From contig CAVSWU010000003.1 in the NCBI GenBank assembly GCA_963731795.1, forward strand, positions 966,216 to 1,030,215: 64,000 bases of DNA, written 5' to 3'. The notes below the pieces were generated by a model. The model made no database searches. It saw nothing but the letters and a program-made list of their open reading frames with translations, and had not been told where the DNA came from. Positions 1 to 64,000 of this stretch are shown piece after piece. Origin of the DNA: an uncultured delta proteobacterium. GTDB lineage: Bacteria > Myxococcota > Myxococcia > Myxococcales > Myxococcaceae. Numbering within the stretch: position 1 is the stretch's first letter; each line of letters opens with the position of its first letter. The translations under genes were made by a program, and so were the position numbers.

Positions 1-616
1 CTGGCTGCGAGGCGCCGTGGCCGCCCTGGGCCGCCAGCGGCACGCGCAGGAGCAGCACCTCTTCATCAAGTTCGACGCCTGGCACGTGCTGGAGCTGCCC
101 CTGATCCAGCGCGCCTTCCCAGGCGTCCCGTGGCTCTTCCTCTACCGAGACCCGGTGGAGATCATGGCTTCGCACCAGGGACACCGGGGAGCCCACATGC
201 TGCCCGGAGTGCTCGAGCCGGCCCTGCTGGGCTTGGAGCCCGAACACCTGAAGACCCTGGCGCTGCAGGAGTACGGAGCGCGAGTGTTGGCACGCCTGTG
301 CGAGGCCGCCCTGAAGGCGTGGAGGGAGCGGCTCAGCCCGGCGCTCCTGGTGCACTACCGGCAGCTCCCGGAGCTGGCGCTGGAGGCACTGCCCGCTCAC
401 TGGGGGGTGGAGCTCACGACGGAGGAGCGCGAGCGCATGCGCGAGGCTGCGCAACGGGATGCCAAGAACCCCGTGCTGCCCTTCGAGGATGACACCGCCG
501 CCAAGCAGCGGGCGCTCACCGAGACGGCCCGCAAACAGGTGGAGCAGTGGGTCCGTCCACCCTACGAAGCGCTGGAGCTGGCGCGACGCGAAGCCCTCGG
601 GCTGCGCCCGTCCTGA
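1..616 (+). CDS. sulfotransferase-like protein, C-terminal portion (5' end lies upstream of the window)
   Basis: The ORF runs to the window edge. Its 'LFLYRDPVEIMASH' segment resembles the 3'-phosphate-binding RDP.D motif of PAPS sulfotransferases. Codon usage is GC3-rich. Confidence 0.4.
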   Translation, partial: WLRGAVAALGRQRHAQEQHLFIKFDAWHVLELPLIQRAFPGVPWLFLYRDPVEIMASHQGHRGAHMLPGVLEPALLGLEPEHLKTLALQEYGARVLARLCEAALKAWRERLSPALLVHYRQLPELALEALPAHWGVELTTEERERMREAAQRDAKNPVLPFEDDTAAKQRALTETARKQVEQWVRPPYEALELARREALGLRPS

Positions 617-634
617 GTCCGAGGTGGTGCGAGC

Positions 635-2170
635 TCACGGAGGCCCGCCGAACGGCCACACGAACCCCGGCTGGCGGACGATCTCCGGAGCCTTTCGTCC
701 TCTCCAGCGCATGCCCTCGCCGGGCCGAAGCAGCAGCGCTCGCGGGCCTCGCCGCCGTTGCCGGTATACCTGCTCCAGCCGTTCTGGATAGGGATCGGCA
801 TCCGGGTTCTCGTCCAGGGTGCTGGCGCCACTCACGGGCTCGCCGGGGTAGCCCGGGTAGCGCGGGCCCATCCCCTCGCGCCAGTACCACGGCGCTCCAC
901 CATCGGCGCAGGGGACGACATAGCGCGCGCCGAGCCGCTCGCCGAACTCCAGCGCCTCCTCGGGACCGGCCATGAGTTGCTGAGGCCGGGTGAGCGCATC
1001 CCGAGGCACGTCCACGAGGAACGCATCCAGCGTGGTGAACCCGAAGAAGAGGGGCTTGAGCTTGAAGCCGCGCACGCCGCAGAACAGCACGTCCACCGGC
1101 TGCTCCTCGCGGACGCGGTCGCAGACGGTGCGCATGTCGCCCCGCGAGTCATGCCCCGCATCCGCGAAGAAGGCCGCCGAGAAGCCCGGCGCACGCACCA
1201 GCCAGGTGTTCCCCTCGTTGAAGAGCTCCGGGTAGAGCCCCTGCTCATCGGTCGGCTGCTCCCCGTAGAACGGGAGCGCGCGGACGGTGAGGTCACCGAC
1301 CCGCCGCTCCTCGCCCCAGCGCAGCGGCTCCACGCGTGTGAAGCCGAGCTGGGTCAGCCGCAGCACACAGTCGGTGGAGAAGAGGCTCTCGCGCTCCACC
1401 GCTGGGACGAAGATGCGGGTGTCCCTCGGGAGCTGCAGCAGCGAGCCCAGGTGGAAATGGTCTCCATGCGAGTGAGTGATGAGCACCGCGTCGACCGCGC
1501 CCAGATCCCGCGGGTGCACCGGTGGGTAGCCCGGCAGATCAATCCCGCTCATCGGCCGGAAGTATGGATCCACCAGGATCCGTGCCTCACGGCCCACCAC
1601 GAGCACCGTGTTGTGCCCCACGAAGAACGCCCCGGGCTCCGGGAGCTCGAGGGCTCCCTCATGGCGCACCAACCAGCCGGCTCCCGCCATGTCGGAGATC
1701 AGCTCTCCCACCGAAGGGTTCGAGGCGAGGGCACGCAGCTCGGCGCGGCTGGCACCCCGGGCGAGCGTGGCGAACAAGTCCGAGATCGCCGGCCACTCTC
1801 CCCTCTTCACGGAGAAGTCGAGCCCGAGCTGCTCCTGGCGCAGGTGCAGCACGCGGGGCAGGTGACGCGAGGGCTCGGGGAACAGCACCTCGCGCCTGAG
1901 CACCCGCCGGCCTCCACGCCGCTTCTGGCCCTCACAGAGCGCGGCGTAGCGAGGAGTCTCCTCCAGCCAGCGAACCAGCGCGCGGGCCTCGCGGAGCGCG
2001 CGAGCCGGTCCCAGCGCCGCGAGCTGCCGCTTCAGCGCGAGGTGCGCCCGCCGCACCGGGCGCGAGGCAGGCCCCTGGATGCTGCACCCGAGATCCTCGT
2101 GGTGTTCCGCCTCGGTCCGAGCCGAGGCGAGGACCGCCAGGCTGACGCCGCGGTGCAAGGTGAGCCGCAT
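635..2170 (-). CDS. MBL-fold metallo-hydrolase with a ~200-aa N-terminal extension
   Basis: 537-aa ORF with the HxHxDH motif 'LITHSHGDHFHLGSL' and a beta-lactamase-fold core. The start is uncertain, either 2248 or the internal Met at 2170. Confidence 0.6.
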   Translation of the reverse strand: MRLTLHRGVSLAVLASARTEAEHHEDLGCSIQGPASRPVRRAHLALKRQLAALGPARALREARALVRWLEETPRYAALCEGQKRRGGRRVLRREVLFPEPSRHLPRVLHLRQEQLGLDFSVKRGEWPAISDLFATLARGASRAELRALASNPSVGELISDMAGAGWLVRHEGALELPEPGAFFVGHNTVLVVGREARILVDPYFRPMSGIDLPGYPPVHPRDLGAVDAVLITHSHGDHFHLGSLLQLPRDTRIFVPAVERESLFSTDCVLRLTQLGFTRVEPLRWGEERRVGDLTVRALPFYGEQPTDEQGLYPELFNEGNTWLVRAPGFSAAFFADAGHDSRGDMRTVCDRVREEQPVDVLFCGVRGFKLKPLFFGFTTLDAFLVDVPRDALTRPQQLMAGPEEALEFGERLGARYVVPCADGGAPWYWREGMGPRYPGYPGEPVSGASTLDENPDADPYPERLEQVYRQRRRGPRALLLRPGEGMRWRGRKAPEIVRQPGFVWPFGGPP

Positions 2171-2284
2171 GGCGCGGGTTCCCTCCTCTCGCTGATGGCG
2201 GAGGCGCCATGCACTCCAGCCCCACCCGGTTCCGGTGGCTGCACGCACGCTCCCCCAGCCCGGGACTGGGGGAGCGGTGTCACC

Positions 2285-4015
2285 CTACGGCTGGCGGGTG
2301 ATACGGCCCGTCGAGGGCGGAGTCAGCGGGTTGTGCGAGCGCAGGTAGCCCTCGAGCGCGTCGAGATCGATCGAGCCGGTGCGCACATCCGTCCCCTCGG
2401 TGAACACCGTGTAGCCGTCGCCGCCGGAGGCCATGAAGTTGTTCACCGTGACGCGGTAGCTCGCCGCCGGATCGATGGGCGCGCCGTTGAGCATGATGGA
2501 CGCCGGATCAATCTTGTCACCGTCCGGCCCCGACTCCTTCCACGTGTAGGAGAAGCCGTCCGACACCTGCATGATGAGGGGGCGCGCGGACGGCGAGAAC
2601 TGCTGCTCCAGCACTCGCTCGATCTGCGCGCCGGTGAGCGTCAGCGTCGTCAGGTTGTTGGCGAAGGGCTGAACGGCGAAGGCCTGGCCGTAGGTGATAT
2701 CCCCCGCGGAGAGGTCCGCGCGGACGCCGCCGGCGTTCTGGAAGGCGATGACGGCCGCACCGGTCTGCTCGTCCTTGGTGGCCCAGAGCATCGCGTCCGC
2801 GGTGACGCTGCCCAGCGAGTACTCACCCGAGTCGTTCGCCGGGAGCGGACGCACGGGAGCCTTCAGCGCCACGGGGGTGTTGCCGATGACGCGGTTCGCC
2901 ATGGGCGCGACCTTCTTATTGACCAGCGTCTTCACGAAGGAGTCCACGTCGTAGTCCGCGTTGTCGCGGGTGACGATGAGGTTGTGCGCGTCCGTGTCGA
3001 TCACGTCGTGCGAGACGGGATCCAGCTCCAGATCGATCTGGGTGAGGAGCCGCCCGAAGCTGGCCGCGCTGGTGACGCGCTTGTTGTCGATCATGCAGTT
3101 GTACGCCTGGTGGGTGTGGCCGGAGACGACCACGTCCACCGCGGGATCGAACCTGTGGACGATGTCCACGATGGCTCCCGAGACCGCGCGGCACTCGTCA
3201 TAGCCGCCCAGCAGCGGCAGGCCGCCCTCGTGGATCAGCACCACGATGGCCTCCACGCCCTGCGCCTTCAGGTCCGGGACCAGGGCGTTGACCGTGTCCG
3301 CCTCGTCCTGGAAGGTGAGGCCCTGGATGCTGGCCGGGTTGACGATCTGCGAGGTGCCCTCCAGCGTCATCCCGATGAAGCCCACCTTGATGCCGTCGAA
3401 CTCGCGGATCTCGTAAGGCGGCAGCAGGGTCTTCTTCGCGGCCACGTCGGTGAACACGTTGGCCGAGAGGTACTTGAACTTCGCGCCCGTGAAGGCCGTC
3501 TCGAACTGGCACCCATCCTTGGGGTGGCAGCCGCCGTTCTGCATGCGCAGCAGCTCGTCGCGGCCATCATCGAACTCGTGGTTGCCCACGGAGGTGATGT
3601 CCAGCCCGATCATGTTCATCACGTCGATGGTGGGCTCGTCGTGGAAGACGCCGGAAGCCAGCGGCGAGGCGCCGATCAGGTCACCCGCCGAGACGACCAC
3701 CGTGTGCTCGGGATCCTGCTGCCGCAGCTTGTTGATGTGGTGGGCGAGGTAGGTCGCGCCGCCCGCATTCACATTGGTGGTGGTCGTGCCGGACGTGATC
3801 GTGATGCGCCCGTTGCTCCCCGAGGGAGGCTCCAGGTTGCCGTGGAAGTCGTTGAAGGCGAGCAGCTGCACATGGACCGGCGACTTCGAGGCCGGCTGCG
3901 TGTCTTCACTGCAAGCCGAGGAGAGGATGAGCAAGGAGCCGGTAACGAAGGCTCCGAGGAGCTTGGAGGCGCTGGAGCGCCCCTGAGCGCTAGAGGAGGT
4001 GTTGGAGTGGATCAT
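2285..4015 (-). CDS. bifunctional metallophosphatase/5'-nucleotidase (UshA family) lipoprotein
   Basis: Calcineurin-like motifs 'GNHEFDDG' and 'GHTHQ' plus a C-terminal 5'-nucleotidase domain. The N-terminal lipobox is 'LLILSSAC'. The start is set at the MIHSN Met in the track frame. Confidence 0.8.
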   Translation of the reverse strand: MIHSNTSSSAQGRSSASKLLGAFVTGSLLILSSACSEDTQPASKSPVHVQLLAFNDFHGNLEPPSGSNGRITITSGTTTTNVNAGGATYLAHHINKLRQQDPEHTVVVSAGDLIGASPLASGVFHDEPTIDVMNMIGLDITSVGNHEFDDGRDELLRMQNGGCHPKDGCQFETAFTGAKFKYLSANVFTDVAAKKTLLPPYEIREFDGIKVGFIGMTLEGTSQIVNPASIQGLTFQDEADTVNALVPDLKAQGVEAIVVLIHEGGLPLLGGYDECRAVSGAIVDIVHRFDPAVDVVVSGHTHQAYNCMIDNKRVTSAASFGRLLTQIDLELDPVSHDVIDTDAHNLIVTRDNADYDVDSFVKTLVNKKVAPMANRVIGNTPVALKAPVRPLPANDSGEYSLGSVTADAMLWATKDEQTGAAVIAFQNAGGVRADLSAGDITYGQAFAVQPFANNLTTLTLTGAQIERVLEQQFSPSARPLIMQVSDGFSYTWKESGPDGDKIDPASIMLNGAPIDPAASYRVTVNNFMASGGDGYTVFTEGTDVRTGSIDLDALEGYLRSHNPLTPPSTGRITRQP

Positions 4016-4196
4016 GGGCGCGGAGGGAAATACCTGAAAACGGATCCGCGCGGAACCACCCGCCCCGTGACGATCTGCTGATCCTGCCGCACCGCATCCC
4101 ACACATAGGAGGATGCTGGGGCAAACGCCTCAGCGGTTCACCCTGCTCCACCCGAACCGGAATGCCCTCCTGACGGCCAGTCCGTGCGCGCTGGGC

Positions 4197-4427
4197 TCAG
4201 GAGACTCGCGGCCTGGAGGAGCCGCCAGGCCCCCCTTTGCGCCGCGCGACGATGATGTTGCTCACGACGAAGGCCACCACCGCTATGGCGACCACTCCCA
4301 CCCAGTACCAGGTCAGCGGACTGGTAGCGGCCTGCCGGTTTTCGGAGGGCTCCTGCCCAGGCTGGGCGAGCGCAAGCAGGGGCAGCAGCAGGCTTAGCGC
4401 CACGGGCGGAATCGGTATCGTTCGCAT
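4197..4427 (-). CDS. small membrane protein (signal peptide plus one TM helix)
   Basis: 76-aa ORF 'MRTIPIPPVALSLLLPLLALAQP...WYWVGVVAIAVVAFVVSNIIVARRK'. No homology was recognised. Confidence 0.3.
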   Translation of the reverse strand: MRTIPIPPVALSLLLPLLALAQPGQEPSENRQAATSPLTWYWVGVVAIAVVAFVVSNIIVARRKGGPGGSSRPRVS

Positions 4428-4517
4428 GGTCGTCCTCTCTGCAGAGAACGTTGTCATCGCAAGTTCCGGCCACAAGAGGCTTATTCCGATCCCATTCGAG
4501 CACGGCAGCCATTAGCG

Positions 4518-5381
4518 TTGCCTCGCATGCTGACCGAAGTGCAGGCGGGCCCGTACACCATCCGAGGCATCTCGATCGGAGGCGTGTACACATCGCTGCA
4601 AGTCCCCGAGCTGAACGTGGTGCTGGACGCGGGAGTGCCCCTCCGGAGCTTCGCGACGACGGACCACATCTTCCTGAGTCACGGGCACTCGGACCACGCC
4701 AGCGCGCTGGGCGCCCTGCTGGGGATCCGAGGGCTGGTAGGCAAGCACTCGCCTGCCCAGGTGTTCCTCCCGGCGGAGATCGAGTCAGCGGTCCAGGAGG
4801 CGCTCGCGGCCCTGCAGCGGGTGCACCGGTCCGCGATCGAGCTCGAGACCCTCCCGATGCACCCTGGAGACACGCGAAAGGTCTACCGTGACATCTGGGT
4901 CCGGGCCTTCCGGACGCATCACGCGGGCCCGTCGCTCGGCTACCAGTTCTTCCGGCGCATCACGAAGCTCAAGCCCGAGCACCAGGCGCTTCCAGGCGAG
5001 GAGATCGCCCGCCTCCGGCGCGAGGGAGTGCCGGGGATCTTCGACGAGCTCGAGCGGCTGGAGCTGGCCTACGCCACGGACACGCTGTCGAAGGTGCTGG
5101 AGACCGCGCCCTCGATCCTGGAGAGCCGGGTGCTGATCCTCGAGTGCACGTACCTGGATCAGAAACGCACGGTGGAGGAGACGCAGGAGCGCCTGCACGT
5201 CCACCTGGATGAGATCATCGCCCGAGCGGACCGGTTCCAGAACGAAGCCCTGGTGTTGATGCACTTCAGCCAGCTCTACGCACCGGAGCAGGTGCGCGAG
5301 CTCATCCGCGAGCGGGTCCCGCCCTCGTTGCACGAGCGGATCCGCGTCTTCGCCCCCGAGTCCAACCGCTGGTTCGGGTGA
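4518..5381 (+). CDS. MBL fold metallo-hydrolase
   Basis: 287 aa with the motif 'IFLSHGHSDHASALG' and ribonuclease Z-like/beta-lactamase-fold organisation. Confidence 0.75.
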   Translation: MPRMLTEVQAGPYTIRGISIGGVYTSLQVPELNVVLDAGVPLRSFATTDHIFLSHGHSDHASALGALLGIRGLVGKHSPAQVFLPAEIESAVQEALAALQRVHRSAIELETLPMHPGDTRKVYRDIWVRAFRTHHAGPSLGYQFFRRITKLKPEHQALPGEEIARLRREGVPGIFDELERLELAYATDTLSKVLETAPSILESRVLILECTYLDQKRTVEETQERLHVHLDEIIARADRFQNEALVLMHFSQLYAPEQVRELIRERVPPSLHERIRVFAPESNRWFG

Positions 5382-5390
5382 GCCGCGGGC

Positions 5391-5909
5391 TCAGGGCTTC
5401 GCGGCGGGCGCGGCCTTCGCGGGCGCGGGCCCACCCATGTCCACGCCAGCGGGCTGGAACGCGCCACTGGGATCCTGTGCCCAGAGCGCATAGCGCCGCG
5501 TCGTCACATCGTGGAGGTGCCCGCTCAGGTAGCAGAGCACGTACACAGTGGTCTCCGGCTCGGTCATGGAGAACATGCCGTGCAGGAAGCAGTCGGCGCC
5601 ATCGGCGGCTCGCGCCTCCTTGCCGATGGGGTGCCCCAGCAGTCCCACCACCTCTTGCTGGGACATGCCCGCGTTCACCGCCTTGATCCCGTGGCCGGTG
5701 ACGATCCGGATCATCTCCGGCTGCCCCAGCGTGGACAGCCACGTCGCCAGCACGGCCAGGAGCGGCACGAGCAGCACGGCGACGATGTACAGCCAGCGCC
5801 GGTCTTCGGAGGAGCGCTGCTCTCGGAACGCCGTGAAGATCGCTCCGCTGTCGGAGGATCCCTGCTCGTTCACCATGGAAGGGTTCATGCTGTTCTCTGG
5901 CGTACTCAC
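5391..5909 (-). CDS. membrane-anchored hypothetical protein
   Basis: 172-aa ORF with one TM segment 'WLYIVAVLLVPLLAVLATWL'. It is tightly packed convergently with the neighbouring gene. Confidence 0.45.
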   Translation of the reverse strand: MSTPENSMNPSMVNEQGSSDSGAIFTAFREQRSSEDRRWLYIVAVLLVPLLAVLATWLSTLGQPEMIRIVTGHGIKAVNAGMSQQEVVGLLGHPIGKEARAADGADCFLHGMFSMTEPETTVYVLCYLSGHLHDVTTRRYALWAQDPSGAFQPAGVDMGGPAPAKAAPAAKP

Positions 5910-5986
5910 GCCGCCTCACATGCCAACTGTCAGCCGCTGGAATGATACCCCAACCCCTGTTCTCAGGAGGCTCATTCCACGCCCCT

Positions 5987-6715
5987 TCACGATGCCCGCA
6001 GTTCGGGGAAGAAGCGCTCTCTCATGCGCTGGCAGTAGCGCACCAGATTGTCGCGCGACAGGCCGAAGTCCTTGACCACGAACTCCATGGGGACCTCGAT
6101 GATATTGGACACGTGGGAGTACACGGTGGCGTCCACCAAGGTGAGCTGATCTCCCATGAAGAAGGGCTTGTCCCCCAGATAGTCGGAGACGGCCGCGAGA
6201 TCCTGCAGACCGATGCGGTACACCTCCTCCTGCGTGTGCCGTCCGAGGCCATGCCCATAGAGCCCGTTCACGACGGACTTCCAGTACGTATCCGCCCAGG
6301 CAAGCCGCTGCTCATCCGCCGGCTGCTCATCCGTCGCCGCACCGCCGAGCATCCGCCGGTAGCGGCCCCAATTGCGCTCGTCTTTGTAACGAGAGTAGAC
6401 GACGACCCAGTACAGGTTTTCTTTGATCATCCGGCGGAACGCGAGGGAGATGGCGCGCTGCTCCGTGGTGAGCCCCGCGTCGAGATCCCGGCCGTGCTTG
6501 ACCTTGAGGTGCTCGATGATGAGCGTCGAGTCCCCCATCTTCGTACCGTCCTCCTCGATGATGTAGGGGATCTTGCCCTTGGGCGCACCCGCCAGATCCA
6601 TCGGTGCCGCTTCGTAGCGGATGCCCACCATGCGCAACCATGTCTCCAGCTTCATGCACGCGGGACTCAGGTTGGGGATCCCCCAGACCGCCGGCGGTTG
6701 GACGAGACGAATCAT
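5987..6715 (-). CDS. glutathione S-transferase family protein
   Basis: 242 aa with a GST N-terminal thioredoxin-like fold ('IPYIIEEDGTKMGDSTLIIEHL') and a C-terminal helical domain. Confidence 0.7.
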   Translation of the reverse strand: MIRLVQPPAVWGIPNLSPACMKLETWLRMVGIRYEAAPMDLAGAPKGKIPYIIEEDGTKMGDSTLIIEHLKVKHGRDLDAGLTTEQRAISLAFRRMIKENLYWVVVYSRYKDERNWGRYRRMLGGAATDEQPADEQRLAWADTYWKSVVNGLYGHGLGRHTQEEVYRIGLQDLAAVSDYLGDKPFFMGDQLTLVDATVYSHVSNIIEVPMEFVVKDFGLSRDNLVRYCQRMRERFFPELRAS

Positions 6716-6796
6716 GTTCCCTCTCGCGGCCTGCGCCGCGCTCCTGCCCGATGCGAAAGGTACCGGGACAGCCAGGATTATAGGACGAAACCTGAA

Positions 6797-7999
6797 TTAG
6801 CCGAGCAGCGAGGCGACCAGGGCCGGGAAGTCCGTTCCCGGCGGCAGGCGCCCTTCCGCGTGCTCGGGACGGCCGCCGCCGCGCCCACCGGCGGCCTCGG
6901 CCAGACGCTTGAGGAAGGCGCCGCACCCGAAGCTGGAGCCGCTCCCGCGGGCGATCAACACCGAGAGCCCCTCGGGAGCACGGCCGGCGAGCAGCACCAC
7001 TGACTCCGGCCGGGACGTGAGCCTCGCGGCGATCGCGCGCAGCGACTCGGGGCCGGCGCCCTCGAGCACGCCCACCACCCGGTGGTCCGGGGACTTCTCC
7101 AGCGCCGCGGCCAGCTCCACCGCGGCCTGATCAGCCAGCTTCGCCCGAGCCGCGCCCAGCGCCTCGCGCGCGTCGGTGAGATCCCGGCGCAGCTTGTCGA
7201 TGACCACCGGCACTTCGCTCGGGCCGCAGGTGAAGGCGCGGCTCAGGCCTCGGAGCGTGCCGGCCTCCTGCCACAGCTCGCCCCGAGCGCGGCGCCCCGC
7301 GGAGAAGCTGACCCGTCCCTTGCCCTTGTAGCGCTCCACCCCGAGCACCCGGATCATCCCCACCTGCGCCGAGCCCGTGCAGTGGGTCCCTCCGCACGGA
7401 GACGCATCGAAATCACCGATCTGCACCACGCGGATGTTCTCGGTCACCTTGGGCTTGCGGCGCAGCGGCAGGGCGGCCAGCTCCTCGGGCGTGGGGAAGA
7501 AGGCTCGGATCCTCACGTCGTCATCGATGACGGCGTTGGCCAGCTCCTCCGCCTCGGCGACCTTCGCCTCATCGAGCACGTCCAGATCCACGTCGATGGT
7601 GCAGAGCGTCTCGCCCAGGCGTGAGGAGACCGTGTGGGCGTTGGCCACGTCCACCAGCGCGGCCGAGAGCATGTGCTGGCCGGTGTGCAGCGCCATGTGC
7701 ACGCGGCGGCGGGCCCGATCAATCTCGCCCGCCAGCTCGGCACCCAGCTCGGGGAGCCCCTTCCCCTCGGGGAGCTCCAGGACGTGATGCACGACGCCCG
7801 CGTCATCCACCTGCACATCCCGCACCGCGAAGCCGCCGAGCACTCCGCGATCGGCCATCTGGCCTCCCGCCTCGGGGTAGAAGGCCGTGCGATCGAGCAC
7901 GAGGGACGGAGCACCGTTCCAGGCCGCGTGCGCGATCACGCGCCCGGTGAACTGGTGCAGGAAGGGATCGGAGTAGTAGAGACGCTCTGTGGAGGACAT
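6797..7999 (-). CDS. alaX: alanyl-tRNA editing protein AlaX-L (AlaRS editing domain plus DHHA1)
   Basis: tRNA-synthetase class II core-like N-domain, an HxxxH.....CGGTH zinc motif ('HTGQHML...SPCGGTHCTG') and a C-terminal DHHA1 domain. The start is at the MSSTERLYYSDPF Met. Confidence 0.8.
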   Translation of the reverse strand: MSSTERLYYSDPFLHQFTGRVIAHAAWNGAPSLVLDRTAFYPEAGGQMADRGVLGGFAVRDVQVDDAGVVHHVLELPEGKGLPELGAELAGEIDRARRRVHMALHTGQHMLSAALVDVANAHTVSSRLGETLCTIDVDLDVLDEAKVAEAEELANAVIDDDVRIRAFFPTPEELAALPLRRKPKVTENIRVVQIGDFDASPCGGTHCTGSAQVGMIRVLGVERYKGKGRVSFSAGRRARGELWQEAGTLRGLSRAFTCGPSEVPVVIDKLRRDLTDAREALGAARAKLADQAAVELAAALEKSPDHRVVGVLEGAGPESLRAIAARLTSRPESVVLLAGRAPEGLSVLIARGSGSSFGCGAFLKRLAEAAGGRGGGRPEHAEGRLPPGTDFPALVASLLG

Positions 8000-8349
8000 G
8001 GCCCTACAGGGATAACACGGGCCCAGGCTCTTGCCTCCGCTCGCTCTGACTCCTGCCGGGCGACGCTTCGCGGCAGGCACGGAGAACGGCGTCGAAATCG
8101 TTCGCTTCATGCCATGGTTCTCGCCCGGCAGTTCCCTGTCTCACTTGCCGCACGGCACAACCTTGACGCAGTGCAGAATCCATCAACCCTCAAGAGCCCG
8201 CGTCCCTGGACTCGCCCTCTTGCTTCGGGGGTGAACGATCCGGGTATCTCCCCCTCATTCGCTCCTTCCCCAGGTTGACGCGACGCATTACCATGCCCCG
8301 TCTGCCAGTGAACAAACTTGCGCCTCACCCAGATGGAGGGAGTCAGCTG

Positions 8350-12906
<4,557 letters not shown>

Positions 12907-12909
12907 GCC

Positions 12910-14373
12910 ATGGGAAAGCCCACCGGCTTCATGGAGTGGTCCCGCGTCCCTGCCCCCAAGCGGGAGAAGGCGGAGCGCGTCCAGGACTCTCGCGAGTTCA
13001 CCCTGCCCCTGCCTTCCGATGAGGCGAAGCGGCAAGCGGGACGGTGCATGGACTGCGGTGTCCCCTTCTGCCAGCAGGGCTGTCCGCTGGGGAACCCCAT
13101 CCCGGACTTCAACGATGCGGTCTACCGCGGGCGCTGGAAGGCGGCGTTCCTCGCGCTGAGCAGCACCAACAACTTCCCGGAGTTCACCGGGCGGCTGTGC
13201 CCCGCGCCGTGCGAGGCCGCGTGCGTGCTGTCCATCGACCAGCCCCCGGTCACCATCGAGCAGATGGAGAAGGAGATCGCCGAGCGGGCCTTCGCGGAGG
13301 GCTGGGTGCAGGCGCAGCCGCCAGCGCGGCGCACGGGCAAGCGGGTGGCGGTGGTGGGCTCGGGGCCGGCGGGGCTGGCGGCGGCGGCGCAGCTCAACCG
13401 GGCGGGCCACTCGGTCACCGTGTACGAGCGGGACGATCGGCTCGGCGGGCTGCTGCGCTACGGCATCCCGGACTTCAAGATGGAGAAGGGCGTGGTGGAT
13501 CGGCGCCTGGCGCTGCTGGAGGCCGAGGGCGTGGTGTTCCGCACGGGCGTGGACGTGGGCAAGGAGCCCGGCTACCGCGCCCTGCGCGAGCAGCATGACG
13601 CGCTCGTGCTGGCCATCGGGGCGAGGAAGGCCCGGGAGCTGGAGGTGCCGGGGCGCGAGCTGGCGGGCGTGGTGCAGGCCATGGACTACCTGGAGCACCA
13701 GAACCGGGTGGTCTCGGGGCTGGCCACGCTGGAGCCTCGGCTGAACGCCGAGGGAAAGCGGGTGCTCATCCTCGGAGGTGGAGACACGGGCTCGGACTGC
13801 CTGGGCACGGCGCTGCGGCAGGGCGCTGAGAGCGTGACGCAGGTAGAGCTGCTCCCTGCGCCGCCGATGACGCGAGCCTCCAACAACCCCTGGCCGCGTT
13901 GGCCGTTGGTGTTCCGCACCTCGTCCAGCCAGGAGGAAGGTGGCGAGCGCGCGTTCGGGCTCATGACGAAGCACCTGTCCGGCAGCGACGGGCGGATCCA
14001 GAAGCTGCACGCGATCAAGGTGGAGCTGCAGCGGCAGGCGGACGGCTCCACGCGGCTGGTGGAGGTGCCCGGCTCCGAGCAGGTGCACGAGGTGGATCTG
14101 CTGATCCTGGCCATGGGCTTCACGGGCCCGGACACGGCACTGCTTCAGGAGGAGCTCGGAGTCCGGCTGACTGCTCGCGGCGCGGTGCAGGTGGATGAGC
14201 GCTTCGCGACCTCGGCGGACGGGGTGTTCTGCGCGGGAGATGCGAGCCGGGGCGCGAGCCTCATCGTCTGGGCCATCTCGGACGGGCGCGAGGCGGCGAA
14301 GGCAGCCGACGCATGGCTCTCCGGGAAGCCCTCCGCGCTGCCGACCCGAGGCCGAGACGCTTCGTTCGGCTGA
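12910..14373 (+). CDS. gltD: glutamate synthase small subunit (NADPH-dependent)
   Basis: 487 aa with the '[10 protein letters not shown]' N-terminus, Fe-S Cys cluster, and FAD/NADPH GXGXXG motifs ('[14 protein letters not shown]'). It starts 4 nt after the gltB stop. Confidence 0.9.
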
Positions 14374-14403
14374 GATCCGCGCCGTGGGCTATACCCTTCG
14401 CGC

Positions 14404-15069
14404 ATGAAGCCCTGGGAAGTCCTCGCGCGAGCGCCCGCTCCGGACGGTGGTGAGTTCGTGCTCCACCACCGCGATGGCGAGTACGTGATCCGCGTGCACG
14501 GCCAGGAACTCATGTCCTCTCGGGTCCACGGCTCGGAGGAGGCCATGGCGCGGCTGGGGTGCGCGGGCCTGAGTCACGTCCCGGAGGCTCGGGTGCTCGT
14601 TGGCGGGCTGGGGCTCGGGTACACGCTGCGGGCGACGCTGGATGGCCTGGGAGCAGATGCCCAGGTGGTCGTCGCCGAGCTGGCCGAGGCCATCGTCGAT
14701 TGGAACCGGGGCCCGCTGGCCCCCTTGGCGGGCCGGCCCCTGGAGGATCCACGTGTTCGAGTGGAGATCGCCGACGTGAGGCGCGTGATGCGCAGCGCCG
14801 CGCCATGGCACGCGATCCTCCTCGATGTGGACAATGGGCCCGCGGCGCTCACTCGGGCGTCCAACGCGGGCCTCTATGACAAGCAGGGACTCGGCGCGGC
14901 GCATGCGGCCCTGGTCCCCGGTGGCGCGCTGGTGGTGTGGAGCGCAGGCCCCGACGACCGCTTCACCGCGCGGCTCGGGCAGGCGGGCTTCAACGTCGAG
15001 ACGCACTCGGTGCCCGCGGGGAAGGGCCGTGGCACGCGCCACACGCTCTTCGTCGCGCGGCGCCGCTGA
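14404..15069 (+). CDS. spermidine synthase-like class I SAM-dependent methyltransferase family protein
   Basis: 221 aa with a GxGxG SAM motif ('VLVGGLGLGYTL') and acidic motifs 'DPRVRVEIADV' and 'ILLDVDNGP', typical of spermine/spermidine synthase-like proteins. Confidence 0.55.
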   Translation: MKPWEVLARAPAPDGGEFVLHHRDGEYVIRVHGQELMSSRVHGSEEAMARLGCAGLSHVPEARVLVGGLGLGYTLRATLDGLGADAQVVVAELAEAIVDWNRGPLAPLAGRPLEDPRVRVEIADVRRVMRSAAPWHAILLDVDNGPAALTRASNAGLYDKQGLGAAHAALVPGGALVVWSAGPDDRFTARLGQAGFNVETHSVPAGKGRGTRHTLFVARRR

Positions 15070-15197
15070 CCCGCGTCGGCCGCCGGAGACGAGTCGTCAC
15101 GGCACTCACTGCCGCCACGGACACTCTGTCACACGAGAGTGAACAGGCCTGGGAAGGCACCCGCGATTTCCTTCGGAAGATGGCTCGGATGGGCTGC

Positions 15198-15213
15198 TGG
15201 CCCCTGCCTTGCT
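15198..15213 (+). promoter_or_regulatory. candidate sigma54 (-24/-12) promoter TGGCCC-N6-TTGCT upstream of the gspC-like gene
   Basis: GG and GC elements are at the canonical 12-nt spacing, ~43 nt upstream of ATG 15256. Position was read manually (+/-1). Confidence 0.3.
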
Positions 15214-15255
15214 TTGGCAGAGCGGTCGTCCACCGACACCTCACGGAGGCCGTCC

Positions 15256-16149
15256 ATGTTCACTCTCGTCCGCTCCTCGTTCCATGCGGTCACCCTCGCC
15301 ATGCTTGCGTGCGCGTGCATGCTGGTGGCGCAGACCGTGAATGCCGTACTGAGTAGCTCCCTCCTCTCTCTGCCCACGATTCAGACTGTGCCGCGCCAGG
15401 ATGCCCCTCCTGTCCCGACAGCATCAGCAGCCCCTCTCTCCGTGGATCTGCTGGCCCGGTACACGGGATTGCCCCTGAAGGATCGTCCGACGCCCTCCGC
15501 TGAGATCACCCGCGACGCGCTGCCCACGCCGCTCGCGCTCAAGTTGCTCGGGACGATGACGTCTCCCTCGGCGGGCATGTCGCTGGCTTCCGTCTACGAA
15601 GATGCCACGCAGCGCACGCGGACGGTCTGGGTGGGCAGCACGCTTCAGCAAGCCGAGATCCTCTCCATCGAGCGCACGCGCGTGCTGCTCTCGAACGGAG
15701 GGCGCATGGAGATCCTTGAGTTCACCTCACTCCCTGCAGCTGCCAAGACGGCAGCTTCTCCCCTCCCACCGTCCACACCGGCCGGAGCTTCCACGGGGCT
15801 CGGCTCCACCCTCCGGCAAACAGGGCCCGAGAGCTACACGGTCCAGCGACAGGACGTGGAGAACACGCTCGCCAACCTGTCACAGGTCGCCATGCAGGCC
15901 CGGATCGTTCCCGCCTTCCGCGACGGTGTCTCGCAGGGTTTCAAGCTGTTCGCCATGAAGCCGGACTCCATCTACGCCCGGCTCGGCATGAAGAACGGGG
16001 ACATCCTCCAGCGCGTCAACGGCCTCTCGCTCGATAGCCCGGAGAAGGTCCTGGAGATCTATGCCCAGCTTCGGAGCGCCTCACGCATCGAGCTCGAGAT
16101 CGAGCGCGACGGCCAGACGCTGCGCAAGACGTACAGCGTAGAGGAATGA
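15256..16149 (+). CDS. type II secretion system GspC-like protein (N-terminal TM, C-terminal PDZ)
   Basis: TM helix 'VTLAMLACACMLVAQTV' and a C-terminal PDZ domain ('GFKLFAMKPDSIYARLGMKNGDILQRVNGLSL'). No other gsp genes are adjacent. Confidence 0.55.
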   Translation: MFTLVRSSFHAVTLAMLACACMLVAQTVNAVLSSSLLSLPTIQTVPRQDAPPVPTASAAPLSVDLLARYTGLPLKDRPTPSAEITRDALPTPLALKLLGTMTSPSAGMSLASVYEDATQRTRTVWVGSTLQQAEILSIERTRVLLSNGGRMEILEFTSLPAAAKTAASPLPPSTPAGASTGLGSTLRQTGPESYTVQRQDVENTLANLSQVAMQARIVPAFRDGVSQGFKLFAMKPDSIYARLGMKNGDILQRVNGLSLDSPEKVLEIYAQLRSASRIELEIERDGQTLRKTYSVEE

Positions 16150-16158
16150 GCCCCGGCC

Positions 16159-17376
16159 TCACTGTGCTGGAAGATTGCCCCTCAGGACCCTCAGGGCGTT
16201 CTCCCCCGCGATCTTCCGGATCTCCCCTTCGCTGAACCCCTCTGCGATCAGCGCATCCGTCAGCTCGACCAGGCCCGCCGTATCGAACGGGGCCTCCACG
16301 GCCCCGTCGTAGTCCGAGCCCAGCCCCACGTGGTCGAGCCCGGCCACCGTCACCGCGTACCGGACCGCTCGGGCAATGGCCTTCGCGTCCGTGCCACAGG
16401 TCGCGGTGCTCCAGTACCCGATGCCCACCACCCCGCCATTCCGAGCGACCGCGCGGAGCTGCTCGTCACTCAGGTTCCGGGTGTTGTCGCATGTGCCCTT
16501 CACCCCCGTATGGGAGACGACCAGGGGCCGGGTGGCAATCGCGAGCACCTCCGAGATGGTCTTCGGCGAGGAGTGCGCGAGATCGAGGGTCATCCCCTTC
16601 TCCTCCATCCGCTTCACGACGGCGCGCCCCAGCTCCGTCAGGCCGCCCTTCTGGACACCGTGGGCCGACCCGCTGACCTCGTTGTCGAAGAAATGGGCGA
16701 ACCCCAGCATCCGGAACCCAGCGTCGTAGAGCTCATCCACCGCGTCGACGTTCCCCTCCAGCGCGTGCATCCCTTCGAGCGACAGGAGCGCCCCCACCCG
16801 GCCCTTGTCCTTCTCCCGCTCCGCCAGGAACCGCTCCAGGTCCGCACGGGTGCGGAGGAACACGAGCTTCCCATCCGAAGCCTCGGCGGTCTTCGCGAGC
16901 TTCGTCGCCTCGTACAGCGCGCGAGCCTTGAGGCTGAACCACGTGTTCGGCGGCCACCGCTGCGCGATGGCCAGGAGCTGGATGTCATCCGTCTTGTCGT
17001 CGTTGCGCTCCGTGTTCATGTGCTTCGGCGTCTTGGTGACGACGCTGAAGACCTGCAGGGCGACGTTGCCCTCGATGAGGCGAGGCACATCGATGTGCCC
17101 CTGCGTCCCCCGCTGATTCAGGTCGCGGTTCCACAGCAGCGGATCAGCATGGAGATCCGCGATGAGGAGCCCCGAGTGCAGCGCGGCCCCTTGCTTCGTG
17201 GGGGTGTACGGCGTCTTCCGGAGAACCGCGTTCATCTGCGCGGCGACGCGAGTGGCTTTGACGTCCAGGGCCACAGCGGTGCCCGCGAGCAGAACAACCA
17301 CGACTCCCAGGATGATCCATTTCTTCACGACACCCTCCGACGACACGAGCATGGGGATTATCGCCGAGAGTGCCAT
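16159..17376 (-). CDS. membrane dipeptidase (peptidase family M19)
   Basis: Renal-dipeptidase-family motifs ('HIDVPRLIEGNVALQVFS', 'HSSP', 'GIGSDYDG') and an N-terminal TM anchor. The start is set at the MALSAIIP Met. Confidence 0.8.
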   Translation of the reverse strand: MALSAIIPMLVSSEGVVKKWIILGVVVVLLAGTAVALDVKATRVAAQMNAVLRKTPYTPTKQGAALHSGLLIADLHADPLLWNRDLNQRGTQGHIDVPRLIEGNVALQVFSVVTKTPKHMNTERNDDKTDDIQLLAIAQRWPPNTWFSLKARALYEATKLAKTAEASDGKLVFLRTRADLERFLAEREKDKGRVGALLSLEGMHALEGNVDAVDELYDAGFRMLGFAHFFDNEVSGSAHGVQKGGLTELGRAVVKRMEEKGMTLDLAHSSPKTISEVLAIATRPLVVSHTGVKGTCDNTRNLSDEQLRAVARNGGVVGIGYWSTATCGTDAKAIARAVRYAVTVAGLDHVGLGSDYDGAVEAPFDTAGLVELTDALIAEGFSEGEIRKIAGENALRVLRGNLPAQ

Positions 17377-17437
17377 CGTCTTGTCGGGCAAGCAGGTATC
17401 GGCGAGGCTCCCGCGGCACTTTTCACCCCGAGGCCCC

Positions 17438-19243
17438 ATGTCCACGCTGCGTGCAACGAGTGCTCTCTCCGCGCTCCTGCTGCTGTCCTCCGCCTGTACC
17501 GCTTCGCACCCACCGTCCCAGACCGAAGCGACCGCCGCCTCCGTGGCCCACTCGGAGCAGGCCCCGAGCCTGTCCCCTGCCCAGGCAGCCCTGCGCACCT
17601 TCGTGGATGCGTACTTCGAGGACGCCTTCCGGCGCTTCCCCACCATGGCCACCCAGGCAGGCGTCCACACCTATGACGGGGAGCTGCGCGGCTTCACCCC
17701 CGAGGAGCGCGCCGCACTAGCTCGCCCAGCTCAAGGCGGAGCTCGCCGCCCTGCCGAAGCAGGTGGACCGCGCCGCCCTGCCCCCGCTCGATCAGGCGGA
17801 CTACGACATCCTCGAGAACCACCTGCGCGCGCGCATCCTGGACTCCGAGGCCGTGCGCGGCTGGGAGCGCAACCCGAACACCTGGCTCGGCACCGCCTCC
17901 TACGCCGTCTTCCAGCTCATCAACCGGGACTTCGCTCCGCTCGATCAGCGCATGCGCTCCACCGTGAGCCGCATGAAGCAGATCCCCGCCGTGTTCGCCA
18001 CGGCCCAGGCCACGCTCCAGAACCCGCCGAAGCTGTGGACCGAGATCGCCCTCATGCAGGCCCAGGGCACGCGCGGCCTCTACGCCGAGACGCTGCCCAA
18101 GGCCTTCGAGCCGGTGAAGGACGCCGCCCTCCAGGAGGCCTTCAAGCAGGAACAGGCGCGCTGCCTGGCCGCCATCGATGGCTTCATCCGCTTCCTGCGA
18201 GAGGATCTCCTGCCGCGCTCGAACGGAGACTTCGCCATCGGAGAGCCCATCTACCGCCAGAAGCTCCAGTACGAGGAGGGCGTCACCGAGGACATCGACT
18301 CGCTGCTCGCCTGGGGCACGGCGGAGCTCGCGCGCACCCAGGATCAGTTCCGCGAGGTGGCCGCGCGGCTCGCACCGGGCAAGGACGCCCATGGACGTCT
18401 ACCGCGAGCTGGGCAAGGAGCACCCCACTCCGGCCGAGCTGGTCCCCACCACGCGCGCCACGCTGGAGGAGATCCGCCAGTTCCTCGTGGACAAGCACCT
18501 CATCACCGTCCCGAGCGAGGTCCGCGCCCAGGTGGCCGAGACGCCCGCCTTCAACCGGGCGCTCTCCTTCGCCAGCATGAGCATGCCCGGCCCCTTCGAG
18601 ACGCACGCCACGGAGGCCTACTACTACGTGACGCCGCCGGACCCCACGTGGAACGCCGAGCAGACCGAGCAGCACATGAGCTTCTACAACCGCTACGCGC
18701 TGCCGCTCGTCTCCATCCACGAGGCCTACCCCGGCCACTACGTGCAGTTCCTCTGGACGAACCACCGGGTGAGCTCGAAGGTGCGCAAGATGCTGGGCTC
18801 GCGGCTCCTTCAGCGAGGGCTGGGGGCTCTACACCGAGCAGATGATGCTCGACGAGGGCTACGGCGGCACGGGCCCCGACGCGGACAAGCTGCGGCTCAA
18901 CCAGCTCGCGCTCTACCTGCAGCGGCTGGCGCGCTACGTGGTGGGCCTGTCCCTGCACACGCGCGGGATGACGTACGAGCAGGCGGTGCGCTTCTTCGAG
19001 GAGCAGGCCTACATGACGCACACCAACGCCGAGCGCGAGGCCAAACGTGGCACCTCGGATCCCACCTACCTCGTCTACGCGCTGGGCAAGAAGCTGCTGA
19101 TGGAGCTGCGCGAGGACGCGCGGGCGAAGTGGGGCACGGACTTCACGCTCCAGCGCTTCCACGATCAGGTCGTCTCCTACGGCTACCCGCCCATGCCCGA
19201 TCGTGCGCCGGCTGATGCTCGGCGAGCCGCACACGCCCTGAGC
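17438..19243 (+). pseudogene. DUF885 family lipoprotein, multiply frameshifted
   Basis: Lipoprotein signal 'LLLLSSAC' and the DUF885 hallmark 'IHEAYPGHYVQ'. The reading frame hops between four track ORFs (17162, 17763, 18178, 18842), with shifts near 17715, 18385, 18800 and 19210. Confidence 0.7.
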
Positions 19244-19284
19244 CAGCGCACCGGGAGTCCCTGTGCTAGAGGAGCCACTCCAGC

Positions 19285-20449
19285 ATGCAAGCCCCCTCCG
19301 AGACCGCTCCCACCCTGGCCGAGGCCCCCGCCCCCGAACCCAGAGGGCTCCAGGCGTGGAGCTTCCCGTTCTGGGTCTGGCTCGGATCGCGGCTCGTGCT
19401 CCTCTACGCCGCCTGGATCGGGATGGCCGTGGAGTCTCGCTTCGGTCAATACCCGACGCAGGCTGCCTCCAACGAACCCGCTCCCGCCGCTCCTGGCGCC
19501 GCTGTGCCGATGGGACTGCGTCTGGTACTTCTACGTCGCGCGGGATGGGTACGCCAACGGCCCGCAGACGAACTTCTTCCCGCTGCTCCCGCTGCTCAGC
19601 CACGCGCTGGGGTTCGTCACACGGATCCCCGCGCAGTGGACAGTCCTCATCGTCAGCAACGCCGCCTGCCTCTGCGCGTACGCGGTGCTGTTCCGGATGT
19701 TCCGGCGGCTCGCGGGCGAGCAGAGCGCGCGCTGGGGCGTGGCCCTGTTCGCCGCCTTCCCCTTCGCCTTCTTCCACGCCGCCGGGTTCCCCGAGTCGTT
19801 GATGGTGCTGCTCTCGGCGCTCGCCATGGACTTCGCGCTGCGAGGCCAGCACTTCCGAGCGGGGCTGGCACTCGCCGCGGGCATGCTCTCGCGGCACCTG
19901 ACGATGCTCACGGGCTTGGGGCTCCTGGTCGCGCAGGTGCAGCAGCGCCCCTCGCTCGGGCGGTTCTTCAAGAGCCCGGCGTGGCTGGCGTTGTCGTTCC
20001 CATGGCTGTCACTGCTCGGCTACTGCCTGTACCAGCAGCTCGTCTGGGGAGACTTCCTCGCCTTCTACAAAGCGAGGGCGCTCTGGGGAGTGTCCGCCTA
20101 CTGGGGCATCGCCGATCAGCTTCGAGTCCTCGGATCGCCCGATCCCATGATGCAGCTCATCAACAGCTACCTCCCGTTCGCGGCGATGGGAGTGGTGGGC
20201 GTGCTGCTCACGGCCCGGCACCGGGCCTGGTGGAGCGTGACGGCCTTCGGGCTCGCGCTCAGCACCATCATCTGGGCGATCGGCCTGTGGGCGCTGGGCC
20301 GCTACTCCGCCTCATGCTGGCCCGCGTTCCTGGGGTGGGGCGCGCTCGCGGCGCGCCGGCCCACCCTGGGGATGGTGCTACTGACCGTCTTCGGGGTGAT
20401 GCAGGGGCTCTTCTTCTTCCTGTTCATCCACCAGTACCCCGTGATGTGA
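19285..20449 (+). pseudogene. polytopic membrane glycosyltransferase (GT87/DUF2029-like), one frameshift
   Basis: The N-terminus 'MQAPSE...WSFPFWVWLGSRLVLLYAAW' is in one frame. After ~19480 the conserved 'WDCVWYF' motif and ~9 TM helices continue in the frame of ORF 18842..20449. Confidence 0.6.
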
Positions 20450-21409
20450 GCCCACGGGCCTCACGGGGTACCTGGGCGCCGCTCAGCCGAAGATGGAGTG
20501 CCAGAGCTTCTTCGCGCCGTTGCCGATGGCCTTGCGCCGCCGCATCCTCGGCGGCGTGCTCAACCTTGTCGGCGGCCGTCGTCACGTCGGAGATGGCATC
20601 GGCGATGCCGCGAGCCGGGGCGGACTTGAGGGTGCTGCCGAGGCTGGACTTGGGCAGTTGGATGTCCGAGGCGTTGCGCGTCACTCCGTCGCCGCCGACG
20701 ACCTTCCGCCCATCGTTCGGCACCACGGAGATCATCACGTTGCTGAGCCCCGTGCTGATGCCCCCCATCTTGAGGTTGTTCCACTTCTGCTGGAACTCAT
20801 CGGCCGACATCTTGTAGCGGTTGCCCCCGGCGCTGTCCGCGATGACCAGGTCGGAGATCTTCCCGCTTGGGTCACGGTCGTAGCCGGTCACCGTGATGTA
20901 GTGCATGTTGGCGTTCTTGCCGCCGTCCGGATCCATCAGGACGATCGGCGGCACGCCCTGGTCCACCATCTTCGCGAGATCATCGATCTTGGCGTCCGTC
21001 TTGATGTCGGCCCGCATCCCATGGTCCCGCGCGTAGCTCACGATCTTGTCCGGCGCGGTGAACAGATCGAAGTGGCGGATGGAGCTGTCCACCTGCTCGT
21101 GGGTGGTGGGCTTGCCCCAGTAGGTGAGCACGTTGGCGAGCGACGTGGTGCCGCACGCGTTGGTGTTGCCCTGGTTCTGGGCCAGCACGCCCAGATCATT
21201 GGGGGACAGCTTCTCGGCGCCGCTGGGCGCGAACGCGGACAGGGCTGCCGGGCTGCTCGTGGACACGCCCTTCTGGAAGGCGGAGTCGCCCGAGAAGCCC
21301 GCCGACCGCGCCGTCGTGGTGGGCGCCGTGGCCTTGGTGGCCTGAGTGGGCTGCAGCCCTCGGCGGTCTGAGGGCGGGCGGGAACAGGCGAGCCGTTGAT
21401 TCGGGTCAT
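20424..21409 (-). CDS. C39-like (papain-fold) cysteine peptidase domain protein
   Basis: Catalytic-like Cys in 'NACGTTSLANV' and His in 'NMHYITVTGYD'. ATG 21409 has a GGAG RBS but runs into a frame change within ~50 nt. The C-terminus may really end at ~20484 via another shift ('...AIGNGAKKLWHSIFG*'). Confidence 0.45.
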
Positions 21410-21463
21410 GGTGGATCTCCGTGGTACGTGCGGAAATTATCGCCCAGATTGAAGAGAGGTTGC

Positions 21464-22357
21464 TCACCGGGGCGCACGAACGACAGTGCCCCCCGCCTCG
21501 TTCACCCAGTAGAGGCTCCCTGAATCCATAATGATTCCAGTGGGTTCCGGCTGTTCCGCGGCGAACGTTTCGGGCTTTCCGCCCGAGCGCGTCATCCTCC
21601 GGATCGTGCCGTCCTTGCTGCCGGCGGCCCAATAAATGAAGGAGCCGTCCACGGCGATGGCGCGCGGGTGGCTCTCCCCCTCCGCCAGCTTCTCCAGCGT
21701 CCCGCCAGCCAGGGGCACGCGGTTGATGCTCCCCCAGAACGTGGTCCAGTAGACGTGCGTCTCGTCGAGGGCCAGGCTGGTGGCGTTCTGGTCCCCACGA
21801 GCGAGGATCTCTTCGGGTCCGCCGCCCAGCGGAGCGCGGCGGATGGATCCATCGCTGTTGGCCCAGAACACGTGCGTGGCATTGGTGGCGATGTCGCTGG
21901 GACCGCTGGTCTGATCGCTCACCGCCGAGGCCGCCCCGCTGGAGACCGGCGCCTTCATCATCGTCGCGGAGTTGTTGGACCAGAACACGGAGCCGCCCGC
22001 CACGGCCACGTCGCCCGGGTCCGACTGACCGGTGGCCACCGGGGTGGGATCGCCTCCCGCGAGTGGGATCTTCATGACCGACTGGTCGCCGCGGCTGGCC
22101 CAGTAGATGTGGGTCGAGCTGAGCGCGATCCCCTGCGGCTGGGACTGCCCCGAGACCTGCCGCTCGGGCGTGCCTCCCGCGAGCGACAGGCGCATCACCT
22201 CGCCCCCGGTGCGGTTGGTCCAGTAGAGGTACGTCCCGTCGGAGGCGAGCGAGGAGGGGCCTGCCTGGCCCGAGGCCAGAACGGTCTCAGGCCGAGGCCC
22301 GCTGGTGCAGGCGGCGGCCAGGGACAGCATCACGGCCAGCGCGGCGCGGGTGATCAT
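21464..22357 (-). CDS. beta-propeller lipoprotein with ~6-7 YWTD-like 'YW' blade repeats
   Basis: Lipobox 'LSLAAAC' followed by a repeated ~42-aa unit (..YWxxxxxGxVMRxxLAGGxPE..GQSxPxxIA..). Only part of the 309-aa track ORF N-terminus is used. Confidence 0.6.
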   Translation of the reverse strand: MITRAALAVMLSLAAACTSGPRPETVLASGQAGPSSLASDGTYLYWTNRTGGEVMRLSLAGGTPERQVSGQSQPQGIALSSTHIYWASRGDQSVMKIPLAGGDPTPVATGQSDPGDVAVAGGSVFWSNNSATMMKAPVSSGAASAVSDQTSGPSDIATNATHVFWANSDGSIRRAPLGGGPEEILARGDQNATSLALDETHVYWTTFWGSINRVPLAGGTLEKLAEGESHPRAIAVDGSFIYWAAGSKDGTIRRMTRSGGKPETFAAEQPEPTGIIMDSGSLYWVNEAGGTVVRAPR

Positions 22358-22443
22358 GCACTCCCTCCCGAGAGAAGATGGCCAGTCTGCCATCCTCGGG
22401 AAGTGCCTTCCACCCGTCGCCGCGGGCCCAGGCGCGCCTGGGG

Positions 22444-25687
<3,244 letters not shown>

Positions 25688-25819
25688 TGGGGGGCCCCAA
25701 TAGCAACGTCGCCGGGGACATGCACGCAGGGAGTGAAGGTGCCCAGTCGCCTGCTCCTGGAGTGACCCAGGCCATCCGGGCAAGGCTCTGGTAGAACCGG
25801 CGCGCCCCTTGGAGGTTTC

Positions 25820-26651
25820 ATGCGTCGCTGGTCCCTGGCCCTGCTCGTCACCCTCGCCTCTCCTGCCCTCGCCCAGGCTCCCGAGCCGGCCCAGGCTCCG
25901 CCGGCCGCCCCGGCTCCCGAGGCCAAGCCCGAGGCGAAGCCCCCGGAGAAGAAGACTCCTGCCGCCGCGGAGTCCCAGAAGACCCCCGAGGCGACTGGTC
26001 CAGCAGCCAAGGCTTCCTCCCCTGCTCCCTCCGAGGCCAGGCCAGCCCCGGCCGCTGAGGCGCCTGCCACGAAGAAGGCGGCTCCGGCCGCTGAGGCGCC
26101 TGCCACGAAGCATGAGGCCGCCGCTCCGAGCCCTGCTCCGGCGGCTCCCAAGCCGCAGACCGCCGCTCCGAGCCCTGCTCCGGCCGCTCCGAAGCCTCAG
26201 GCTGCCGCCCCGAGCCCCGCTCCGGCCGCCACGCCGGGAGCATCAGGTGAACTCGACGAGGAGGGAGCCAGGCGCCAGCGGGTGAAATCGGAGGCCCGGT
26301 TCATCCTCGAGAACCTCCTGCTTGGGGACGCGCGCCGAGCCACGAGCGAGGTGGCCTACCCGTTCCAACTCGAGGACAAGAAGTACGGCACTCCCGAGGA
26401 GCTTGTGGCCGCCTGGGTGAAGCAGACTCCGCGTGAAGCGCACGGACCTCATCACCCTCTACGACATCGAGGTCCTCTCGCTGGCGGAGATGGAGAAGAA
26501 GTACGGCAAGCCGCCGGCGCGGCTCGGGCTCGGCAACCTGAAGGACGCGGACGTCTACGCGGCCGTGGGCAACCTCTCCGGGCACGCGGCGGTGCTGCTC
26601 TTCCGCGCCCCGAAGGACGGCCCAGCGAAGGCGTTCGCGTACACGGACTGA
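25820..26651 (+). pseudogene. secreted Pro/Ala/Lys-rich repeat protein with a conserved C-terminal domain, one frameshift
   Basis: Signal peptide '[20 protein letters not shown]' followed by [11 protein letters not shown] and [13 protein letters not shown] repeats. The frame changes near 26430 into the ORF ending 'GKPPARLGLGNLKDADVYAAVGNLSGHAAVLLFRAPKDGPAKAFAYTD*'. Confidence 0.5.
26041..26230 (+). repeat. in-frame tandem DNA repeats (42 bp x2; 48 bp x2.5) encoding [11 protein letters not shown] and [13 protein letters not shown] units
   Basis: Near-identical units are visible directly in the nucleotide sequence 26041-26230. Confidence 0.6.
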
Positions 26652-26711
26652 GGCCAGCAGTTTCACCCAGCACTGCGTGACTCAAGTCGCCGTTCTTCTG
26701 ACTCCAGAGGT

Positions 26712-26737
26712 GGCGGCTTCGATTCCCGCCGCCTCCA
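26712..26737. other. tRNA 3'-end-like fragment (T-arm plus acceptor half): possible att-site remnant
   Basis: 'GCGGC-TTCGATT-CCCGC-CGCCTCCA' has a canonical TTCGATT T-loop with 4 of 5 T-stem pairs (position 53 is C, not G). No matching 5' half or anticodon arm lies upstream. It sits ~90 bp from the integrase stub. Confidence 0.2.
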
Positions 26738-26827
26738 TCCCGAGAAGCCCAGCAATCTCAACGGGTTGCGGGGTTTTTCTTTGTCCTCGTTTTCATCATG
26801 TGCCCTCAGTGTGCCCCTCTGGCGTCT

Positions 26828-27053
26828 CTAGCCCAGAGCGGCGCGCGGCTGGGGGACGGGCCGATCCAACTCCTGCACCGCGCTCTCCCGCGCCTCGGGC
26901 GACAGGTGCGCGTACCTCATGGTCATTTCGATGGTCGCGTGACCCATCAACTCCTGGATGACCTTGAGAGCAACGCCCCGCATCGCGAGGTGGCTGCCGC
27001 AGGTGTGCCTAGGTCGTGCCAGCCGGTGGAACCCTCCGGGCAGCTGACTCCTG
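26828..27053 (-). pseudogene. tyrosine recombinase/integrase C-terminal remnant (~70 aa, catalytic Arg replaced by Gly)
   Basis: The minus-strand translation reads '...GWHDLGHTCGSHLAMRGVALKVIQELMGHATIEMTMRYAHLSPEARESAVQELDRPVPQPRAALG*'. The HxxR box is degenerate (HDLG) and the catalytic Tyr region is present. There is no upstream ORF and it is absent from the ORF track (no Met). Confidence 0.55.
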
Positions 27054-27293
27054 CCCTACGCAGCGCCCACAGGAACGGGTGCTGAAAGCCAGTTGCCGCC
27101 CGATATCGTGACGGAAGCGGACATCATGCGACAAACGCTCTAGCGTCAGTGCGCCACGAGCCCCGTAGCGGCACAGCCCCCGGCTTGGACACGAGGCAGT
27201 GTGGCCGAACGTTCAGAACGCCCTAGTGGCCTGCATGATCATCCCTGGAGCGTTCACGCTCCGCCTCGTACCGTGCTAAGAAAGCAGCACGTT

Positions 27294-29192
27294 ATGCTGA
27301 CCAAACTTGAATTATCGCGATTCCGGGGCTTCCGCCAAATCGAGGTCGGGCTCAAACCCGTGACTGTTGTCGCAGGACCTAACAGTTCCGGCAAGACCTC
27401 CATTCTCCATGCTGTCCGCCTTGCCTGCGCAGCTCTCGCACAAGTCCTGGACGACGAAACGATCAGCCCACGTGTGGACGGCAACACGGTAAGAATCTGT
27501 AGCGACCTAGTGATCCGTGACCACACTCGGCTGATGCGGGTGGGTGAGTGGGAAGAAATCTTCACCAGCCGCGAGGTTGGCGAAAGCATCACCATGGCAA
27601 TTACTCTGGGGTTTGACGACGCCTCCCCCATCCAAAAACTCCAGGCAAGCCTGACCTATGCGCGTAACGGCTTGCCTAAGATCTCGATGGTGGCCCATAG
27701 CCCAGCGATTGCTGATGTCGTCAAGGATGTTGCCAAGAAGTCTAAACACCGTCCCCAGCGAATTCGTGATGCATTGCGTAGATTTCAGCCAATAGCCGTA
27801 CTAGTGCCGGCCTTTTACGGAGTTATTCTAACGGAAGAATACCGATCGAAGGCTGTCGCCAGTCGCCTCCTTGAGGGTGGAGAGCAAAGCCGCATCGTCC
27901 GAAATCTTGTTTCGCGCCTTGATCCCCCAGCCTTTACGAGGCTCAATACATTCCTGAGGCGAACCGTTAGTGCTGAACTCACATGGGCCACTCCTGCTTT
28001 GGAAGCAGAGAACACCGAAAGGCTGGAAGTCCGCTTTCGCGACTGGGATGGTGAACTAGAGTTAAGCTCAGCAGGGGCGGGGCTCGTCAATCTGATTGCG
28101 TTGTATGCAGCATTGGAACGTTATCGCCCAGAACGCGCGGACAATCGCACGCTCATTTTCTTGCTCGATGAGCCTGAAGCTCATCTTCATCCCAAGTTAC
28201 AAGGGGATATTGGCTTGGCGCTGGCTGAACTGACTCGCGAGTTCGGGGCGCAGGTGATTGCAGCAACACATTCCATAGAGATGATCAATCGACTGGGACA
28301 ACGGGACGACACTGTGCTGCTTCATATGGATCGCGTCAAATCTTCGGCTACGCCTCTCACTGGCGAAGCAGACATTGTCCGTGAGTTGAGTGCATGGTGC
28401 GATCTGTCTCCGTTTACAACGATTAATTTCCTAGCCTCGCGTCGCATTCTCTTCCATGAAGGGCCGTCGGATGACGAGGTTCTCTCCCGCTGCGCCTCCG
28501 CATATTTCCGTAACGACGATGCACGATTGCGCGCTTTTCGCCGTTGGACATTTGTGCCACTGGATGGCGCCAGCAATGCAGATGCCTCCAACATACTTGT
28601 GAAGGTGTTGTCATCAAAGGTGTTTCCGTCGCTCCCCAAGGGAGATACGGTGTCGGTGGTTCGAGTTCTCGACAGAGATTTTGAACGCAAGCCAGGCATC
28701 AATACAAAATCTCATCAGCCGCACATCTCAGAGACGCGAGTAGTGTGGTCGCGTTACAGTATTGAGTCGCTCTTTCTGAGCCCGGAGTGCCTTGCGGCTT
28801 GGATAACCCCTCTGCTTGAGGGCGTTAGCGAAACCCAGATTCGCACATGGGTAGAGGAAGGCATTGCGGCAGCCAACAAAGATCAAGAATTGGAAGACAA
28901 AGCGTTTGATGGGCTTGCTGCAGTCTTAAGAACTCAAGTGCAGCCAAAAGAAGTGAACCCTAAGGCGCGCGAACTGGCTCGCCAAGAGCCAGAGATTTGG
29001 CAGCAAGGTCGCGCGCGAGCGGGCGCTGTTCTCGCCTACGTCAGGAACAAATTGCCAGCTTCGATGCAGAATAAGGTACGCAGTAGTATTCCAGGCCTGT
29101 TGAAGGCAACTCCTATTGACAAGCTTGGCAGTCTCGATGTGGTGGTGCCGGAAGAGATTCGGAGATTGCTGGATCTCATGACGAAGGCGTAG
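27294..29192 (+). CDS. OLD-family ATP-dependent endonuclease (ABC ATPase plus TOPRIM): class-1-like single-gene defense candidate
   Basis: Walker A 'GPNSSGKTS', Walker B 'LIFLLDEPEAHLHP', signature 'VIAATHS', then TOPRIM motifs 'ILFHEGPSDDEVL', 'FVPLDGASNA', 'VVRVLDRDFE' and 'WSRYSIESLFL'. Local GC is ~52-55% against ~70% background. Confidence 0.75.
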   Translation: MLTKLELSRFRGFRQIEVGLKPVTVVAGPNSSGKTSILHAVRLACAALAQVLDDETISPRVDGNTVRICSDLVIRDHTRLMRVGEWEEIFTSREVGESITMAITLGFDDASPIQKLQASLTYARNGLPKISMVAHSPAIADVVKDVAKKSKHRPQRIRDALRRFQPIAVLVPAFYGVILTEEYRSKAVASRLLEGGEQSRIVRNLVSRLDPPAFTRLNTFLRRTVSAELTWATPALEAENTERLEVRFRDWDGELELSSAGAGLVNLIALYAALERYRPERADNRTLIFLLDEPEAHLHPKLQGDIGLALAELTREFGAQVIAATHSIEMINRLGQRDDTVLLHMDRVKSSATPLTGEADIVRELSAWCDLSPFTTINFLASRRILFHEGPSDDEVLSRCASAYFRNDDARLRAFRRWTFVPLDGASNADASNILVKVLSSKVFPSLPKGDTVSVVRVLDRDFERKPGINTKSHQPHISETRVVWSRYSIESLFLSPECLAAWITPLLEGVSETQIRTWVEEGIAAANKDQELEDKAFDGLAAVLRTQVQPKEVNPKARELARQEPEIWQQGRARAGAVLAYVRNKLPASMQNKVRSSIPGLLKATPIDKLGSLDVVVPEEIRRLLDLMTKA

Positions 29193-29588
29193 GCCGCCTC
29201 AAGCGTGTGCGGAGCCGAAGCCGGAAGAGGCGAGTGTGCTGACTGAAGCGGCGGCGAGAGCGGAGCCATAGGAGCCGTCTGGAAATAACATTTCCAGTTC
29301 GACTGTTGTCAGAGCATGGATGGGGAAAGACGGACCTCCTGCCGGGTAAGTGGGTTTCCGGGCAGTACGCTCTGGCCGTCTGAGCCGCACCCGGGCGTGA
29401 AGCAACCCTGGAGCACAGGGAACGAGGCCCCCCTGAGGAGGAGGCCTGAGCAACAGAACCGTGTTCTGACCTGTCTTCTTCAGGCTCCCGGCCTTGGCGC
29501 GAATGTCGACGCGATGCAAGCGATCCGAGCCCCCCGTGCATCTCCCACACTTCTGCCTACCCAGGGACACGTTGCTGGGCTGTACTTT

Positions 29589-31142
29589 TCATCGCTGATC
29601 GCCTGGGCCGGAGGTGGGCTGGCGCTCAGGCGGAACGATCGGCACGTAGCACGCGCCCTGGTACACGTGGCCGCTGAGTGCCTCGCACCTCTCGCGATCC
29701 AACTTCACCCAACACCCTCCATTGAGGGCAACCAACTGCTTGTGAGGACACCGTCCCTTCGCATCGGGCCGCATCTGCCCCGGCAAGGGCTCGGGGAGCG
29801 GGTCCTCGGCTACCACCTCTCGCGAGGACTCGGGGGCTCCCTCCTCAGAGGCGATCGACGCGGCATCGCCGAGCCCCGCCGTGCCCGCGTCTGGCCGGTC
29901 CTTATCCGCAGCTTCTCTCCGAGCAAAAGAGGGGCTCTCCACGAAATGCCGGGCAACGGACCACCCCGCCCACGTGGCCAGCGCCAGGCCTGCAGCGGCT
30001 GTCGCAAGCCAGAGCCGCCGAGCCCATACCTGCGCTCGGGGCCTGACGCCTCGCGCGGAGACTCTCGCTCCAGCGGGCTCCTCGCTAACCTGTACCTCCC
30101 CCTCGGCCGCGTCCCGAGCGCGGTCGCTCACCTCGGCGGCGGGCACTTCCTCACGAGGCGGCACCGAAGGCCGTGGCAGTTCCTCCGCCACACTCGGCGG
30201 AGTGCTCACCGGCGCGAGGCGCTCCCCGGCCTGATCCAGCAGTTCGGCCAGCTCCGCCGCGCTGCCACGCTCCTCGGGGCGCACCGACAGCATGCGCACA
30301 ATCAACTCCCTCAGCGGCGCAGCCACGCGTGCCTCGTCCCGCAGCCCGGGCGGACACACCACGCTCTCCACCTGCCAGTTCCCTTCCTCATCCTGGCTGG
30401 GCTCGCCAAGCTCCGGGTACTCACCGCTCACCAGCCGGCACGCCGTCACTCCCAGCGCGTACACATCATCCGCGGGGCTGGCGCTGTAGCGCGCCCTGGG
30501 CTCTCGCAGGCTCCGCAGTTCGAGCAGGGCCGCCTCCGGCGAGCGGTAGGCCAGTGTCCCGGGTACCACCGTGGGCGGCGTGAGGGTCGCCGCCTCCGCG
30601 TAGGAGCCCGCACCGAAGTCCGTGAGGATCGCTCGACCGTCCGTGCGCCGCACCAGGATGTTGCCGCCCTTCACGTCCCGGTGCAGGCCCCCTTGCGCAT
30701 GCAGCGCCTCCAGCGCCCGCGCGAGCTGGGCCAGCAGCCTCAGCACCTGCTCACAGCTCGGAGCTTGCCGCAGGGCCCACTCGTACAGCGGCACTCCCTC
30801 CACCCACTGCATCACCAGATACGGATGACGGGTGCCTCCGGGGTGCTGCCACTCTCCCGAGTCCACCAGGCGCGGCACACTCGGATGCTCCACTCGCGAC
30901 AGCAGCGTCGCCTCACGCGCGAACCGCGGATCTCCCGGGTACATGGCCACCTTGAGCGCCACCGGGCCGGCCTGCTCCTGCCCCACTCGCTCCGCCTGAT
31001 ACACCGCTCCCTGGATGCCCTGCCCCGCCCACGCCACCACCCGCCACGGCCCCACCTCCATCCCTGGACAGAGCAAGGCCGGATGCGGCGCGGGGGCGGG
31101 AGGGCTCTTCATGCGGGGCCTCGCGGAAGAAGGGCTGCTCAC
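29589..31142 (-). CDS. serine/threonine protein kinase with TM segment and Cys-rich C-terminal extracytoplasmic domain
   Basis: Hanks motifs 'ALKV', 'HRDVKGGNIL', 'DFG' and 'GTLAYRSPE', a mid TM helix 'LWLATAAAGLALATWAGW', and a C-terminal 6-Cys region. Start is either 31142 or the Met at 31061. Confidence 0.8.
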   Translation of the reverse strand: MSSPSSARPRMKSPPAPAPHPALLCPGMEVGPWRVVAWAGQGIQGAVYQAERVGQEQAGPVALKVAMYPGDPRFAREATLLSRVEHPSVPRLVDSGEWQHPGGTRHPYLVMQWVEGVPLYEWALRQAPSCEQVLRLLAQLARALEALHAQGGLHRDVKGGNILVRRTDGRAILTDFGAGSYAEAATLTPPTVVPGTLAYRSPEAALLELRSLREPRARYSASPADDVYALGVTACRLVSGEYPELGEPSQDEEGNWQVESVVCPPGLRDEARVAAPLRELIVRMLSVRPEERGSAAELAELLDQAGERLAPVSTPPSVAEELPRPSVPPREEVPAAEVSDRARDAAEGEVQVSEEPAGARVSARGVRPRAQVWARRLWLATAAAGLALATWAGWSVARHFVESPSFARREAADKDRPDAGTAGLGDAASIASEEGAPESSREVVAEDPLPEPLPGQMRPDAKGRCPHKQLVALNGGCWVKLDRERCEALSGHVYQGACYVPIVPPERQPTSGPGDQR

Positions 31143-31277
31143 TCTACTCGCGTGCCGCCTCCGTCACGATGAAACAGCAACCTCTCCGGGCACGCGGCGG
31201 TGCTGCGAGTGGGAGCACATCCAGCGCGTGCTCGCGGACTGTATACTCTGGCGGTGCTGCGGATTCGCCAAGAGCAG

Positions 31278-31661
31278 ATGGACGCCTTTCGGGCCGACAG
31301 GGAGCGGAAGTTCGCTCGCGATGTGGCCAGGTACCTGCGTGACCGCTTTCCCGGTGCTGTCGCCGGCCTCGACGATGCCGAACTCGAGCGACGCGGGCTC
31401 GTGGGGCTCGCGAGAGGGCGCAGGCACGGGCTGAGTGACGAGCGGACCCTCCTCTCGTTCATCTCGCTCATGTTCCGATTCGCGCCGAACTTCGATGAGC
31501 ACCCACGCCTCGGAGCAGTGCTGAGGGCGAGCGGAGAGCCCCCCGGGCTCCGATTCCAGAGGATGACCGCGCTGGCGACGGAGGCGGACTGGGAGGAGGT
31601 CCGGCGCAGGCGGGATGAATCGGCCTGGGAGGATGGCACCTGCTCCACCCGGCATCCCTGA
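31278..31661 (+). CDS. small hypothetical helical protein upstream of the large metzincin-like gene
   Basis: Track ORF 31200..31661 has protein-like composition and no frameshift. The start is uncertain (31200 or the Met at 31278) and no homology was recognised. Confidence 0.3.
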   Translation: MDAFRADRERKFARDVARYLRDRFPGAVAGLDDAELERRGLVGLARGRRHGLSDERTLLSFISLMFRFAPNFDEHPRLGAVLRASGEPPGLRFQRMTALATEADWEEVRRRRDESAWEDGTCSTRHP

Positions 31662-31716
31662 TGTGCTGGCACGTGGGTTCCCGTGCCCTGTAACCACCGA
31701 TGTAGAAGGAGGGTGG

Positions 31717-34314
31717 ATGTATCCGCCGAAGCTCCTGTTCAAGGCCTTTCCCGAGGGGAAACCCTCCTCCCTGTCCCTGGAGCAATCCTGCTCACGCGAG
31801 AGCCTCAAGCGGTGCGGCATCACGGGCCTCACCCTGAAGCCTCACTCGGCGGAGGGCCACTTCTTCACGGCCCCCCATTCGCAGCTCGAGCCCGGAGCCG
31901 CGGGGCGGTATCAGCTCGCGCCAGGAGCGGACGAGGGGCTCAAGCTCGGTTGGTCCTTCTCCGGCTCCCAGCACATCCGCTCGGCGGACATCGAGCTCTA
32001 CACTCGCTCGTCGTCCCCCTCCGAGCCGTTCTGGCGGAGGATCCTGCACTGGAAGAACGCGGAGACCCGGAAGGACTCGGGAGAATGTCCCTTCGATGGA
32101 GTGCTGAGCAGCGGAGTGCGGGACGAGGGCGGGCTCGAAATCCTGGATGTGGCGGTGAACGTCTCGAAGGAAATGTTCCCGGCGGGTTGTCTGAGCGTCG
32201 AGCACGCGCCGTATCTGCTCAAGATGACGATCGCTCCCGAACCCGATGTGGCCGTGGAGGTCGGGTCCGCGTGGATATACCTGGACGTCGTGGCGGCGGA
32301 GATCCGGCTCTCCCTGGGTGACGAGAACATGCTGCGCTCGTCTCCCGAGGGGGACAAGGAGCGGGCCATCCTCCGGGAGATGCGGGAGATGGGGTCCTTT
32401 CCAGCGAATGAAGAAAGCCTCGCGAAGGTCCTGCTGCCCAGCAACATCTTCAGCACGAACACCGATGAGTGGCACGAGCTGAACCAGGATGTGCCGTTCG
32501 AGAGGTACAAGGCCGCATGGGGGAACGGGCCGGAGCTTCCCCTCTTCGCGGAGTTCCTCGTGCGCGACTCGAAGGGCAACGCCGTGTCCGCTCCCCGGGC
32601 CGTGGCGGGGTCCCAACTCCTGTGGGACTGGAGCGAGCCCCTCTCGCCGCCACTCAAGCTCAACGGGGGCCGCACGGCCGAAGGGGACGAGGCGCACATC
32701 AACGACTACCTCGAGCGCTACACGAAGGGCAAGGCGCCCTCCTCGGCCTTCTCCAAGGGGAACAACTGTCACGCCGACCATGGTGGAAAGGGGGGCTCGA
32801 GCGATGCGCTGGACCGCGTCCTCTCCCTGGTCTCCCATGAGAGCCGGAGCGGGTTCCCGTTCGAGGTGCGGAGCCCCGCGAACCGGACATGGGCCGCCAT
32901 CAGCCGCATCCAGGGCGAGGGCCCCCATGCCGGCAAGACCGGGGTGATCTTCCAGCCCTCACGCATGGCCGGAGATTCGTACCGGGTGAGCGCCTGCTGG
33001 TGTTACGACAGTGAGGGAACCGGTGTCGGACTGCTCGACGACACCCAGGAGGACATCCCGGTGACCCTCCGTGGGACGAGCGGTACCTTCCAGGTCTGGC
33101 GGCAGCTCCACCTGGTCCAATATGTCGACCAGGCGCTTCGGCCCCTCCAGGTCGTCACGTCAGCACCTTCTCTCCAGACGAGCACTTCCGGCAAAACGCC
33201 GAAGGAGGAGTTCGACGAGCTCGACAAGATGCTGAAGGCCGCCTTCGGCGAAGGTGGCTTCAGTTACGAAGACTGGCTTCCGAGGTGGCTCAAGACCGGG
33301 AAGGATCAGGACCTCATCCTCGGAGAGCTGGAGCTGGATAATGCCATGGGAAAGGCCCAGAGACTTCGGGACCTCCACAACCAACAACAGCTCGAGTCCG
33401 ACCAGAGCCTCCAGCCGTCGCTCCCCTCCGCCAAGACGCCCGAGCCCGCCTGGAAGCGGGAGTTCGATCGGCTCAGCCGGCGCTACGCGCACGCATTCAT
33501 CGATTTGAAGTGCTTCTTCCAAGAGCCCACGTCCATTCAGGGCTTCCACCAGAAGGTCATCACCGCGGTCCAGAGGCTCGGCAGCGATGTCATCTCCGCG
33601 GCGGTGAAGCTCGATGACGAGAGGTGGCTCAAGGGGGCCTACGTCCTGCATTTCCGCAGCTACTCCGATTTCAAGAAGGAGTACCTGAAGGGGTCCGGAG
33701 GCAGGTCGCTCAAGGACCTGGAGCAATACTTCTCCGGGAATGGGCCGAAAGAGAGACAGCGGTGCGGGCCGGGGACCAGCGACCAGGAACTGTGTGAACT
33801 CTACGAGGGGAGCAACAAGGGATGGGCCCAGTGGGTCCTCGAGAGGGTCGTCGAGGAGGATCTCTCGGGGGCGGCGGAGGGCATCTATATCTTCGACCTG
33901 CCGGGCTGCTGCTGCCGAGACCATGAGGAGAATGGCGAGCCGCTGCAGGTGACCATCCTGGGTTTTGCCATGCTCTTCCCCTCGACGAAGGGGAAGGTAG
34001 CAGTGTTCGCCAACCTATGTAGCGTCGAGGACTACGATGATGCCAGGAGGAAGTCCGGCGCGGAGAAGGATGTCGAGCTGAGCATGGGGGTCACCGCGGC
34101 CCATGAGCTCGGGCACAGTCTCTTCCTGGCGCATGCACCGCTCGCCGCGGATGATCGGCCCGAGAATAAAAGTCACACCGCAGGGGTCGAGCCAGACTTC
34201 CACCACTCGGAGATGCTGACCTGCCTCATGGGCTACCACGCGAACAACCAGTACTTCTGTGGTCTGTGCCTGCTCCGGCTCAGGGGGTGGTCGCGACAGA
34301 AGTTGAAGTCTTGA
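31717..34314 (+). CDS. large (865-aa) hypothetical protein with a C-terminal matrixin-like zinc-metallopeptidase motif
   Basis: A strong AGGAGGG RBS lies before ATG 31717. There is no signal peptide. The motif 'AAHELGHSLFLAHA' (HExxHxxxxxH, compare matrixin 'HEFGHSLGLSHS') is followed by a possible Met-turn 'CLMGY'. A CCC/CxxC-rich segment 'LPGCCCRDHEENG' is present. GC is ~60-62%. Confidence 0.55.
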   Translation: MYPPKLLFKAFPEGKPSSLSLEQSCSRESLKRCGITGLTLKPHSAEGHFFTAPHSQLEPGAAGRYQLAPGADEGLKLGWSFSGSQHIRSADIELYTRSSSPSEPFWRRILHWKNAETRKDSGECPFDGVLSSGVRDEGGLEILDVAVNVSKEMFPAGCLSVEHAPYLLKMTIAPEPDVAVEVGSAWIYLDVVAAEIRLSLGDENMLRSSPEGDKERAILREMREMGSFPANEESLAKVLLPSNIFSTNTDEWHELNQDVPFERYKAAWGNGPELPLFAEFLVRDSKGNAVSAPRAVAGSQLLWDWSEPLSPPLKLNGGRTAEGDEAHINDYLERYTKGKAPSSAFSKGNNCHADHGGKGGSSDALDRVLSLVSHESRSGFPFEVRSPANRTWAAISRIQGEGPHAGKTGVIFQPSRMAGDSYRVSACWCYDSEGTGVGLLDDTQEDIPVTLRGTSGTFQVWRQLHLVQYVDQALRPLQVVTSAPSLQTSTSGKTPKEEFDELDKMLKAAFGEGGFSYEDWLPRWLKTGKDQDLILGELELDNAMGKAQRLRDLHNQQQLESDQSLQPSLPSAKTPEPAWKREFDRLSRRYAHAFIDLKCFFQEPTSIQGFHQKVITAVQRLGSDVISAAVKLDDERWLKGAYVLHFRSYSDFKKEYLKGSGGRSLKDLEQYFSGNGPKERQRCGPGTSDQELCELYEGSNKGWAQWVLERVVEEDLSGAAEGIYIFDLPGCCCRDHEENGEPLQVTILGFAMLFPSTKGKVAVFANLCSVEDYDDARRKSGAEKDVELSMGVTAAHELGHSLFLAHAPLAADDRPENKSHTAGVEPDFHHSEMLTCLMGYHANNQYFCGLCLLRLRGWSRQKLKS

Positions 34315-34418
34315 GCCAAGCTGAATTCTTCAGGCTCCCGGCTTTGCCCGTCGAGCTGCCCCTCCCCCAGGCATGTAGAGTGAAGGCCCGGCAGCCCTGC
34401 CGCTGGAAGGAGCCACAT

Positions 34419-34748
34419 CTGAAAATCTCGAACATTCCCTTCTGCACAACGGACTGGAGCACGCTCCAGCCCACGGAGCACCCGGGGGCCTCAGGCAAGG
34501 CGCTCTGGCGGACGGTCCAGGCCGGAGACATCCGGGTCCGGCTCGTTGAGTACACACCCGGGTACGTGGCGGACCACTGGTGCAGCCGCGGACATATCTT
34601 GCTCGTGCTTGAGGGGACGCTGCTCACGGAGCTGAAGGACGGCCGGCGTTTCGAGCTCGGGCCGATGATGAGCTACCAGGTCTCCGATGACGACGGGGCC
34701 CACCGCTCGTCGACAGAGACAGGGGCCAGGCTTTTCATCGTGGACTGA
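34419..34748 (+). CDS. DHCW-motif cupin fold protein
   Basis: 'LVEYTPGYVADHWCSRGHILLVLEG' matches the DHCW cupin family. The alignment-implied start is a CTG at 34419 (possibly ATG before an indel). The track ORF extends upstream across the previous gene's stop. Confidence 0.5.
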   Translation: MKISNIPFCTTDWSTLQPTEHPGASGKALWRTVQAGDIRVRLVEYTPGYVADHWCSRGHILLVLEGTLLTELKDGRRFELGPMMSYQVSDDDGAHRSSTETGARLFIVD

Positions 34749-34802
34749 GCTCGCTGGCAGCGGCTTGCTGGAGGCTCACTCTACCCTCCCTGCGCCCTTT
34801 CG

Positions 34803-35357
34803 TTACCGCTCCCCCCAGAGGAAGGACAGATCCAGCTCCAGGGCCTCGAACGGCTCGGCGCGCACGCGAGCCAGCCCCTGATGCGTGACGAGCAGCACGT
34901 ACCGAGCCCCCTCCCACCGGAACACCTCCAGCGTGCGCGCCTCCGGATCCATCAACCAGACGTGCCGCACGCCCTCGCGCCCACAGACGGGAAGCTTGAC
35001 GCCTCGATCGAGCGCGGCGGTGGAGGGGGAGAGCACCTCGCACACCCAGTCGGGCGCCAGGGTGAAAGCCGCGGTGCGCGGGGGCCGGGGCATGCGCTCC
35101 CGGCGCCAGCCCGCAAGGTCGGGCACCAGGACGTCCTCCCCGAAGTGCAGCTCGGGCTCATAAAGGATGATCCACCCGCCAGGTCCGCCACGCCCCTCAT
35201 CGAACGGGCCGGACAACCCGCCCCCCAGGCGAGAAGCCGCTACCGTATGCGGTGCCGCTGGCCGGGGACTGACGTGCAGCTCCCCAGCGATGAGCTCTCC
35301 TACGACGTACTCGGGCAGTGCCTCCAGATCCGCGTAGGTGGCCGGCTTCCTTCCCAT
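34803..35357 (-). CDS. Uma2 family endonuclease (DUF820, restriction-endonuclease-like fold)
   Basis: 'YEPELHFGEDVLVPDLAGW...APDWVCEVLSPST...' matches PD-(D/E)xK Uma2 proteins. It is a paralogue of 56771..57334. Confidence 0.7.
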   Translation of the reverse strand: MGRKPATYADLEALPEYVVGELIAGELHVSPRPAAPHTVAASRLGGGLSGPFDEGRGGPGGWIILYEPELHFGEDVLVPDLAGWRRERMPRPPRTAAFTLAPDWVCEVLSPSTAALDRGVKLPVCGREGVRHVWLMDPEARTLEVFRWEGARYVLLVTHQGLARVRAEPFEALELDLSFLWGER

Positions 35358-35540
35358 GACTTCCTCATTTTCCTCGACGCCCATCCCTGTTTCCATAGGA
35401 GAGGCATACCAACCCGGTCTGACGTAGAAGGTCGGGCTTCAGAGCCCTTCCTCTCAGGTTGTCCCTGACGATCGCTGGATGCAAGAGCCTTCGGTCCATG
35501 ATCGCTCGGTCACCCGAGCCAGCCGCGATAAACAACGTCC

Positions 35541-35805
35541 ATGGCCGAGCGTTTTTTCAGACTCGCCGACGATAGCCCGCCAGCGCGGAGGGCGTCACCG
35601 AGCACGTGGCAGCAAGCCGTCGCACAGGATCGCCAACTGGCGCGCGCGGCTCTTCTCGGACGCGCTGGCGGACCTGTACGCTCCGGACGGCGTCCACGAG
35701 TTCTCCTTCACCCGCGACGGGAAGGGCATCGAACGTCGCGGCCTCGTCCTCTTCCGCGCCTCGGACGGAAAGCTCCGTGAGCAATGGAGCGCGTACGGAG
35801 CGTGA
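35541..35805 (+). pseudogene. possible small SnoaL/NTF2-like protein, frameshifted fragment
   Basis: 'MAERFFRLADDSP' in one frame and '...WRARLFSDALADLYAPDGVHEFSFTRDGKGIERRGLVLFRASDGKLREQW*' in another. Weak. Confidence 0.2.
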
Positions 35806-35889
35806 GTCACCTTGGCCGCGCGGCGGGAGTCCACTGCCGGGCGCCATGCTTCGGGTAGATTCGCCGGACCTCGGTTCAGGCTCTGCCCC

Positions 35890-36363
35890 ATGAAAGCTCC
35901 GCGCCCCCTCCCGTTCCTGCTCGCGCTCGTGCTCGCCACCGTCGCGCAAGCCGGCGAGGATCCCGATTCCCTCACCGGCTTCTTCGAGGCCCAGTTCAAG
36001 GCATTCCCCGCGACGCAGGCTCCCTTGAAGGCCAAGGCCCAGATTCAATGGACTCCGAGGGCACGCCGCTATCGCACGCGGATCAAGGAGGCCTGGGCGG
36101 AGGCGAAGGAGCCGAACTTCGCGGGGCACTTCTACGCGGTGGAGAACATCGGCTGCGGTACCGGGTGCCAGGTCATCTTCGTCATCGACTGGAACACCGG
36201 CGAGATCTTCTCCCCACCCGAGGACCAATACTTCGCGGTGCGCAAGGACAGCCGGCTGATGATCCTGAAGCCCTACGACTTCTGCTCAGCGTACGGGCCG
36301 CCGATCCTGTTGGAGTTCACGGGGAAGCTCTTTCGCGAGGTGAAGCACGACAAGTGCAGATGA
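35890..36363 (+). CDS. secreted hypothetical protein
   Basis: Signal peptide 'MKAPRPLPFLLALVLATVAQA'. The mature domain has 4 Cys and no recognised family. Confidence 0.5.
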   Translation: MKAPRPLPFLLALVLATVAQAGEDPDSLTGFFEAQFKAFPATQAPLKAKAQIQWTPRARRYRTRIKEAWAEAKEPNFAGHFYAVENIGCGTGCQVIFVIDWNTGEIFSPPEDQYFAVRKDSRLMILKPYDFCSAYGPPILLEFTGKLFREVKHDKCR

Positions 36364-36469
36364 GGAGCAGTCGCGGGCGGAGGGACGCGATGGAAGCTGG
36401 CGCCACCATCCGCCTCCGAAGTATGCGCTCCACGTCGCGGAGAACCTCAATGCTGGAGTACTCCCCCTC

Positions 36470-37498
36470 ATGGCAGGACCTCTCGCAATCGTCATCCTGA
36501 TGCCCCTGCTCTCCGCGGCCGTACGGCTGGAGGGCTCGGCGGTCTGTCCCGCGCCGGACCGGGTCGAGGAGCGGCTCGCGCGGATCCTCCCGGAAGCGCC
36601 GGGGCCGCAGCATGTCGCGCGCGTGGATGGCACGGGTGCGATCCTGGTCCTCGAGCTCGCGACAGCAGAGGGCGCGGTGCTGGCGCGCAAGGAGCTTCCA
36701 CGCCGCAGCACCTGTGACGAGCTCGCGCAGGTGTCGGCCGTCATCATCGCCGCCTGGGAGGCTCGCTTCCGAGAGGGAACGCTCGTGCTTCCCGAAGCCG
36801 CGCCTCCCCTTCCCGCCGCACCTTCCGTTTCCGCCTCGCCGCCCCCTCCTGCCACACCTTCCGTTCCCGCCACACCGCCCCCCCTGGAGATACCTCCGCC
36901 TCCCGCGGCCCCTCTGCCTCCCGTGACACCTCCCCCGAGCGCGCTCGCGGGCCCCGTCGCGGAACCGTCCCAGCTCGCACCCTCGCTGCGTGTTCGCGGC
37001 GAGCTCGGAGCCGTGGCCGGGTTCTCGTCGCGCTGGGCCATCGGGGGCCTGGCCAGGATCTCGGTCGGGCGCGAGCGCTGGGCGATGGTCGCGCTCACCC
37101 TCCTCGAGACGCCACGCGAACTCACTCTGGGAGAAGGCGGTGTGCGCTGGAGCCGCCCCCTCCTGGGCGCAGGAGCGCGGTGGCGCCTCCTCGATAAGGG
37201 CCCCAGGCTCGAGCTCGAAGGCGGGGCCGCCGTGGCGTGGCTCGTGCTCCGCGGCACCGGCTTTGCCCGAAACGACACGGCCTCCGACATCGATCCCGCG
37301 GCCTGGGCTGGCGCCACGCTGTCCTGGAGAATGGGCTCCTGGCGCCCGTTCGTGGGAGCGCTCGGGCTGCTCTGGCTCCGCGAACAGCGCGCGCATGTGC
37401 GGACATCTATGACTTCCACCCCCACCGAGGACCCCGTCCGAGGACTTCCCCGGGGCGAGGTGATGGCGGTGGTGGGCCTCTCGCTTCCGGGCGACTGA
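36470..37498 (+). CDS. secreted hypothetical protein with Pro-rich linker
   Basis: N-terminal hydrophobic signal, a PPLPAAPSVSASPPPPATPSVPATPPP linker (27-bp imperfect DNA repeats) and a C-terminal domain predicted to be beta-rich. It immediately precedes the ECF sigma gene. Confidence 0.45.
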   Translation: MAGPLAIVILMPLLSAAVRLEGSAVCPAPDRVEERLARILPEAPGPQHVARVDGTGAILVLELATAEGAVLARKELPRRSTCDELAQVSAVIIAAWEARFREGTLVLPEAAPPLPAAPSVSASPPPPATPSVPATPPPLEIPPPPAAPLPPVTPPPSALAGPVAEPSQLAPSLRVRGELGAVAGFSSRWAIGGLARISVGRERWAMVALTLLETPRELTLGEGGVRWSRPLLGAGARWRLLDKGPRLELEGGAAVAWLVLRGTGFARNDTASDIDPAAWAGATLSWRMGSWRPFVGALGLLWLREQRAHVRTSMTSTPTEDPVRGLPRGEVMAVVGLSLPGD

Positions 37499-37539
37499 AA
37501 GGTTTCGGGGCGCAGGGGGCTGAGAGGGAGTTGACGAGT

Positions 37540-38097
37540 GTGGCCAAAATCGCGGCGCAGGCCGAGCGAGCAGCGGAGACGGAGGCAGCGGACGTCTTCC
37601 GCCGCCACGGAGCGGAGGTTGCGCGCTGGGCGTCGCGGCTGGGAGGCCCCGGCCTGGAGCTGGAAGACGTCGTGCAGGAGGTCTTCCTCAAGGTCCACCA
37701 ACTGCTGCCCTCCTGGCGCCCCGAGCGCGCGCAGCTCACCACCTGGCTGTACCGCATTACCGAGAACGTGGTGCGACACCGGCGCCGGAAGGAGCGGATG
37801 CGGCGCTGGCTCGGGGGCTCCGCCGAGGAGGTCGCGAGGGATCTCCCGAGCCCGTCGAGCACAGCCGAGGAGGAGCTCGCGAGGCAGCAGGTGCAGGCAC
37901 GCTTCTACCGTGCGCTCGAGGGCATGAATGAGCGCTACCGCTCCGTGTTGATCCTGTTCGAGCTCGAGGGCCTGTCCGGCGAGAAGATCGCGGCGCTGAT
38001 GGAGGCGAAGACCGCCACGGTGTGGGTGTGGCTCCACCGCGCGCGGGCCGACTTCCTCAAGAGACTCCAGCGCCTCATGCAAGAGGAGGGCGAGTGA
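37540..38097 (+). CDS. RNA polymerase sigma-70 factor, ECF subfamily
   Basis: Region 2 ('LEDVVQEVFLKVHQ', 'TWLYRITENV') and region 4 ('RSVLILFELEGLSGEKIAALMEAKTATVWVWLHRAR'). The GTG start at 37540 follows a GAGGGAG RBS; an alternative TTG lies at 37531. Confidence 0.75.
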   Translation: MAKIAAQAERAAETEAADVFRRHGAEVARWASRLGGPGLELEDVVQEVFLKVHQLLPSWRPERAQLTTWLYRITENVVRHRRRKERMRRWLGGSAEEVARDLPSPSSTAEEELARQQVQARFYRALEGMNERYRSVLILFELEGLSGEKIAALMEAKTATVWVWLHRARADFLKRLQRLMQEEGE

Positions 38098-39026
38098 TGT
38101 CCAGAGCTCCGCTCCAGCCCTGGAGGGAACAGCCGTCCTCCGCGGATCCGGTGGAGGCCGAGGCGATGCGCCTCGCCCGGGAGATGCCTCCCGCCGAGGC
38201 CCTGTCGCCCGAAGCGGCCGCGCGCATCTCCGCGAAGCTGGGCGCGCTGCCTCCGCCGCGAGGGGCGCGCCTGCCACGCGGCCTGATGATGCTCGGGGTC
38301 GGCGTGCTGGGGGTGGCGGCGGCGCTCGCCTTCGGGCTGAGCAGGCCGGCCAAGCCCCCCACACAGTCCCGAGCGGAGCGCACCGTCGAGGCCCCGAAGG
38401 TGGCCGCGCCAACGCCCCGAGCGCCTGAGCCCGTCGCGCCGCCAGTCCTCCCTCCGCCCGCGCGCCCCGAGGTGACGTCCGCGCCGCCACCTCCGCCCAC
38501 TCGCAGGGAAGCGCGTCCGGAGAATGCGCTGCTGGAGGAGGCGAAGCTCCTCGGCAAGGCCGTGGAGCAGCTGCGGCGCGAGCAGAACCCGAAGGCGGCG
38601 CTGGCGACGCTCCAGCGATACTTCTCGCGCTACCCCCGGGGCGAGCTGCGCGGGGAGGCGGAGGTCACCCGCGTGGAGGCACTGCTTGGCAGCGGGCGGA
38701 GCGCCGAGGCGCTGACACACCTGGAGCAGCTCTCCCGCTCCGGCTTCGCGGGCCTGCCGCGCCCGCTCGAGCTCGCGCTCCAGCGCGCCCAGCTCCTGGC
38801 CGACGCGGGGCGCGCTCCGGAGGCCACCCGCGCGTTCTCCGAAGTGCTCGCCCAGCACCCGGCGCCCGCGCTCGAGGAGCGTGCGCTGTTCGGCCGCGCC
38901 GTGTGCCGCGCTCGCGCGGGAGATGAAGAGGGAATGCGCGCGGATCTCGAAGAGTACCTCCGGCGCTTCCCGGACGGGCGGTTCGCGGCGGAGGCTCGCG
39001 AGCGCCTGAAGCCGGAGCGTCCGTAA
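38097..39026 (+). CDS. anti-sigma factor (single TM, Pro-rich spacer, TPR-like C-terminal domain)
   Basis: The ATG overlaps the sigma-factor stop (TGATG). It has the TM 'LMMLGVGVLGVAAALAFGL' and C-terminal helical repeats. Confidence 0.6.
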   Translation: MSRAPLQPWREQPSSADPVEAEAMRLAREMPPAEALSPEAAARISAKLGALPPPRGARLPRGLMMLGVGVLGVAAALAFGLSRPAKPPTQSRAERTVEAPKVAAPTPRAPEPVAPPVLPPPARPEVTSAPPPPPTRREARPENALLEEAKLLGKAVEQLRREQNPKAALATLQRYFSRYPRGELRGEAEVTRVEALLGSGRSAEALTHLEQLSRSGFAGLPRPLELALQRAQLLADAGRAPEATRAFSEVLAQHPAPALEERALFGRAVCRARAGDEEGMRADLEEYLRRFPDGRFAAEARERLKPERP

Positions 39027-39091
39027 GGTTCCGGCGCGAGCCGTCCTGAGGATGACAGTGATGCGACTGGCATCCAGACAGAGGACGGATC

Positions 39092-39682
39092 ATGGCGAAC
39101 AAGCACATGGGGATGTACCTGGTCATCTCGCTGCTCCTGGCGTGCGACGCGACGCACGACGTGGGTGAGCAGCCCCGAGACGAGACGGTGGCGGATGCGG
39201 GCACCGAGCCGGACGCGGGCGTCCAGGATCCGGCGCCCCAAGCTGATGGGGGGACCCAGCCGTCGTGCACCCAGCACACCGACTGCAATACGAGCACCGA
39301 GGTCTGCGACTTCGGCGTCTGCCGCCTGGGCTGTGGCCCCAACTATCCCGGCTGGAGCTGCGCGCCGGGCGAGTTCTGCGACGACACCGTCTACATCTGC
39401 CGGCCCAAGTGCGATGCGGGCTGCCCCAGCGGCACCACGTGCGATCCGCTGACCCTCTTCTGCCACCCACCGGCCTGCTCCGCGCAGAACCTCTGCCCGC
39501 CCCGGTACGGCTGCTCCGCTGGCACCTGCGTTCCGATCGGGCAGGAGTGCAGCGTCAATCTGCCGTGCCTCCAGGGGCAGCTCTGTGTCCAGGGGTTCTG
39601 CCAGCTCCCCTGCGGCCCGAACTACCCGGGCAACGTCTGCCCCAGTGGACAGCAGTGCCAGCAGAGCGCGACGTGCGGGTAG
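39092..39682 (+). CDS. cysteine-rich lipoprotein (Myxococcus cysteine-rich repeat type)
   Basis: Lipobox 'LLLAC' and ~30 Cys in repeated 'C..G..C...YPG..C' units. Confidence 0.65.
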   Translation: MANKHMGMYLVISLLLACDATHDVGEQPRDETVADAGTEPDAGVQDPAPQADGGTQPSCTQHTDCNTSTEVCDFGVCRLGCGPNYPGWSCAPGEFCDDTVYICRPKCDAGCPSGTTCDPLTLFCHPPACSAQNLCPPRYGCSAGTCVPIGQECSVNLPCLQGQLCVQGFCQLPCGPNYPGNVCPSGQQCQQSATCG

Positions 39683-39835
39683 ACGAGGGGGGTGGGCTCA
39701 AGCATTGACCCCAGGCGCCAAAGAATTGACCGGGCGTGCCATGAGCAGGCGCGGGGGCGAGCGAGCAGGCGCTGAGCGCGCTGCAACAACGTGAAGACAT
39801 TGCAATTCAGCATCTCTTCCGCGAGGAAATCCCCC

Positions 39836-41788
39836 ATGCCTCATTCCTCTCCCTCGGCCCAGGGAGACCTCACTCCGCAGAAGGCGGGTGGCGCTCTCCG
39901 GCTGTTCCGCTCCTGGCTTCTGAAGCGGCTCGATGCCCTGCTCTCGGAGCCCCTGCGCATGGCCCCGGCCTCGGAGCTCACCCGCGCCCGGGTGCTGGCC
40001 GGCACCACCACCCTCTTCCTCGTGTTCAACGTGCTGTATCTCCTCGTCCTCGAGGCAACGCCCCACCCCTCGCTCTGGATCGCCCCTGGGCTCGGCGCCC
40101 TCGTGGGCTTTGTGGGCGCACTGCTCCTGCTGCGGAGGGCCACCTCCCCCATCCGCCCGGCGATGCTCCTGTGCATGGCCATCATGGTGGGGAGCGTGGG
40201 CACCATGCTCACCTACCGGAACGCGTACTCCATCACCCACGCCTCGACCGTGCTGATCCCCGCGCTCGCGGTGTACCTGATGGGACCCCGCTTGGGCCTG
40301 GTCGCAGCGCTCCTCCAGATCCTGCTCATGGGGCTTGTCCTCCTGGTCGTCTATGTCCACCTCGGTATCCGCGCGCCCTCTTCCAGCGCTGAGATCATCT
40401 GGACGCTGTACTTCGCCGCGGCCGCCGCCATCATCGGCGTCTGGTTGCTGGGCGCGCTGCACAGCACCGCACGCGACGCGGCCCAGGCGACCCTGGAGCG
40501 AACCCTGAAGGAGCTGCACGACAGCGAGCACAAGCTCAGCAGCCTCTTCGAGAACACCGACGACCTGGCCTGCTCGCTCGATACCGAAGGGCGCATCCTC
40601 ATCGCCAACACAGCCTTGAAGCAGGCCTTCGCCAGACGCTTCGGCCAGGAGCCCGCGGTAGGCCAGCCCCTCCTGGCCGGCGCCGAGCCCGCGATCCAGG
40701 AGTTGTGGGCCAGGCGGTTCCATCAGGTGCTCCAGGGCCGGCGCTTGAAGTTCGAGTTCGAGTACATGCTGGCGGATCGCCGCGTCGTGATGGAGACCTC
40801 CATGGGCCCCATCCGCGACGAGAACGGGCAACCCGCGGGCATGGTCCTCTTCGCCCGCGACATCACGGCTCGCAAGGAGGCCGAGACCCGGATGGGCGAG
40901 ATGCACCGCACGCTGGTGGATGTGTCGCGGCAGGCGGGCATGGCGGAGATCGCCACCGGCGTGCTCCACAACGTGGGCAACGCCCTGAACAGCGTCAACA
41001 TCTCGGCCTCCCTCATCGCCGAGGGGCTGCGCAAGCAGCGAGTGTCAGGCCTGGCCCGGGCCGCCACGCTGCTCCAGGAGCACTCCGCCGACCTGGCTTC
41101 CTTCCTCACCACCGATCCGCGAGGCCAGCAGCTCCCGGCCTATCTGCAGACCCTCTCAAAGGGGCAGCGCGAGGAGCAGGAGGCGCTCCTCTCTGAGGCG
41201 AGCTCTCTCACCTCGGGCATCGAGCACATCAAGTCCATCATCAGCACGCAGCAGAAGCATGCCCGGACTGTCGGCGCGGTGGAGTCGCTCTCGGTGCCGC
41301 AGCTCATCGACGAGGCGATGCGCCTGCACGCCATCTCCTTCGAGCGCTTGAACATCGCCGTCGAGCGCGACTACGGGGATGTGCCACCCATCGTCGCGGA
41401 TCGGCACAAGCTGCTGCAGATCCTCCTCAACCTGATGACCAATGCGCGCCATGCGCTGGTGAGCGGTGATCAGCAGGAGAAGCGCCTGCGGATCCGCGTC
41501 CGGCTCTCCCCGGATGGCGGGCAGCTGCTCGTCGAGGTCTCCGACAATGGCATGGGTATCGCGCCGGAGCATCTGCCGCGCATCTTCACGCAGGGCTTCA
41601 CGACCAAGAAAGAGGGGCACGGGTTCGGCCTGCACATCAGCGCCCTGGCCGCCATGGAGATGAAGGGTCGGCTCACCTGCACGAGTCAGGGGCTCGGGCA
41701 GGGTGCCACCTTCACGCTCGAGCTGCCGCTCGCGGACAGCCCGGCCAGCAGCCATGGTGGTGCTGCACGCGAGGACGCTCCCGCGTAG
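39836..41788 (+). CDS. sensor histidine kinase (polytopic N-terminal membrane domain, PAS, HisKA, HATPase_c)
   Basis: 5-6 TM helices, PAS ('[23 protein letters not shown]'), H-box '[15 protein letters not shown]', N and G boxes ('[11 protein letters not shown]', 'DNGMGI', 'GHGFGL'). The start is at the Met following a GAGGAAA RBS. Confidence 0.8.
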
Positions 41789-41837
41789 GTGGCCGGCATG
41801 CGCGTGAGATCGCGCAGCAGCTTGCGCTCGAGCATCC

Positions 41838-42566
41838 TCACCAGCTCAGCTCCGCGGGGGTCAGCTTGCGGGTGTTGTGCTCGATGCTGACAATGCGCCC
41901 ATCCGCGACGCGGATGATGCGGTCCGCCATCTTCGCGATGGGGGCGTTGTGGGTGATGACCGCGGTGGTGGTGCCCAGCTCGGTGTTGATGCGCGCCAGG
42001 GTGTCGAGGACGAGCTTGCCGGTGGCGTAGTCCAGCGCGCCCGTGGGCTCGTCGCACAGGAGCAGATCCGGGCGCTTGGCCACCGCGCGCGCGATGGCGA
42101 TGCGCTGCTGCTCGCCGCCGGAGAGCTGCGCGGGGAAGTGATCCATCCTCGCGCCGAGCCCTACCCTCTCCAGCGCATCCTCCGGCTTCAGGGGGTGCTC
42201 GGCGATCTCCGTCACCAGCGCGACGTTCTCCCGGGCGGTGAGGCTGGGGATGAGGTTGTAGAACTGGAAGACGAAGCCGACGTGTTCGCGGCGGTAGCGG
42301 GTGAGCTCGCGCTCATCGGCGCGGGCCAGATCATGGTCGCGGTAGGAGATCTCTCCGGCCGTCGGCACGTCGAGCCCCCCGATGATGTTGAGGAGCGTGG
42401 ACTTTCCGCTGCCCGACGGCCCGAGCAGGACGACGAACTCGCCCTCATACAAGTCCAGGTCCACTCCCCGCAGGGCGTGCACCTCCACCTCTCCCATGCG
42501 GTAGATCTTGGTGAGGCCGCGCGCCACGAGCACGGCACGCTGGGGCTCCGGGAGCGAAGTCGCCAT
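41838..42566 (-). CDS. ABC transporter ATP-binding protein (LolD/MacB-type), no adjacent permease
   Basis: Walker A 'GPSGSGKST', signature '[14 protein letters not shown]', Walker B '[12 protein letters not shown]', H-loop 'ITHN'. Confidence 0.8.
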
Positions 42567-42677
42567 GGACAGGCATGGTTTGGCATCCTCCCCCACCCTG
42601 GCATCGGCCCAGAGGGCAGGTGCTGGTGCTCTACCCGCCCTGCTCCCTTCCTAGGGCGGGAGTGCGCTCTGGCCGGG

Positions 42678-42710
42678 GGGTGACTGGAGCCACCACCCGG
42701 GTGACTGGAG
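42678..42710 (+). promoter_or_regulatory. tandem 12-bp direct repeats GGGTGACTGGAG (x2, 21-bp periodicity): candidate enhancer-binding-protein site
   Basis: Exact repeats ~100-130 bp upstream of the sigma54 promoter at 42807, the usual enhancer distance. Confidence 0.3.
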
Positions 42711-42806
42711 TCTCGCGGCGCCCTGCCTCGGAAGGCGGCCCGCGTGGTGGTGACTCGAATCTCTCCGGCCTCGGTTCCCAGGGGTTCTGCCCCAGGGAGC
42801 GAGCAC

Positions 42807-42822
42807 TGGCACACCTCCTGCT
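42807..42822 (+). promoter_or_regulatory. sigma54 promoter TGGCAC-N6-TGCT (shared extended motif TGGCACACCTCCTGCTCT)
   Basis: Perfect -24 TGGCAC and a -12 GC at the canonical spacing, ~65 nt upstream of ATG 42887, which has an AGGAG RBS. Confidence 0.45.
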
Positions 42823-42886
42823 CTGAGGTGTCTCCGTCACTCACCAACGCTCTCACCCCACGGAGAGCCACCCCCAGGAGCCCGCC

Positions 42887-44119
42887 ATGACGACCGCCAT
42901 CGCCAACCCCCCCGCCCCCCGCCTCACCCGCGTGAACTCCGAGCCCCTGCCGAACGTCGCCCGGCCCGAGCTGCAGCGCACCAACACCGCTCCCGCGGCG
43001 TTGAGCTCGCCCGCGGCCCAGGCGAAGCCCACTTCGACGAGCCTCCCCTCGAAGGTGGCGGACGTCTTCTCCAAGGCGGGCTCCAAGGTGAGCGGCTGGC
43101 ACGGCAATGCCGTCTCCCAGGCCACCTCCGACGCTCAGGCCTCTGGCGGAAGCGTGCTGAGCAAGCTGAAGGCGGGCGCGGGCCTGGGCAGTGGAATCCA
43201 GGGCATCGTGTCCAACAGCCAGGGACTGGCCAACGCCATCAAGAACCATGAGGGCGGCCAGGCCATCGCCGCCAACGCACTCGGGCTGACCCGCGGCGTG
43301 CTGGGCACGGCGAAGGGCGCCCTCGACACGGCCGCCGCCATCGAGTCCACCCTGGGGCTGCGCAAGGTGGGCCAGGCCGCCAAGGACGCCATCGGTGTGC
43401 CGGGCAAGCTGGGCCAGGCCATCACCAGCGCTGTCTCCGAGGCGGTGCACAACGGCAAGCCGCTGCGCGACGTGGACGTCCTGTCCTCTATCGGCAAGTC
43501 CCAGGGCACGTGGAGCAGCGTCAAGAACTCCGTCCAGATGGCGGTCGCCGACAAGCTCCGCTCCGCCCACTTCGAGAACGCGGCCAACAAGATCGAGAAC
43601 CACGTCTCCGAGAAGGGCCGCAAGGCCGCGCAGGAGCTCGCCGCCGGTGAGAAGGGCGTCGGCAAGGCCATCACCGAGGCGGGTGGCACGGCCGCGAGCA
43701 CGGCGGGCAAGGCCGCTCACGGTATCGAGGAGGCGGTGAAGGGAGGCAAGGCGGCGGACTCGGCCATCCACGCGGCCAAGGGCGCCGAGGAGGCCCTCAA
43801 GGTGGGCGCCAAGGGCGCGGGGACCGCGGCGCGGCTGGCGGGCCGCTTCGCGCCGGGCCTCAACATCGCCATGGCGGGCGTGGACACCGCCATCGCCGCG
43901 CGCACCCTGAGCGATCCCAAGGCGAGCGTCGCCGCCAAGGTGACGTCCAGCATCACCGCCGCGGGCTCCGTCGTCGCCGCCACCAACATCCCGATCGTCT
44001 CCCAGGTGGGCGCGGCGGTGTCGGCGGGCTCCTCCATCGCCGGCGCGGTGGTGGAGAACGCCGGGAAGATCAAGGACGGCTTCAAGAAGCTCGGCAACAA
44101 GCTCAAGAGCTTCTTCTAG
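42887..44119 (+). CDS. Ala/Gly/Lys-rich, Cys-free hypothetical protein with a C-terminal ~55-aa hydrophobic hairpin
   Basis: 410 aa with a strong RBS and no signal peptide. It has no Cys or Trp-rich core, and a C-terminal hydrophobic stretch ('GVDTAIAARTLSDPKASVAAKVTSSITAAGSVVAATNIPIVSQVGAAVSAGSSIAGAVV'). Confidence 0.6.
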   Translation: MTTAIANPPAPRLTRVNSEPLPNVARPELQRTNTAPAALSSPAAQAKPTSTSLPSKVADVFSKAGSKVSGWHGNAVSQATSDAQASGGSVLSKLKAGAGLGSGIQGIVSNSQGLANAIKNHEGGQAIAANALGLTRGVLGTAKGALDTAAAIESTLGLRKVGQAAKDAIGVPGKLGQAITSAVSEAVHNGKPLRDVDVLSSIGKSQGTWSSVKNSVQMAVADKLRSAHFENAANKIENHVSEKGRKAAQELAAGEKGVGKAITEAGGTAASTAGKAAHGIEEAVKGGKAADSAIHAAKGAEEALKVGAKGAGTAARLAGRFAPGLNIAMAGVDTAIAARTLSDPKASVAAKVTSSITAAGSVVAATNIPIVSQVGAAVSAGSSIAGAVVENAGKIKDGFKKLGNKLKSFF

Positions 44120-44155
44120 CCCCGGACCGCTCCACCCCTTCCCGAGGACTCCACC

Positions 44156-45173
44156 ATGAACCCCATCGAAGTGACCGAGCTGGGCGAGCAGACAGGACTT
44201 CCCGAGGTGCAGGCACCGTCGCTGGAGGGGCTCTCCGTCACCCTCCCCGCCCCCGAGGGCTTCACCTCGGCTCAGGTCCAGCAGCGCTTCCTGGAGCTGG
44301 CCCGCGCCCACGCCACCGAGCGCTACCGCGGTCCCTGCGGAGCGGATCTCCTCGGGAGACGAGGTGCTGCTGGACATCGCGGGCTACAGCCATGGCCGCC
44401 TCATCCCGTTCAGCATCCGCACGGGCGTGTGGCTCGCTCTGGAGCCCGAGCCGATGCTGCCCGGCCTGTACGAGGCGCTCGTCGACCGCAAGCCCAACGA
44501 GGGCCTCGTGGTGGACATCACCCTGCCCCCGGAGTACCCCCTGCCGTCGCTGCGCGGCTGCCCCGCGCGCTTCCTGGTCCACATCCAGGCCGCGCGCGAG
44601 GTGACGTACCCATCGCTGGAGAGCCCGGAGTTCCTCCAGGCTTTCGGCCGAGGCCAGACGGTGGAGGAGGCCACGCGCAGCGTCGTCGCTCAGATGGTGG
44701 ACGAGGCCGCTCAGGTCCTCCTGCTCCAGGGCCAGCAGCGGGTGCTGGACGAGGTGGCCTCTCGCACCCAGGTGCGGATCCCCTCCGAGCTCATCGACGA
44801 GGAGATCCGCCGGTGCTGGAGCGAGAGCGAGGGCCGCTCCGTCCGGGAGCTGAACTTCTCCGAGCAGGAGCAGCGGGAGTCGCTCGACACCTGGCTGAAG
44901 GATGACGCGACCCGGCGCGAGGTGGAGCGGCGGCTGCGGCTGGCCCTGGCCCTGGGCGCCATCTGCAAGCGGGAGGGACTCACCCTCACCCCGGAGCGGG
45001 TGGAGAAGCTGCTCCAGGAGCGCGCCTCGGCCGCCGGGCTGACGCTGGAGGAGGTGACGGAGTCCCTGCGCGCCGAGCCACAGCACCTGGCGCGCATCGA
45101 CCAGGTGGCGTGGCACCTCCTGGTGGTCGACTACGTCATGAGCCGGGCGCAGCTCCGCTTCGAGCCGTCCTGA
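44156..45173 (+). pseudogene. trigger-factor-like protein (FKBP-type PPIase-like plus C-terminal helical domain), one frameshift
   Basis: Frame change at ~44335 between 'ARAHATERY' and 'SGDEVLLDIAGYSHGRLIPFS'. The downstream domain architecture resembles the Tig PPIase and C-terminal arms. Length minus 1 gives 339 codons. Confidence 0.5.
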
Positions 45174-45287
45174 GCCCCGCCGGGTGGTGACGGCCGTCAC
45201 CAGTTCAGCGATGGCCGTCACCAGGCCGAGGCCCCCCGTCACCCGCCCGTGCCTCTCGAGCCCCCGCGAGAGGACGGGCAAACACCT

Positions 45288-45303
45288 TGGCATACCTCCT
45301 GCT
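45288..45303 (+). promoter_or_regulatory. sigma54 promoter TGGCAT-N6-TGCT (TGGCATACCTCCTGCTCT, 17/18 identical to the site at 42807)
   Basis: Lies in the 170-bp gap before ATG 45343, ~40 nt upstream. Confidence 0.4.
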
Positions 45304-45342
45304 CTACCCCTGGCTGCCCCCCTTCCTTCGGAGCTCTCCATC

Positions 45343-46281
45343 ATGGCCCTCTCCCCCCTCTCCAAGTCCTCGTTCTCCAGCCCCTCCACCCTGGCCATCC
45401 CGAGCGCCGAGCCGATCTCCGCCCAGTCACGATCCTTGCCGGGCCGCATGGATTCGCAGCAGAGCAGTCCCCTGCGGAAGCTCCTTATGAGCGACGGCTT
45501 CGACTCGCCGATGGGCGCGACGAAGGCGGGCGGTGTGGAGGCGGCGGTGCGGATGCTCACGCAGGTGGCCGACCTGCTGGCCAGGTCCGCGCGCATGCTG
45601 GGCAGCGAGCTCGGTACGGGCAGCCAGCCCGTGTCTGGCGCGAGCCCTGTGGGGAAGAGCGCGGTGCCGGAGCTGGGCGGCGCGCAGGGCGGCGTGCCGG
45701 ACCTGGGCACCCCTCAGAGCGCCCCGGCGAAGGGCGGGCCGAAGGGCGAGCGGACGATGACCTTCACCAACGATGGCAACTCGCCCATGACCATTCAGTT
45801 CACGCCGAACGCCGGTGAGAAGGCGATCGAGCCTCGGACCCTGAAGCCGGGCGAGACCCAGACCGTGGAGTTCCCCGACGGCTGGTCCGGCAACTTCCGC
45901 AGCACGGCCGGGGACGGGAAGGCGGCCACGCTCGGCGAGGTCAAGTTCAACGGAGGCGGGAACCAGACCTACTACGACGTGAGCTACATCGAGGGAAACA
46001 ACGCGGCGATGACCATCCAGCCGGAGAACGGCGGCCGCAAGTCCGGCACGCTCGACAACCTGCTGGCGTCGGCCCCGGACTCCATCAAGGCGAAGGACGG
46101 CAGCGGCAACGCCTACGGCATCAAGAAGAGCACCACGTCCAACGTGCAGGATTCCTCGGTGGTGGACTACTACCGGCAGAAGGTCGGCGCCGACCAGGGC
46201 TACGTCATCCCCACCGATGACGCCAGCACGCTGGGATCGGGCGACAGCCACCTGTCCGTGCACCTGAAGAACCTGACCTGA
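45343..46281 (+). CDS. hypothetical protein with a Cys-free thaumatin-like C-terminal beta domain
   Basis: GGAGC RBS. The C-terminal 'TFTNDGNSPMTIQF...GWSGNFRS...GEVKFNGGGNQTYYDVSYIEGNNAAM' follows the thaumatin-like motif order but without the disulfide Cys. There is no obvious signal peptide. Confidence 0.5.
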   Translation: MALSPLSKSSFSSPSTLAIPSAEPISAQSRSLPGRMDSQQSSPLRKLLMSDGFDSPMGATKAGGVEAAVRMLTQVADLLARSARMLGSELGTGSQPVSGASPVGKSAVPELGGAQGGVPDLGTPQSAPAKGGPKGERTMTFTNDGNSPMTIQFTPNAGEKAIEPRTLKPGETQTVEFPDGWSGNFRSTAGDGKAATLGEVKFNGGGNQTYYDVSYIEGNNAAMTIQPENGGRKSGTLDNLLASAPDSIKAKDGSGNAYGIKKSTTSNVQDSSVVDYYRQKVGADQGYVIPTDDASTLGSGDSHLSVHLKNLT

Positions 46282-46306
46282 GAACCGGGAAGCACTCCCC
46301 GCCGCC

Positions 46307-46322
46307 TGGCCCGCCTCTTGCT
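46307..46322 (+). promoter_or_regulatory. sigma54 promoter TGGCCC-N6-TGCT (TGGCCCGCCTCTTGCTCT, 15/18 to the 42807 site)
   Basis: Lies in the 80-bp gap, ~39 nt upstream of ATG 46361. Confidence 0.35.
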
Positions 46323-46360
46323 CTAAAGAGGCGCGTACCCACCCGTAAGAGGCACTCCCC

Positions 46361-47533
46361 ATGAGCGTTCGATTGGCACAGGCGGCGATTCCCCATACCG
46401 GCGCAGCGGTTCACGCCCCCAAGGCAGAGCCGAAGCGGGAGCAGGAGAAGCCCGGAGCCAGCAAGGCGTCCTCCGGGGGGGGCTCCGCGGCGAAGTCCGT
46501 GGCCAGCGGCAAGAGCGGAGGTGCCCAGGGAGCGCGGCAGCAGGAAGGGGCGGAGAACGGAGCCCAGCTCGGGGCACACACGGGTGGGGCAGACAGCCTC
46601 GCCGACACGCACGAGCCCCAGGCCCGGAGCCGGTTCAGCGTCATCCAGGGCGAGGGAGCCCACTCCACGCCGCAGGCGCAGGAGCAGGCGGCGCGCCCGG
46701 CTCCCCGGTTGGCGACGGCGCCGGAACTCCCGCAGGAGCACAAGGCGGAGGGCCGCGAGGGTTCTGGCTCCCGACAGGAGGTGCTCGAGGGCCGCGCGAG
46801 GCTGCGTGCCGCGCTGCTGGAGCGGCTCGCCCAGGGCATGGCAGATGTCGAGGAGCGGCTGAGCCAGTTCCTGAAGGCCCCGGGCAAGCTGGGCGTCGTC
46901 AACCTGTCCCTGGTGCTCAGCGAGAGCTCCATCACGTACGAGCTGTGGCAGGAGCCGAGCACCGTCCCCGAGCGTCGGGCTCGCATGGCGCTGACGCTGG
47001 GGCTCTCCGCGGAGGTGGAGGATGCCTCGCTGCTGCGGACGCTGATGGCCGAGGTGCATGAGGCCTTCATCGCCTTCCGGGCCAGCAGCTCCGGCCGAGA
47101 GTCCCTGCAGCGGTACGAGCAGGTGCTGCGCGGCTACGAGGCGGCGAAGGTGCTGCCCGTCGTGCCCGGCCACGACACGGGCCCCATGCTGGCCGAGCTC
47201 GCGCGGGTGGGGCTCACGCACGAGGCGGACTTCTCCCGCTCGCTGCTGGTGAACCCGCTGCTCCTCGCGGTGGGGCTCACCGCCGAGGAGGGTTCAGAAA
47301 CCCAGGTGATGATCGCGGGCCTGAGCGTGGCGCAGCTCGGCACGCTCGTGGCGCAGCTGCGCCAGGTCAACCCACGGCTCACCAACCACCAGGTGTGCCG
47401 GCTCCTGCTGCGCGCCACCACCGAACCGAAGAAGACCCTCCGCAAGTGCCTGGGCCAGGCCGAGCTGGAGCGGGTGCTGGAGTCCGCGTACCAGTTGCTG
47501 CGACTCCAGGTCTTCGAGCTGTTCTTCGTCTGA
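46361..47533 (+). CDS. hypothetical protein (disordered Gly/Ser/Ala-rich N-terminus, helical C-terminal domain)
   Basis: 390-aa intact ORF with GC3-rich coding signature. It is the last gene of the co-directional cluster. Confidence 0.5.
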   Translation: MSVRLAQAAIPHTGAAVHAPKAEPKREQEKPGASKASSGGGSAAKSVASGKSGGAQGARQQEGAENGAQLGAHTGGADSLADTHEPQARSRFSVIQGEGAHSTPQAQEQAARPAPRLATAPELPQEHKAEGREGSGSRQEVLEGRARLRAALLERLAQGMADVEERLSQFLKAPGKLGVVNLSLVLSESSITYELWQEPSTVPERRARMALTLGLSAEVEDASLLRTLMAEVHEAFIAFRASSSGRESLQRYEQVLRGYEAAKVLPVVPGHDTGPMLAELARVGLTHEADFSRSLLVNPLLLAVGLTAEEGSETQVMIAGLSVAQLGTLVAQLRQVNPRLTNHQVCRLLLRATTEPKKTLRKCLGQAELERVLESAYQLLRLQVFELFFV

Positions 47534-47573
47534 GTCACGCCCACCGGAGGTGGCCCGGTGGGCGAGCGATTCC

Positions 47574-48779
47574 TCAGCTCAGCGCGGCGACGAAGTCCTT
47601 CATCCGCGCCAGGCCCTTCTGGATCACCTCGCGCGAGGTGGCGAAGCTCAGCCGCAGGTAGCCCTCCGCTCCGAAGGGGGCTCCCGGCATCACCGCCACC
47701 CGGAAGTCGTCCAGGAGGATCTCGGACAGCCGCGACGAGGTGCCCACCGGCGTCGCCCTTGTACGAGCGCTTCAGCAGGCCCTGCACGTTGGGGAACACG
47801 TAGAACGCACCCTCGGGCGTGCGGCACCGCACTCCGTCCAGCGCGTTGAGCCCCGAGACGATCAGATCCCGGCGCGCGTGGAACTCCTCCACCATCTTGC
47901 CGATGAAGTCCGTCGGCCCCTTCAGCGCCGCCAGCGCCCGCCTTCTGCGCGATGGACGAGGGGTTGGACGTCGACTGGTCCTGGATCATCTGCATGCCCG
48001 GCGATGAGCGGCTTCGGCCCCGCCGCGTACCCCAGGCGCCAGCCCGTCATCGAGTACGCCTTGCTCATCCCGTTGACCACGACCAGCCGAGGCACCAGGT
48101 CCGGCGCCACGTTGGCGATGTTCAGGAACTGGCCCGCGTAGAGCAGCTTCTCGTAGATGTCGTCGCTGACGATCAGGCAGTCGTGCCCGCGCAGCGCCGC
48201 GGCGATGCCCTCCAGCGCGGCCCGCGAGAACACGGCGCCGCGTGGGGTTGCTGGGGCTGTTGAGCATGATGGCCCGCGTGCGCGGGGTGAGCGCGCGGCG
48301 GATGGCCTCCGGATCCGGCGCGAAGCCGTTCTCCTCGCGCGTCTCCACGATGACCGGGGCGCCCGCCGGCCAGCAGCACCATGTCCGGGTAGCTCACCCA
48401 GTACGGCGAGAGGATGATCACCTCGTCGCCCTCGTTCAGCAGCGCCTGGAAGATGTTGTAGAGCGAGTGCTTGGCGCCCACGGACACCAGCACCTGATCC
48501 GGCGCGTAGGTGAGCTGGTTGTCGCGCTGGAGCTTGTCGCAGATGGCCTCGCGCAGCTCCGGGATGCCCGCCGTCGGCGTGTACTTGGTGAAGCCCGCCT
48601 TCATGGCGTCGACGGCGGCCTGCTTGATGAACTCGGGCGTGTCGAAGTCCGGCTCGCCTGCGACGAAGCCCACCACGTCCACGCCCTGCGCCGCGAGCGC
48701 CTTGGCCGGGCGTTGAGGGCCAGGGTCGGGGACGGCTTGATGGCTTTGATGCGCTGTGCCAATTGCATGCCCGGTTGCT
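47574..48779 (-). pseudogene. aspartate/aromatic aminotransferase (class I PLP-dependent), ~6 frameshifts
   Basis: Conserved blocks appear in successive frames: 'AQGVDVVGFVAGEPDFDTPEFIK', 'SPSNPTG', 'MSKAYSMTGWRLGYAAGP' (PLP Lys), 'MQMIQDQSTSNPSSIAQKA', 'MVEEFHARRDLIV...' and 'RLSFATSREVIQKGLARMKDFVAALS*'. The frame steps 2>1>0>2>1>0, consistent with repeated +1 insertions. Confidence 0.75.
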
Positions 48780-48819
48780 ACCGCGAGGACGCCCGGGCGG
48801 ACAAGCACTACGAGCTGCA

Positions 48820-50965
<2,146 letters not shown>

Positions 50966-51049
50966 CGGCCGGCGAGGATGGTCCGACTCCTCGGCCTCCG
51001 CAAGACAACTGCGCATCGAGCGTCGGCTCCCCGCCGCTCGGGGGCCCCT

Positions 51050-52090
51050 TCAGTGCACCTCGCCCACGTGGGCGTAGGTCTCGCTCTCGATCTGGATGGT
51101 GGTGTGATCGATGCCGAACCGATCGAACAGCTCGTGCTTCACCGCCGAGAGGATCTCGTCGTTGTTGCAGGCCATCGGCGTTCGACCACCACCAGGTGCA
51201 CCGAGAGCGCGTACAGCCCGCTGGAGATGGTCCACACGTGCAGATCGTGCACCGCCGCTCACCGCCCTGGACCTTCATCAGCAGGATCTGCGCACCGGCC
51301 TCCATGTCCACGTGCGCGGGCACCGCCTCCAGCAGCACGTCCACCGCGTCGCGCACCAGCCGGAGCGAGCCCACCACGATCACCACCGAGATGAGCACCG
51401 AGATGAGCGGGTCCACCACGTACCAGCCCGTGAGCGCCATGATCGCCCGCGCGCCACGAGCACGCCCACGCTGGACAGCGTGTCCCCCAGCACGTGCAGG
51501 AACGCCCCGCGCACGTTGAGCGAGTGCGCGCGGTGCAGGAAGCGCCAGCGCGCGCCAGGTTCGCCACCAGGCCCACCGCGGCCACCACCGCCATGGGCCC
51601 CAGGTCCACCGGCGCCGGGGTGCGGAAGCGCTCCCAGGCCTCCACGAGGATCACCGCGGTGATCCCCAGCAGCAGCACGCCGTTGAACAGCGCGCTGAGG
51701 ATCTCCATCCGGTAGTAGCCGTAGGTCTTCTTGACGGTTCGCCGGCTTGCCCGAGAACCACAGCGCCAGCAGGCTCAGCGCCAGCGCGGACACGTCCGTC
51801 AGCATGTGGCCGGCGTCGGACATCAACGCCAGCGAGTTGGTGAGGTAGCCGCCCACCGCCTCGGCCAGGGCGATGGTGGCCGTGAGGATCAGCGCGAACA
51901 GCAGCCGGTTGCGATCCTTGCGCCGCTCGTCCGCCAGGTTGGTCGGCCTCCGAGGCGGGTGCCCGTGCCCATGCCCGTGCCCATGCCTATGGCCGTGCCC
52001 ATGATCATGGTCGTGATCGTGGCCCGAATGATCATCTCCGCCGCTGTGGGCCTGCCTCGATCCGCCACGGGTATGCGCCGATGTAGTCAC
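51050..52090 (-). pseudogene. cation diffusion facilitator (CzcD-like) transporter with His-rich N-terminus, three or more frameshifts
   Basis: His-rich 'HDHDHDHGHGHRHGHGHGHGH', TM blocks ('LTNSLALMSDAGHMLTD', 'RMEILSALFNGVLLLGITAVIL', 'LHVLGDTLSSVGVLVA') and a C-terminal 'HDLHVW'-like region ending 'FGIDHTTIQIESETYAHVGEVH*' lie across four frames. Confidence 0.7.
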
Positions 52091-52204
52091 GGGAGAGAAC
52101 CCTGGGGACAGCACGCCGCTCTCAGTATATGAGCACTGACGAAAAATCGGACACCCTGGGAGTCTCGAGGTGTCCTGAGCCGCGACACCGGCACGAGGAG
52201 CGGG

Positions 52205-53785
<1,581 letters not shown>

Positions 53786-53789
53786 GCCC

Positions 53790-54716
53790 ATGAGCCACTA
53801 CTTCCGTCAGGACTACCTCCGTGTCCCCGATGAGGCCGCGCTCTACTTCCAGGTCATCGGCGAGGGCGAGCCAGGCATGGTGCTGTGCGATGGGCTCGGC
53901 TGCGATGGCTTCGCGTGGAAGTACCTGACGCCCTACCTCTCCCGGCACCACCGCGTGCTGCGCTGGCACTACCGCGGCCACGGCCGCTCGGGGCTGCCGA
54001 GGGATCGCTCCCGCTTCGGGATGCTCTACACCTGCGAGGATCTGGACCGCCTGATGGACGCGGCGGAGCTGAAGCAGGGGGTCATCTTCGGCCACTCCAT
54101 GGGCGTGCAGGTGGCGCTCGAGTTCCACCGCCGCTACGCGCACCGTGTCCGAGGGCTGGTGCTCATCTGCGGCAGCTACGGCAACCCGCTCGACACGTTC
54201 CACGACACCACCTACCTCAAGCGCGTCTTCCCCCTCATCCGCCACCTCGTGGAGCGCTACCCCGAGCGGGCCGGGCGGCTGATCCACTCGCTGCTGAGGA
54301 CCGAGCTGGCCATGCAGGTGGCCCTCACCGTGGAGGTGAACCGGGATCTGCTCTCCCGCGCGGACTTCGCCCCCTACTTCGAGCACCTGGCCCACATGGA
54401 TCCGGTGGTCTTCGTCCGGACGCTGGACTCGATGGCGAACCACACCGCGTGGGATCACCTGCCCCACGTGGATGTGCCCACGCTCATCATCGCGGGCGAG
54501 AAGGACAAGTTCACCCCGGCCTGGCTCTCCCGGAAGATGGCCGAGCACATCCCCGACTCCGAGCTGATGCTCGTCCCCCTGGGCACCCACACCACCCCCC
54601 TGGAGTACCGGGAGCTGGTGGAGCTGAGGATCGAGCGCTTCCTCCGCGATCGGCTGGGCATCCACATCCCGGCGAGCCCTCGCCTGCTCCCCGGAGAAGA
54701 CGCCACGCCCCGGTAG
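53790..54716 (+). CDS. alpha/beta-fold hydrolase
   Basis: Nucleophile elbow 'GHSMG' and a C-terminal His. It starts 5 nt after the activator gene's stop (operon). Confidence 0.8.
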   Translation: MSHYFRQDYLRVPDEAALYFQVIGEGEPGMVLCDGLGCDGFAWKYLTPYLSRHHRVLRWHYRGHGRSGLPRDRSRFGMLYTCEDLDRLMDAAELKQGVIFGHSMGVQVALEFHRRYAHRVRGLVLICGSYGNPLDTFHDTTYLKRVFPLIRHLVERYPERAGRLIHSLLRTELAMQVALTVEVNRDLLSRADFAPYFEHLAHMDPVVFVRTLDSMANHTAWDHLPHVDVPTLIIAGEKDKFTPAWLSRKMAEHIPDSELMLVPLGTHTTPLEYRELVELRIERFLRDRLGIHIPASPRLLPGEDATPR

Positions 54717-54809
54717 CGGAGGGGCTGGAGGCCTGGGGGGCGCCCTTGGGGGTGGGTATCCGCTGCCTCGCCCGGGGGGCCTCGAAAGCAAGCAAAGTGC
54801 CGGCGTTCA

Positions 54810-54839
54810 TTGCGGAAGGGGGGGCTGCGGCATATAAGC
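54810..54839 (+). promoter_or_regulatory. sigma70-type promoter candidate TTGCGG-N18-TATAAG upstream of typA
   Basis: It has a consensus-like -35 and a TATAAG -10, ~85 nt upstream of ATG 54924. Confidence 0.3.
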
Positions 54840-54923
54840 CCCCGCCTCGTGCGTTCCGGTGGGATTCAGGGAGTTCCTGTTCCACGGAAGGCCCTGCCCC
54901 TTCAGCTCAGAATCTTCGTCCGT

Positions 54924-56765
54924 ATGATCGCTCGCGAAAACATCCGTAATGTCGCCATCGTCGCCCACGTCGACCATGGCAAGACCACCCTCGTCGACCA
55001 CATGCTCCGCCAGGCGGGCATCTTCCGCACCAACGAGGCCGTCGTTGAACGCGTGATGGACTCGAATGACCTCGAGCGCGAGAAGGGCATCACCATCCTC
55101 GCGAAGAACACGGCCGTCACCTACAAGGGCAAGCAGATCAACATCATCGACACGCCGGGCCACGCGGACTTCGGCGGCGAGGTGGAGCGCGGCCTGCGCC
55201 TGGTGGATGGCGTCATCCTCCTGGTGGACGCCGCCGAGGGCCCCCTGCCCCAGACGCGCTTCGTGCTCAGCAAGGCGCTGGGCATGGGCCTGAAGACGGT
55301 GCTCGTCATCAACAAGATCGACCGCCAGGACGCTCGGGCCAAGGAAGTGCTCGATCAGGTCTACTCGCTCTACATCGATCTGGGCGCGGATGACACGCAG
55401 CTCGAGATGCCGGTGCTCTACACGATTGCTCGCCAGGGCCAGGCGTCGCTGAAGCTGGAGGAGCCCGGCAAGACGCTGGAGCCGCTCTTCACGGCCATCC
55501 TCGAGCACATCTCTCCCCCGCCCGTGAGCGAGGAGACGGTGCCGCAGCTGCTGGTGGCCAACCTGGACTACGACGACTACGTGGGCCGCCTCGCGGTGGG
55601 CCGCATCCTGTCGGGCAAGCTCACCCCGAACATGCCCGTGTCCGTGGTGCGCGAGGGCGGCAGGATCGAGAAGGGCAAGATCGTCAAGCTGTACGGCTTC
55701 CAGGGGCTCAAGCGCACCGAGATCGCCGACGCCGGCCCGGGAGAGATCGTCTCCATCGCGGGCATCGAGGACATCTCCATCGGTGACACCATCTCGGATC
55801 CGGAGCGGCCGGTGGCCCTGCCCCGCATCACCGTGGAAGAGCCCACGATGATGATGATCTTCCGGGTGAACGACGGGCCGCTGGCGGGCAAGGAGGGCAA
55901 GTACGTCACCTCCCGCCAGCTGCGCGAGCGCCTCTACCGCGAGTCCTACCGCAACGTGGCCATCCGCGTGGAGGACACGGCCACGCCGGACGCCTTCAAG
56001 GTGGTGGGCCGCGGCGAGCTCCAGCTCGCGGTCATCATCGAGACGATGCGCCGCGAGGGCTACGAGCTGACCGCCTCCAACCCGGAGCCGCTCACGAAGA
56101 CGATCGAGGGCCAGGTCCACGAGCCGATGGAGCTGCTGGTGTGCGACGTGCCCGAGGGCAGCGTGGGCGTCGTCACCGAGCGGCTGGGGCCTCGCAAGGG
56201 CCGCATGGTGGACATGACGCAGCTGGGCTCGGGCCGCACGCGGCTCCAGTTCCGGATTCCCGCGCGCGGCCTCATCGGCTTCCGCTCGGAGTTCCTCACC
56301 ATCACCCGCGGTGAGGGCATCATGAGCAGCCAGTTCGACGGCTACGAGCCGTGGTTCGGCTACATCCCGAAGCGCAGCAACGGGGCGATGGTGTCCGACC
56401 GCCTGGGCGAGACGGTGCCCTACGCGCTGTTCAGCATCCAGGAGCGCGGGGCGCTCTTCGTGGGCCCGGGCGTGACGGTGTACGAGGGGATGATCATCGG
56501 CGAGCACGCCCACCCCTCCGAGCTGAACGTCAACTGCTGCCGCGAGAAGAAGCTCACCAACATCCGCGCCGCGGGCCGAGACGAGAACGTCATCCTCACC
56601 CCGCCGCGAGAGATGGGGCTGGAGAAGGCGCTGGAGTGGATCGCCGACGACGAGCTGGTGGAGGTGACGCCCAAGTCGGTGCGCCTGCGCAAGAAGGCGC
56701 TCGCGGTGGGCGAGCGCTACCGCGCCGAGCGAGACCGCAAGCGCGAGGAGCGCGAAGAGGCGTAA
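54924..56765 (+). CDS. typA: translational GTPase TypA/BipA
   Basis: G1 '[10 protein letters not shown]', G3 'DTPGHADF', G4 'NKID', EF-G-like domains and the BipA C-terminal domain. 613 aa. Confidence 0.9.
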
Positions 56766-56770
56766 CCGCG

Positions 56771-57334
56771 TCACCTCGCCCAGAGCGCTCCCAGCTCCAG
56801 GGCGATCGCCTCGAAGGGCTCGGCACGCACGTCCACCGTTCCCACGTGCGTGCCCAGCAGCCACCAGCGCCCGCCCTCCAGCCGGTACACCTCCAGCGTC
56901 TGTGCCGCTGGGTCCACGAGCCATAGGTGTTTCACGCCTTCGCGCGCGTAGACGCCCATCTTCCGTCCACGGTCCAGCGCCGTCGTGGACGGCGAGAGCA
57001 CCTCGCACGCCCAGTCCGGCGAGAGCGTGATGCCCACCGTGTCTGGCACCTCCGGCATGCGCTCGCGCCGCCACCCGGCCAGATCTGGCACGAGCACATC
57101 CCGCGCCAGATGGAGTTCCGGCTCGAAGAGAATCACCCAGCCCCCAGGCCCGCCCTTGCCCCGCCCAAACGGCCCCACCAGCTCGTCTGCCAGCATGGAG
57201 GTCGCAAAGGCGTGCCTCACAGCAGGCCTGGGGCTCACGTAGAGCTCGCCTCCCACCAACTCACCTATGACGTTGGGTGGAAGCTTCTCCAGATCCTCGT
57301 ACGTCGCTCCGCGCCGAGGTGGCTGGTCACTCAT
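56771..57334 (-). CDS. Uma2 family endonuclease (second paralogue)
   Basis: ~65% protein identity to 34803..35357 ('FEPELHLARDVLVPDLAGW', 'SPDWACEVLSPST'). Confidence 0.7.
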   Translation of the reverse strand: MSDQPPRRGATYEDLEKLPPNVIGELVGGELYVSPRPAVRHAFATSMLADELVGPFGRGKGGPGGWVILFEPELHLARDVLVPDLAGWRRERMPEVPDTVGITLSPDWACEVLSPSTTALDRGRKMGVYAREGVKHLWLVDPAAQTLEVYRLEGGRWWLLGTHVGTVDVRAEPFEAIALELGALWAR

Positions 57335-57516
57335 GCTCACAGGATGCGGTGCTCCCTCTGTAACTGCAAGCCCCTGCCCCCACTCCACGCCCATTCCGTT
57401 GTTCATGCGCCCATGATGGATCCTACCTCTGACATCCTATCACCCGACAGGACGTGCGCACCTCCATCCGCGCTTCCCCGCGCGCCGCTGGCATCCCTGA
57501 ACGGCGCTCGAGCCTC

Positions 57517-58989
57517 TCAGAACGCCGCGATCTGGCCGGCGCCCACGCAGACCCTGCCTCGGCCCGCCCGCTTCGCCGCGTAGAGGTTCGCATCCGCCGT
57601 CGCCAGCAGCGCGCTAGGGTCCGGACAGTCCTCGGGCCAGCTGGCGACTCCCACGCTCAGCGACAGCCCCTTCGCGCGCGCCTGCTGCCCGATGCGTGTG
57701 GCGATCCCCGCCGCCGCGTCTCGCTGACAACCCGGGAGCACCACCACGAACTCATCTCCTCCGAACCGGGCCACCGCGTCCGTCGGACGGAGCGACGATC
57801 GGAGCAGCGCGCTCACCTCCCGCAGCGCCTCGTCTCCCGCCTGGTGCCCAAGGGTGTCGTTCAGGTTCTTGAACCAGTCGAGATCGATGACCATCAGCGC
57901 GCAGGCCTCGTTCGTCATCAGGCAGCGCTGGCGCTCCTGCTCCAGCCGCGCCTCCAGCGCCCGGCGGTTCAGCGTCCCCGTGAGCGCATCCTGACGCGCC
58001 ATCGCCTCCACCCGGTGCAGCAGCGCGAGGTTCTCCCAGATGAGGGCGATCTGATCGATGTAGAAGCGTATGAAGCGCATCTGCCCGGCCGACACCGAGG
58101 AGCCACTGTAGAGGTTGTCCGCGAAGATCAGCCCCCGCCGCCTGCCGTGGAGCTGGATGACCGCGAGGACGAACTGGCCCGCCGGCGAGAGCCGCTCCAG
58201 GGACGCGTTCTCCAGCCGCTCCCGGGTGAAGAGCAGCGGCCCTGGCGCGGCGCAAGCCTCGGCGACCTCGTGGCTCTCGGTCAGTTCGAGCGTCTGGACG
58301 TATTGCTGGAAGCGCGTGTCGAAGTTGCGCTGGGCGCAGGCCTCGATCTGTTGCTCGATCGTCTGGGACTCGTACTCGATGGCCTCCCAGATGCGGTGGG
58401 CCTCGTCGGCGTCCGCGGGGCCAATGGCCTTCGAGCCGACAAAGCGCGCCCGCACCTCGTCATGCAGGAAGAGCGCGACGCGGTTGAACCCGAGCGCCTC
58501 GCCCGAGGTGATCCCCGAGAGCATGACGTAGAGCGCCTGATCGAGATCGCTCGCCCGGAGCATGTGGTGCGTGAGGCTGCGCAGCACCTCCAGGTTGGAG
58601 GACTGGAAGGCGAAGGCCTCGAGCACCAGGGCGAAGTGCTCCTTGTCGAGCATCTCGCCGAGCACCCAGCGGGCTGTCTCGAGGATGCCCTGGGAGAGCT
58701 CGTGGTCCCCGAGCTCGCACCGCCGAGAGCCCCGCCGGACGATGACACGCGCGGGCTGGCCATCGGAGTGAAACGAGAGGCGTTCGAGCCTCAGCGCCGG
58801 CGCATGAAGCGCGAGCTTGAGGAACTGCCGGGCCGTGAGCGGAATGGAAGCGGGATCCGCGGGGAGGTCGGCGTCCAGGCTCAGCGGCACGGGCAGGTGG
58901 TCGAACACATCCCGCAGGTAGGACGGCACGGAGGCCATCCGCACCGGCCGGTCGAGCACTGCGGGGAGCGCAGCTCGGGACTCGCTCAT
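57517..58989 (-). CDS. diguanylate cyclase (N-terminal GAF-like sensory domain plus GGDEF)
   Basis: 'RFGGDEFVVVLPG' GGDEF motif, an inhibitory-site-like RxxD, and an N-terminal ~300-aa GAF-like region. Confidence 0.8.
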   Translation of the reverse strand: MSESRAALPAVLDRPVRMASVPSYLRDVFDHLPVPLSLDADLPADPASIPLTARQFLKLALHAPALRLERLSFHSDGQPARVIVRRGSRRCELGDHELSQGILETARWVLGEMLDKEHFALVLEAFAFQSSNLEVLRSLTHHMLRASDLDQALYVMLSGITSGEALGFNRVALFLHDEVRARFVGSKAIGPADADEAHRIWEAIEYESQTIEQQIEACAQRNFDTRFQQYVQTLELTESHEVAEACAAPGPLLFTRERLENASLERLSPAGQFVLAVIQLHGRRRGLIFADNLYSGSSVSAGQMRFIRFYIDQIALIWENLALLHRVEAMARQDALTGTLNRRALEARLEQERQRCLMTNEACALMVIDLDWFKNLNDTLGHQAGDEALREVSALLRSSLRPTDAVARFGGDEFVVVLPGCQRDAAAGIATRIGQQARAKGLSLSVGVASWPEDCPDPSALLATADANLYAAKRAGRGRVCVGAGQIAAF

Positions 58990-59181
58990 GGGGCTCAGCG
59001 TGGCAGAGCTTCCGGTCGAAAGGAAAGCGTGCTGCCTACCTTCCCCGGCGTTGAGTGCGCTGCCACGTCTCGCGCCCGGACATCAGCTCGGGTTCACCCG
59101 CCCTCTCCGGGCGAACGGCCTGGGGCTCGCTGCCGTCCCGGAACGCGTGTCCACCCTGAAACTGAACCCCGGGAGGACGTC

Positions 59182-59631
59182 ATGAAGGCGCTCGCACCGA
59201 TTGGCCGGCTGCTCTTCTCGGCCATCTTCATCTTCAGCGGCGTGAACCACTTCATCCATGTCAACCAGATGGTGGGCGCCGTCCAGAGCGCGGGGATCCC
59301 GGCGCCGCGGCTCGCCATCCTGGGCTCGGGGGCCATCATCCTCGTCGGTGGTATCTGCGTGCTGCTGGGGATCTTCGCCCGGCTGAGCGCGGTGCTCCTG
59401 GCGCTCTTCCTGCTGGCCACCGCCTTCACGATCCACCGCTTCTGGGGGATCGCGGATCCTCAGATGGCCCAGGACCAGATGGGCCACTTCATGAAGAACA
59501 TCGCCATGGCTGGTGGAGCCTTGATCCTCGCCTACTTCGGCCCGGGCCCCTTCAGCCTCCGAGCGCGGAAGGGGGTGGAAGCACCGCGCCCGGGCTTCGC
59601 CTACCCCCTCCGCCAGCGCCCTCAGGAGTAG
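59182..59631 (+). CDS. DoxX family membrane protein
   Basis: 149 aa with 4 TM helices, 'LFSAIFIFSGVNHF' typical of DoxX, and a GGGAGGA RBS. Confidence 0.75.
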   Translation: MKALAPIGRLLFSAIFIFSGVNHFIHVNQMVGAVQSAGIPAPRLAILGSGAIILVGGICVLLGIFARLSAVLLALFLLATAFTIHRFWGIADPQMAQDQMGHFMKNIAMAGGALILAYFGPGPFSLRARKGVEAPRPGFAYPLRQRPQE

Positions 59632-59656
59632 CGCCGAGCCTCGCCACGCCCCCCGC

Positions 59657-61067
59657 CTACGCGGGGACCGGGACCGAAGGCGGGGAGCTGGGAGTGGCTT
59701 CGCCGCGCGGAGCAGCAGGCGCCGCGGAGGCCACGGGCGCCACGGGCGCTGCGGGCGCCACGGGGGCCAAGGCCGTCTCGCCCACCGTCTCGTCATGCTG
59801 GCTCAGATCGAGCCCCTGCTCCTCGGCCTCGTGCGTGACGCGCAGCGGGACGATGAGGTCCACCAGCTTGTAGAGCAGGTAGGAGCCGACGAAGGAGAAG
59901 ACGGAGACGATCACCAGCGCCAGCATGTGCATGAGGAAGGTGTGCGGCTTGCCATGGATGAGCCCCACGTCCTTGGCCAGCACGCCCGTGAGCACCATGC
60001 CCACCACGCCGCCCAGCCCGTGGCAGGGGAACACGTCCAGCGTGTCGTCCACGGCGGTGCGGCTCTTGAAGTGCACCGCGACGTTGCTGACCACGCTCGC
60101 CACCAGGCCCACCATGATGCTCTGGCCCACGGTGATGTAGCCGGCCGCCGGAGTCACCGCCACCAGCCCCACCACGGCGCCCACGCAGGCGCCCATGGCG
60201 CTCGGCTTGCGGCCGCGCAGCCAGTCGAAGGCGAGCCACCCCAGCATCGCGGCGGCGGAGGCCGTGTTGGTGGTCGCGAAGGCGAGCGTCGCCAGCGACG
60301 TGGCGGACAGCGCCGAGCCCGCGTTGAAGCCGAACCAGCCGAACCACAGCATGCCCGTCCCCAGCATGCACGAACGGGAGGTTGGCCGGGGTGTGGGTGG
60401 CGTGCTCCAGGTGCGCGCGCCGCCGGCCGAGCACCAGCGCGCCCGCCAGCGCCGCGAAGCCCGCGGACATGTGCACCACCGTGCCGCCCGCGAAGTCGAG
60501 CACGCCCCACTTGCGCAGGAAGCCATCCGGGTGCCACGTCCAGTGCGCCAGCGGCGCGTAGATGAACAGGCTGAAGAGCACCATGAAGATCACGTACGCC
60601 TTGAAGCGCACGCGCTCGGCGAACGCGCCCGTGATCAGGGCGGGCGTGATGATGGCGAACTTCAGCTGGAACAGCGCGAAGAGCATCAGCGGGATGGTGG
60701 GCGCCAGATCCGGATGGGTCTCGCCGCCCACGCCGTTGAACATGAAGAAGGTGCGCGGATCACCGATCAGCCCGTGGATGCTGTCCCCGAAGCTGAGGCT
60801 GAATCCCACAACCACCCACAGCAGGCTGATGACCGCCATGGCCATGAAGCTCTGCATCAGCGTGGACACGACGTTCTTCAGCCGCACCATGCCGCCGTAG
60901 AAGAACGACAGGCCCGGCGTCATCAGCAGCACCAGCGCCGTCGCCGTGAGGATCCATGCCGTGTCGGCCGCGTTGATGGGTCCCCCCTGCTTCACCTGGG
61001 CCGCCGGTTCCACCAGGCCCAACACTGCCACCCCTGCCAGGACCGCTACCGCCAGCCACTTCTTCAT
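59657..61067 (-). pseudogene. amt: ammonium transporter (Amt family) with Ala/Pro-rich C-terminal tail, one frameshift
   Basis: N-terminal half (signal, 'LLMTPGLSFFYGG') is in ORF 59793..61127. After 'NLPFV' (~60365) the conserved 'MLGTGMLWFGWFGFNAGS' continues in ORF 59657..60526. Length minus 1 gives 470 codons. Confidence 0.8.
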
Positions 61068-61116
61068 GATGCCTCCAGCACTTGAGTCGACGCGACGCAT
61101 CATGACAATCGTCCAG

Positions 61117-61149
61117 CTTAATTTCAATCCCCATTGCTCTTAATTTCAA
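61117..61149. promoter_or_regulatory. two exact 11-bp direct repeats (TTGAAATTAAG on the amt strand, 22-bp periodicity) in an AT-rich amt leader
   Basis: An AT-rich (~40% GC) block 50-80 bp upstream of the amt start. Repeats are at ~61117-61127 and ~61139-61149 (+/-1). Confidence 0.3.
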
Positions 61150-61562
61150 ACCAGCAAGCTTATCCCCTAAGCACTCTGTGCTAGTTCGCTGAAAAACTGG
61201 AGTTCCTGGGAGGCTCCCATGTGGGCAAATAACTACCCATGGCAGTGCTAGGGTGCTCCGCGCATCTCCCGCCAGCGCCTCCGTCGCGAGGATCACCGCG
61301 AAGACCAGAAGAAACCGGACCAGGAGCATGAGTTGCCTCATGGCTGCCCCCCGGTGCGGAAGGTGACGAACTCGCCCGAGCTCATCGGGGAAACAGGCGT
61401 CGCGCTGCGAGGCTTCACGAATGGGTTGCATGGTGCGCTCCGGGTGAATGAGTCCCGGGGCGCCATTGCAGGCCGGACGCCAAGCAGCGCCCGCTGTGAA
61501 ATCAAGCTCTTACGCGGCCCCACCATCCATGACCGTCTCGCGGCGTGGACGGTCCACGGACC

Positions 61563-62160
61563 TCAGAACGTGTACTTCACGCGAGGGAACAGCGCGAACG
61601 TGGGGATGTTCGGACCGAAGACGTAGCGGGCCAGGAAGTCCGCCCCCACTGAGAAGTGGTCCATCATCGTCCCGTACTCGAGGCCGATGCCGACCCCCGC
61701 GTTGAGCGCGTTGATGGAGCGGCCCGGGTCTCCGCCCATGTCCACCGGCGCCGGATCCAGCCGCGTGTAGCCGGCCGCCACCTTCGGCGTCAGGTAGAGC
61801 CGGTCAGTCATCCGCACGTGGTACGCCGCCGTCATGTCCCCGAACGCCACCGTGAAGTTGTCCGACAGCGCGCAGGTGTCCGTGTTCGGCAGGTAGCCCG
61901 CGAAGCAGTTCGCCGCCGACGAGCCCAGCCCGAAGTGCAGCCCGAGCGAGATCGCCTCCGTCAGGTCGTACCCCACGCCCAGCTGCAGGTAGGACTGGGC
62001 GTTCGAGTACGCGTTCTCTCCGCCGAGCGTGAAGAACATCCCGATGTCCGTCTCGGTGAAGAAGCCGCGGCGAGGCTTGTACTCCACGCCCTCCGGCGGC
62101 GTGGCCCGCCAGGGCGGTGGTGGACAGAGCGAGCGCGGCGACCAGCAGGGACTTCCTCAC
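61563..62160 (-). pseudogene. outer-membrane beta-barrel protein (OmpA-N/OmpW-like 8-strand barrel), one frameshift
   Basis: GTG start with a GGGAGG RBS and signal 'RKSLLVAALALSTTALA'. The frame changes after the signal peptide. The barrel shows alternating hydrophobic strands and ends 'RVKYTF*' (C-terminal Phe). Confidence 0.55.
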
Positions 62161-62274
62161 AGAACCTCCCGACGCAGGCCCTCCCCGGAACATCCGGAAG
62201 CGGCGCTGGACGTTAATGATGCCTCCCGCGAAGCGGCAACGCTCGGCGTGAAAAGTCTTCAGCGCGCGAACGTC

Positions 62275-64000
62275 AGTCCACGCCACGACGCGGAGCGCGC
62301 TCGAGCGCCTCGCCGCCGTCGCTGCCCGCGGGCGAGAAGAGCCACGGGTAGGTGACCGCCACCACGCCGCCGCCCTTGGGCTCAGGGAACTTCCAGCGGC
62401 GGATGCGCGACAGCATGCAGCTCTCCGCCGTGGAGCTGTTGCAGCGTCGTCTCCGTCACCGAGGCGTCGGACACCGCGCCCGCCGGATCGATGGTGAAGG
62501 CCACCGCCACCTTGCCGGCCAGGTTCGGGTTCTTGTTCAGCTCGGACTCGTAGCAGTATTTGATCTCGTTCTGGTGCTGCCGGATGATCTTGGCGATCAC
62601 GTCCTTGTCGAGGCCGCCGACCACCGTCGTCTTGCCCGGGATGATCTTCGTGGTGGCCTTGCCCTTGCCGCCCAGGTCGATGCCGCCGTGGCCACCCGTG
62701 CCGCGCCCGTCCCCCTTGGTGCCCAGGCCGCCAATGCCCAGCGCCGTGCCGCCACCGCCCGGGCCGTGGCCGCGCGTGCCCAGCCCGCCCACGCCCTGCG
62801 CATCCCCCAACCCCGCGCCCGCACTTCAGGCCACCGAGCGCGTTGTTGATGCCCGTGCCCAGACCGCCCGGCCCGAACACGTCCGTGGCGCCGCCCTTGA
62901 GGCCCTTGAAGGCGCCCAGCAGGCCCACGCTGCCCACCACCTGCCGGTCCTTCTCCTGCTTGGTCCTGTCCACCACCGGAGTGCCCGGCCTGGAGGGATC
63001 CGCCTCCTGCTTCTTCGCCTCCTGCTTGCCGAACTTGCCCTCCTCGTCCTTCGCCTTGGCGCCCTCGTCCACGCCGGCGAGCTTCAGCTTCTTCACCTCG
63101 ACCTTCTGCTCCGGCCTGATGAGGAACTTCGCCACCCGCTGCTGATCCTCGAGGATGTCGTCCGCGTTGGGCTGCTGCCGAGCGCGGCGTCAGCAGGATC
63201 GCCACGATCACCGCCGCCGCCGCCATCAAGGTGATGCAGGTGATCTTGAAGTAGGTGAAGTCCGCCTCGTTCAGCGTGTTCACCTTGATCGCCGGCGAGG
63301 GCTTCACGTACCGCACCACGAAGGAGATCGTCCCGAGCGACACCTCCGCCCGGTCGTGCAGGCCCAGCGTGAAGACCTGGCCCTTGTCCGCCACCGCGGG
63401 AGCCAGCTGCCCCGCCGCGCGCATCGCCTCCTTGGTCCGCACGTCGCCCTGCGTGGTGACGATGACGCCGCCGCCCGCGGGCACGCGCAGCTCCACCTTG
63501 TCCCCCCGGCCCACCGCGAGCACGTGGCGCGGGCCCACCTCGGGCGCGAAGACGTGGAAGGAGTTCTTCTTGCCCTCGCCGATGGTGACCGGCACTGCGT
63601 CCCGGAAGTGCTGCACCTCGAGGATCTGGTCGCCCCAGAGCATCGCCACCTGGAGCACCTTCGCCTCGGGCGTGGGCAGCGCGTCCGGAGGCAGCGGCTC
63701 CTGCAGGTGGGCCGGAGTCTCGGGCTTCTTCGCCACCGGCGCCGCGGCGGCCTTCATCTGCAGGCCCGGAGGCGTGATCGTCCGGCGCGAGGAAGGCACC
63801 ACCACCTCGGGCGCGATGGGCTGGGCCGGCGACGCGGACGAGGCCGCTGGCGTCCGCTGCGACACCGAGCCCTGGAAGCCCGTCCCGTTCACGTGCGCGC
63901 CCGCGGGCACCTTGGGCTCCGGCGGCTCCGCCTGGTCGAAGAGCACCTCCACCCGCGAGGCGCCCACCGTGAGCACGTCTCCCGAGGCGAGCGCCTTGGG
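62275..64000 (-). pseudogene. AgmX/PglI-like protein with TonB-C-like C-terminal domain, Gly-rich repeats and Pro-rich region (5' end beyond window; multiple frameshifts)
   Basis: C-terminal 'KIIRQHQNEIKYCYESELNKNPNLAGKVAVAFTIDPAGAVSDASV...RRWKFPEP' matches the AgmX/PglI TonB-like domain. Upstream are GGLGT.G.G repeats, a Lys/Glu-rich segment, a TM segment ('ITCITLMAAAAVIVAILL') and an FHA-like N-region, spread across three or more frames. Confidence 0.5.

What the first reader, a model, noticed from the sequence alone, without database searches (positions are those of the whole stretch)
26712..29500. Low-GC islet: tRNA-3'-like fragment, dead integrase stub and an intact OLD-family ATPase-TOPRIM nuclease
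GC drops from ~70% to ~52-58% between ~27.1 and 29.3 kb. The only intact gene there encodes a 633-aa protein with a complete ABC-ATPase (Walker A/B, signature, H-loop) fused to a TOPRIM domain ('FHEGPSDDEV', 'DGASN', 'LDRDFE', 'IESLFL'). This is the architecture of P2 Old and class-1 OLD nucleases. It is not Gabija, because no UvrD-like gajB follows. It is not PARIS, because the TOPRIM is fused rather than on a separate AriB. A ~70-aa C-terminal fragment of a tyrosine integrase with a degenerate HxxR box sits immediately upstream, next to a tRNA T-arm/acceptor-like fragment. The islet looks like a decayed integrative element that left a single-gene defense module in a myxobacterial chromosome. 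OLD homologues in this lineage are essentially uncharacterised.
Basis: partly seen in the sequence, partly recalled or inferred. Interest (0 to 1): 0.6.

Follow-up and report, generated by a model that had tools for sequence, protein, structure and literature searches.

The report
Solo OLD-type nuclease gene, AriB-like domain
A myxobacterial chromosome has recently acquired one intact gene for an ATP-driven nuclease of the OLD anti-phage family, sitting beside the wreck of a mobile element; the gene is real, but it is a new member of a known kind rather than a new kind of system.

Summary
One gene (27294-29192, +, 632 aa) is the lowest-GC stretch of the window: 54.1% GC against 68.5%, 4.7 sd below the mean.

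- **ATPase half:** a complete ABC-ATPase with Walker A, signature, Walker B and H-loop motifs.
- **C-terminal half:** no Pfam or PADLOC model matches it alone, but a confident model folds as a TOPRIM domain plus a helical bundle. An invariant E389-x3-D393 / D460-R-D462 / E491 acidic set is present.
- **Closest match for the ATPase half:** class 1 Thermus OLD by sequence, not AriA.
- **Partner genes:** none is conserved across nine homologue contexts, so this is not Gabija.
- **Flanking remnants:** the "tRNA-like" fragment is a tmRNA (ssrA) 3' end. The integrase remnant is about 98 aa.
- **Synteny:** in 16 relatives, synteny stops exactly at the islet's left edge. One relative carries two protease genes in the same slot.

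Its reason for excluding PARIS (fusion) is wrong, because fused AriA-AriB proteins are documented. The verdict is a new member of the OLD family with an AriB-type nuclease module. Its substrate is unknown. The assembly contains indel errors.

The parts
26690..26740 (+). Fragment matching the 3' end (T-arm and acceptor strand) of tmRNA/ssrA. Probably an att-site remnant of an ssrA-targeting integrative element.
   Evidence: Rfam RF00023 model positions 321-374 of 374, E 3.4e-4, cut off at the 5' side. There is one copy in the window. The 20-mer lies in tmRNA genes in 67 of 124 metagenomic occurrences and in tRNA genes in none. It is absent from the loci of relatives and of homologues L001-L027.
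26752..26782 (+). Terminator-like hairpin followed by a T run, directly after the tmRNA-like fragment.
   Evidence: Terminator scan, stem 26752-26769 with tail GGGGTTTTTC. The Rfam RybB-type terminator alignment covers the same bases.
26828..27123 (-). C-terminal remnant (about 98 aa plus stop) of a tyrosine recombinase. The HDLRH box and the catalytic Tyr region are present, the N-terminal two thirds are missing, and there is a 1-nt frame shift at 27010.
   Evidence: PF00589 positions 143-170 of 172, E 1.6e-6, for the 51-aa ORF. Positions 110-170, E 1.3e-14, for the frame-joined 98 aa.
27200..29300 (.). Low-GC segment (0.50-0.60 in 100-nt windows), coextensive with the nuclease gene.
27294..29192 (+). 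Intact gene for a 632-aa OLD-family ATPase-TOPRIM protein (stop codon included).
   Evidence: ORF. Full-length alignment with 39 homologues at 42-63% identity. Full-length model pLDDT 89.6.
27294..28298 (+). ABC-ATPase domain (aa 1-335).
   Evidence: Pfam AAA_15 E 2.5e-22 and AAA_21 E 1e-18, plus DUF2813. The best solved relative by profile is class 1 TsOLD 6p74, E 2.2e-15.
27375..27398 (+). Walker A motif GPNSSGKT (aa 28-35).
   Evidence: G28, N30, S31, G33 and K34 are invariant in 40 sequences.
28062..28085 (+). ABC signature-like motif LSSAGAGL (aa 257-264).
   Evidence: A260, G261 and G263 are invariant.
28152..28193 (+). Walker B and D-loop region LIFLLDEPEAHLHP (aa 287-300).
   Evidence: D292, E293, P294, E295, A296 and H297 are invariant.
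28263..28274 (+). H-loop ATHS (aa 324-327).
   Evidence: T325 and H326 are invariant.
28443..28778 (+). TOPRIM core (about aa 384-495). It carries the invariant acidic set E389 and D393 (28458-28472), D460-R461-D462 (28671-28679) and E491 (28764-28766).
28782..29189 (+). C-terminal helical bundle (about aa 497-632) with invariant G572, R575 and R584.
   Evidence: Model secondary structure. 193 residues align to AriB, which is a toprim plus a C-terminal helical bundle (PMC10802264). Conserved Arg residues.
29193..29588 (.). Non-coding right-hand junction between the nuclease gene and the convergent Ser/Thr kinase gene (29589-31142, -). No att repeat was found.

Best explanation
The gene encodes a stand-alone, single-polypeptide member of the OLD family of ATPase-TOPRIM nucleases. 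It belongs to a small, discrete clade found mostly in Myxococcota. In this clade the ATPase half resembles class 1 OLD, GajA and PtuA, while the nuclease half (TOPRIM plus helical bundle) is of the AriB (PARIS) type.

It arrived by horizontal transfer into a variable chromosomal slot just downstream of carB and a lineage-specific gene. It lies next to the remains (tmRNA 3'-end att fragment plus truncated integrase) of an ssrA-targeting integrative element.

Inferred mechanism: the ABC-ATPase heads dimerise or oligomerise around ATP and hold the covalently attached TOPRIM in check. A phage-derived cue sensed by the ATPase part licenses two-metal cleavage by the E389/D393/D460/D462/E491 site. 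The result is abortive-infection-type arrest.

Substrate: I lean towards RNA (tRNA-like targets, as for AriB), because the module is AriB-like and lacks any conserved lysine. DNA nicking as in class 1 OLD is nearly as likely.

Shown here: gene integrity, motifs, fold, family limits, lack of a partner gene, foreign composition, absence from relatives. Inferred: defence role, trigger, substrate, oligomeric state.
For: - Gene integrity and ATPase motifs: intact ORF aligned end to end with 39 homologues; Walker A, signature, Walker B and H-loop are invariant.
- C-terminal fold: confident model, pLDDT 86, pTM 0.83.
- Foldseek on the C-terminal model: AriB 8v46_D E 5e-4 and 8ux9_A E 1e-3, both prob 1.00; the next best hit is E > 0.17.
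- Active site: the five-residue acidic pattern has the same layout as AriB E26/D30/D88/E90/E122 (PMC11464382).
- No lysine is conserved at 80% or more in the nuclease half. AriB and M5 RNase also lack the BpOLD K562 equivalent (PMC10802264).
- Full-length model (pLDDT 89.6): matches GajA, TsOLD, PtuA and Eco8 OLD at E about 1e-12.
- Family profile against PDB: TsOLD is best at 2.2e-15, AriA only 2e-3.
- PADLOC: best hits are AriA, NsnB, AriAB, Old and GajA.
- Family size: an exhaustive profile search with the C-terminal half finds only 118 representatives among 1.84 billion proteins, nearly all fused proteins of about 640 aa. The remote outgroups score best on AriAB or AriB.
- No partner gene is conserved in nine homologue contexts.
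- Composition: gene GC 54% against 68.5% for the window. In all nine homologue loci the gene is at or below both flanks in GC, typically 3-10 points lower (one right flank ties at 0.665).
- Sixteen syntenic relatives lack the gene, and L001 has two trypsin-like genes in the same slot before a collinear kinase.
- Mobile-element remnants sit directly upstream.
Against: - No functional data exist for any member of this clade.
- No Pfam, PADLOC or NCBIfam model recognises the nuclease half on its own. Only 5 of 25 members give a weak OLD-like_TOPRIM hit (best E 0.007), and none hits DUF4435.
- The gene is not in a recognisable defence island. Its neighbours are a kinase, unknown proteins and a histidine kinase.
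- It is absent from phage records. In viral contigs only ATPase-motif hits were found.
- The ATPase half is not AriA-like. That makes a PARIS-style release mechanism impossible to assume, and release of the nuclease cannot occur in a fused protein anyway.
- An archaeal OLD-family ATPase (Cran1) acts in the cell cycle and not in defence (PMC12796447), so family membership alone does not prove a defence role.
Confidence: 0.5

Rival explanations
1. It is a classical class 1 OLD nuclease. On this view a single-gene ATPase-TOPRIM enzyme nicks or degrades DNA (P2 Old, Thermus OLD, the Vibrio cholerae nicking OLD), and the resemblance to AriB is only shared TOPRIM ancestry.
For: - Single gene with no conserved partner, which is how class 1 is defined (PMC10568477).
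- TsOLD is the best solved relative of the family profile, at 2.2e-15, and ties for the top of the full-length fold search.
- Weak Pfam OLD-like_TOPRIM hits occur in 5 of 25 members.
- NCBI and UniRef name some members 'ATP-dependent nuclease' or 'GajA/Old nuclease/RecF-like'.
Against: - No conserved lysine is available to play the role of BpOLD K562 (PMC10802264).
- Neither the PADLOC Old model nor Pfam PF20469 reaches the nuclease half of this protein.
Confidence: 0.27
2. It is a genuine merged PARIS system (an AriA-AriB fusion). On this view it senses phage anti-restriction proteins such as Ocr and answers by cleaving specific tRNAs in the anticodon stem.
For: - Fused AriA-AriB polypeptides are documented (PMC11464382).
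- PADLOC AriA (1.9e-22) and AriAB (5e-21; protein residues 279-504 on model positions 323-530 of 694) are among the best hits.
- AriB is the best structural match of the nuclease half.
- The outgroups P0222, P0227, P0226 and P0219 score best on AriAB, and P0225 scores on AriB.
Against: - Pfam DUF4435, the AriB family, matches none of 25 members even at E 10.
- E. coli AriA is a poor match to the ATPase half: E 2e-3 by profile and not in the top 50 by fold.
- The ATPase domain is about 335 aa and the model shows no long coiled-coil insertions such as AriA IS1 and IS2 (PMC11464382).
- The AriAB score on this protein is probably driven by the Walker B/H-loop stretch, because the C-terminal half alone gives no PADLOC hit.
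- The PARIS mechanism needs release and dimerisation of free AriB, which a fusion cannot do in the same way.
Confidence: 0.13
3. The protein has a housekeeping or non-defence role (DNA repair, chromosome or cell-cycle function), as reported for the archaeal OLD-family ATPase Cran1.
For: - Family membership does not by itself imply defence (PMC12796447).
- Neighbours in most homologue loci are ordinary metabolic or regulatory genes, and there is no defence island.
Against: - The distribution is patchy: 16 syntenic relatives lack it.
- The genomic context differs in every genome examined.
- Its composition is strongly foreign.
- Mobile-element remnants are adjacent.
- A truncated copy sits next to an IS4 transposase on a cyanobacterial plasmid.
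All of these are typical of accessory, mobile genes.
Confidence: 0.06
4. The gene is an inert, recently landed passenger that is not expressed or not functional in this host.
For: - Its composition is unameliorated (GC3 55.6% in a 68.5% GC genome).
- No convincing sigma-70-type promoter lies upstream on the + strand.
- The flanking element is decayed.
Against: - The ORF is full length with every catalytic residue intact, although the surrounding assembly shows about one indel per kb.
- The promoter scan covers only sigma-70 consensus sites and is not informative for myxobacteria.
Confidence: 0.04

Closest known systems
Class 1 OLD family nucleases (P2 Old; Thermus scotoductus OLD, PDB 6p74; Vibrio cholerae nicking OLD)
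   Same: [quoted passage not shown]
- Encoded by a solitary gene without a conserved partner.
- TsOLD is the best solved sequence relative of the family profile (E 2.2e-15) and a joint top fold match for the full-length model.
   Different: - The nuclease half matches AriB better than TsOLD or BpOLD.
- Pfam OLD-like_TOPRIM does not reach threshold.
- The nuclease half has no conserved lysine.
- The protein is 632 aa with a large C-terminal helical bundle.
- Nothing is known about its substrate.
PARIS (class 4 OLD): AriA ATPase plus AriB DUF4435 TOPRIM nuclease, including fused AriAB forms
   Same: - The acidic active-site layout is the same as AriB E26/D30/D88/E90/E122.
- PADLOC AriA and AriAB models are among the best hits.
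- Fusion of the two parts is known (PMC11464382).
   Different: - No DUF4435 sequence match.
- The ATPase half is not close to E. coli AriA and lacks its coiled-coil inserts.
- DxD replaces AriB's DxE.
- The covalent link rules out the release-and-dimerise activation shown for PARIS.
- Trigger and tRNA targets are untested.
Gabija GajA (class 2 OLD)
   Same: ATPase-TOPRIM fusion. GajA 8sm3_A is the top full-length Foldseek hit at E 8e-13, and many PADLOC GajA models score about 1e-17.
ssrA (tmRNA)-targeting integrative elements and prophages
   Same: A tmRNA 3'-end copy followed by a terminator sits next to a tyrosine recombinase gene. This is the usual att-int layout. The same 20-mer occurs as stand-alone copies in many viral contigs.
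   Different: There is no ssrA gene in the window and no second att copy. The integrase has lost about two thirds of its length. Only one cargo gene remains, and its GC differs from that of the integrase remnant.

Membership tests
OLD family nucleases (general) | N-terminal ABC-type ATPase with Walker A, signature, Walker B and H-loop | tested here: met
   Pfam AAA_15 and AAA_21. The motifs are invariant in 40 sequences.
OLD family nucleases (general) | C-terminal TOPRIM domain with conserved metal-binding Glu and Asp residues | tested here: met
   Fold matches to AriB, BpOLD, TsOLD, GajA and small Toprim proteins. E389, D393, D460, D462 and E491 are invariant. Caveat: Pfam PF20469 is below threshold.
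Class 1 OLD | Solitary gene without a conserved partner (the class is defined by gene context, PMC10568477) | tested here: met
   Window neighbours are an integrase remnant and a convergent kinase. Nine homologue loci share no neighbour.
Class 1 / class 2 OLD | Catalytic lysine in the nuclease half (BpOLD K562 equivalent) required for DNA cleavage | tested here: inconclusive
   No Lys is conserved at 80% or more in aa 346-632. Invariant R575 and R584 could substitute. No structural superposition could be made with these tools.
Gabija (class 2 OLD) | [quoted passage not shown] | tested here: not met
   No such gene in the window or in homologue loci.
Retron-associated OLD (class 3) | Adjacent reverse transcriptase and retron ncRNA | tested here: not met
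   No reverse transcriptase among neighbours. No Rfam family reaches threshold anywhere in the window.
PARIS (AriA/AriB or fused AriAB) | Nuclease part belongs to DUF4435 (Pfam PF14491), the AriB family | tested here: not met
   No PF14491 hit for the window protein or for any of 25 family members at E up to 10. No PADLOC AriB hit for the C-terminal half alone.
PARIS (AriA/AriB or fused AriAB) | Nuclease part has the AriB fold (toprim plus C-terminal helical bundle) and the acidic pentad | tested here: met
   [not shown]
PARIS (AriA/AriB or fused AriAB) | ATPase part is AriA-like (coiled-coil insertions IS1 and IS2, hexamer-forming) | tested here: inconclusive
   The PADLOC AriA model is the best hit at 1.9e-22. 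Solved AriA scores only E 2e-3 by profile and is not in the top 50 by fold. The model shows no long coiled coil.
PARIS (AriA/AriB or fused AriAB) | Triggered by anti-restriction proteins (Ocr) and cleaves tRNA | not testable with these tools
   Needs experiments.
Tyrosine recombinase (Phage_integrase, PF00589) | Complete catalytic domain with R..HxxR..Y, plus N-terminal DNA-binding domains | tested here: not met
   Only model positions 110-170 of 172 are present: the HDLRH box (after joining two frames) and the Tyr region. There is no room for the rest before the nuclease gene. It is a remnant.
tmRNA (Rfam RF00023) | Full-length tmRNA with tRNA-like domain, pseudoknots and tag reading frame | tested here: not met
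   Only the last 54 model positions match, at 13.7 bits against a gathering score of 47. ARAGORN finds no tmRNA in the window. It is a fragment.

The most novel reading that the evidence does not exclude
The clade could be a distinct fifth lineage of OLD-family systems. It would be a self-contained single-chain hybrid in which an OLD/GajA-type ATPase directly gates an AriB-type RNA-cleaving TOPRIM in cis. That would be the fused, ancestral-like counterpart of PARIS. It would show how a tRNA-cutting effector can be activated without being released from its sensor, in myxobacteria whose phage defences are almost unstudied.
Probability: 0.2. Interest if true: 0.6.

Novelty: new member of a known kind. 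Interest (0 to 1): 0.38.

Why it matters
If the inferred function holds, this is a compact one-gene anti-phage nuclease from a lineage (Myxococcota) in which OLD-type systems have not been tested.

- **Link between two branches:** it joins an OLD-like ATPase to an AriB-like nuclease module, so it connects class 1 OLD and PARIS, two branches that are usually treated separately.
- **Mechanistic question:** because the nuclease cannot be released from its ATPase, its activation must differ from PARIS. Its substrate (RNA or DNA) would show which features of TOPRIM nucleases decide substrate choice.
- **Annotation gap:** the roughly 290-aa nuclease half is invisible to the Pfam, PADLOC and NCBIfam models when searched alone. 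A model built from this family would improve defence-system annotation.
- **Limit:** beyond these points the finding is an ordinary example of a horizontally acquired accessory gene.

Tried and rejected
1. Sequence-only detection of the TOPRIM domain. Pfam, PADLOC and NCBIfam on aa 341-632 gave nothing. A 25-sequence profile against PDB sequences gave only chance hits. The fold search was needed.

2. Exact look-up of the window protein's own contig failed. Cluster look-ups gave no accession or organism name.

3. A simple indel test against relatives was not possible. Synteny ends at 26.65-26.67 kb in all 16 loci, and nothing from 26.7 to 45 kb recurs within their 10-kb flanks. Only L001 retains a collinear kinase that brackets the slot.

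4. Search for att repeats flanking the islet found only short, chance-level repeats.

5. A resident tRNA as integration target is rejected. Relatives have no tRNA or tmRNA gene after the upstream gene. The ARAGORN 'tRNA-Ala' at 20309-20398 has no Rfam support.

6. A two-gene (split) version on the Leptolyngbya plasmid pLBX is rejected. The match is one reading frame, 5'-truncated and annotated in pieces next to an IS4 transposase.

7. Phage carriage: no hit in phage records. The three viral-contig hits cover only the Walker B/H-loop region.

8. A defence-island context was not found.

9. Reading the frameshifts as evidence of gene decay is rejected as unsafe. carB is split into four frames while staying 90-96% identical to a relative, so the assembly has indel errors.


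Full report
**1. Observation**

The GC dip is real. GC falls from about 0.68-0.72 to 0.50-0.58 between roughly 27.2 and 29.3 kb. Among 1900-nt windows of the whole 64-kb window (mean 0.684, sd 0.030), the minimum of 0.543 starts at 27301. That is 4.7 sd below the mean.

The dip coincides with one ORF. The ORF listing gives 27201-29192 from a GTG. The ATG that matches all homologues is at 27294. The product is therefore 632 aa, with GC 54.1% and GC3 55.6%.

The segment holding the integrase remnant (26.8-27.1 kb) has host-like GC of 62-75%. The 'islet' is thus compositionally two things: a high-GC element remnant and a low-GC gene.

**2. The protein, ATPase half**

Pfam finds AAA_15 (E 2.5e-22), AAA_21 (E 1e-18) and DUF2813 over aa 1-335. 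In an alignment of 40 full-length homologues (42-63% identity), these motifs are invariant or nearly so:
- Walker A, GPNSSGKT
- signature-like LSSAGAGL
- Walker B/D-loop, LLDEPEAHLHP
- H-loop, ATHS

A profile of the family against PDB sequences ranks class 1 Thermus OLD first (6p74, E 2.2e-15). PtuA and GajA follow at about 1e-11, and E. coli AriA reaches only E 2e-3.

**3. The protein, nuclease half**

Searched alone, aa 341-632 hit nothing meaningful in Pfam, PADLOC or NCBIfam: no Pfam or PADLOC hit at all, and one chance NCBIfam hit at E 0.21. A 25-sequence profile hit nothing meaningful in PDB sequences. Scanning the 25 members one by one gave only weak hints of TOPRIM-clan families: OLD-like_TOPRIM in 5 (best E 0.007), RloB in 2, DUF3226 in 1, and DUF4435 in none.

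An AlphaFold2 model of aa 345-632 built from that alignment is confident (pLDDT 86.3, pTM 0.83). Its fold matches are as follows.

| Search | Match | Score |
|---|---|---|
| Foldseek vs PDB | AriB 8v46_D | E 5e-4, prob 1.00 |
| Foldseek vs PDB | AriB 8ux9_A | E 1e-3, prob 1.00 |
| Foldseek vs PDB | all other chains | E > 0.17 |
| Foldseek vs PDB | BpOLD C-terminal region | rank 14 |

The TOPRIM call is therefore correct, and the closest solved relative of this module is AriB.

The invariant acidic residues are E389 and D393 (after strand 1), D460 and D462 (after strand 3) and E491. This reproduces the layout of the AriB active site E26/D30/D88/E90/E122 (PMC11464382, PMC10802264).

No lysine is conserved in this half. 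The conserved basic residues are all arginines. AriB and M5 RNase likewise lack the lysine that BpOLD needs for DNA cleavage (PMC10802264).

**4. Whole protein and family**

The full-length model (pLDDT 89.6, pTM 0.66) matches GajA, TsOLD, PtuA and retron-Eco8 OLD at about E 1e-12. AriA is not among the first 50 hits.

PADLOC's best full-length hits are AriA (1.9e-22), NsnB, fused AriAB (5e-21), Old (4e-18) and many GajA models. These scores are dominated by the ATPase.

An exhaustive HMMER search with the nuclease-half profile against 1.84 billion representatives found only 118 proteins. Nearly all are fused proteins of about 640 aa or fragments of them. The few remote hits score best on PADLOC AriAB (P0222 at 1.6e-32, P0227 at 7e-23, P0226 at 2e-18, P0219 at 6e-10) or weakly on AriB (P0225).

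Named members come mostly from Myxococcota: Sorangium, Hyalangium, Nannocystis, Sandaracinus, Pseudenhygromyxa and Polyangiaceae. The clade is small, discrete and always fused. It sits between class 1 OLD (ATPase half) and PARIS AriB (nuclease half).

**5. Partners and context of homologues**

In nine loci from different genomes and metagenomes the neighbours differ every time. They include no UvrD-like helicase and no reverse transcriptase.

In every locus the gene is at or below both flanks in GC, typically 3-10 points lower; one right flank ties at 0.665. The window copy is the least ameliorated.

The gene is absent from phage records. The only plasmid relative covering the nuclease half is a 5'-truncated copy next to an IS4 transposase on Leptolyngbya pLBX.

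**6. The flanks in the window**

The upstream gene stops at 26651. Directly after it come these features:
- A 51-nt stretch (26690-26740) whose best Rfam assignment is the 3' end of tmRNA (positions 321-374 of 374, E 3.4e-4).
- A terminator-like hairpin with a T run.
- On the minus strand, the C-terminal part of a tyrosine recombinase.

The 20-mer TTCGATTCCCGCCGCCTCCA occurs in more than 120 metagenomic and more than 120 viral contigs. In the metagenomic set, 67 of 124 occurrences lie inside ARAGORN tmRNA genes and none lies in a tRNA gene. In viral contigs, 58 are stand-alone copies, as expected for att sites. The fragment is therefore ssrA-derived, not tRNA-derived.

Joining two frames across a 1-nt shift at 27010 restores an HDLRH box in the recombinase remnant and raises the Pfam score from 28.5 to 54.7 bits. 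The N-terminal two thirds are missing, and the nuclease gene occupies that space.

No second att copy or flanking direct repeat exists.

**7. Synteny**

A scan of species-representative genomes with the upstream gene returned 16 loci: Myxococcaceae MAGs, Hyalangium, Corallococcus, Archangium and Cystobacter. Those loci that extend far enough upstream also keep carB next to that gene. None has the nuclease gene or the integrase remnant.

Translated similarity ends at 26,621-26,674 in every locus. Nothing from 26.7 to 45 kb recurs in their flanks.

- **L001:** the slot holds two trypsin-like genes. A minus-strand kinase follows that is collinear with the window's kinase (35% identity over the C-terminal 300 residues).
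- **L013:** its CarB is 96% identical to the window's. The slot there holds an unknown gene, a DUF2381 gene and an aminotransferase, with its own GC dip.

The position is a variable slot, and the islet is one lineage-specific filling of it.

**8. Data-quality caveat**

carB in the window is split into four reading frames. Each is 90-96% identical to L013 CarB. The upstream gene also shifts frame where its L001 orthologue is intact. The assembly therefore carries about one indel error per kb.

Single frameshifts here, including the one in the integrase remnant, are not evidence of decay. The truncation of the integrase and the integrity of the nuclease ORF do not depend on this.

**9. Interpretation**

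The best-supported reading is a horizontally acquired, functional, single-gene OLD-family ATPase-TOPRIM nuclease. By the context-based scheme it is class 1 (PMC10568477), but it has an AriB-type nuclease module.

Strict PARIS membership is nevertheless not shown, for three reasons:
- DUF4435 is not detected.
- The ATPase half is not AriA-like.
- PARIS activation by release of AriB cannot apply to a fusion.

The mechanism is inferred, not shown. I propose an ATP-gated TOPRIM nuclease that acts in cis after a phage cue. I lean slightly towards RNA substrates.

Known relatives cover both substrate possibilities. P2 Old activation inhibits translation by an unknown route (PMC11464382). AriB cuts tRNA anticodon stems (PMC12409363). 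[quoted passage not shown]

**10. Verdict**

The finding is real and mostly correctly read, but of moderate interest. It is a new, uncharacterised member of a known family. It matters mainly because it links class 1 OLD and PARIS, and because current profile libraries miss its nuclease half.

Noticed in passing
window 22447-25687 (-), carB: carB is split into four reading frames (25687-24773, 24771-24181, 24176-22779, 22761-22447). Each is 90-96% identical to CarB of relative L013. This points to assembly indel errors at about one per kb rather than a pseudogene.
   Followed up: yes
window 25820-26651 (+): The lineage-specific gene just upstream of the islet has an Ala/Pro-rich N-terminus and no Pfam hit. 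It changes frame at about 26420-26435, while the L001 orthologue (4294-5151) is intact.
   Followed up: partly
window 20309-20398 (+): ARAGORN calls a 90-nt 'tRNA-Ala (cgc)' with the anticodon at position 39. Rfam finds no tRNA there at gathering or at E up to 1, so it is probably a false positive.
   Followed up: yes
L001 5155-7113; L013 10214-13707: The slot after the shared upstream gene is variable among Myxococcaceae. L001 has two trypsin-like peptidase genes. L013 has an unknown gene, a DUF2381 gene and an aminotransferase, with a GC dip to 0.61-0.64.
   Followed up: partly
L021 3064-4041; L022 9965-10774; L027 4270-4866; L031 7678-8478: Uma2-family (PF05685) endonuclease genes lie within about 1-4 kb of the homologue in four of ten contexts. 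This could be chance in genomes rich in Uma2, or a loose association.
   Followed up: no
L017 7943-9655 (Hyalangium minutum): A 570-aa gene with Spore_III_AA, PTPase and R3H domains overlaps the homologue's stop codon by 14 nt. It may be an operon partner in that lineage only.
   Followed up: no
protein P0175 (403 aa): The AriB-like C-terminal module (aa 137-398) is preceded by a weak HNH hit (aa 84-124) instead of the ATPase. The module may have an alternative fusion partner.
   Followed up: no
loci L032-L271 (metagenome and viral contigs): The tmRNA 3'-end 20-mer TTCGATTCCCGCCGCCTCCA is identical across many unrelated contigs. About half of its occurrences in viral contigs are stand-alone copies, consistent with widespread ssrA-targeting att sites.
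   Followed up: partly
window 31615-34314 (+): An 899-aa ORF with no Pfam hit has a mild GC dip (0.62-0.65 at 33-35 kb). The ORFs 36286-38490 (-) and 42212-44377 (-) also have no Pfam hit.
   Followed up: no
L031 (Leptolyngbya boryana plasmid pLBX) 5001-6293: A 5'-truncated relative (34% identity to aa 201-631) is annotated as two small CDS. It lies between a ParA gene and an IS4 transposase, with a tyrosine recombinase 4 kb away.
   Followed up: partly

Follow-up and report, generated by a model that had tools for sequence, protein, structure and literature searches.

The closest described relatives of this locus are the NtrC-family regulons, such as glnAp2/NtrC and nifH/NifA, with which it shares a -24/-12 promoter, tandem dyads placed 63-173 bp upstream with two-helical-turn phasing, a candidate AAA+ activator with a GAFTGA motif and a Fis-type HTH, and, as proposed for one promoter (P4), action at a distance. 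It differs in that the targets are lineage-specific proteins rather than nitrogen genes and in that the candidate activator has an FHA input domain and no receiver domain; the input would therefore come through Ser/Thr phosphorylation and not from a histidine kinase. FHA-domain enhancer-binding proteins of Myxococcus xanthus are said to have been studied by Jelsbak, Givskov and Kaiser in 2005 and linked to fruiting-body development. The candidate shares with them the FHA, sigma-54 AAA+ and HTH domains, their clade and an adjacent Ser/Thr kinase, whereas the neighbourhood of its M. xanthus counterpart, MXAN_0116, is not developmentally regulated.

A second relevant system is the Pseudomonas syringae Hrp regulon, which comprises HrpR/HrpS, sigma-54, harpins and the T3SS-secreted lytic transglycosylases HrpH/HopP1, and in which sigma-54 works through an ECF sigma factor. 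Both systems place a dispersed set of proteins, secreted in Hrp and candidate-secreted here, under sigma-54 and an enhancer-binding protein. Both sets include Gly-rich Cys-free helical proteins, lytic transglycosylases and proteases, and in both the N-termini are rich in Ser/Pro, carry an aliphatic residue at position 3/4 and lack acidic residues early on. The differences are that sigma-54 acts directly at every target here and that T3SS genes and class I chaperones are not linked to the targets; in addition, a comparison with harpins found no sequence homology to the regulon proteins. On balance, we favour a reading in which the cluster consists of three transcription units (g1-g2, g3 and g4), each driven by sigma-54 and part of a dispersed Cystobacterineae regulon, and we hold this reading, taken jointly with the circuit and the exported antagonistic products proposed below, to be somewhat probable.

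Sigma-54 promoters and the dyad enhancer

Within the 64-kb window (the whole stretch of DNA analysed), the 18-mer TGGCNNNCCTCYTGCTCT is found three times with up to one mismatch allowed, versus 0.08 expected from shuffles, 0/100 of which gave three matches. These copies, which we name P1, P3 and P4, are the only matches, and all are intergenic, on the + strand (as are the enhancer sites and the four genes of the cluster) and co-oriented with the genes that they precede, g1, g3 and g4. P1 (TGGCACACCTCCTGCTCT, 42807-42824) has TGGCAC as its -24 element and CTGCT as its -12 element, with a predicted transcription start at ~42832, while the starts of P3 (TGGCATACCTCCTGCTCT, 45288-45305) and P4 (TGGCCCGCCTCTTGCTCT, 46307-46324) are predicted at ~45313 and ~46332, respectively. 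Each deviates from the 11 specified bases of TGGCAC-N5-TTGCW at 1-2 positions, with GG and GC 10 bp apart. Between the last base of the 18-mer and the ATG lie 62 (g1), 37 (g3) and 36 nt (g4), which corrects an earlier figure of 39-65 nt. The generic -24/-12 pattern is not enriched in the window (26 matches versus 26 expected), and what stands out is therefore the extended motif and where it is placed. When the g1 upstream regions of nine genomes are aligned, invariance is essentially confined to the enhancer block and TGGCAC..CC...TGCT; TGG-N9-TTGC is conserved upstream of g4 homologues in three other genomes, and three deltaproteobacterial MAGs have the identical 18-mer 57-59 nt before nifH. 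A search of 42400-47800 for sigma-70-like promoters or terminators found none. The three look-alike sigma-54 promoters called in the original prediction are real by these comparisons, with predicted transcription starts.

The candidate enhancer is the dyad TG(G/A)TGAC-N4-GTCA(C/T)CA, which has two matches in the window with up to two mismatches, versus 0.16 expected. Upstream of P1, site 1a (GGGTGACTGGAGCCACCA, 42678-42695) is an imperfect dyad with two mismatches to TGGTGAC-N4-GTCACCA and aligns with the invariant enhancer block of the nine g1 upstream regions. Site 1b (GGGTGACTGGAGTCTCGC, 42699-42716), 21 bp from 1a, has an exact left half and a degenerate right half, and a half-site, 1c (TGGTGACTCGAATCTCTC), follows at 42748-42765. 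The original prediction had described a tandem-repeat enhancer at this promoter alone, made of two exact 12-bp repeats. The enhancer exists, and the repeat GGGTGACTGGAG indeed has exactly two copies, 21 bp from each other, at 42678 and 42699, but these repeats are the left halves of 18-bp imperfect palindromes. Moreover, a perfect palindrome (TGGTGACGGCCGTCACCA, site 3a, 45185-45202) had been overlooked upstream of P3, together with half-site 3b (45206-45223; right half GTCACCA at 45217-45223) 21 bp away. Tandem dyads 60-200 bp upstream of the -24 element are thus present at P1 and P3 and absent at P4, where no dyad was found within 260 bp and the nearest enhancer is 1.1 kb upstream. Across the regulon, one to three dyads occur at 20/21 promoters, with tandem dyads spaced by 20-21 bp and their centres 63-173 bp before the -24 element. 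We found no description of TGGTGAC-N4-GTCACCA as an enhancer in the literature searched.

The cluster genes and the wider regulon

In Hyalangium, Archangium, Vitiosangium, Melittangium, Stigmatella and Myxococcus, the enhancer and promoter precede at least 12 protein families, which include g1, g3, an Asp f 4-like protein, Gly/Gln-rich proteins, a C39-like peptidase, SLT lytic transglycosylases, an M4 protease and others. This regulon is conserved in predatory myxobacteria with a shared palindromic enhancer, and, in keeping with the view that the system was undescribed, no previous description was found in the literature searched. The cluster had been thought a self-contained four-gene module, with co-occurrence of the four genes in relatives suggested as a check. 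Instead, relatives do not keep the gene order: g1-g2 is the sole fixed pair, with g2 adjoining g1 in every genome examined, while g3 and g4, which each have their own promoter, are elsewhere, reordered or absent. Regulon membership also varies by lineage, as the g1-g2 pair of Myxococcus sp. SDU36 has no sigma-54 promoter.

The four products were originally considered uncharacterised, and this holds. The g1 product (42887-44119, 410 aa) is a low-complexity, Ala/Gly/Lys-rich, all-helical protein without Cys. Its N-terminus is disordered, and its C-terminal part carries an invariant motif (RFxPGxN...ATNIPxVSQxG) and has a hydrophobicity under the transmembrane threshold; a search for structural or sequence relatives with known function returned none. 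The gap to g2 (44156-45173) is 36 nt with no intervening promoter, and the sequence suggests that the two genes are probably co-transcribed. The g2 frame is split by an extra C, a 1-nt frameshift in the CCC run at 44333-44335, which is probably an assembly error; an assembly made independently from the same strain, or from one nearly identical to it, has the gene intact (338 aa). It encodes a trigger-factor-like chaperone that matches E. coli trigger factor residues 112-417, the isolated PPIase domain and, in its C-terminal chaperone domain, PF05698 (1.6e-16). Its alignment to TIGR00115 begins at profile position 102 (127.9 bits, below the cut-off of 180.2) and lacks the N-terminal ribosome-binding domain. 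Trigger-factor paralogues of the PceT/RdhT type are dedicated chaperones of reductive dehalogenases. Compared by description, g2 resembles them in lacking the ribosome-binding domain and adjoining a single presumptive client, with the difference that this client, g1, is no Tat-exported enzyme and has no twin-arginine motif.

The g3 product (45343-46281, 312 aa) begins with a disordered, Ser/Pro-rich module that contains a DGFD motif; the thaumatin-like domain after it is Cys-free. It scores 30.6 bits against PF00314 (gathering score 27.4), with only profile positions 75-138 covered, and 2e-07 against thaumatin-like proteins in the PDB. Like thaumatin/PR-5 proteins, it fits the core including the acidic-cleft positions; unlike them, it has no disulfide framework (0 Cys versus 16 in PR-5) and no signal peptide or N-terminal hydrophobic region. 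Its orthologue in Vitiosangium (L049) has the same promoter and enhancer upstream. The g4 product (46361-47533, 390 aa) had been described simply as helical; its first 131 residues are disordered, and a subtilisin-like alpha/beta domain spans 132-390. Family members have S, T, N or E at the position corresponding to Ser221, such that the catalytic Ser is not conserved, and g4 is probably a non-catalytic subtilisin-fold protein. It differs from subtilisin-like pseudoproteases such as CspC in escaping the Pfam S8 profile and in aligning over only ~150/260 residues; the hhalign match covers 32 columns only and is not significant.

The 17 regulon proteins examined are S/T/P-rich with 0-2 Cys, and none has a Sec-type hydrophobic region, while the catalytic domains among the families (SLT, M4 with an FTP/PepSY propeptide, and thaumatin) have their site of action outside the cytoplasm. 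An aliphatic residue at position 3 is found in 14/18 regulon families versus 11/83 neighbouring genes, and the first 12 residues are free of acidic residues in 16/18 versus 30/83. The C39 peptidases, SLT, g3 and the Asp f 4-like protein all carry the motif D[GS]F[DE] with a helix after it. We infer from the domains present and from the N-terminal features that the products are non-Sec secreted antagonistic or lytic proteins. Because they are wall- or protein-degrading enzymes and unknown proteins without normal export signals, they are candidate prey-lysis effectors. In the Cystobacterineae, prey lysis needs the needleless T3SS*, which has no known effectors. A tentative and rather doubtful extension is that the regulon (SLT, C39-like peptidase, M4 protease, thaumatin/Asp f 4-like proteins, g1 and g4) constitutes T3SS* substrates, with the N-terminal module (M-x-[IVL]-x-[SPN]-[IVL], an S/P-rich stretch, then D[GS]F[DE]) as the export signal. 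If so, the regulon would supply T3SS* effectors induced by a Ser/Thr kinase-FHA activator-sigma-54 pathway. The N-terminal motif of six residues was chosen post hoc, disorder and composition at the N-terminus do not point specifically to secretion, nor the N-terminal features to T3SSs, and neither the window nor any of the 16-21 kb loci examined contains sct genes.

Under the same regulation, the products could instead act on the producer in envelope remodelling or stress protection, with g1 LEA- or phasin-like and no exported weapons. Lytic transglycosylases and peptidases also perform autolytic remodelling, MXAN_0114 is counted among the endogenous lytic transglycosylases of M. xanthus, g1 is low-complexity and helical, and secretion-system genes flank none of the loci examined. 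Nevertheless, the enzymes must still exit the cytoplasm without a Sec signal, the thaumatin-like and Asp f 4-like domains and the M4 pro-protease have no obvious self substrate, and expression is flat in sporulation and development. We regard this alternative as unlikely.

The candidate activator and proposed circuit

Enhancer-bearing targets in four genomes (H. minutum, a metagenomic Hyalangium-like contig, Melittangium boletus and M. xanthus) have as a neighbour the gene for an FHA-AAA+-HTH protein that contains a GAFTGA motif, in each case (4/4) with an adjacent Ser/Thr kinase. The M. xanthus pair is MXAN_0116/0117 (we found no mention of MXAN_0115-0117 in the literature searched), and the HTH is near-identical across these genera. 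Synteny thus points to an MXAN_0116-family activator and its kinase as the likely regulators, rather than the PocR-type activator encoded in the window at 52205. The exact regulator is uncertain because the FHA activator is absent from the window and several close paralogues of it occur in each genome.

The original prediction had pointed to this activator (52205-53785) and/or the orphan PAS histidine kinase as possible regulators, in a locally dedicated module possibly serving development or stress. Their positions would suit this, as the cluster has the kinase just upstream and, 4.7 kb downstream, a sigma-54 activator that combines sensory, AAA+ and HTH domains; a kinase homologue in A. gephyra, 61.5% identical, is also 4.8 kb from another regulon member. 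Neither gene, however, is found beside the cluster in H. minutum, A. gephyra, the metagenomic contig, Stigmatella, Melittangium or Myxococcus, the DNA-binding helix of the PocR activator is unlike that of the enhancer-associated FHA activator, and the latter has no receiver domain for a histidine kinase. With the four genes not kept as a unit and MXAN_0114-0117 flat through a 96-h M. xanthus developmental time course, which also lends a developmental role no support, we consider such a local module very improbable.

The observed promoters, enhancer, conservation and co-occurrence can be placed in a circuit in which a TPR-containing Ser/Thr kinase of the MXAN_0117 family would signal to the FHA domain of the MXAN_0116-family activator via phospho-threonine recognition. 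The activator, with its gene presumably elsewhere in the source genome, would bind the tandem dyads, oligomerise and remodel sigma-54 RNA polymerase at TGGCAC-N5-CTGCT; g4 would be served from P4 by the enhancer 1.1 kb away. Of the products, which would be exported by a non-Sec route and directed against other cells, helical Ala/Gly-rich g1 with its conserved hydrophobic C-terminal domain may be held soluble by its dedicated chaperone g2, while g3 would be a Cys-free glucan-binding protein of the thaumatin type and g4 a probably non-catalytic subtilisin-fold protein. That the 18-mers are inactive chance matches or relics, with unrecognised sigma-70-type promoters driving the genes, is scarcely credible: generic -24/-12 patterns do occur at chance density in this GC-rich window and the P1, P3 and P4 starts are predicted only, but no sigma-70-like site was found in 42400-47800, the extended motif exceeds its expectation with all three copies correctly placed, it is invariant across genera amid diverged flanks and identical to nifH promoters, and the dyad enhancer accompanies 20 of the 21 regulon promoters.

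Sigma-54 promoters of the cluster

The window has a G+C content of 68.5% and codon statistics typical of myxobacteria. Within its 64 kb, the extended 18-mer promoter motif TGGCNNNCCTCYTGCTCT matches only at 42807, 45288 and 46307, against an expectation of 0.08 matches. All three sites are intergenic and on the + strand, 36-62 nt ahead of an ATG with a Shine-Dalgarno sequence, and they correspond to P1, P3 and P4, the promoters before g1, g3 and g4 of the co-directional cluster at 42887-47533. Because a generic search for TGGCAC-N5-TTGCW returns 26 matches in the window versus 26 expected, the evidence for these promoters lies in the extended motif, in where it is placed and in how well it is conserved. 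The regions upstream of g1 orthologues keep TGGCAC..CC...TGCT and one upstream block invariant within flanks that have diverged; this comparison covered Hyalangium minutum, Archangium gephyra (two strains), A. violaceum, two Archangium MAGs, a metagenomic contig and Stigmatella. The identical 18-mer, TGGCACACCTCCTGCTCT, is found 57-59 nt 5' of nifH, a classical sigma-54 target, in three unrelated deltaproteobacterial MAGs (L006 5798; L019 7345, - strand; L047 5927), and the spacer sequence thus seems to be a preferred form of the sigma-54 promoter in this deltaproteobacterial group. Judged from these sequence comparisons, the three promoters are real, as originally predicted. No sigma-70-like promoter or intrinsic terminator was detected across the cluster.

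The -12 elements of P1 and P4 are overlaid by 7-bp inverted repeats (ACACCTC/GAGGTGT, 42811-42829, and GCCTCTT/AAGAGGC, 46313-46332), and neither these repeats nor the resulting hairpins are conserved in orthologous promoters. An idea taken from bioRxiv 10.1101/086108, that the CT-rich CCTCC promoter core provides anti-Shine-Dalgarno insulation of read-through transcripts, was not supported: the read-through leaders fold no more stably than shuffled sequences (z = -0.68, +1.39 and -0.51). Further reasonable -24/-12 matches occur near the PocR-type activator gene at 52205 and elsewhere (51768 and 54787, - strand; 15198, + strand). None of the three has the extended motif or the enhancer dyad described below, and they may be this activator's own targets.

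A palindromic enhancer and its likely activator

The invariant upstream block of the g1 orthologues is a dyad, TG(G/A)TGAC-N4-GTCA(C/T)CA. The 12-bp sequence GGGTGACTGGAG, present exactly twice (42678 and 42699), had been described as a tandem-repeat enhancer; both the enhancer and the exact repeats stand, with the amendment that the direct repeats are the left halves of dyads. P3 is likewise preceded by a perfect copy (45185-45202), with a half-site 21 bp beyond. The promoter set comprises 21 sequences from 14 loci. In 20 of them, between one and three dyads are centred 63-173 bp 5' of the TGG, usually at 20-bp spacing; the sole exception is P4 of the window, where a proximal dyad is absent. 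The g4 homologues of Vitiosangium, an Archangium MAG and Melittangium keep TGG-N9-TTGC 45-55 nt before the ATG, also with no proximal dyad, and each has a dyad cluster within about 1.2 kb. We read this arrangement as activation at a distance, in which the g4 promoter would be served by the dyad cluster.

Between the enhancer and the -24 element of the g1 promoters, most genomes have a semi-conserved TTCCC-N2-3-GGGAA (about 42775-42795 in the window; alignment columns about 255-275), which may be a site for a bending protein or a co-regulator. Searches of the window found no Rfam family and, with Tandem Repeats Finder, nothing relevant.

In H. minutum, the metagenomic contig, Melittangium and M. 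xanthus, an activator with FHA-AAA+(GAFTGA)-HTH architecture and a Ser/Thr kinase (MXAN_0116 and MXAN_0117 in M. xanthus) are flanked by dyad-bearing targets. The HTH of the activator is nearly identical across genera, which matches the conservation of the dyad. On these comparisons the FHA activator family is the likely regulator; because close paralogues exist, the exact copy is something we infer. The window contains no gene of this type; for the activator of the source genome, P0155 (80% identical) is a possible orthologue. The PocR-type activator at 52205, the candidate initially proposed, differs in its recognition helix and was never seen alongside the cluster in other genomes, and we consider it an unlikely regulator. 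The suggestion that the system lacked a prior description is upheld, as no paper on MXAN_0115-0117 or on the dyad sequence was found in the literature searched.

The PAS histidine kinase gene beside the cluster (39791-41788) has a 61.5%-identical homologue in A. gephyra PVMSAZ (L033 4-1212), located 4.8 kb 5' of a different member of the dyad-bearing gene set, a Gly/Gln-rich protein. Chance, old synteny or a functional link could each account for this.

Cluster genes and the dispersed regulon

The product of g1 (42887-44119) has no family match and belongs to a small family (about 263 cluster representatives in a set of 1.84 billion proteins) defined by a C-terminal motif. As originally described, g2 is trigger-factor-like: it is a paralogue matching PF05698 at 1.6e-16 and residues 112-417 of E. 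coli trigger factor, with positions 102-407 of TIGR00115 aligned below cut-off, and it is without the ribosome-binding domain. An additional C in the CCC run at 44333-44335 disrupts the g2 frame, and in a short-read assembly with an identical g1 the gene is intact (338 aa, 1 nt shorter). In the window, carB and an aminotransferase gene also look split into overlapping ORFs (22707-24786 and 47134-48950). We therefore read the g2 frameshift as an assembly error, and the three cases together suggest an indel-prone (long-read) assembly, not real pseudogenes. The description of g3 (45343-46281) as a cysteine-free thaumatin-like protein also holds: its match to thaumatin is significant though partial, and it has neither cysteines nor a signal peptide. 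A g4 profile searched against PDB sequences gave spurious Fis matches only.

Synteny mapping in relatives does not bear out a dedicated four-gene module, as the four-gene order is not kept and only g1 and g2 stay together in every genome mapped (g2 has decayed in H. minutum). Since g1 is always paired with a trigger-factor-like g2, we interpret the latter as a putative dedicated chaperone of g1. Outside the window, g3 is present in Vitiosangium alone, and one Archangium MAG retains a remnant left by a deletion; g4 is placed after g2 in one metagenomic contig, before g3 in Vitiosangium and beside the activator in Melittangium. The genes instead form part of a dispersed regulon, in which promoter and dyad also precede an Asp f 4-like protein, Gly/Gln-rich proteins, a C39-like peptidase, SLT lytic transglycosylases of two types, an M4 pro-protease and several unknown proteins. 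MXAN_0114, the SLT gene of M. xanthus, has TGGCACACCTGCTGCT and dyad half-sites.

The loci of the regulon form a mosaic and show decay. We observe a g2 remnant in H. minutum (L001 9232-9582), a 3' remnant of g3 directly behind its promoter in an Archangium MAG (L023 4754-4860), and, on one contig, a g4 copy without its disordered N-terminus or promoter, behind a terminator-like hairpin and with an ISL3 transposase nearby (L003 10331-10393 and 3796-4581). Divergent from MXAN_0114 and outside the main T6SS cluster, MXAN_0113 (L068 13571-15235) encodes 554 aa with VipA-like and VipB-like (T6SS sheath) regions.

Candidate exported lytic proteins

The regulon proteins have no Sec-type hydrophobic segment, an S/T/P-rich N-terminus and 0-2 cysteines. 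A starting motif M-x-[IVL]-x-[SPN]-[IVL], defined post hoc, is present in 11 of 18 families versus 0 of 83 neighbouring genes; the corresponding counts are 14/18 versus 11/83 for an aliphatic residue at position 3 and 16/18 versus 30/83 for the absence of acidic residues from the first 12 positions. The motif D[GS]F[DE], with an amphipathic helix after it, recurs in g3, the Asp f 4-like protein, the C39 peptidases and SLT. That enzymes acting on peptidoglycan, glucan or extracellular proteins are without signal peptides, together with these N-terminal features, points to a shared non-Sec export route.

The developmental role that had been considered finds no support: MXAN_0114-0117 are not developmentally regulated. 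MXAN_0115-0117 have no entry in the predation transcriptome of PMC9548883, and MXAN_0115 stands at -2.4, for an unassigned comparison, in a list from PMC5857379. Both the needleless type III system T3SS* and the Kil systems occur exclusively in Cystobacterineae, the suborder in which the regulon is found. T3SS* is needed for prey lysis and has no known effectors; nor is a mechanism known for the lysis of prey that follows Kil-mediated killing by M. xanthus. A link in which the regulon products are candidate T3SS* effectors would be attractive; no secretion genes flank the regulon at any locus examined.

This effector hypothesis, now testable, is the main interest, the regulatory architecture itself being of known type. 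If correct, it would name, for the first time, concrete candidates for the lytic effectors used in contact-dependent predation, of which MXAN_0114 and MXAN_0115 are directly testable in the model organism M. xanthus. The analysis would also provide a defined enhancer sequence with a candidate kinase-activator pair (the MXAN_0117/MXAN_0116 family), a further example of Ser/Thr-kinase signalling, not a two-component system, feeding a sigma-54 enhancer, and a computable rule by which the regulon could be listed for any genome of the Cystobacterineae, from the dyad, the sigma-54 promoter and the N-terminal signature. Three new protein families would follow: the g1 C-terminal domain, cysteine-free bacterial thaumatin-like proteins and a subtilisin-fold pseudoenzyme. 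Elsewhere in the window, an ORF of 915 aa at 31567-34314, with no Pfam match, has strong coding statistics and 18 cysteines and adjoins a Ser/Thr kinase gene (29589-31163, - strand).

What the first reader, a model, noticed from the sequence alone, without database searches (positions are those of the whole stretch)
42887..44119. Ala/Gly-rich, Cys-free 410-aa protein with a C-terminal hydrophobic helical hairpin: harpin- or pore-former-like candidate
The composition is ~45% Ala, Gly or Lys, with no Cys and no Sec signal peptide. A long uncharged hydrophobic stretch (~55 aa) near the C-terminus is followed by an amphipathic tail (KIKDGFKKLGNKLKSFF). These properties recall harpins, type III translocators and colicin-type pore-forming domains. 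It is the first gene behind the sigma54 promoter, and the next gene is a chaperone-like (trigger-factor-fold) protein.
Basis: inference. Interest (0 to 1): 0.5.

Follow-up and report, generated by a model that had tools for sequence, protein, structure and literature searches.

The report
Protein family with dedicated trigger-factor chaperone
This gene encodes an uncharacterised, very basic, alanine-rich helical protein whose near-invariant C-terminal segment is almost always encoded next to a private copy of the chaperone trigger factor that cannot bind ribosomes, which points to an undescribed chaperone-client pair rather than a recognisable toxin.

Summary
The ORF (42887-44119, 410 aa) is real. 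It is Cys-free and very basic (pI 10). It sits behind a phylogenetically conserved sigma54 promoter and is followed by a trigger-factor (TF) paralog that lacks the ribosome-binding domain.

I found no sequence or fold match to harpins, colicins, type III translocators, phasins or any Pfam family.

The protein belongs to a family of about 270 clusters, in Myxococcota and a few Sericytochromatia. The family is defined by a near-invariant 70-aa C-terminal module (RFxPGxN...DP...KVTSxITAxGSxxAATNIPxVSQxGAxVS). In about 75 of 80 genomic loci, the next gene is an N-domain-less TF paralog and nothing else is conserved. Client and chaperone co-diverge (r = 0.90).

The M. xanthus copy is MXAN_6152/6153. 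Published work shows that MXAN_6153 does not bind ribosomes, and that its deletion mutant grew weakest under oxidative and salt stress and showed no predation defect. That work never examined the neighbouring gene.

Best reading: a dedicated post-translational holdase for an aggregation-prone, probably membrane-directed C-terminal module. The client's own function remains unknown.

The parts
42807..42822 (+). Sigma54-type promoter element TGGCACACCTCCTGCT. GG is at 42808-9 and GC at 42820-1, which is the canonical 12-nt offset. It lies about 65 nt upstream of the ATG.
   Evidence: Sequence read. The identical or near-identical element (TTGGCACACCTCnTGCTC) is a conserved island in 10 of 12 orthologous upstream regions that are otherwise poorly conserved. 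Its function as a promoter is inferred, not shown.
42876..42880 (+). Shine-Dalgarno sequence AGGAG, 6 nt before the ATG.
   Evidence: Conserved as (C)AGGAG in the aligned orthologous upstream regions.
42887..44119 (+). CDS of the 410-aa client protein. It is basic (pI 10.0, net charge +19), has 20% Ala, 12% Gly and 8% Lys, and has no Cys or Tyr.
   Evidence: A 100% identical protein, P0001, is in public assemblies.
42887..43054 (+). N-terminal Pro/Ser/Thr/Ala-rich segment of low predicted order (residues 1-56). It carries two R-x-N-S/T-x-P motifs: RVNSEP at 42929-42946 and RTNTAP at 42977-42994.
   Evidence: Alignment A1. The motif occurs twice in 26 and once in 12 of 313 family members, only in the Archangium/Hyalangium clade. 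No secondary structure is predicted here. Its meaning is unknown.
43055..43840 (+). Ala/Gly/Lys-rich all-helical region (residues 57-318). Homologous but weakly conserved across the family, and internally repeated in long members.
   Evidence: AlphaFold helices H57-H319. The profile matches most family members over this region. P0147 and P0160 carry three copies.
43841..44053 (+). Family-defining C-terminal module (residues 319-389): GRFAPGLNIAMAGVDTAIAARTLSDPKASVAAKVTSSITAAGSVVAATNIPIVSQVGAAVSAGSSIAGAVV. It is predicted as helix, helix, N-I-P break, helix. The uncharged part is residues 352-389.
   Evidence: Invariant in 99 of 99 sequences: R320, F321, P323, G324, A330, D333, A358, S361, A365, N367, P369, V371, S372, Q373, G375. 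It is always at or near the extreme C-terminus in 270 cluster representatives. AlphaFold pLDDT is 85-87 for residues 331-360 and below 50 at 367-374.
44054..44116 (+). Lys-rich amphipathic tail ENAGKIKDGFKKLGNKLKSFF (residues 390-410).
   Evidence: muH 0.59. About one third of the family has such a tail, sometimes as 2-6 repeats. About two thirds end right after the module (...GAFF). Aromatic C-terminal ends (FF, GW, FW, WF) are typical.
44156..45173 (+). Trigger-factor paralog without the ribosome-binding N-domain. It is acidic (pI 4.9, net charge -17). It is 338 aa when an extra C in the run at 44333-44335 is removed. As assembled it is split into the ORFs 44156.. and 44364..45173.
   Evidence: Trigger_C 1e-16 and TIGR00115 4e-29 covering TF positions 157-408. 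Aligns to E. coli TF 1W26 residues 112-417, E 4e-18. A short-read assembly that encodes the identical 410-aa protein calls an intact 338-aa gene. The frameshift was located against L011. A gene of this kind follows the client in about 75 of 80 loci.
45343..46281 (+). Clade-specific operon companion: a 312-aa Cys-free protein with no signal peptide. It has a disordered N-half and a thaumatin-like C-domain.
   Evidence: PF00314 5e-7. Syntenic in Hyalangium versicolor L081 (59% identity) and nearby on the opposite strand in Cystobacter L014 and L071. Not part of the conserved core.
46361..47533 (+). Clade-specific operon companion: a 390-aa protein of unknown function.
   Evidence: No family hit. 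Syntenic in L081 (63% identity) and L011 (68%). No sigma70-like promoter or intrinsic terminator was found in 42500-47900, so a four-gene operon is plausible but not shown.

Best explanation
The gene encodes a member of an undescribed protein family, whose M. xanthus representative is MXAN_6152. Family members have a variable, basic, Ala/Gly/Lys-rich helical body and a near-invariant 70-residue C-terminal module, sometimes followed by Lys-rich amphipathic repeats. The family forms a two-gene cassette with a trigger-factor paralog that has lost the ribosome-binding domain.

Proposed mechanism:
1. The module lies at the extreme C-terminus, so it leaves the ribosome only at termination. Ribosome-tethered TF or SRP therefore cannot capture it.
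2. The free, acidic TF paralog, made from the same mRNA, binds the uncharged, small-residue-rich module after translation. It keeps the basic client soluble and inactive.
3. The chaperone then releases the client at its destination. This is most likely the cytoplasmic face of a membrane, where the helix-NIP-helix element and the amphipathic tail insert shallowly or oligomerise.
4. In this clade, expression is under a sigma54 promoter, which implies signal-dependent induction.

Shown: the family, the module, the cassette, the co-divergence and the nature of the TF paralog.
Taken from the literature: no ribosome binding, and weakest growth under stress for the mutant of the M. xanthus MXAN_6153 paralog.
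Inferred: direct binding of the chaperone to the module, membrane destination, and a physiological role in envelope stress or dormancy.
For: (1) Cassette. Of 80 genome loci that encode the module, 72 have a TF-like gene immediately downstream on the same strand by tblastn. Three Sericytochromatia/Blackallbacteria loci (GC 50-53%) have the order client, TF paralog, client. The remaining loci are contig ends or one of two true exceptions.
(2) Clustering all flanking ORFs finds only these two genes conserved, in 68 and 67 loci.
(3) The pairing also holds when starting from the chaperone: L082 and L083.
(4) Client and chaperone distances correlate with r = 0.90 (Mantel p = 0.001, 59 pairs), and intergenic gaps are mostly under 60 nt. 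Genomes carry 2-4 such cassettes.
(5) The C-terminal module is far more conserved than the rest of the protein: 15 invariant residues in 99 sequences whose bodies are 30-50% identical.
(6) The chaperone aligns to E. coli TF residues 112-417 only.
(7) The charges are complementary: client pI 10.0, chaperone pI 4.9.
(8) Two thirds of the family end about 17 residues after the VSQ motif, which makes post-translational handling obligatory.
[quoted passage not shown] They help GAPDH refolding but, unlike canonical TF, do not suppress aggregation of denatured GAPDH, which fits specialised chaperones. The MXAN_6153 deletion mutant grows weakest after H2O2 and in 1% NaCl, and the gene is induced by heat, oxidative and salt stress.
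(10) PMC13599543 mentions an 'uncharacterized functional gene' between cyp1 and tig3. The same arrangement of cyclophilin, client and TF-like gene is seen in L083.
Against: - No physical interaction has been shown, and I could not run a complex prediction.
- The published MBP pull-down with MXAN_6153 lists mostly single-peptide hits and no obvious dominant client. I could not map its 'hypothetical protein' accessions to MXAN_6152.
- In Hyalangium versicolor (L081) the orthologous client has lost the C-terminal module, yet the TF paralog is intact. The chaperone may therefore serve other clients, for example the downstream operon genes.
- One locus (L080) has the client without a TF-like gene.
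- The module is only marginally hydrophobic and both AlphaFold models are poor. Membrane insertion is therefore a guess. The module could equally be an oligomerisation or aggregation core.
- Adjacent genes are inherited together, so the mirror-tree correlation alone does not prove binding.
Confidence: 0.5

Rival explanations
1. Exported membrane-permeabilising toxin or effector, which is the first reader's idea (colicin-, harpin- or translocator-like). The C-terminal hairpin would form pores in a target membrane. The TF paralog would act as an export chaperone and/or a cytoplasmic safety catch.
For: - The family is Cys-poor (0.1% Cys; 251 of 313 members have none), has no signal peptide, and is Lys-rich in a 70% GC genome.
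- The uncharged, small-residue-rich helix-turn-helix lies near the C-terminus with conserved polar residues (S, T, N, Q), as would be expected for pore lining or oligomerisation.
- Cassettes are multi-copy, with diversified N-terminal bodies.
- In this clade the operon also encodes a Cys-free thaumatin-like protein with no signal peptide.
Against: - No sequence or fold similarity to any pore-former family.
- No secretion system, immunity, lysis or receptor-binding genes are conserved near 80 loci, and no secretion-system gene turned up among the roughly 30 window ORFs scanned with Pfam.
- No viral or mobile-element association.
- The architecture is the reverse of polymorphic toxins: here the conserved part is C-terminal and the variable part is a non-enzymatic helical repeat.
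- M. xanthus mutants of all three TF paralogs show normal predation (PMC11559001).
Confidence: 0.15
2. Non-membrane stress or dormancy protein, resembling a LEA protein, a phasin, a lipid-body coat or a scaffold. The helical Ala/Gly/Lys body would coat or protect a cellular structure. The C-terminal module would be a self-association (possibly amyloid-like) core whose assembly the TF paralog controls.
For: - The composition (A, G, K, T, S-rich; no Cys; few aromatics) and the repetitive amphipathic helices match this class.
- The module is rich in beta-branched and small residues and is too weakly hydrophobic for a classical transmembrane helix.
- Mutants of the paired chaperones grow weakest under stress or have reduced sporulation (PMC11559001).
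- A sigma54 promoter drives this gene. Such promoters are common for developmental and stress genes in myxobacteria (background knowledge).
Against: - No hit to LEA_4, phasin, PspA/IM30 or perilipin models. Only sporadic sub-threshold hits were seen (Apolipoprotein in 2 of 118 members, BAR_3 in 7 of 118).
- The Lys-rich amphipathic tails ending in aromatic residues look like membrane-targeting sequences.
- Nothing links the family to lipid bodies or granules.
Confidence: 0.2
3. There is no specific partnership. The TF paralogs would be general, subfunctionalised chaperones, as the published interpretation holds, and the upstream gene would merely share an operon for co-regulation.
For: - The paralogs refold a generic substrate (GAPDH), and pull-downs recover many unrelated proteins (PMC11559001).
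- The L081 paralog is intact although its client lost the module.
Against: - The same gene pair is kept across two phyla, through repeated duplications, in otherwise unrelated neighbourhoods.
- The paralogs fail the general anti-aggregation assay that canonical TF passes.
- The client's most conserved part is exactly the kind of segment a holdase would bind.
Confidence: 0.1

Closest known systems
MXAN_6152 / MXAN_6153 of Myxococcus xanthus DK1622, plus the 'uncharacterized gene' upstream of tig3
   Same: MXAN_6152 (Q1CZ90) is a family member with the same C-terminal module. MXAN_6153 is the paired N-domain-less TF homologue studied in PMC11559001. The gene order and orientation are the same.
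   Different: - The paralogous clade shares only about 30% identity outside the module.
- MXAN_6152 lacks the Pro-rich N-terminus, the R-x-N-S-x-P motifs and the Lys-rich tail, and ends ...VGAFF.
- No sigma54 element was detected upstream.
- The published work characterises only the chaperone and never the neighbour.
PceT/RdhT, the trigger-factor-like dedicated chaperones of reductive dehalogenases (background knowledge; mentioned in PMC3403914)
   Same: A TF paralog without the ribosome-binding domain is encoded next to its client and acts post-translationally on a hydrophobic targeting segment.
   Different: The PceT client is a cofactor-containing Tat substrate, and the bound segment is the N-terminal twin-arginine signal peptide. 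Here the conserved segment is C-terminal, there is no Tat motif or cofactor enzyme, and the client is a non-enzymatic helical protein.
Toxin-antitoxin-chaperone (TAC) systems: a SecB-like chaperone and the C-terminal 'chaperone addiction' segment of the antitoxin (background knowledge; reviewed in PMC4257090)
   Same: A paralog of a general export chaperone has become the private chaperone of an operon partner. It recognises that partner through an aggregation-prone C-terminal extension.
   Different: The chaperone family differs (SecB rather than TF). The client in TAC is an antitoxin of a three-gene TA module. No toxin gene is present here.
Pore-forming colicins, Bcl-2 and the diphtheria toxin T-domain (hydrophobic helical hairpin in a helical bundle)
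   Same: An uncharged, Ala-rich helix-turn-helix of about 38 residues lies near the C-terminus of an all-helical protein.
   Different: - No Pfam Colicin hit and no fold match.
- No receptor or translocation domains.
- No immunity or lysis genes.
- The hairpin sequence is conserved almost to identity, which is unlike colicin hairpins.
Harpins and type III translocators
   Same: Gly-rich, Cys-free and without a Sec signal.
   Different: - Strongly basic (pI 10).
- No type III secretion genes among the window ORFs scanned, and none conserved in 80 related loci.
- No homology.
- The partner is a TF paralog rather than a small acidic or TPR class II chaperone.
Tail-anchored membrane proteins and amphipathic membrane-targeting sequences such as that of MinD (background knowledge)
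   Same: The hydrophobic element lies within the last 20-60 residues, which forces post-translational targeting. The tail ...KLKSFF resembles Lys/Phe amphipathic membrane-targeting helices.
   Different: The hydrophobic element is split by a conserved N-I-P, each arm is only 15-20 residues long, and hydrophobicity is below the usual transmembrane thresholds. No bacterial TF-based targeting route is known.

Membership tests
MXAN_6152-like family (defined here by the C-terminal module) | C-terminal motif RFxPGxN(I/V)...D...DP...K(V)TSxITAxGSxxAATNIPxVSQxGAxVS at or near the protein end | tested here: met
   Residues 319-389 carry all 15 invariant positions. The profile search finds 270 cluster representatives.
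MXAN_6152-like family (defined here by the C-terminal module) | An N-domain-less trigger-factor paralog is encoded immediately downstream on the same strand | tested here: met
   The gene is at 44156-45173, 36 nt after the stop codon. The same arrangement is found in about 75 of 80 loci.
Trigger factor family (the neighbouring gene) | PPIase-like and C-terminal 'arm' domains homologous to TF | tested here: met
   Trigger_C 1e-16; TIGR00115 4e-29, below the equivalog cut-off. Aligns to 1W26 residues 112-417.
Trigger factor family (the neighbouring gene) | N-terminal ribosome-binding domain with the GFRxGxxP motif | tested here: not met
   The alignment starts at TF residue 112 and there is no Trigger_N hit. 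The M. xanthus paralogs do not bind ribosomes (PMC11559001).
Pore-forming colicins | Colicin pore-forming domain (PF01024), a ten-helix bundle | tested here: not met
   No Pfam hit at E <= 1 for this protein, and none among the listed families for 118 relatives. No Foldseek hit. The models are low-confidence, so the fold test is weak.
Pore-forming colicins | Immunity gene, and usually a lysis gene, adjacent | tested here: not met
   Only the TF paralog is conserved in the flanks. A small membrane-protein gene lies convergently downstream in 22 closely related Myxococcus/Corallococcus loci only.
Harpins / type III translocators | Homology to a harpin, HrpZ, HrpN, YopB or IpaB family | tested here: not met
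   No hits.
Harpins / type III translocators | Genomic link to a type III secretion system and its chaperones | tested here: not met
   No secretion-system gene appeared among the roughly 30 window ORFs scanned with Pfam, and none is conserved in related loci.
Harpins / type III translocators | Secretion, and elicitor or translocon activity | not testable with these tools
   Requires experiments.
Phasin / PspA-IM30 / LEA / apolipoprotein-like coat proteins | Match to the family profile | tested here: not met
   No hit for the window protein. Among 118 relatives only 2 have sub-threshold Apolipoprotein hits, and none of the other families is listed.
Tail-anchored / monotopic membrane proteins (a functional class) | A C-terminal segment hydrophobic enough to integrate into a bilayer | tested here: inconclusive
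   The KD19 maximum is 1.46 (1.58 in the M. xanthus homologue). Simple dGapp sums are +5 to +7 kcal/mol. No dedicated TM predictor was available.
Dedicated chaperone-client pairs (PceT-like, TAC-like; a functional class) | Specific physical binding of the chaperone paralog to a defined segment of the operon partner | not testable with these tools
   Only indirect support: conserved adjacency, co-divergence and charge complementarity.

The most novel reading that the evidence does not exclude
Ribosome-free trigger-factor paralogs may form a previously unrecognised post-translational targeting and holdase system for a family of proteins with a C-terminal membrane-insertion module. This would be a bacterial, ATP-independent counterpart of the GET/TRC pathway logic. 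The near-invariant RFxPGxN...ATNIPxVSQ module would serve both as a 'chaperone-addiction' handle and as the membrane-active element, switched on under stress or during development.
Probability: 0.25. Interest if true: 0.8.

Novelty: new variant of a known kind. Interest (0 to 1): 0.55.

Why it matters
Trigger factor is the textbook ribosome-bound chaperone and is nearly always single-copy. Myxobacteria are the best-known exception, and recent papers explain their extra, N-terminally defective copies as general chaperones that have subfunctionalised.

The comparative evidence here points to a simpler, testable alternative. Each extra copy tested here is encoded with, and co-evolves with, one specific client family that those papers did not examine. 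If this is confirmed, three things follow:
- The published stress and sporulation phenotypes would be reassigned to the clients.
- It would add a second example, after PceT, of TF turned into a private chaperone, this time for a C-terminal segment.
- It would open the question of what a widespread, multi-copy, Cys-free, highly basic protein family does in predatory, sporulating bacteria.

As a toxin lead, the finding is weak.

Tried and rejected
- Family libraries. Pfam, NCBIfam and PADLOC gave nothing for the 410-aa protein. A Pfam scan of 118 relatives gave only scattered sub-threshold hits.
- PDB sequence search with a 99-sequence profile. It returned only designed helical bundles at E of 0.03 or worse, which is a composition effect.
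- Structure prediction. Two AlphaFold runs, on the window protein and the M. xanthus homologue, gave all-helical but low-confidence models (pLDDT 61 and 56; pTM 0.34 and 0.41).
- Fold search. Foldseek against the PDB with both models found nothing (best E above 2). I therefore did not spend the last fold search.
- Long family members. I checked them for toxin or enzyme domains and found none, only repeats of the helical body.
- Viral contigs. No relatives.
- Rfam on the whole window. Nothing.
- Intrinsic terminators and sigma70 promoters in the operon. None.
- The sigma54 activator at 52133-53785 as cognate regulator. It is not syntenic in any related locus, so there is no support.
- Literature. 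There is no paper on MXAN_6152 or on the neighbours of MXAN_1178 and MXAN_1713. The pull-down table of PMC11559001 could not be mapped to the client.
- Weak 14-3-3 fold hits. I rejected these as noise (probability 0.14 or lower).
Full report
**Observation**

The ORF at 42887-44119 (+) exists and encodes 410 aa. It has the codon signature of a real gene in this 70% GC genome (GC3 0.94). Its ATG is preceded by AGGAG, and both the ATG and the N-terminus MTT... are conserved in orthologues.

The composition is A 20.2%, G 12.0%, S 9.8% and K 8.3%, with no Cys and no Tyr. Other genes in the window have 10.6% A, 3.0% K and 1.24% C, so the absence of Cys (P about 0.006) and the preference for Lys over Arg are real features. 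The protein is very basic, with pI 10.0 and net charge +19.

- A+G+K is 40.5%, not about 45%.
- The uncharged stretch is residues 352-389, which is 38 aa, not about 55.
- That stretch is only marginally hydrophobic. The KD19 maximum is 1.46, and simple Hessa dGapp sums are +5 to +7 kcal/mol.

The Lys-rich tail is amphipathic (muH 0.59).

**Context**

A sigma54-type element, TGGCACACCTCCTGCT, lies at 42807-42822 with canonical GG/GC spacing. The same 16-18 nt form a conserved island in 10 of 12 orthologous upstream regions that otherwise align poorly. The promoter call is therefore supported by phylogenetic footprinting, though not by experiment.

The next gene starts 36 nt downstream and is a trigger factor (TF) homologue (Trigger_C 1e-16; TIGR00115 4e-29). 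It aligns to E. coli TF residues 112-417 only. It therefore has the linker, the PPIase-like domain and the C-terminal arms, but not the ribosome-binding domain.

In this window the TF-like gene is broken by one extra C in the run at 44333-44335. A short-read assembly that encodes the identical 410-aa protein calls an intact 338-aa gene, and all other loci are in frame. Other genes in the window are fragmented in a similar way. The frameshift is therefore probably an assembly error.

Two further genes follow, with no terminator between them:
- a Cys-free thaumatin-like protein with no signal peptide, at 45343-46281;
- a 390-aa protein of unknown function, at 46361-47533.

These two genes are syntenic only in the closest (Hyalangium-like) relatives.

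**What the protein is**

It has no hit in Pfam, NCBIfam or PADLOC and no sequence relative in the PDB. It does have 99 homologues by word-indexed search and 270 cluster representatives by exhaustive profile search. All that carry a name are called hypothetical, and all that carry an organism name come from Myxococcota: Archangium, Hyalangium, Cystobacter, Stigmatella, Corallococcus, Pyxidicoccus and Myxococcus.

Alignment shows a weakly conserved helical body and a near-invariant C-terminal module: G-R-F-A-P-G-L-N-I/V-x-I-A-A-x-D-T-A-x-A-x-x-T-x-x-D-P-K-A-S-x-x-x-K-V-T-S-x-I-T-A-x-G-S-I-A-A-A-T-N-I-P-I-V-S-Q-V-G-A-A-V-S. Fifteen positions are invariant in 99 sequences.

The module always lies at the C-terminal end. 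Two thirds of members stop about 17 residues after VSQ (for example ...VGAFF). One third add one to six Lys-rich amphipathic repeats that end in aromatic residues.

Across the family, Cys makes up 0.1% of residues, and no member has a signal-peptide-like N-terminus. Long members contain extra copies of the helical body, not enzymatic or toxin domains.

AlphaFold models of the window protein and of the M. xanthus homologue are all-helical but of low confidence. The module is predicted as helix (325-342), helix (348-365), a break at N367-I-P369, and helix. Foldseek against the PDB finds nothing with either model.

**The decisive result is genomic**

Among 80 loci from species-representative genomes that encode the module, 72 have the TF-like gene directly downstream on the same strand. 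When all flanking ORFs are clustered, these two genes are the only conserved ones.

Three loci from Sericytochromatia/Blackallbacteria MAGs have 50-53% GC, so they are not myxobacterial contamination. They carry the order client, TF paralog, client. Their TF paralog has Trigger_C and a partial Trigger_N but no GFRxGxxP motif.

Starting from the chaperone side gives the same pairing: L082 in Hyalangium gracile and L083 in a Myxococcus genome. Genomes carry two to four or more cassettes in unrelated neighbourhoods. Client and chaperone distances correlate with r = 0.90 (Mantel p = 0.001), and intergenic gaps are mostly below 60 nt.

True exceptions are rare. L080 has a glycosyltransferase after the client. 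L002 has no recognisable ORF downstream. In L081 the orthologous client has lost the module while the chaperone is intact.

**Link to the literature**

The M. xanthus DK1622 family member is MXAN_6152, and its partner is MXAN_6153. [quoted passage not shown] It reports the following:
- They do not co-sediment with ribosomes.
- They assist GAPDH refolding but, unlike canonical TF, do not prevent its aggregation.
- The MXAN_6153 deletion mutant grows weakest after H2O2 and in 1% NaCl, and the gene is induced by heat, oxidative and salt stress.
- The other two mutants sporulate less.
- None of the mutants is defective in predation.

Neither that paper nor its supplements mention the upstream gene. 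A 2026 follow-up notes only 'an uncharacterized functional gene' between cyp1 and tig3 (PMC13599543). That is the arrangement I see in L083: cyclophilin, client, TF-like gene. No other paper in the searchable library mentions these loci.

**Mechanism (inference)**

A segment at the very C-terminus leaves the ribosome only at termination, so it must be handled post-translationally. A TF copy that is free of the ribosome, acidic (pI 4.9) and made from the same transcript is well suited to hold the uncharged, small-residue-rich module of a very basic client.

Two observations suggest that the module is a specific binding, oligomerisation or insertion element rather than a passive lipid anchor. 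First, its conservation is extreme. Second, its invariant polar residues (S361, T366, N367, S372, Q373, S379) sit on otherwise apolar helices.

Several features favour the cytoplasmic face of a membrane as the destination:
- the Lys/Phe amphipathic tails;
- the aromatic C-terminal ends;
- the basic body;
- the absence of an export signal.

The arms of 15-20 residues around N-I-P fit a shallow or re-entrant hairpin better than two full membrane spans. None of this is shown. The weak hydrophobicity leaves room for a non-membrane self-assembly core.

**Comparison with known systems**

The pair works like PceT-PceA (a TF paralog dedicated to one neighbour) and like the SecB-like chaperone and 'chaperone addiction' segment of TAC systems. 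It differs from both in the nature of the client and in the position and type of the recognised segment.

It fails the tests I could apply for colicin, harpin, type III translocator, phasin/PspA/LEA and classical tail-anchor membership (see the membership table).

**Verdict**

The toxin-like interpretation is not supported, although it is not excluded.

I rate it a new variant of a known kind (dedicated chaperone-client pairs), with interest 0.55. The most novel reading that remains open is a TF-based post-translational targeting route for C-terminally anchored proteins, with probability about 0.25.

Noticed in passing
window 44330-44340: The trigger-factor-like gene carries a +1 frameshift, an extra C in the run at 44333-44335. 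The public annotation therefore calls only a 269-aa fragment (P0326). A short-read assembly and all orthologues encode an intact protein of about 338 aa.
   Followed up: yes
window 47134-48950 and 48947-50566 (- strand): Other housekeeping genes are also split across frames: an aspartate-aminotransferase-like gene, and the rsmD-like methyltransferase and coaD region. This suggests an indel-prone (long-read) assembly rather than true pseudogenes.
   Followed up: partly
window 42929-42946 and 42977-42994; alignment A1: The N-terminus carries two copies of L-x-R-x-N-S/T-x-P (consensus LxRSNSAP in Archangium), about 16 residues apart. The motif occurs in 38 of 313 family members, in one clade only. 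It looks like a basophilic Ser/Thr-kinase site or the R-S-x-S-x-P type of motif. Its meaning is unknown.
   Followed up: partly
window 45343-46281 and 46361-47533; L081 7273-9802: Two operon companions are conserved only in the Hyalangium-like clade. One is a Cys-free thaumatin-like protein with no signal peptide and a long disordered N-half. The other is a 390-420-aa protein with no family hit. A cytoplasmic thaumatin-like domain would be unusual.
   Followed up: partly
L081 5367-5966 (Hyalangium versicolor): The orthologue of the window protein has an internal deletion that removes the whole C-terminal module (199 aa remain, ending ...LQSVF). The sigma54 element, the TF paralog and the two downstream genes are intact.
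   Followed up: partly
L039 6127-11983; also L050 and L052 (Sericytochromatia / Blackallbacteria MAGs): The arrangement is client (585 aa, with a long acidic disordered N-region), TF paralog (433 aa), a second client (471 aa) and a secreted subtilase. GC is 50-53%. The cassette therefore exists outside Myxococcota, possibly through horizontal transfer.
   Followed up: partly
P0147, P0160 (642 aa family members): The helical body is triplicated, with a repeat of about 130 aa that contains a D-I/V-R-x-A-I/V-R motif. This shows that the body is a modular repeat.
   Followed up: no
family consensus around window residues 359-366: The consensus AGSIAAAT is identical, as far as I recall, to an 8-residue stretch of the NAC region of human alpha-synuclein (EGAGSIAAATGFV). 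The window protein itself reads AGSVVAAT. This may be a coincidence of low-complexity sequence. It is a recalled resemblance and was not tested.
   Followed up: no
PMC11559001, Table S5: The MXAN_6153 pull-down lists several single-peptide 'hypothetical proteins', for example WP_216609491.1 at 11% coverage. I could not tell whether any of them is the re-annotated MXAN_6152.
   Followed up: partly
window 52133-53785: A PocR-sensor / sigma54-activator / HTH_8 enhancer-binding protein lies 8 kb downstream of the sigma54-driven operon. It is not syntenic in related loci, so it is not evidently the cognate regulator.
   Followed up: yes
window ~26000-30000 and 34803-35438: A lower-GC stretch (58-63%) encodes an AAA_15/AAA_21 (OLD/AbiEii-like) ATPase at 27201-29192. 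A Uma2-family endonuclease lies nearby. This may be a small defence or mobile island.
   Followed up: no
window 39092-39682: A 196-aa Cys-rich protein has a lipoprotein-like N-terminus (...LLLAC) and no Pfam hit. It lies just upstream of the PAS histidine kinase at 39791-41788. A 52%-identical kinase sits directly upstream of the client in L010.
   Followed up: no
L048 11651-12052 and 21 other Myxococcus/Corallococcus loci: A small membrane-protein gene of about 133 aa lies convergent to the TF paralog. It is seen only in this closely related clade, so it probably reflects synteny rather than a third component of the cassette.
   Followed up: no
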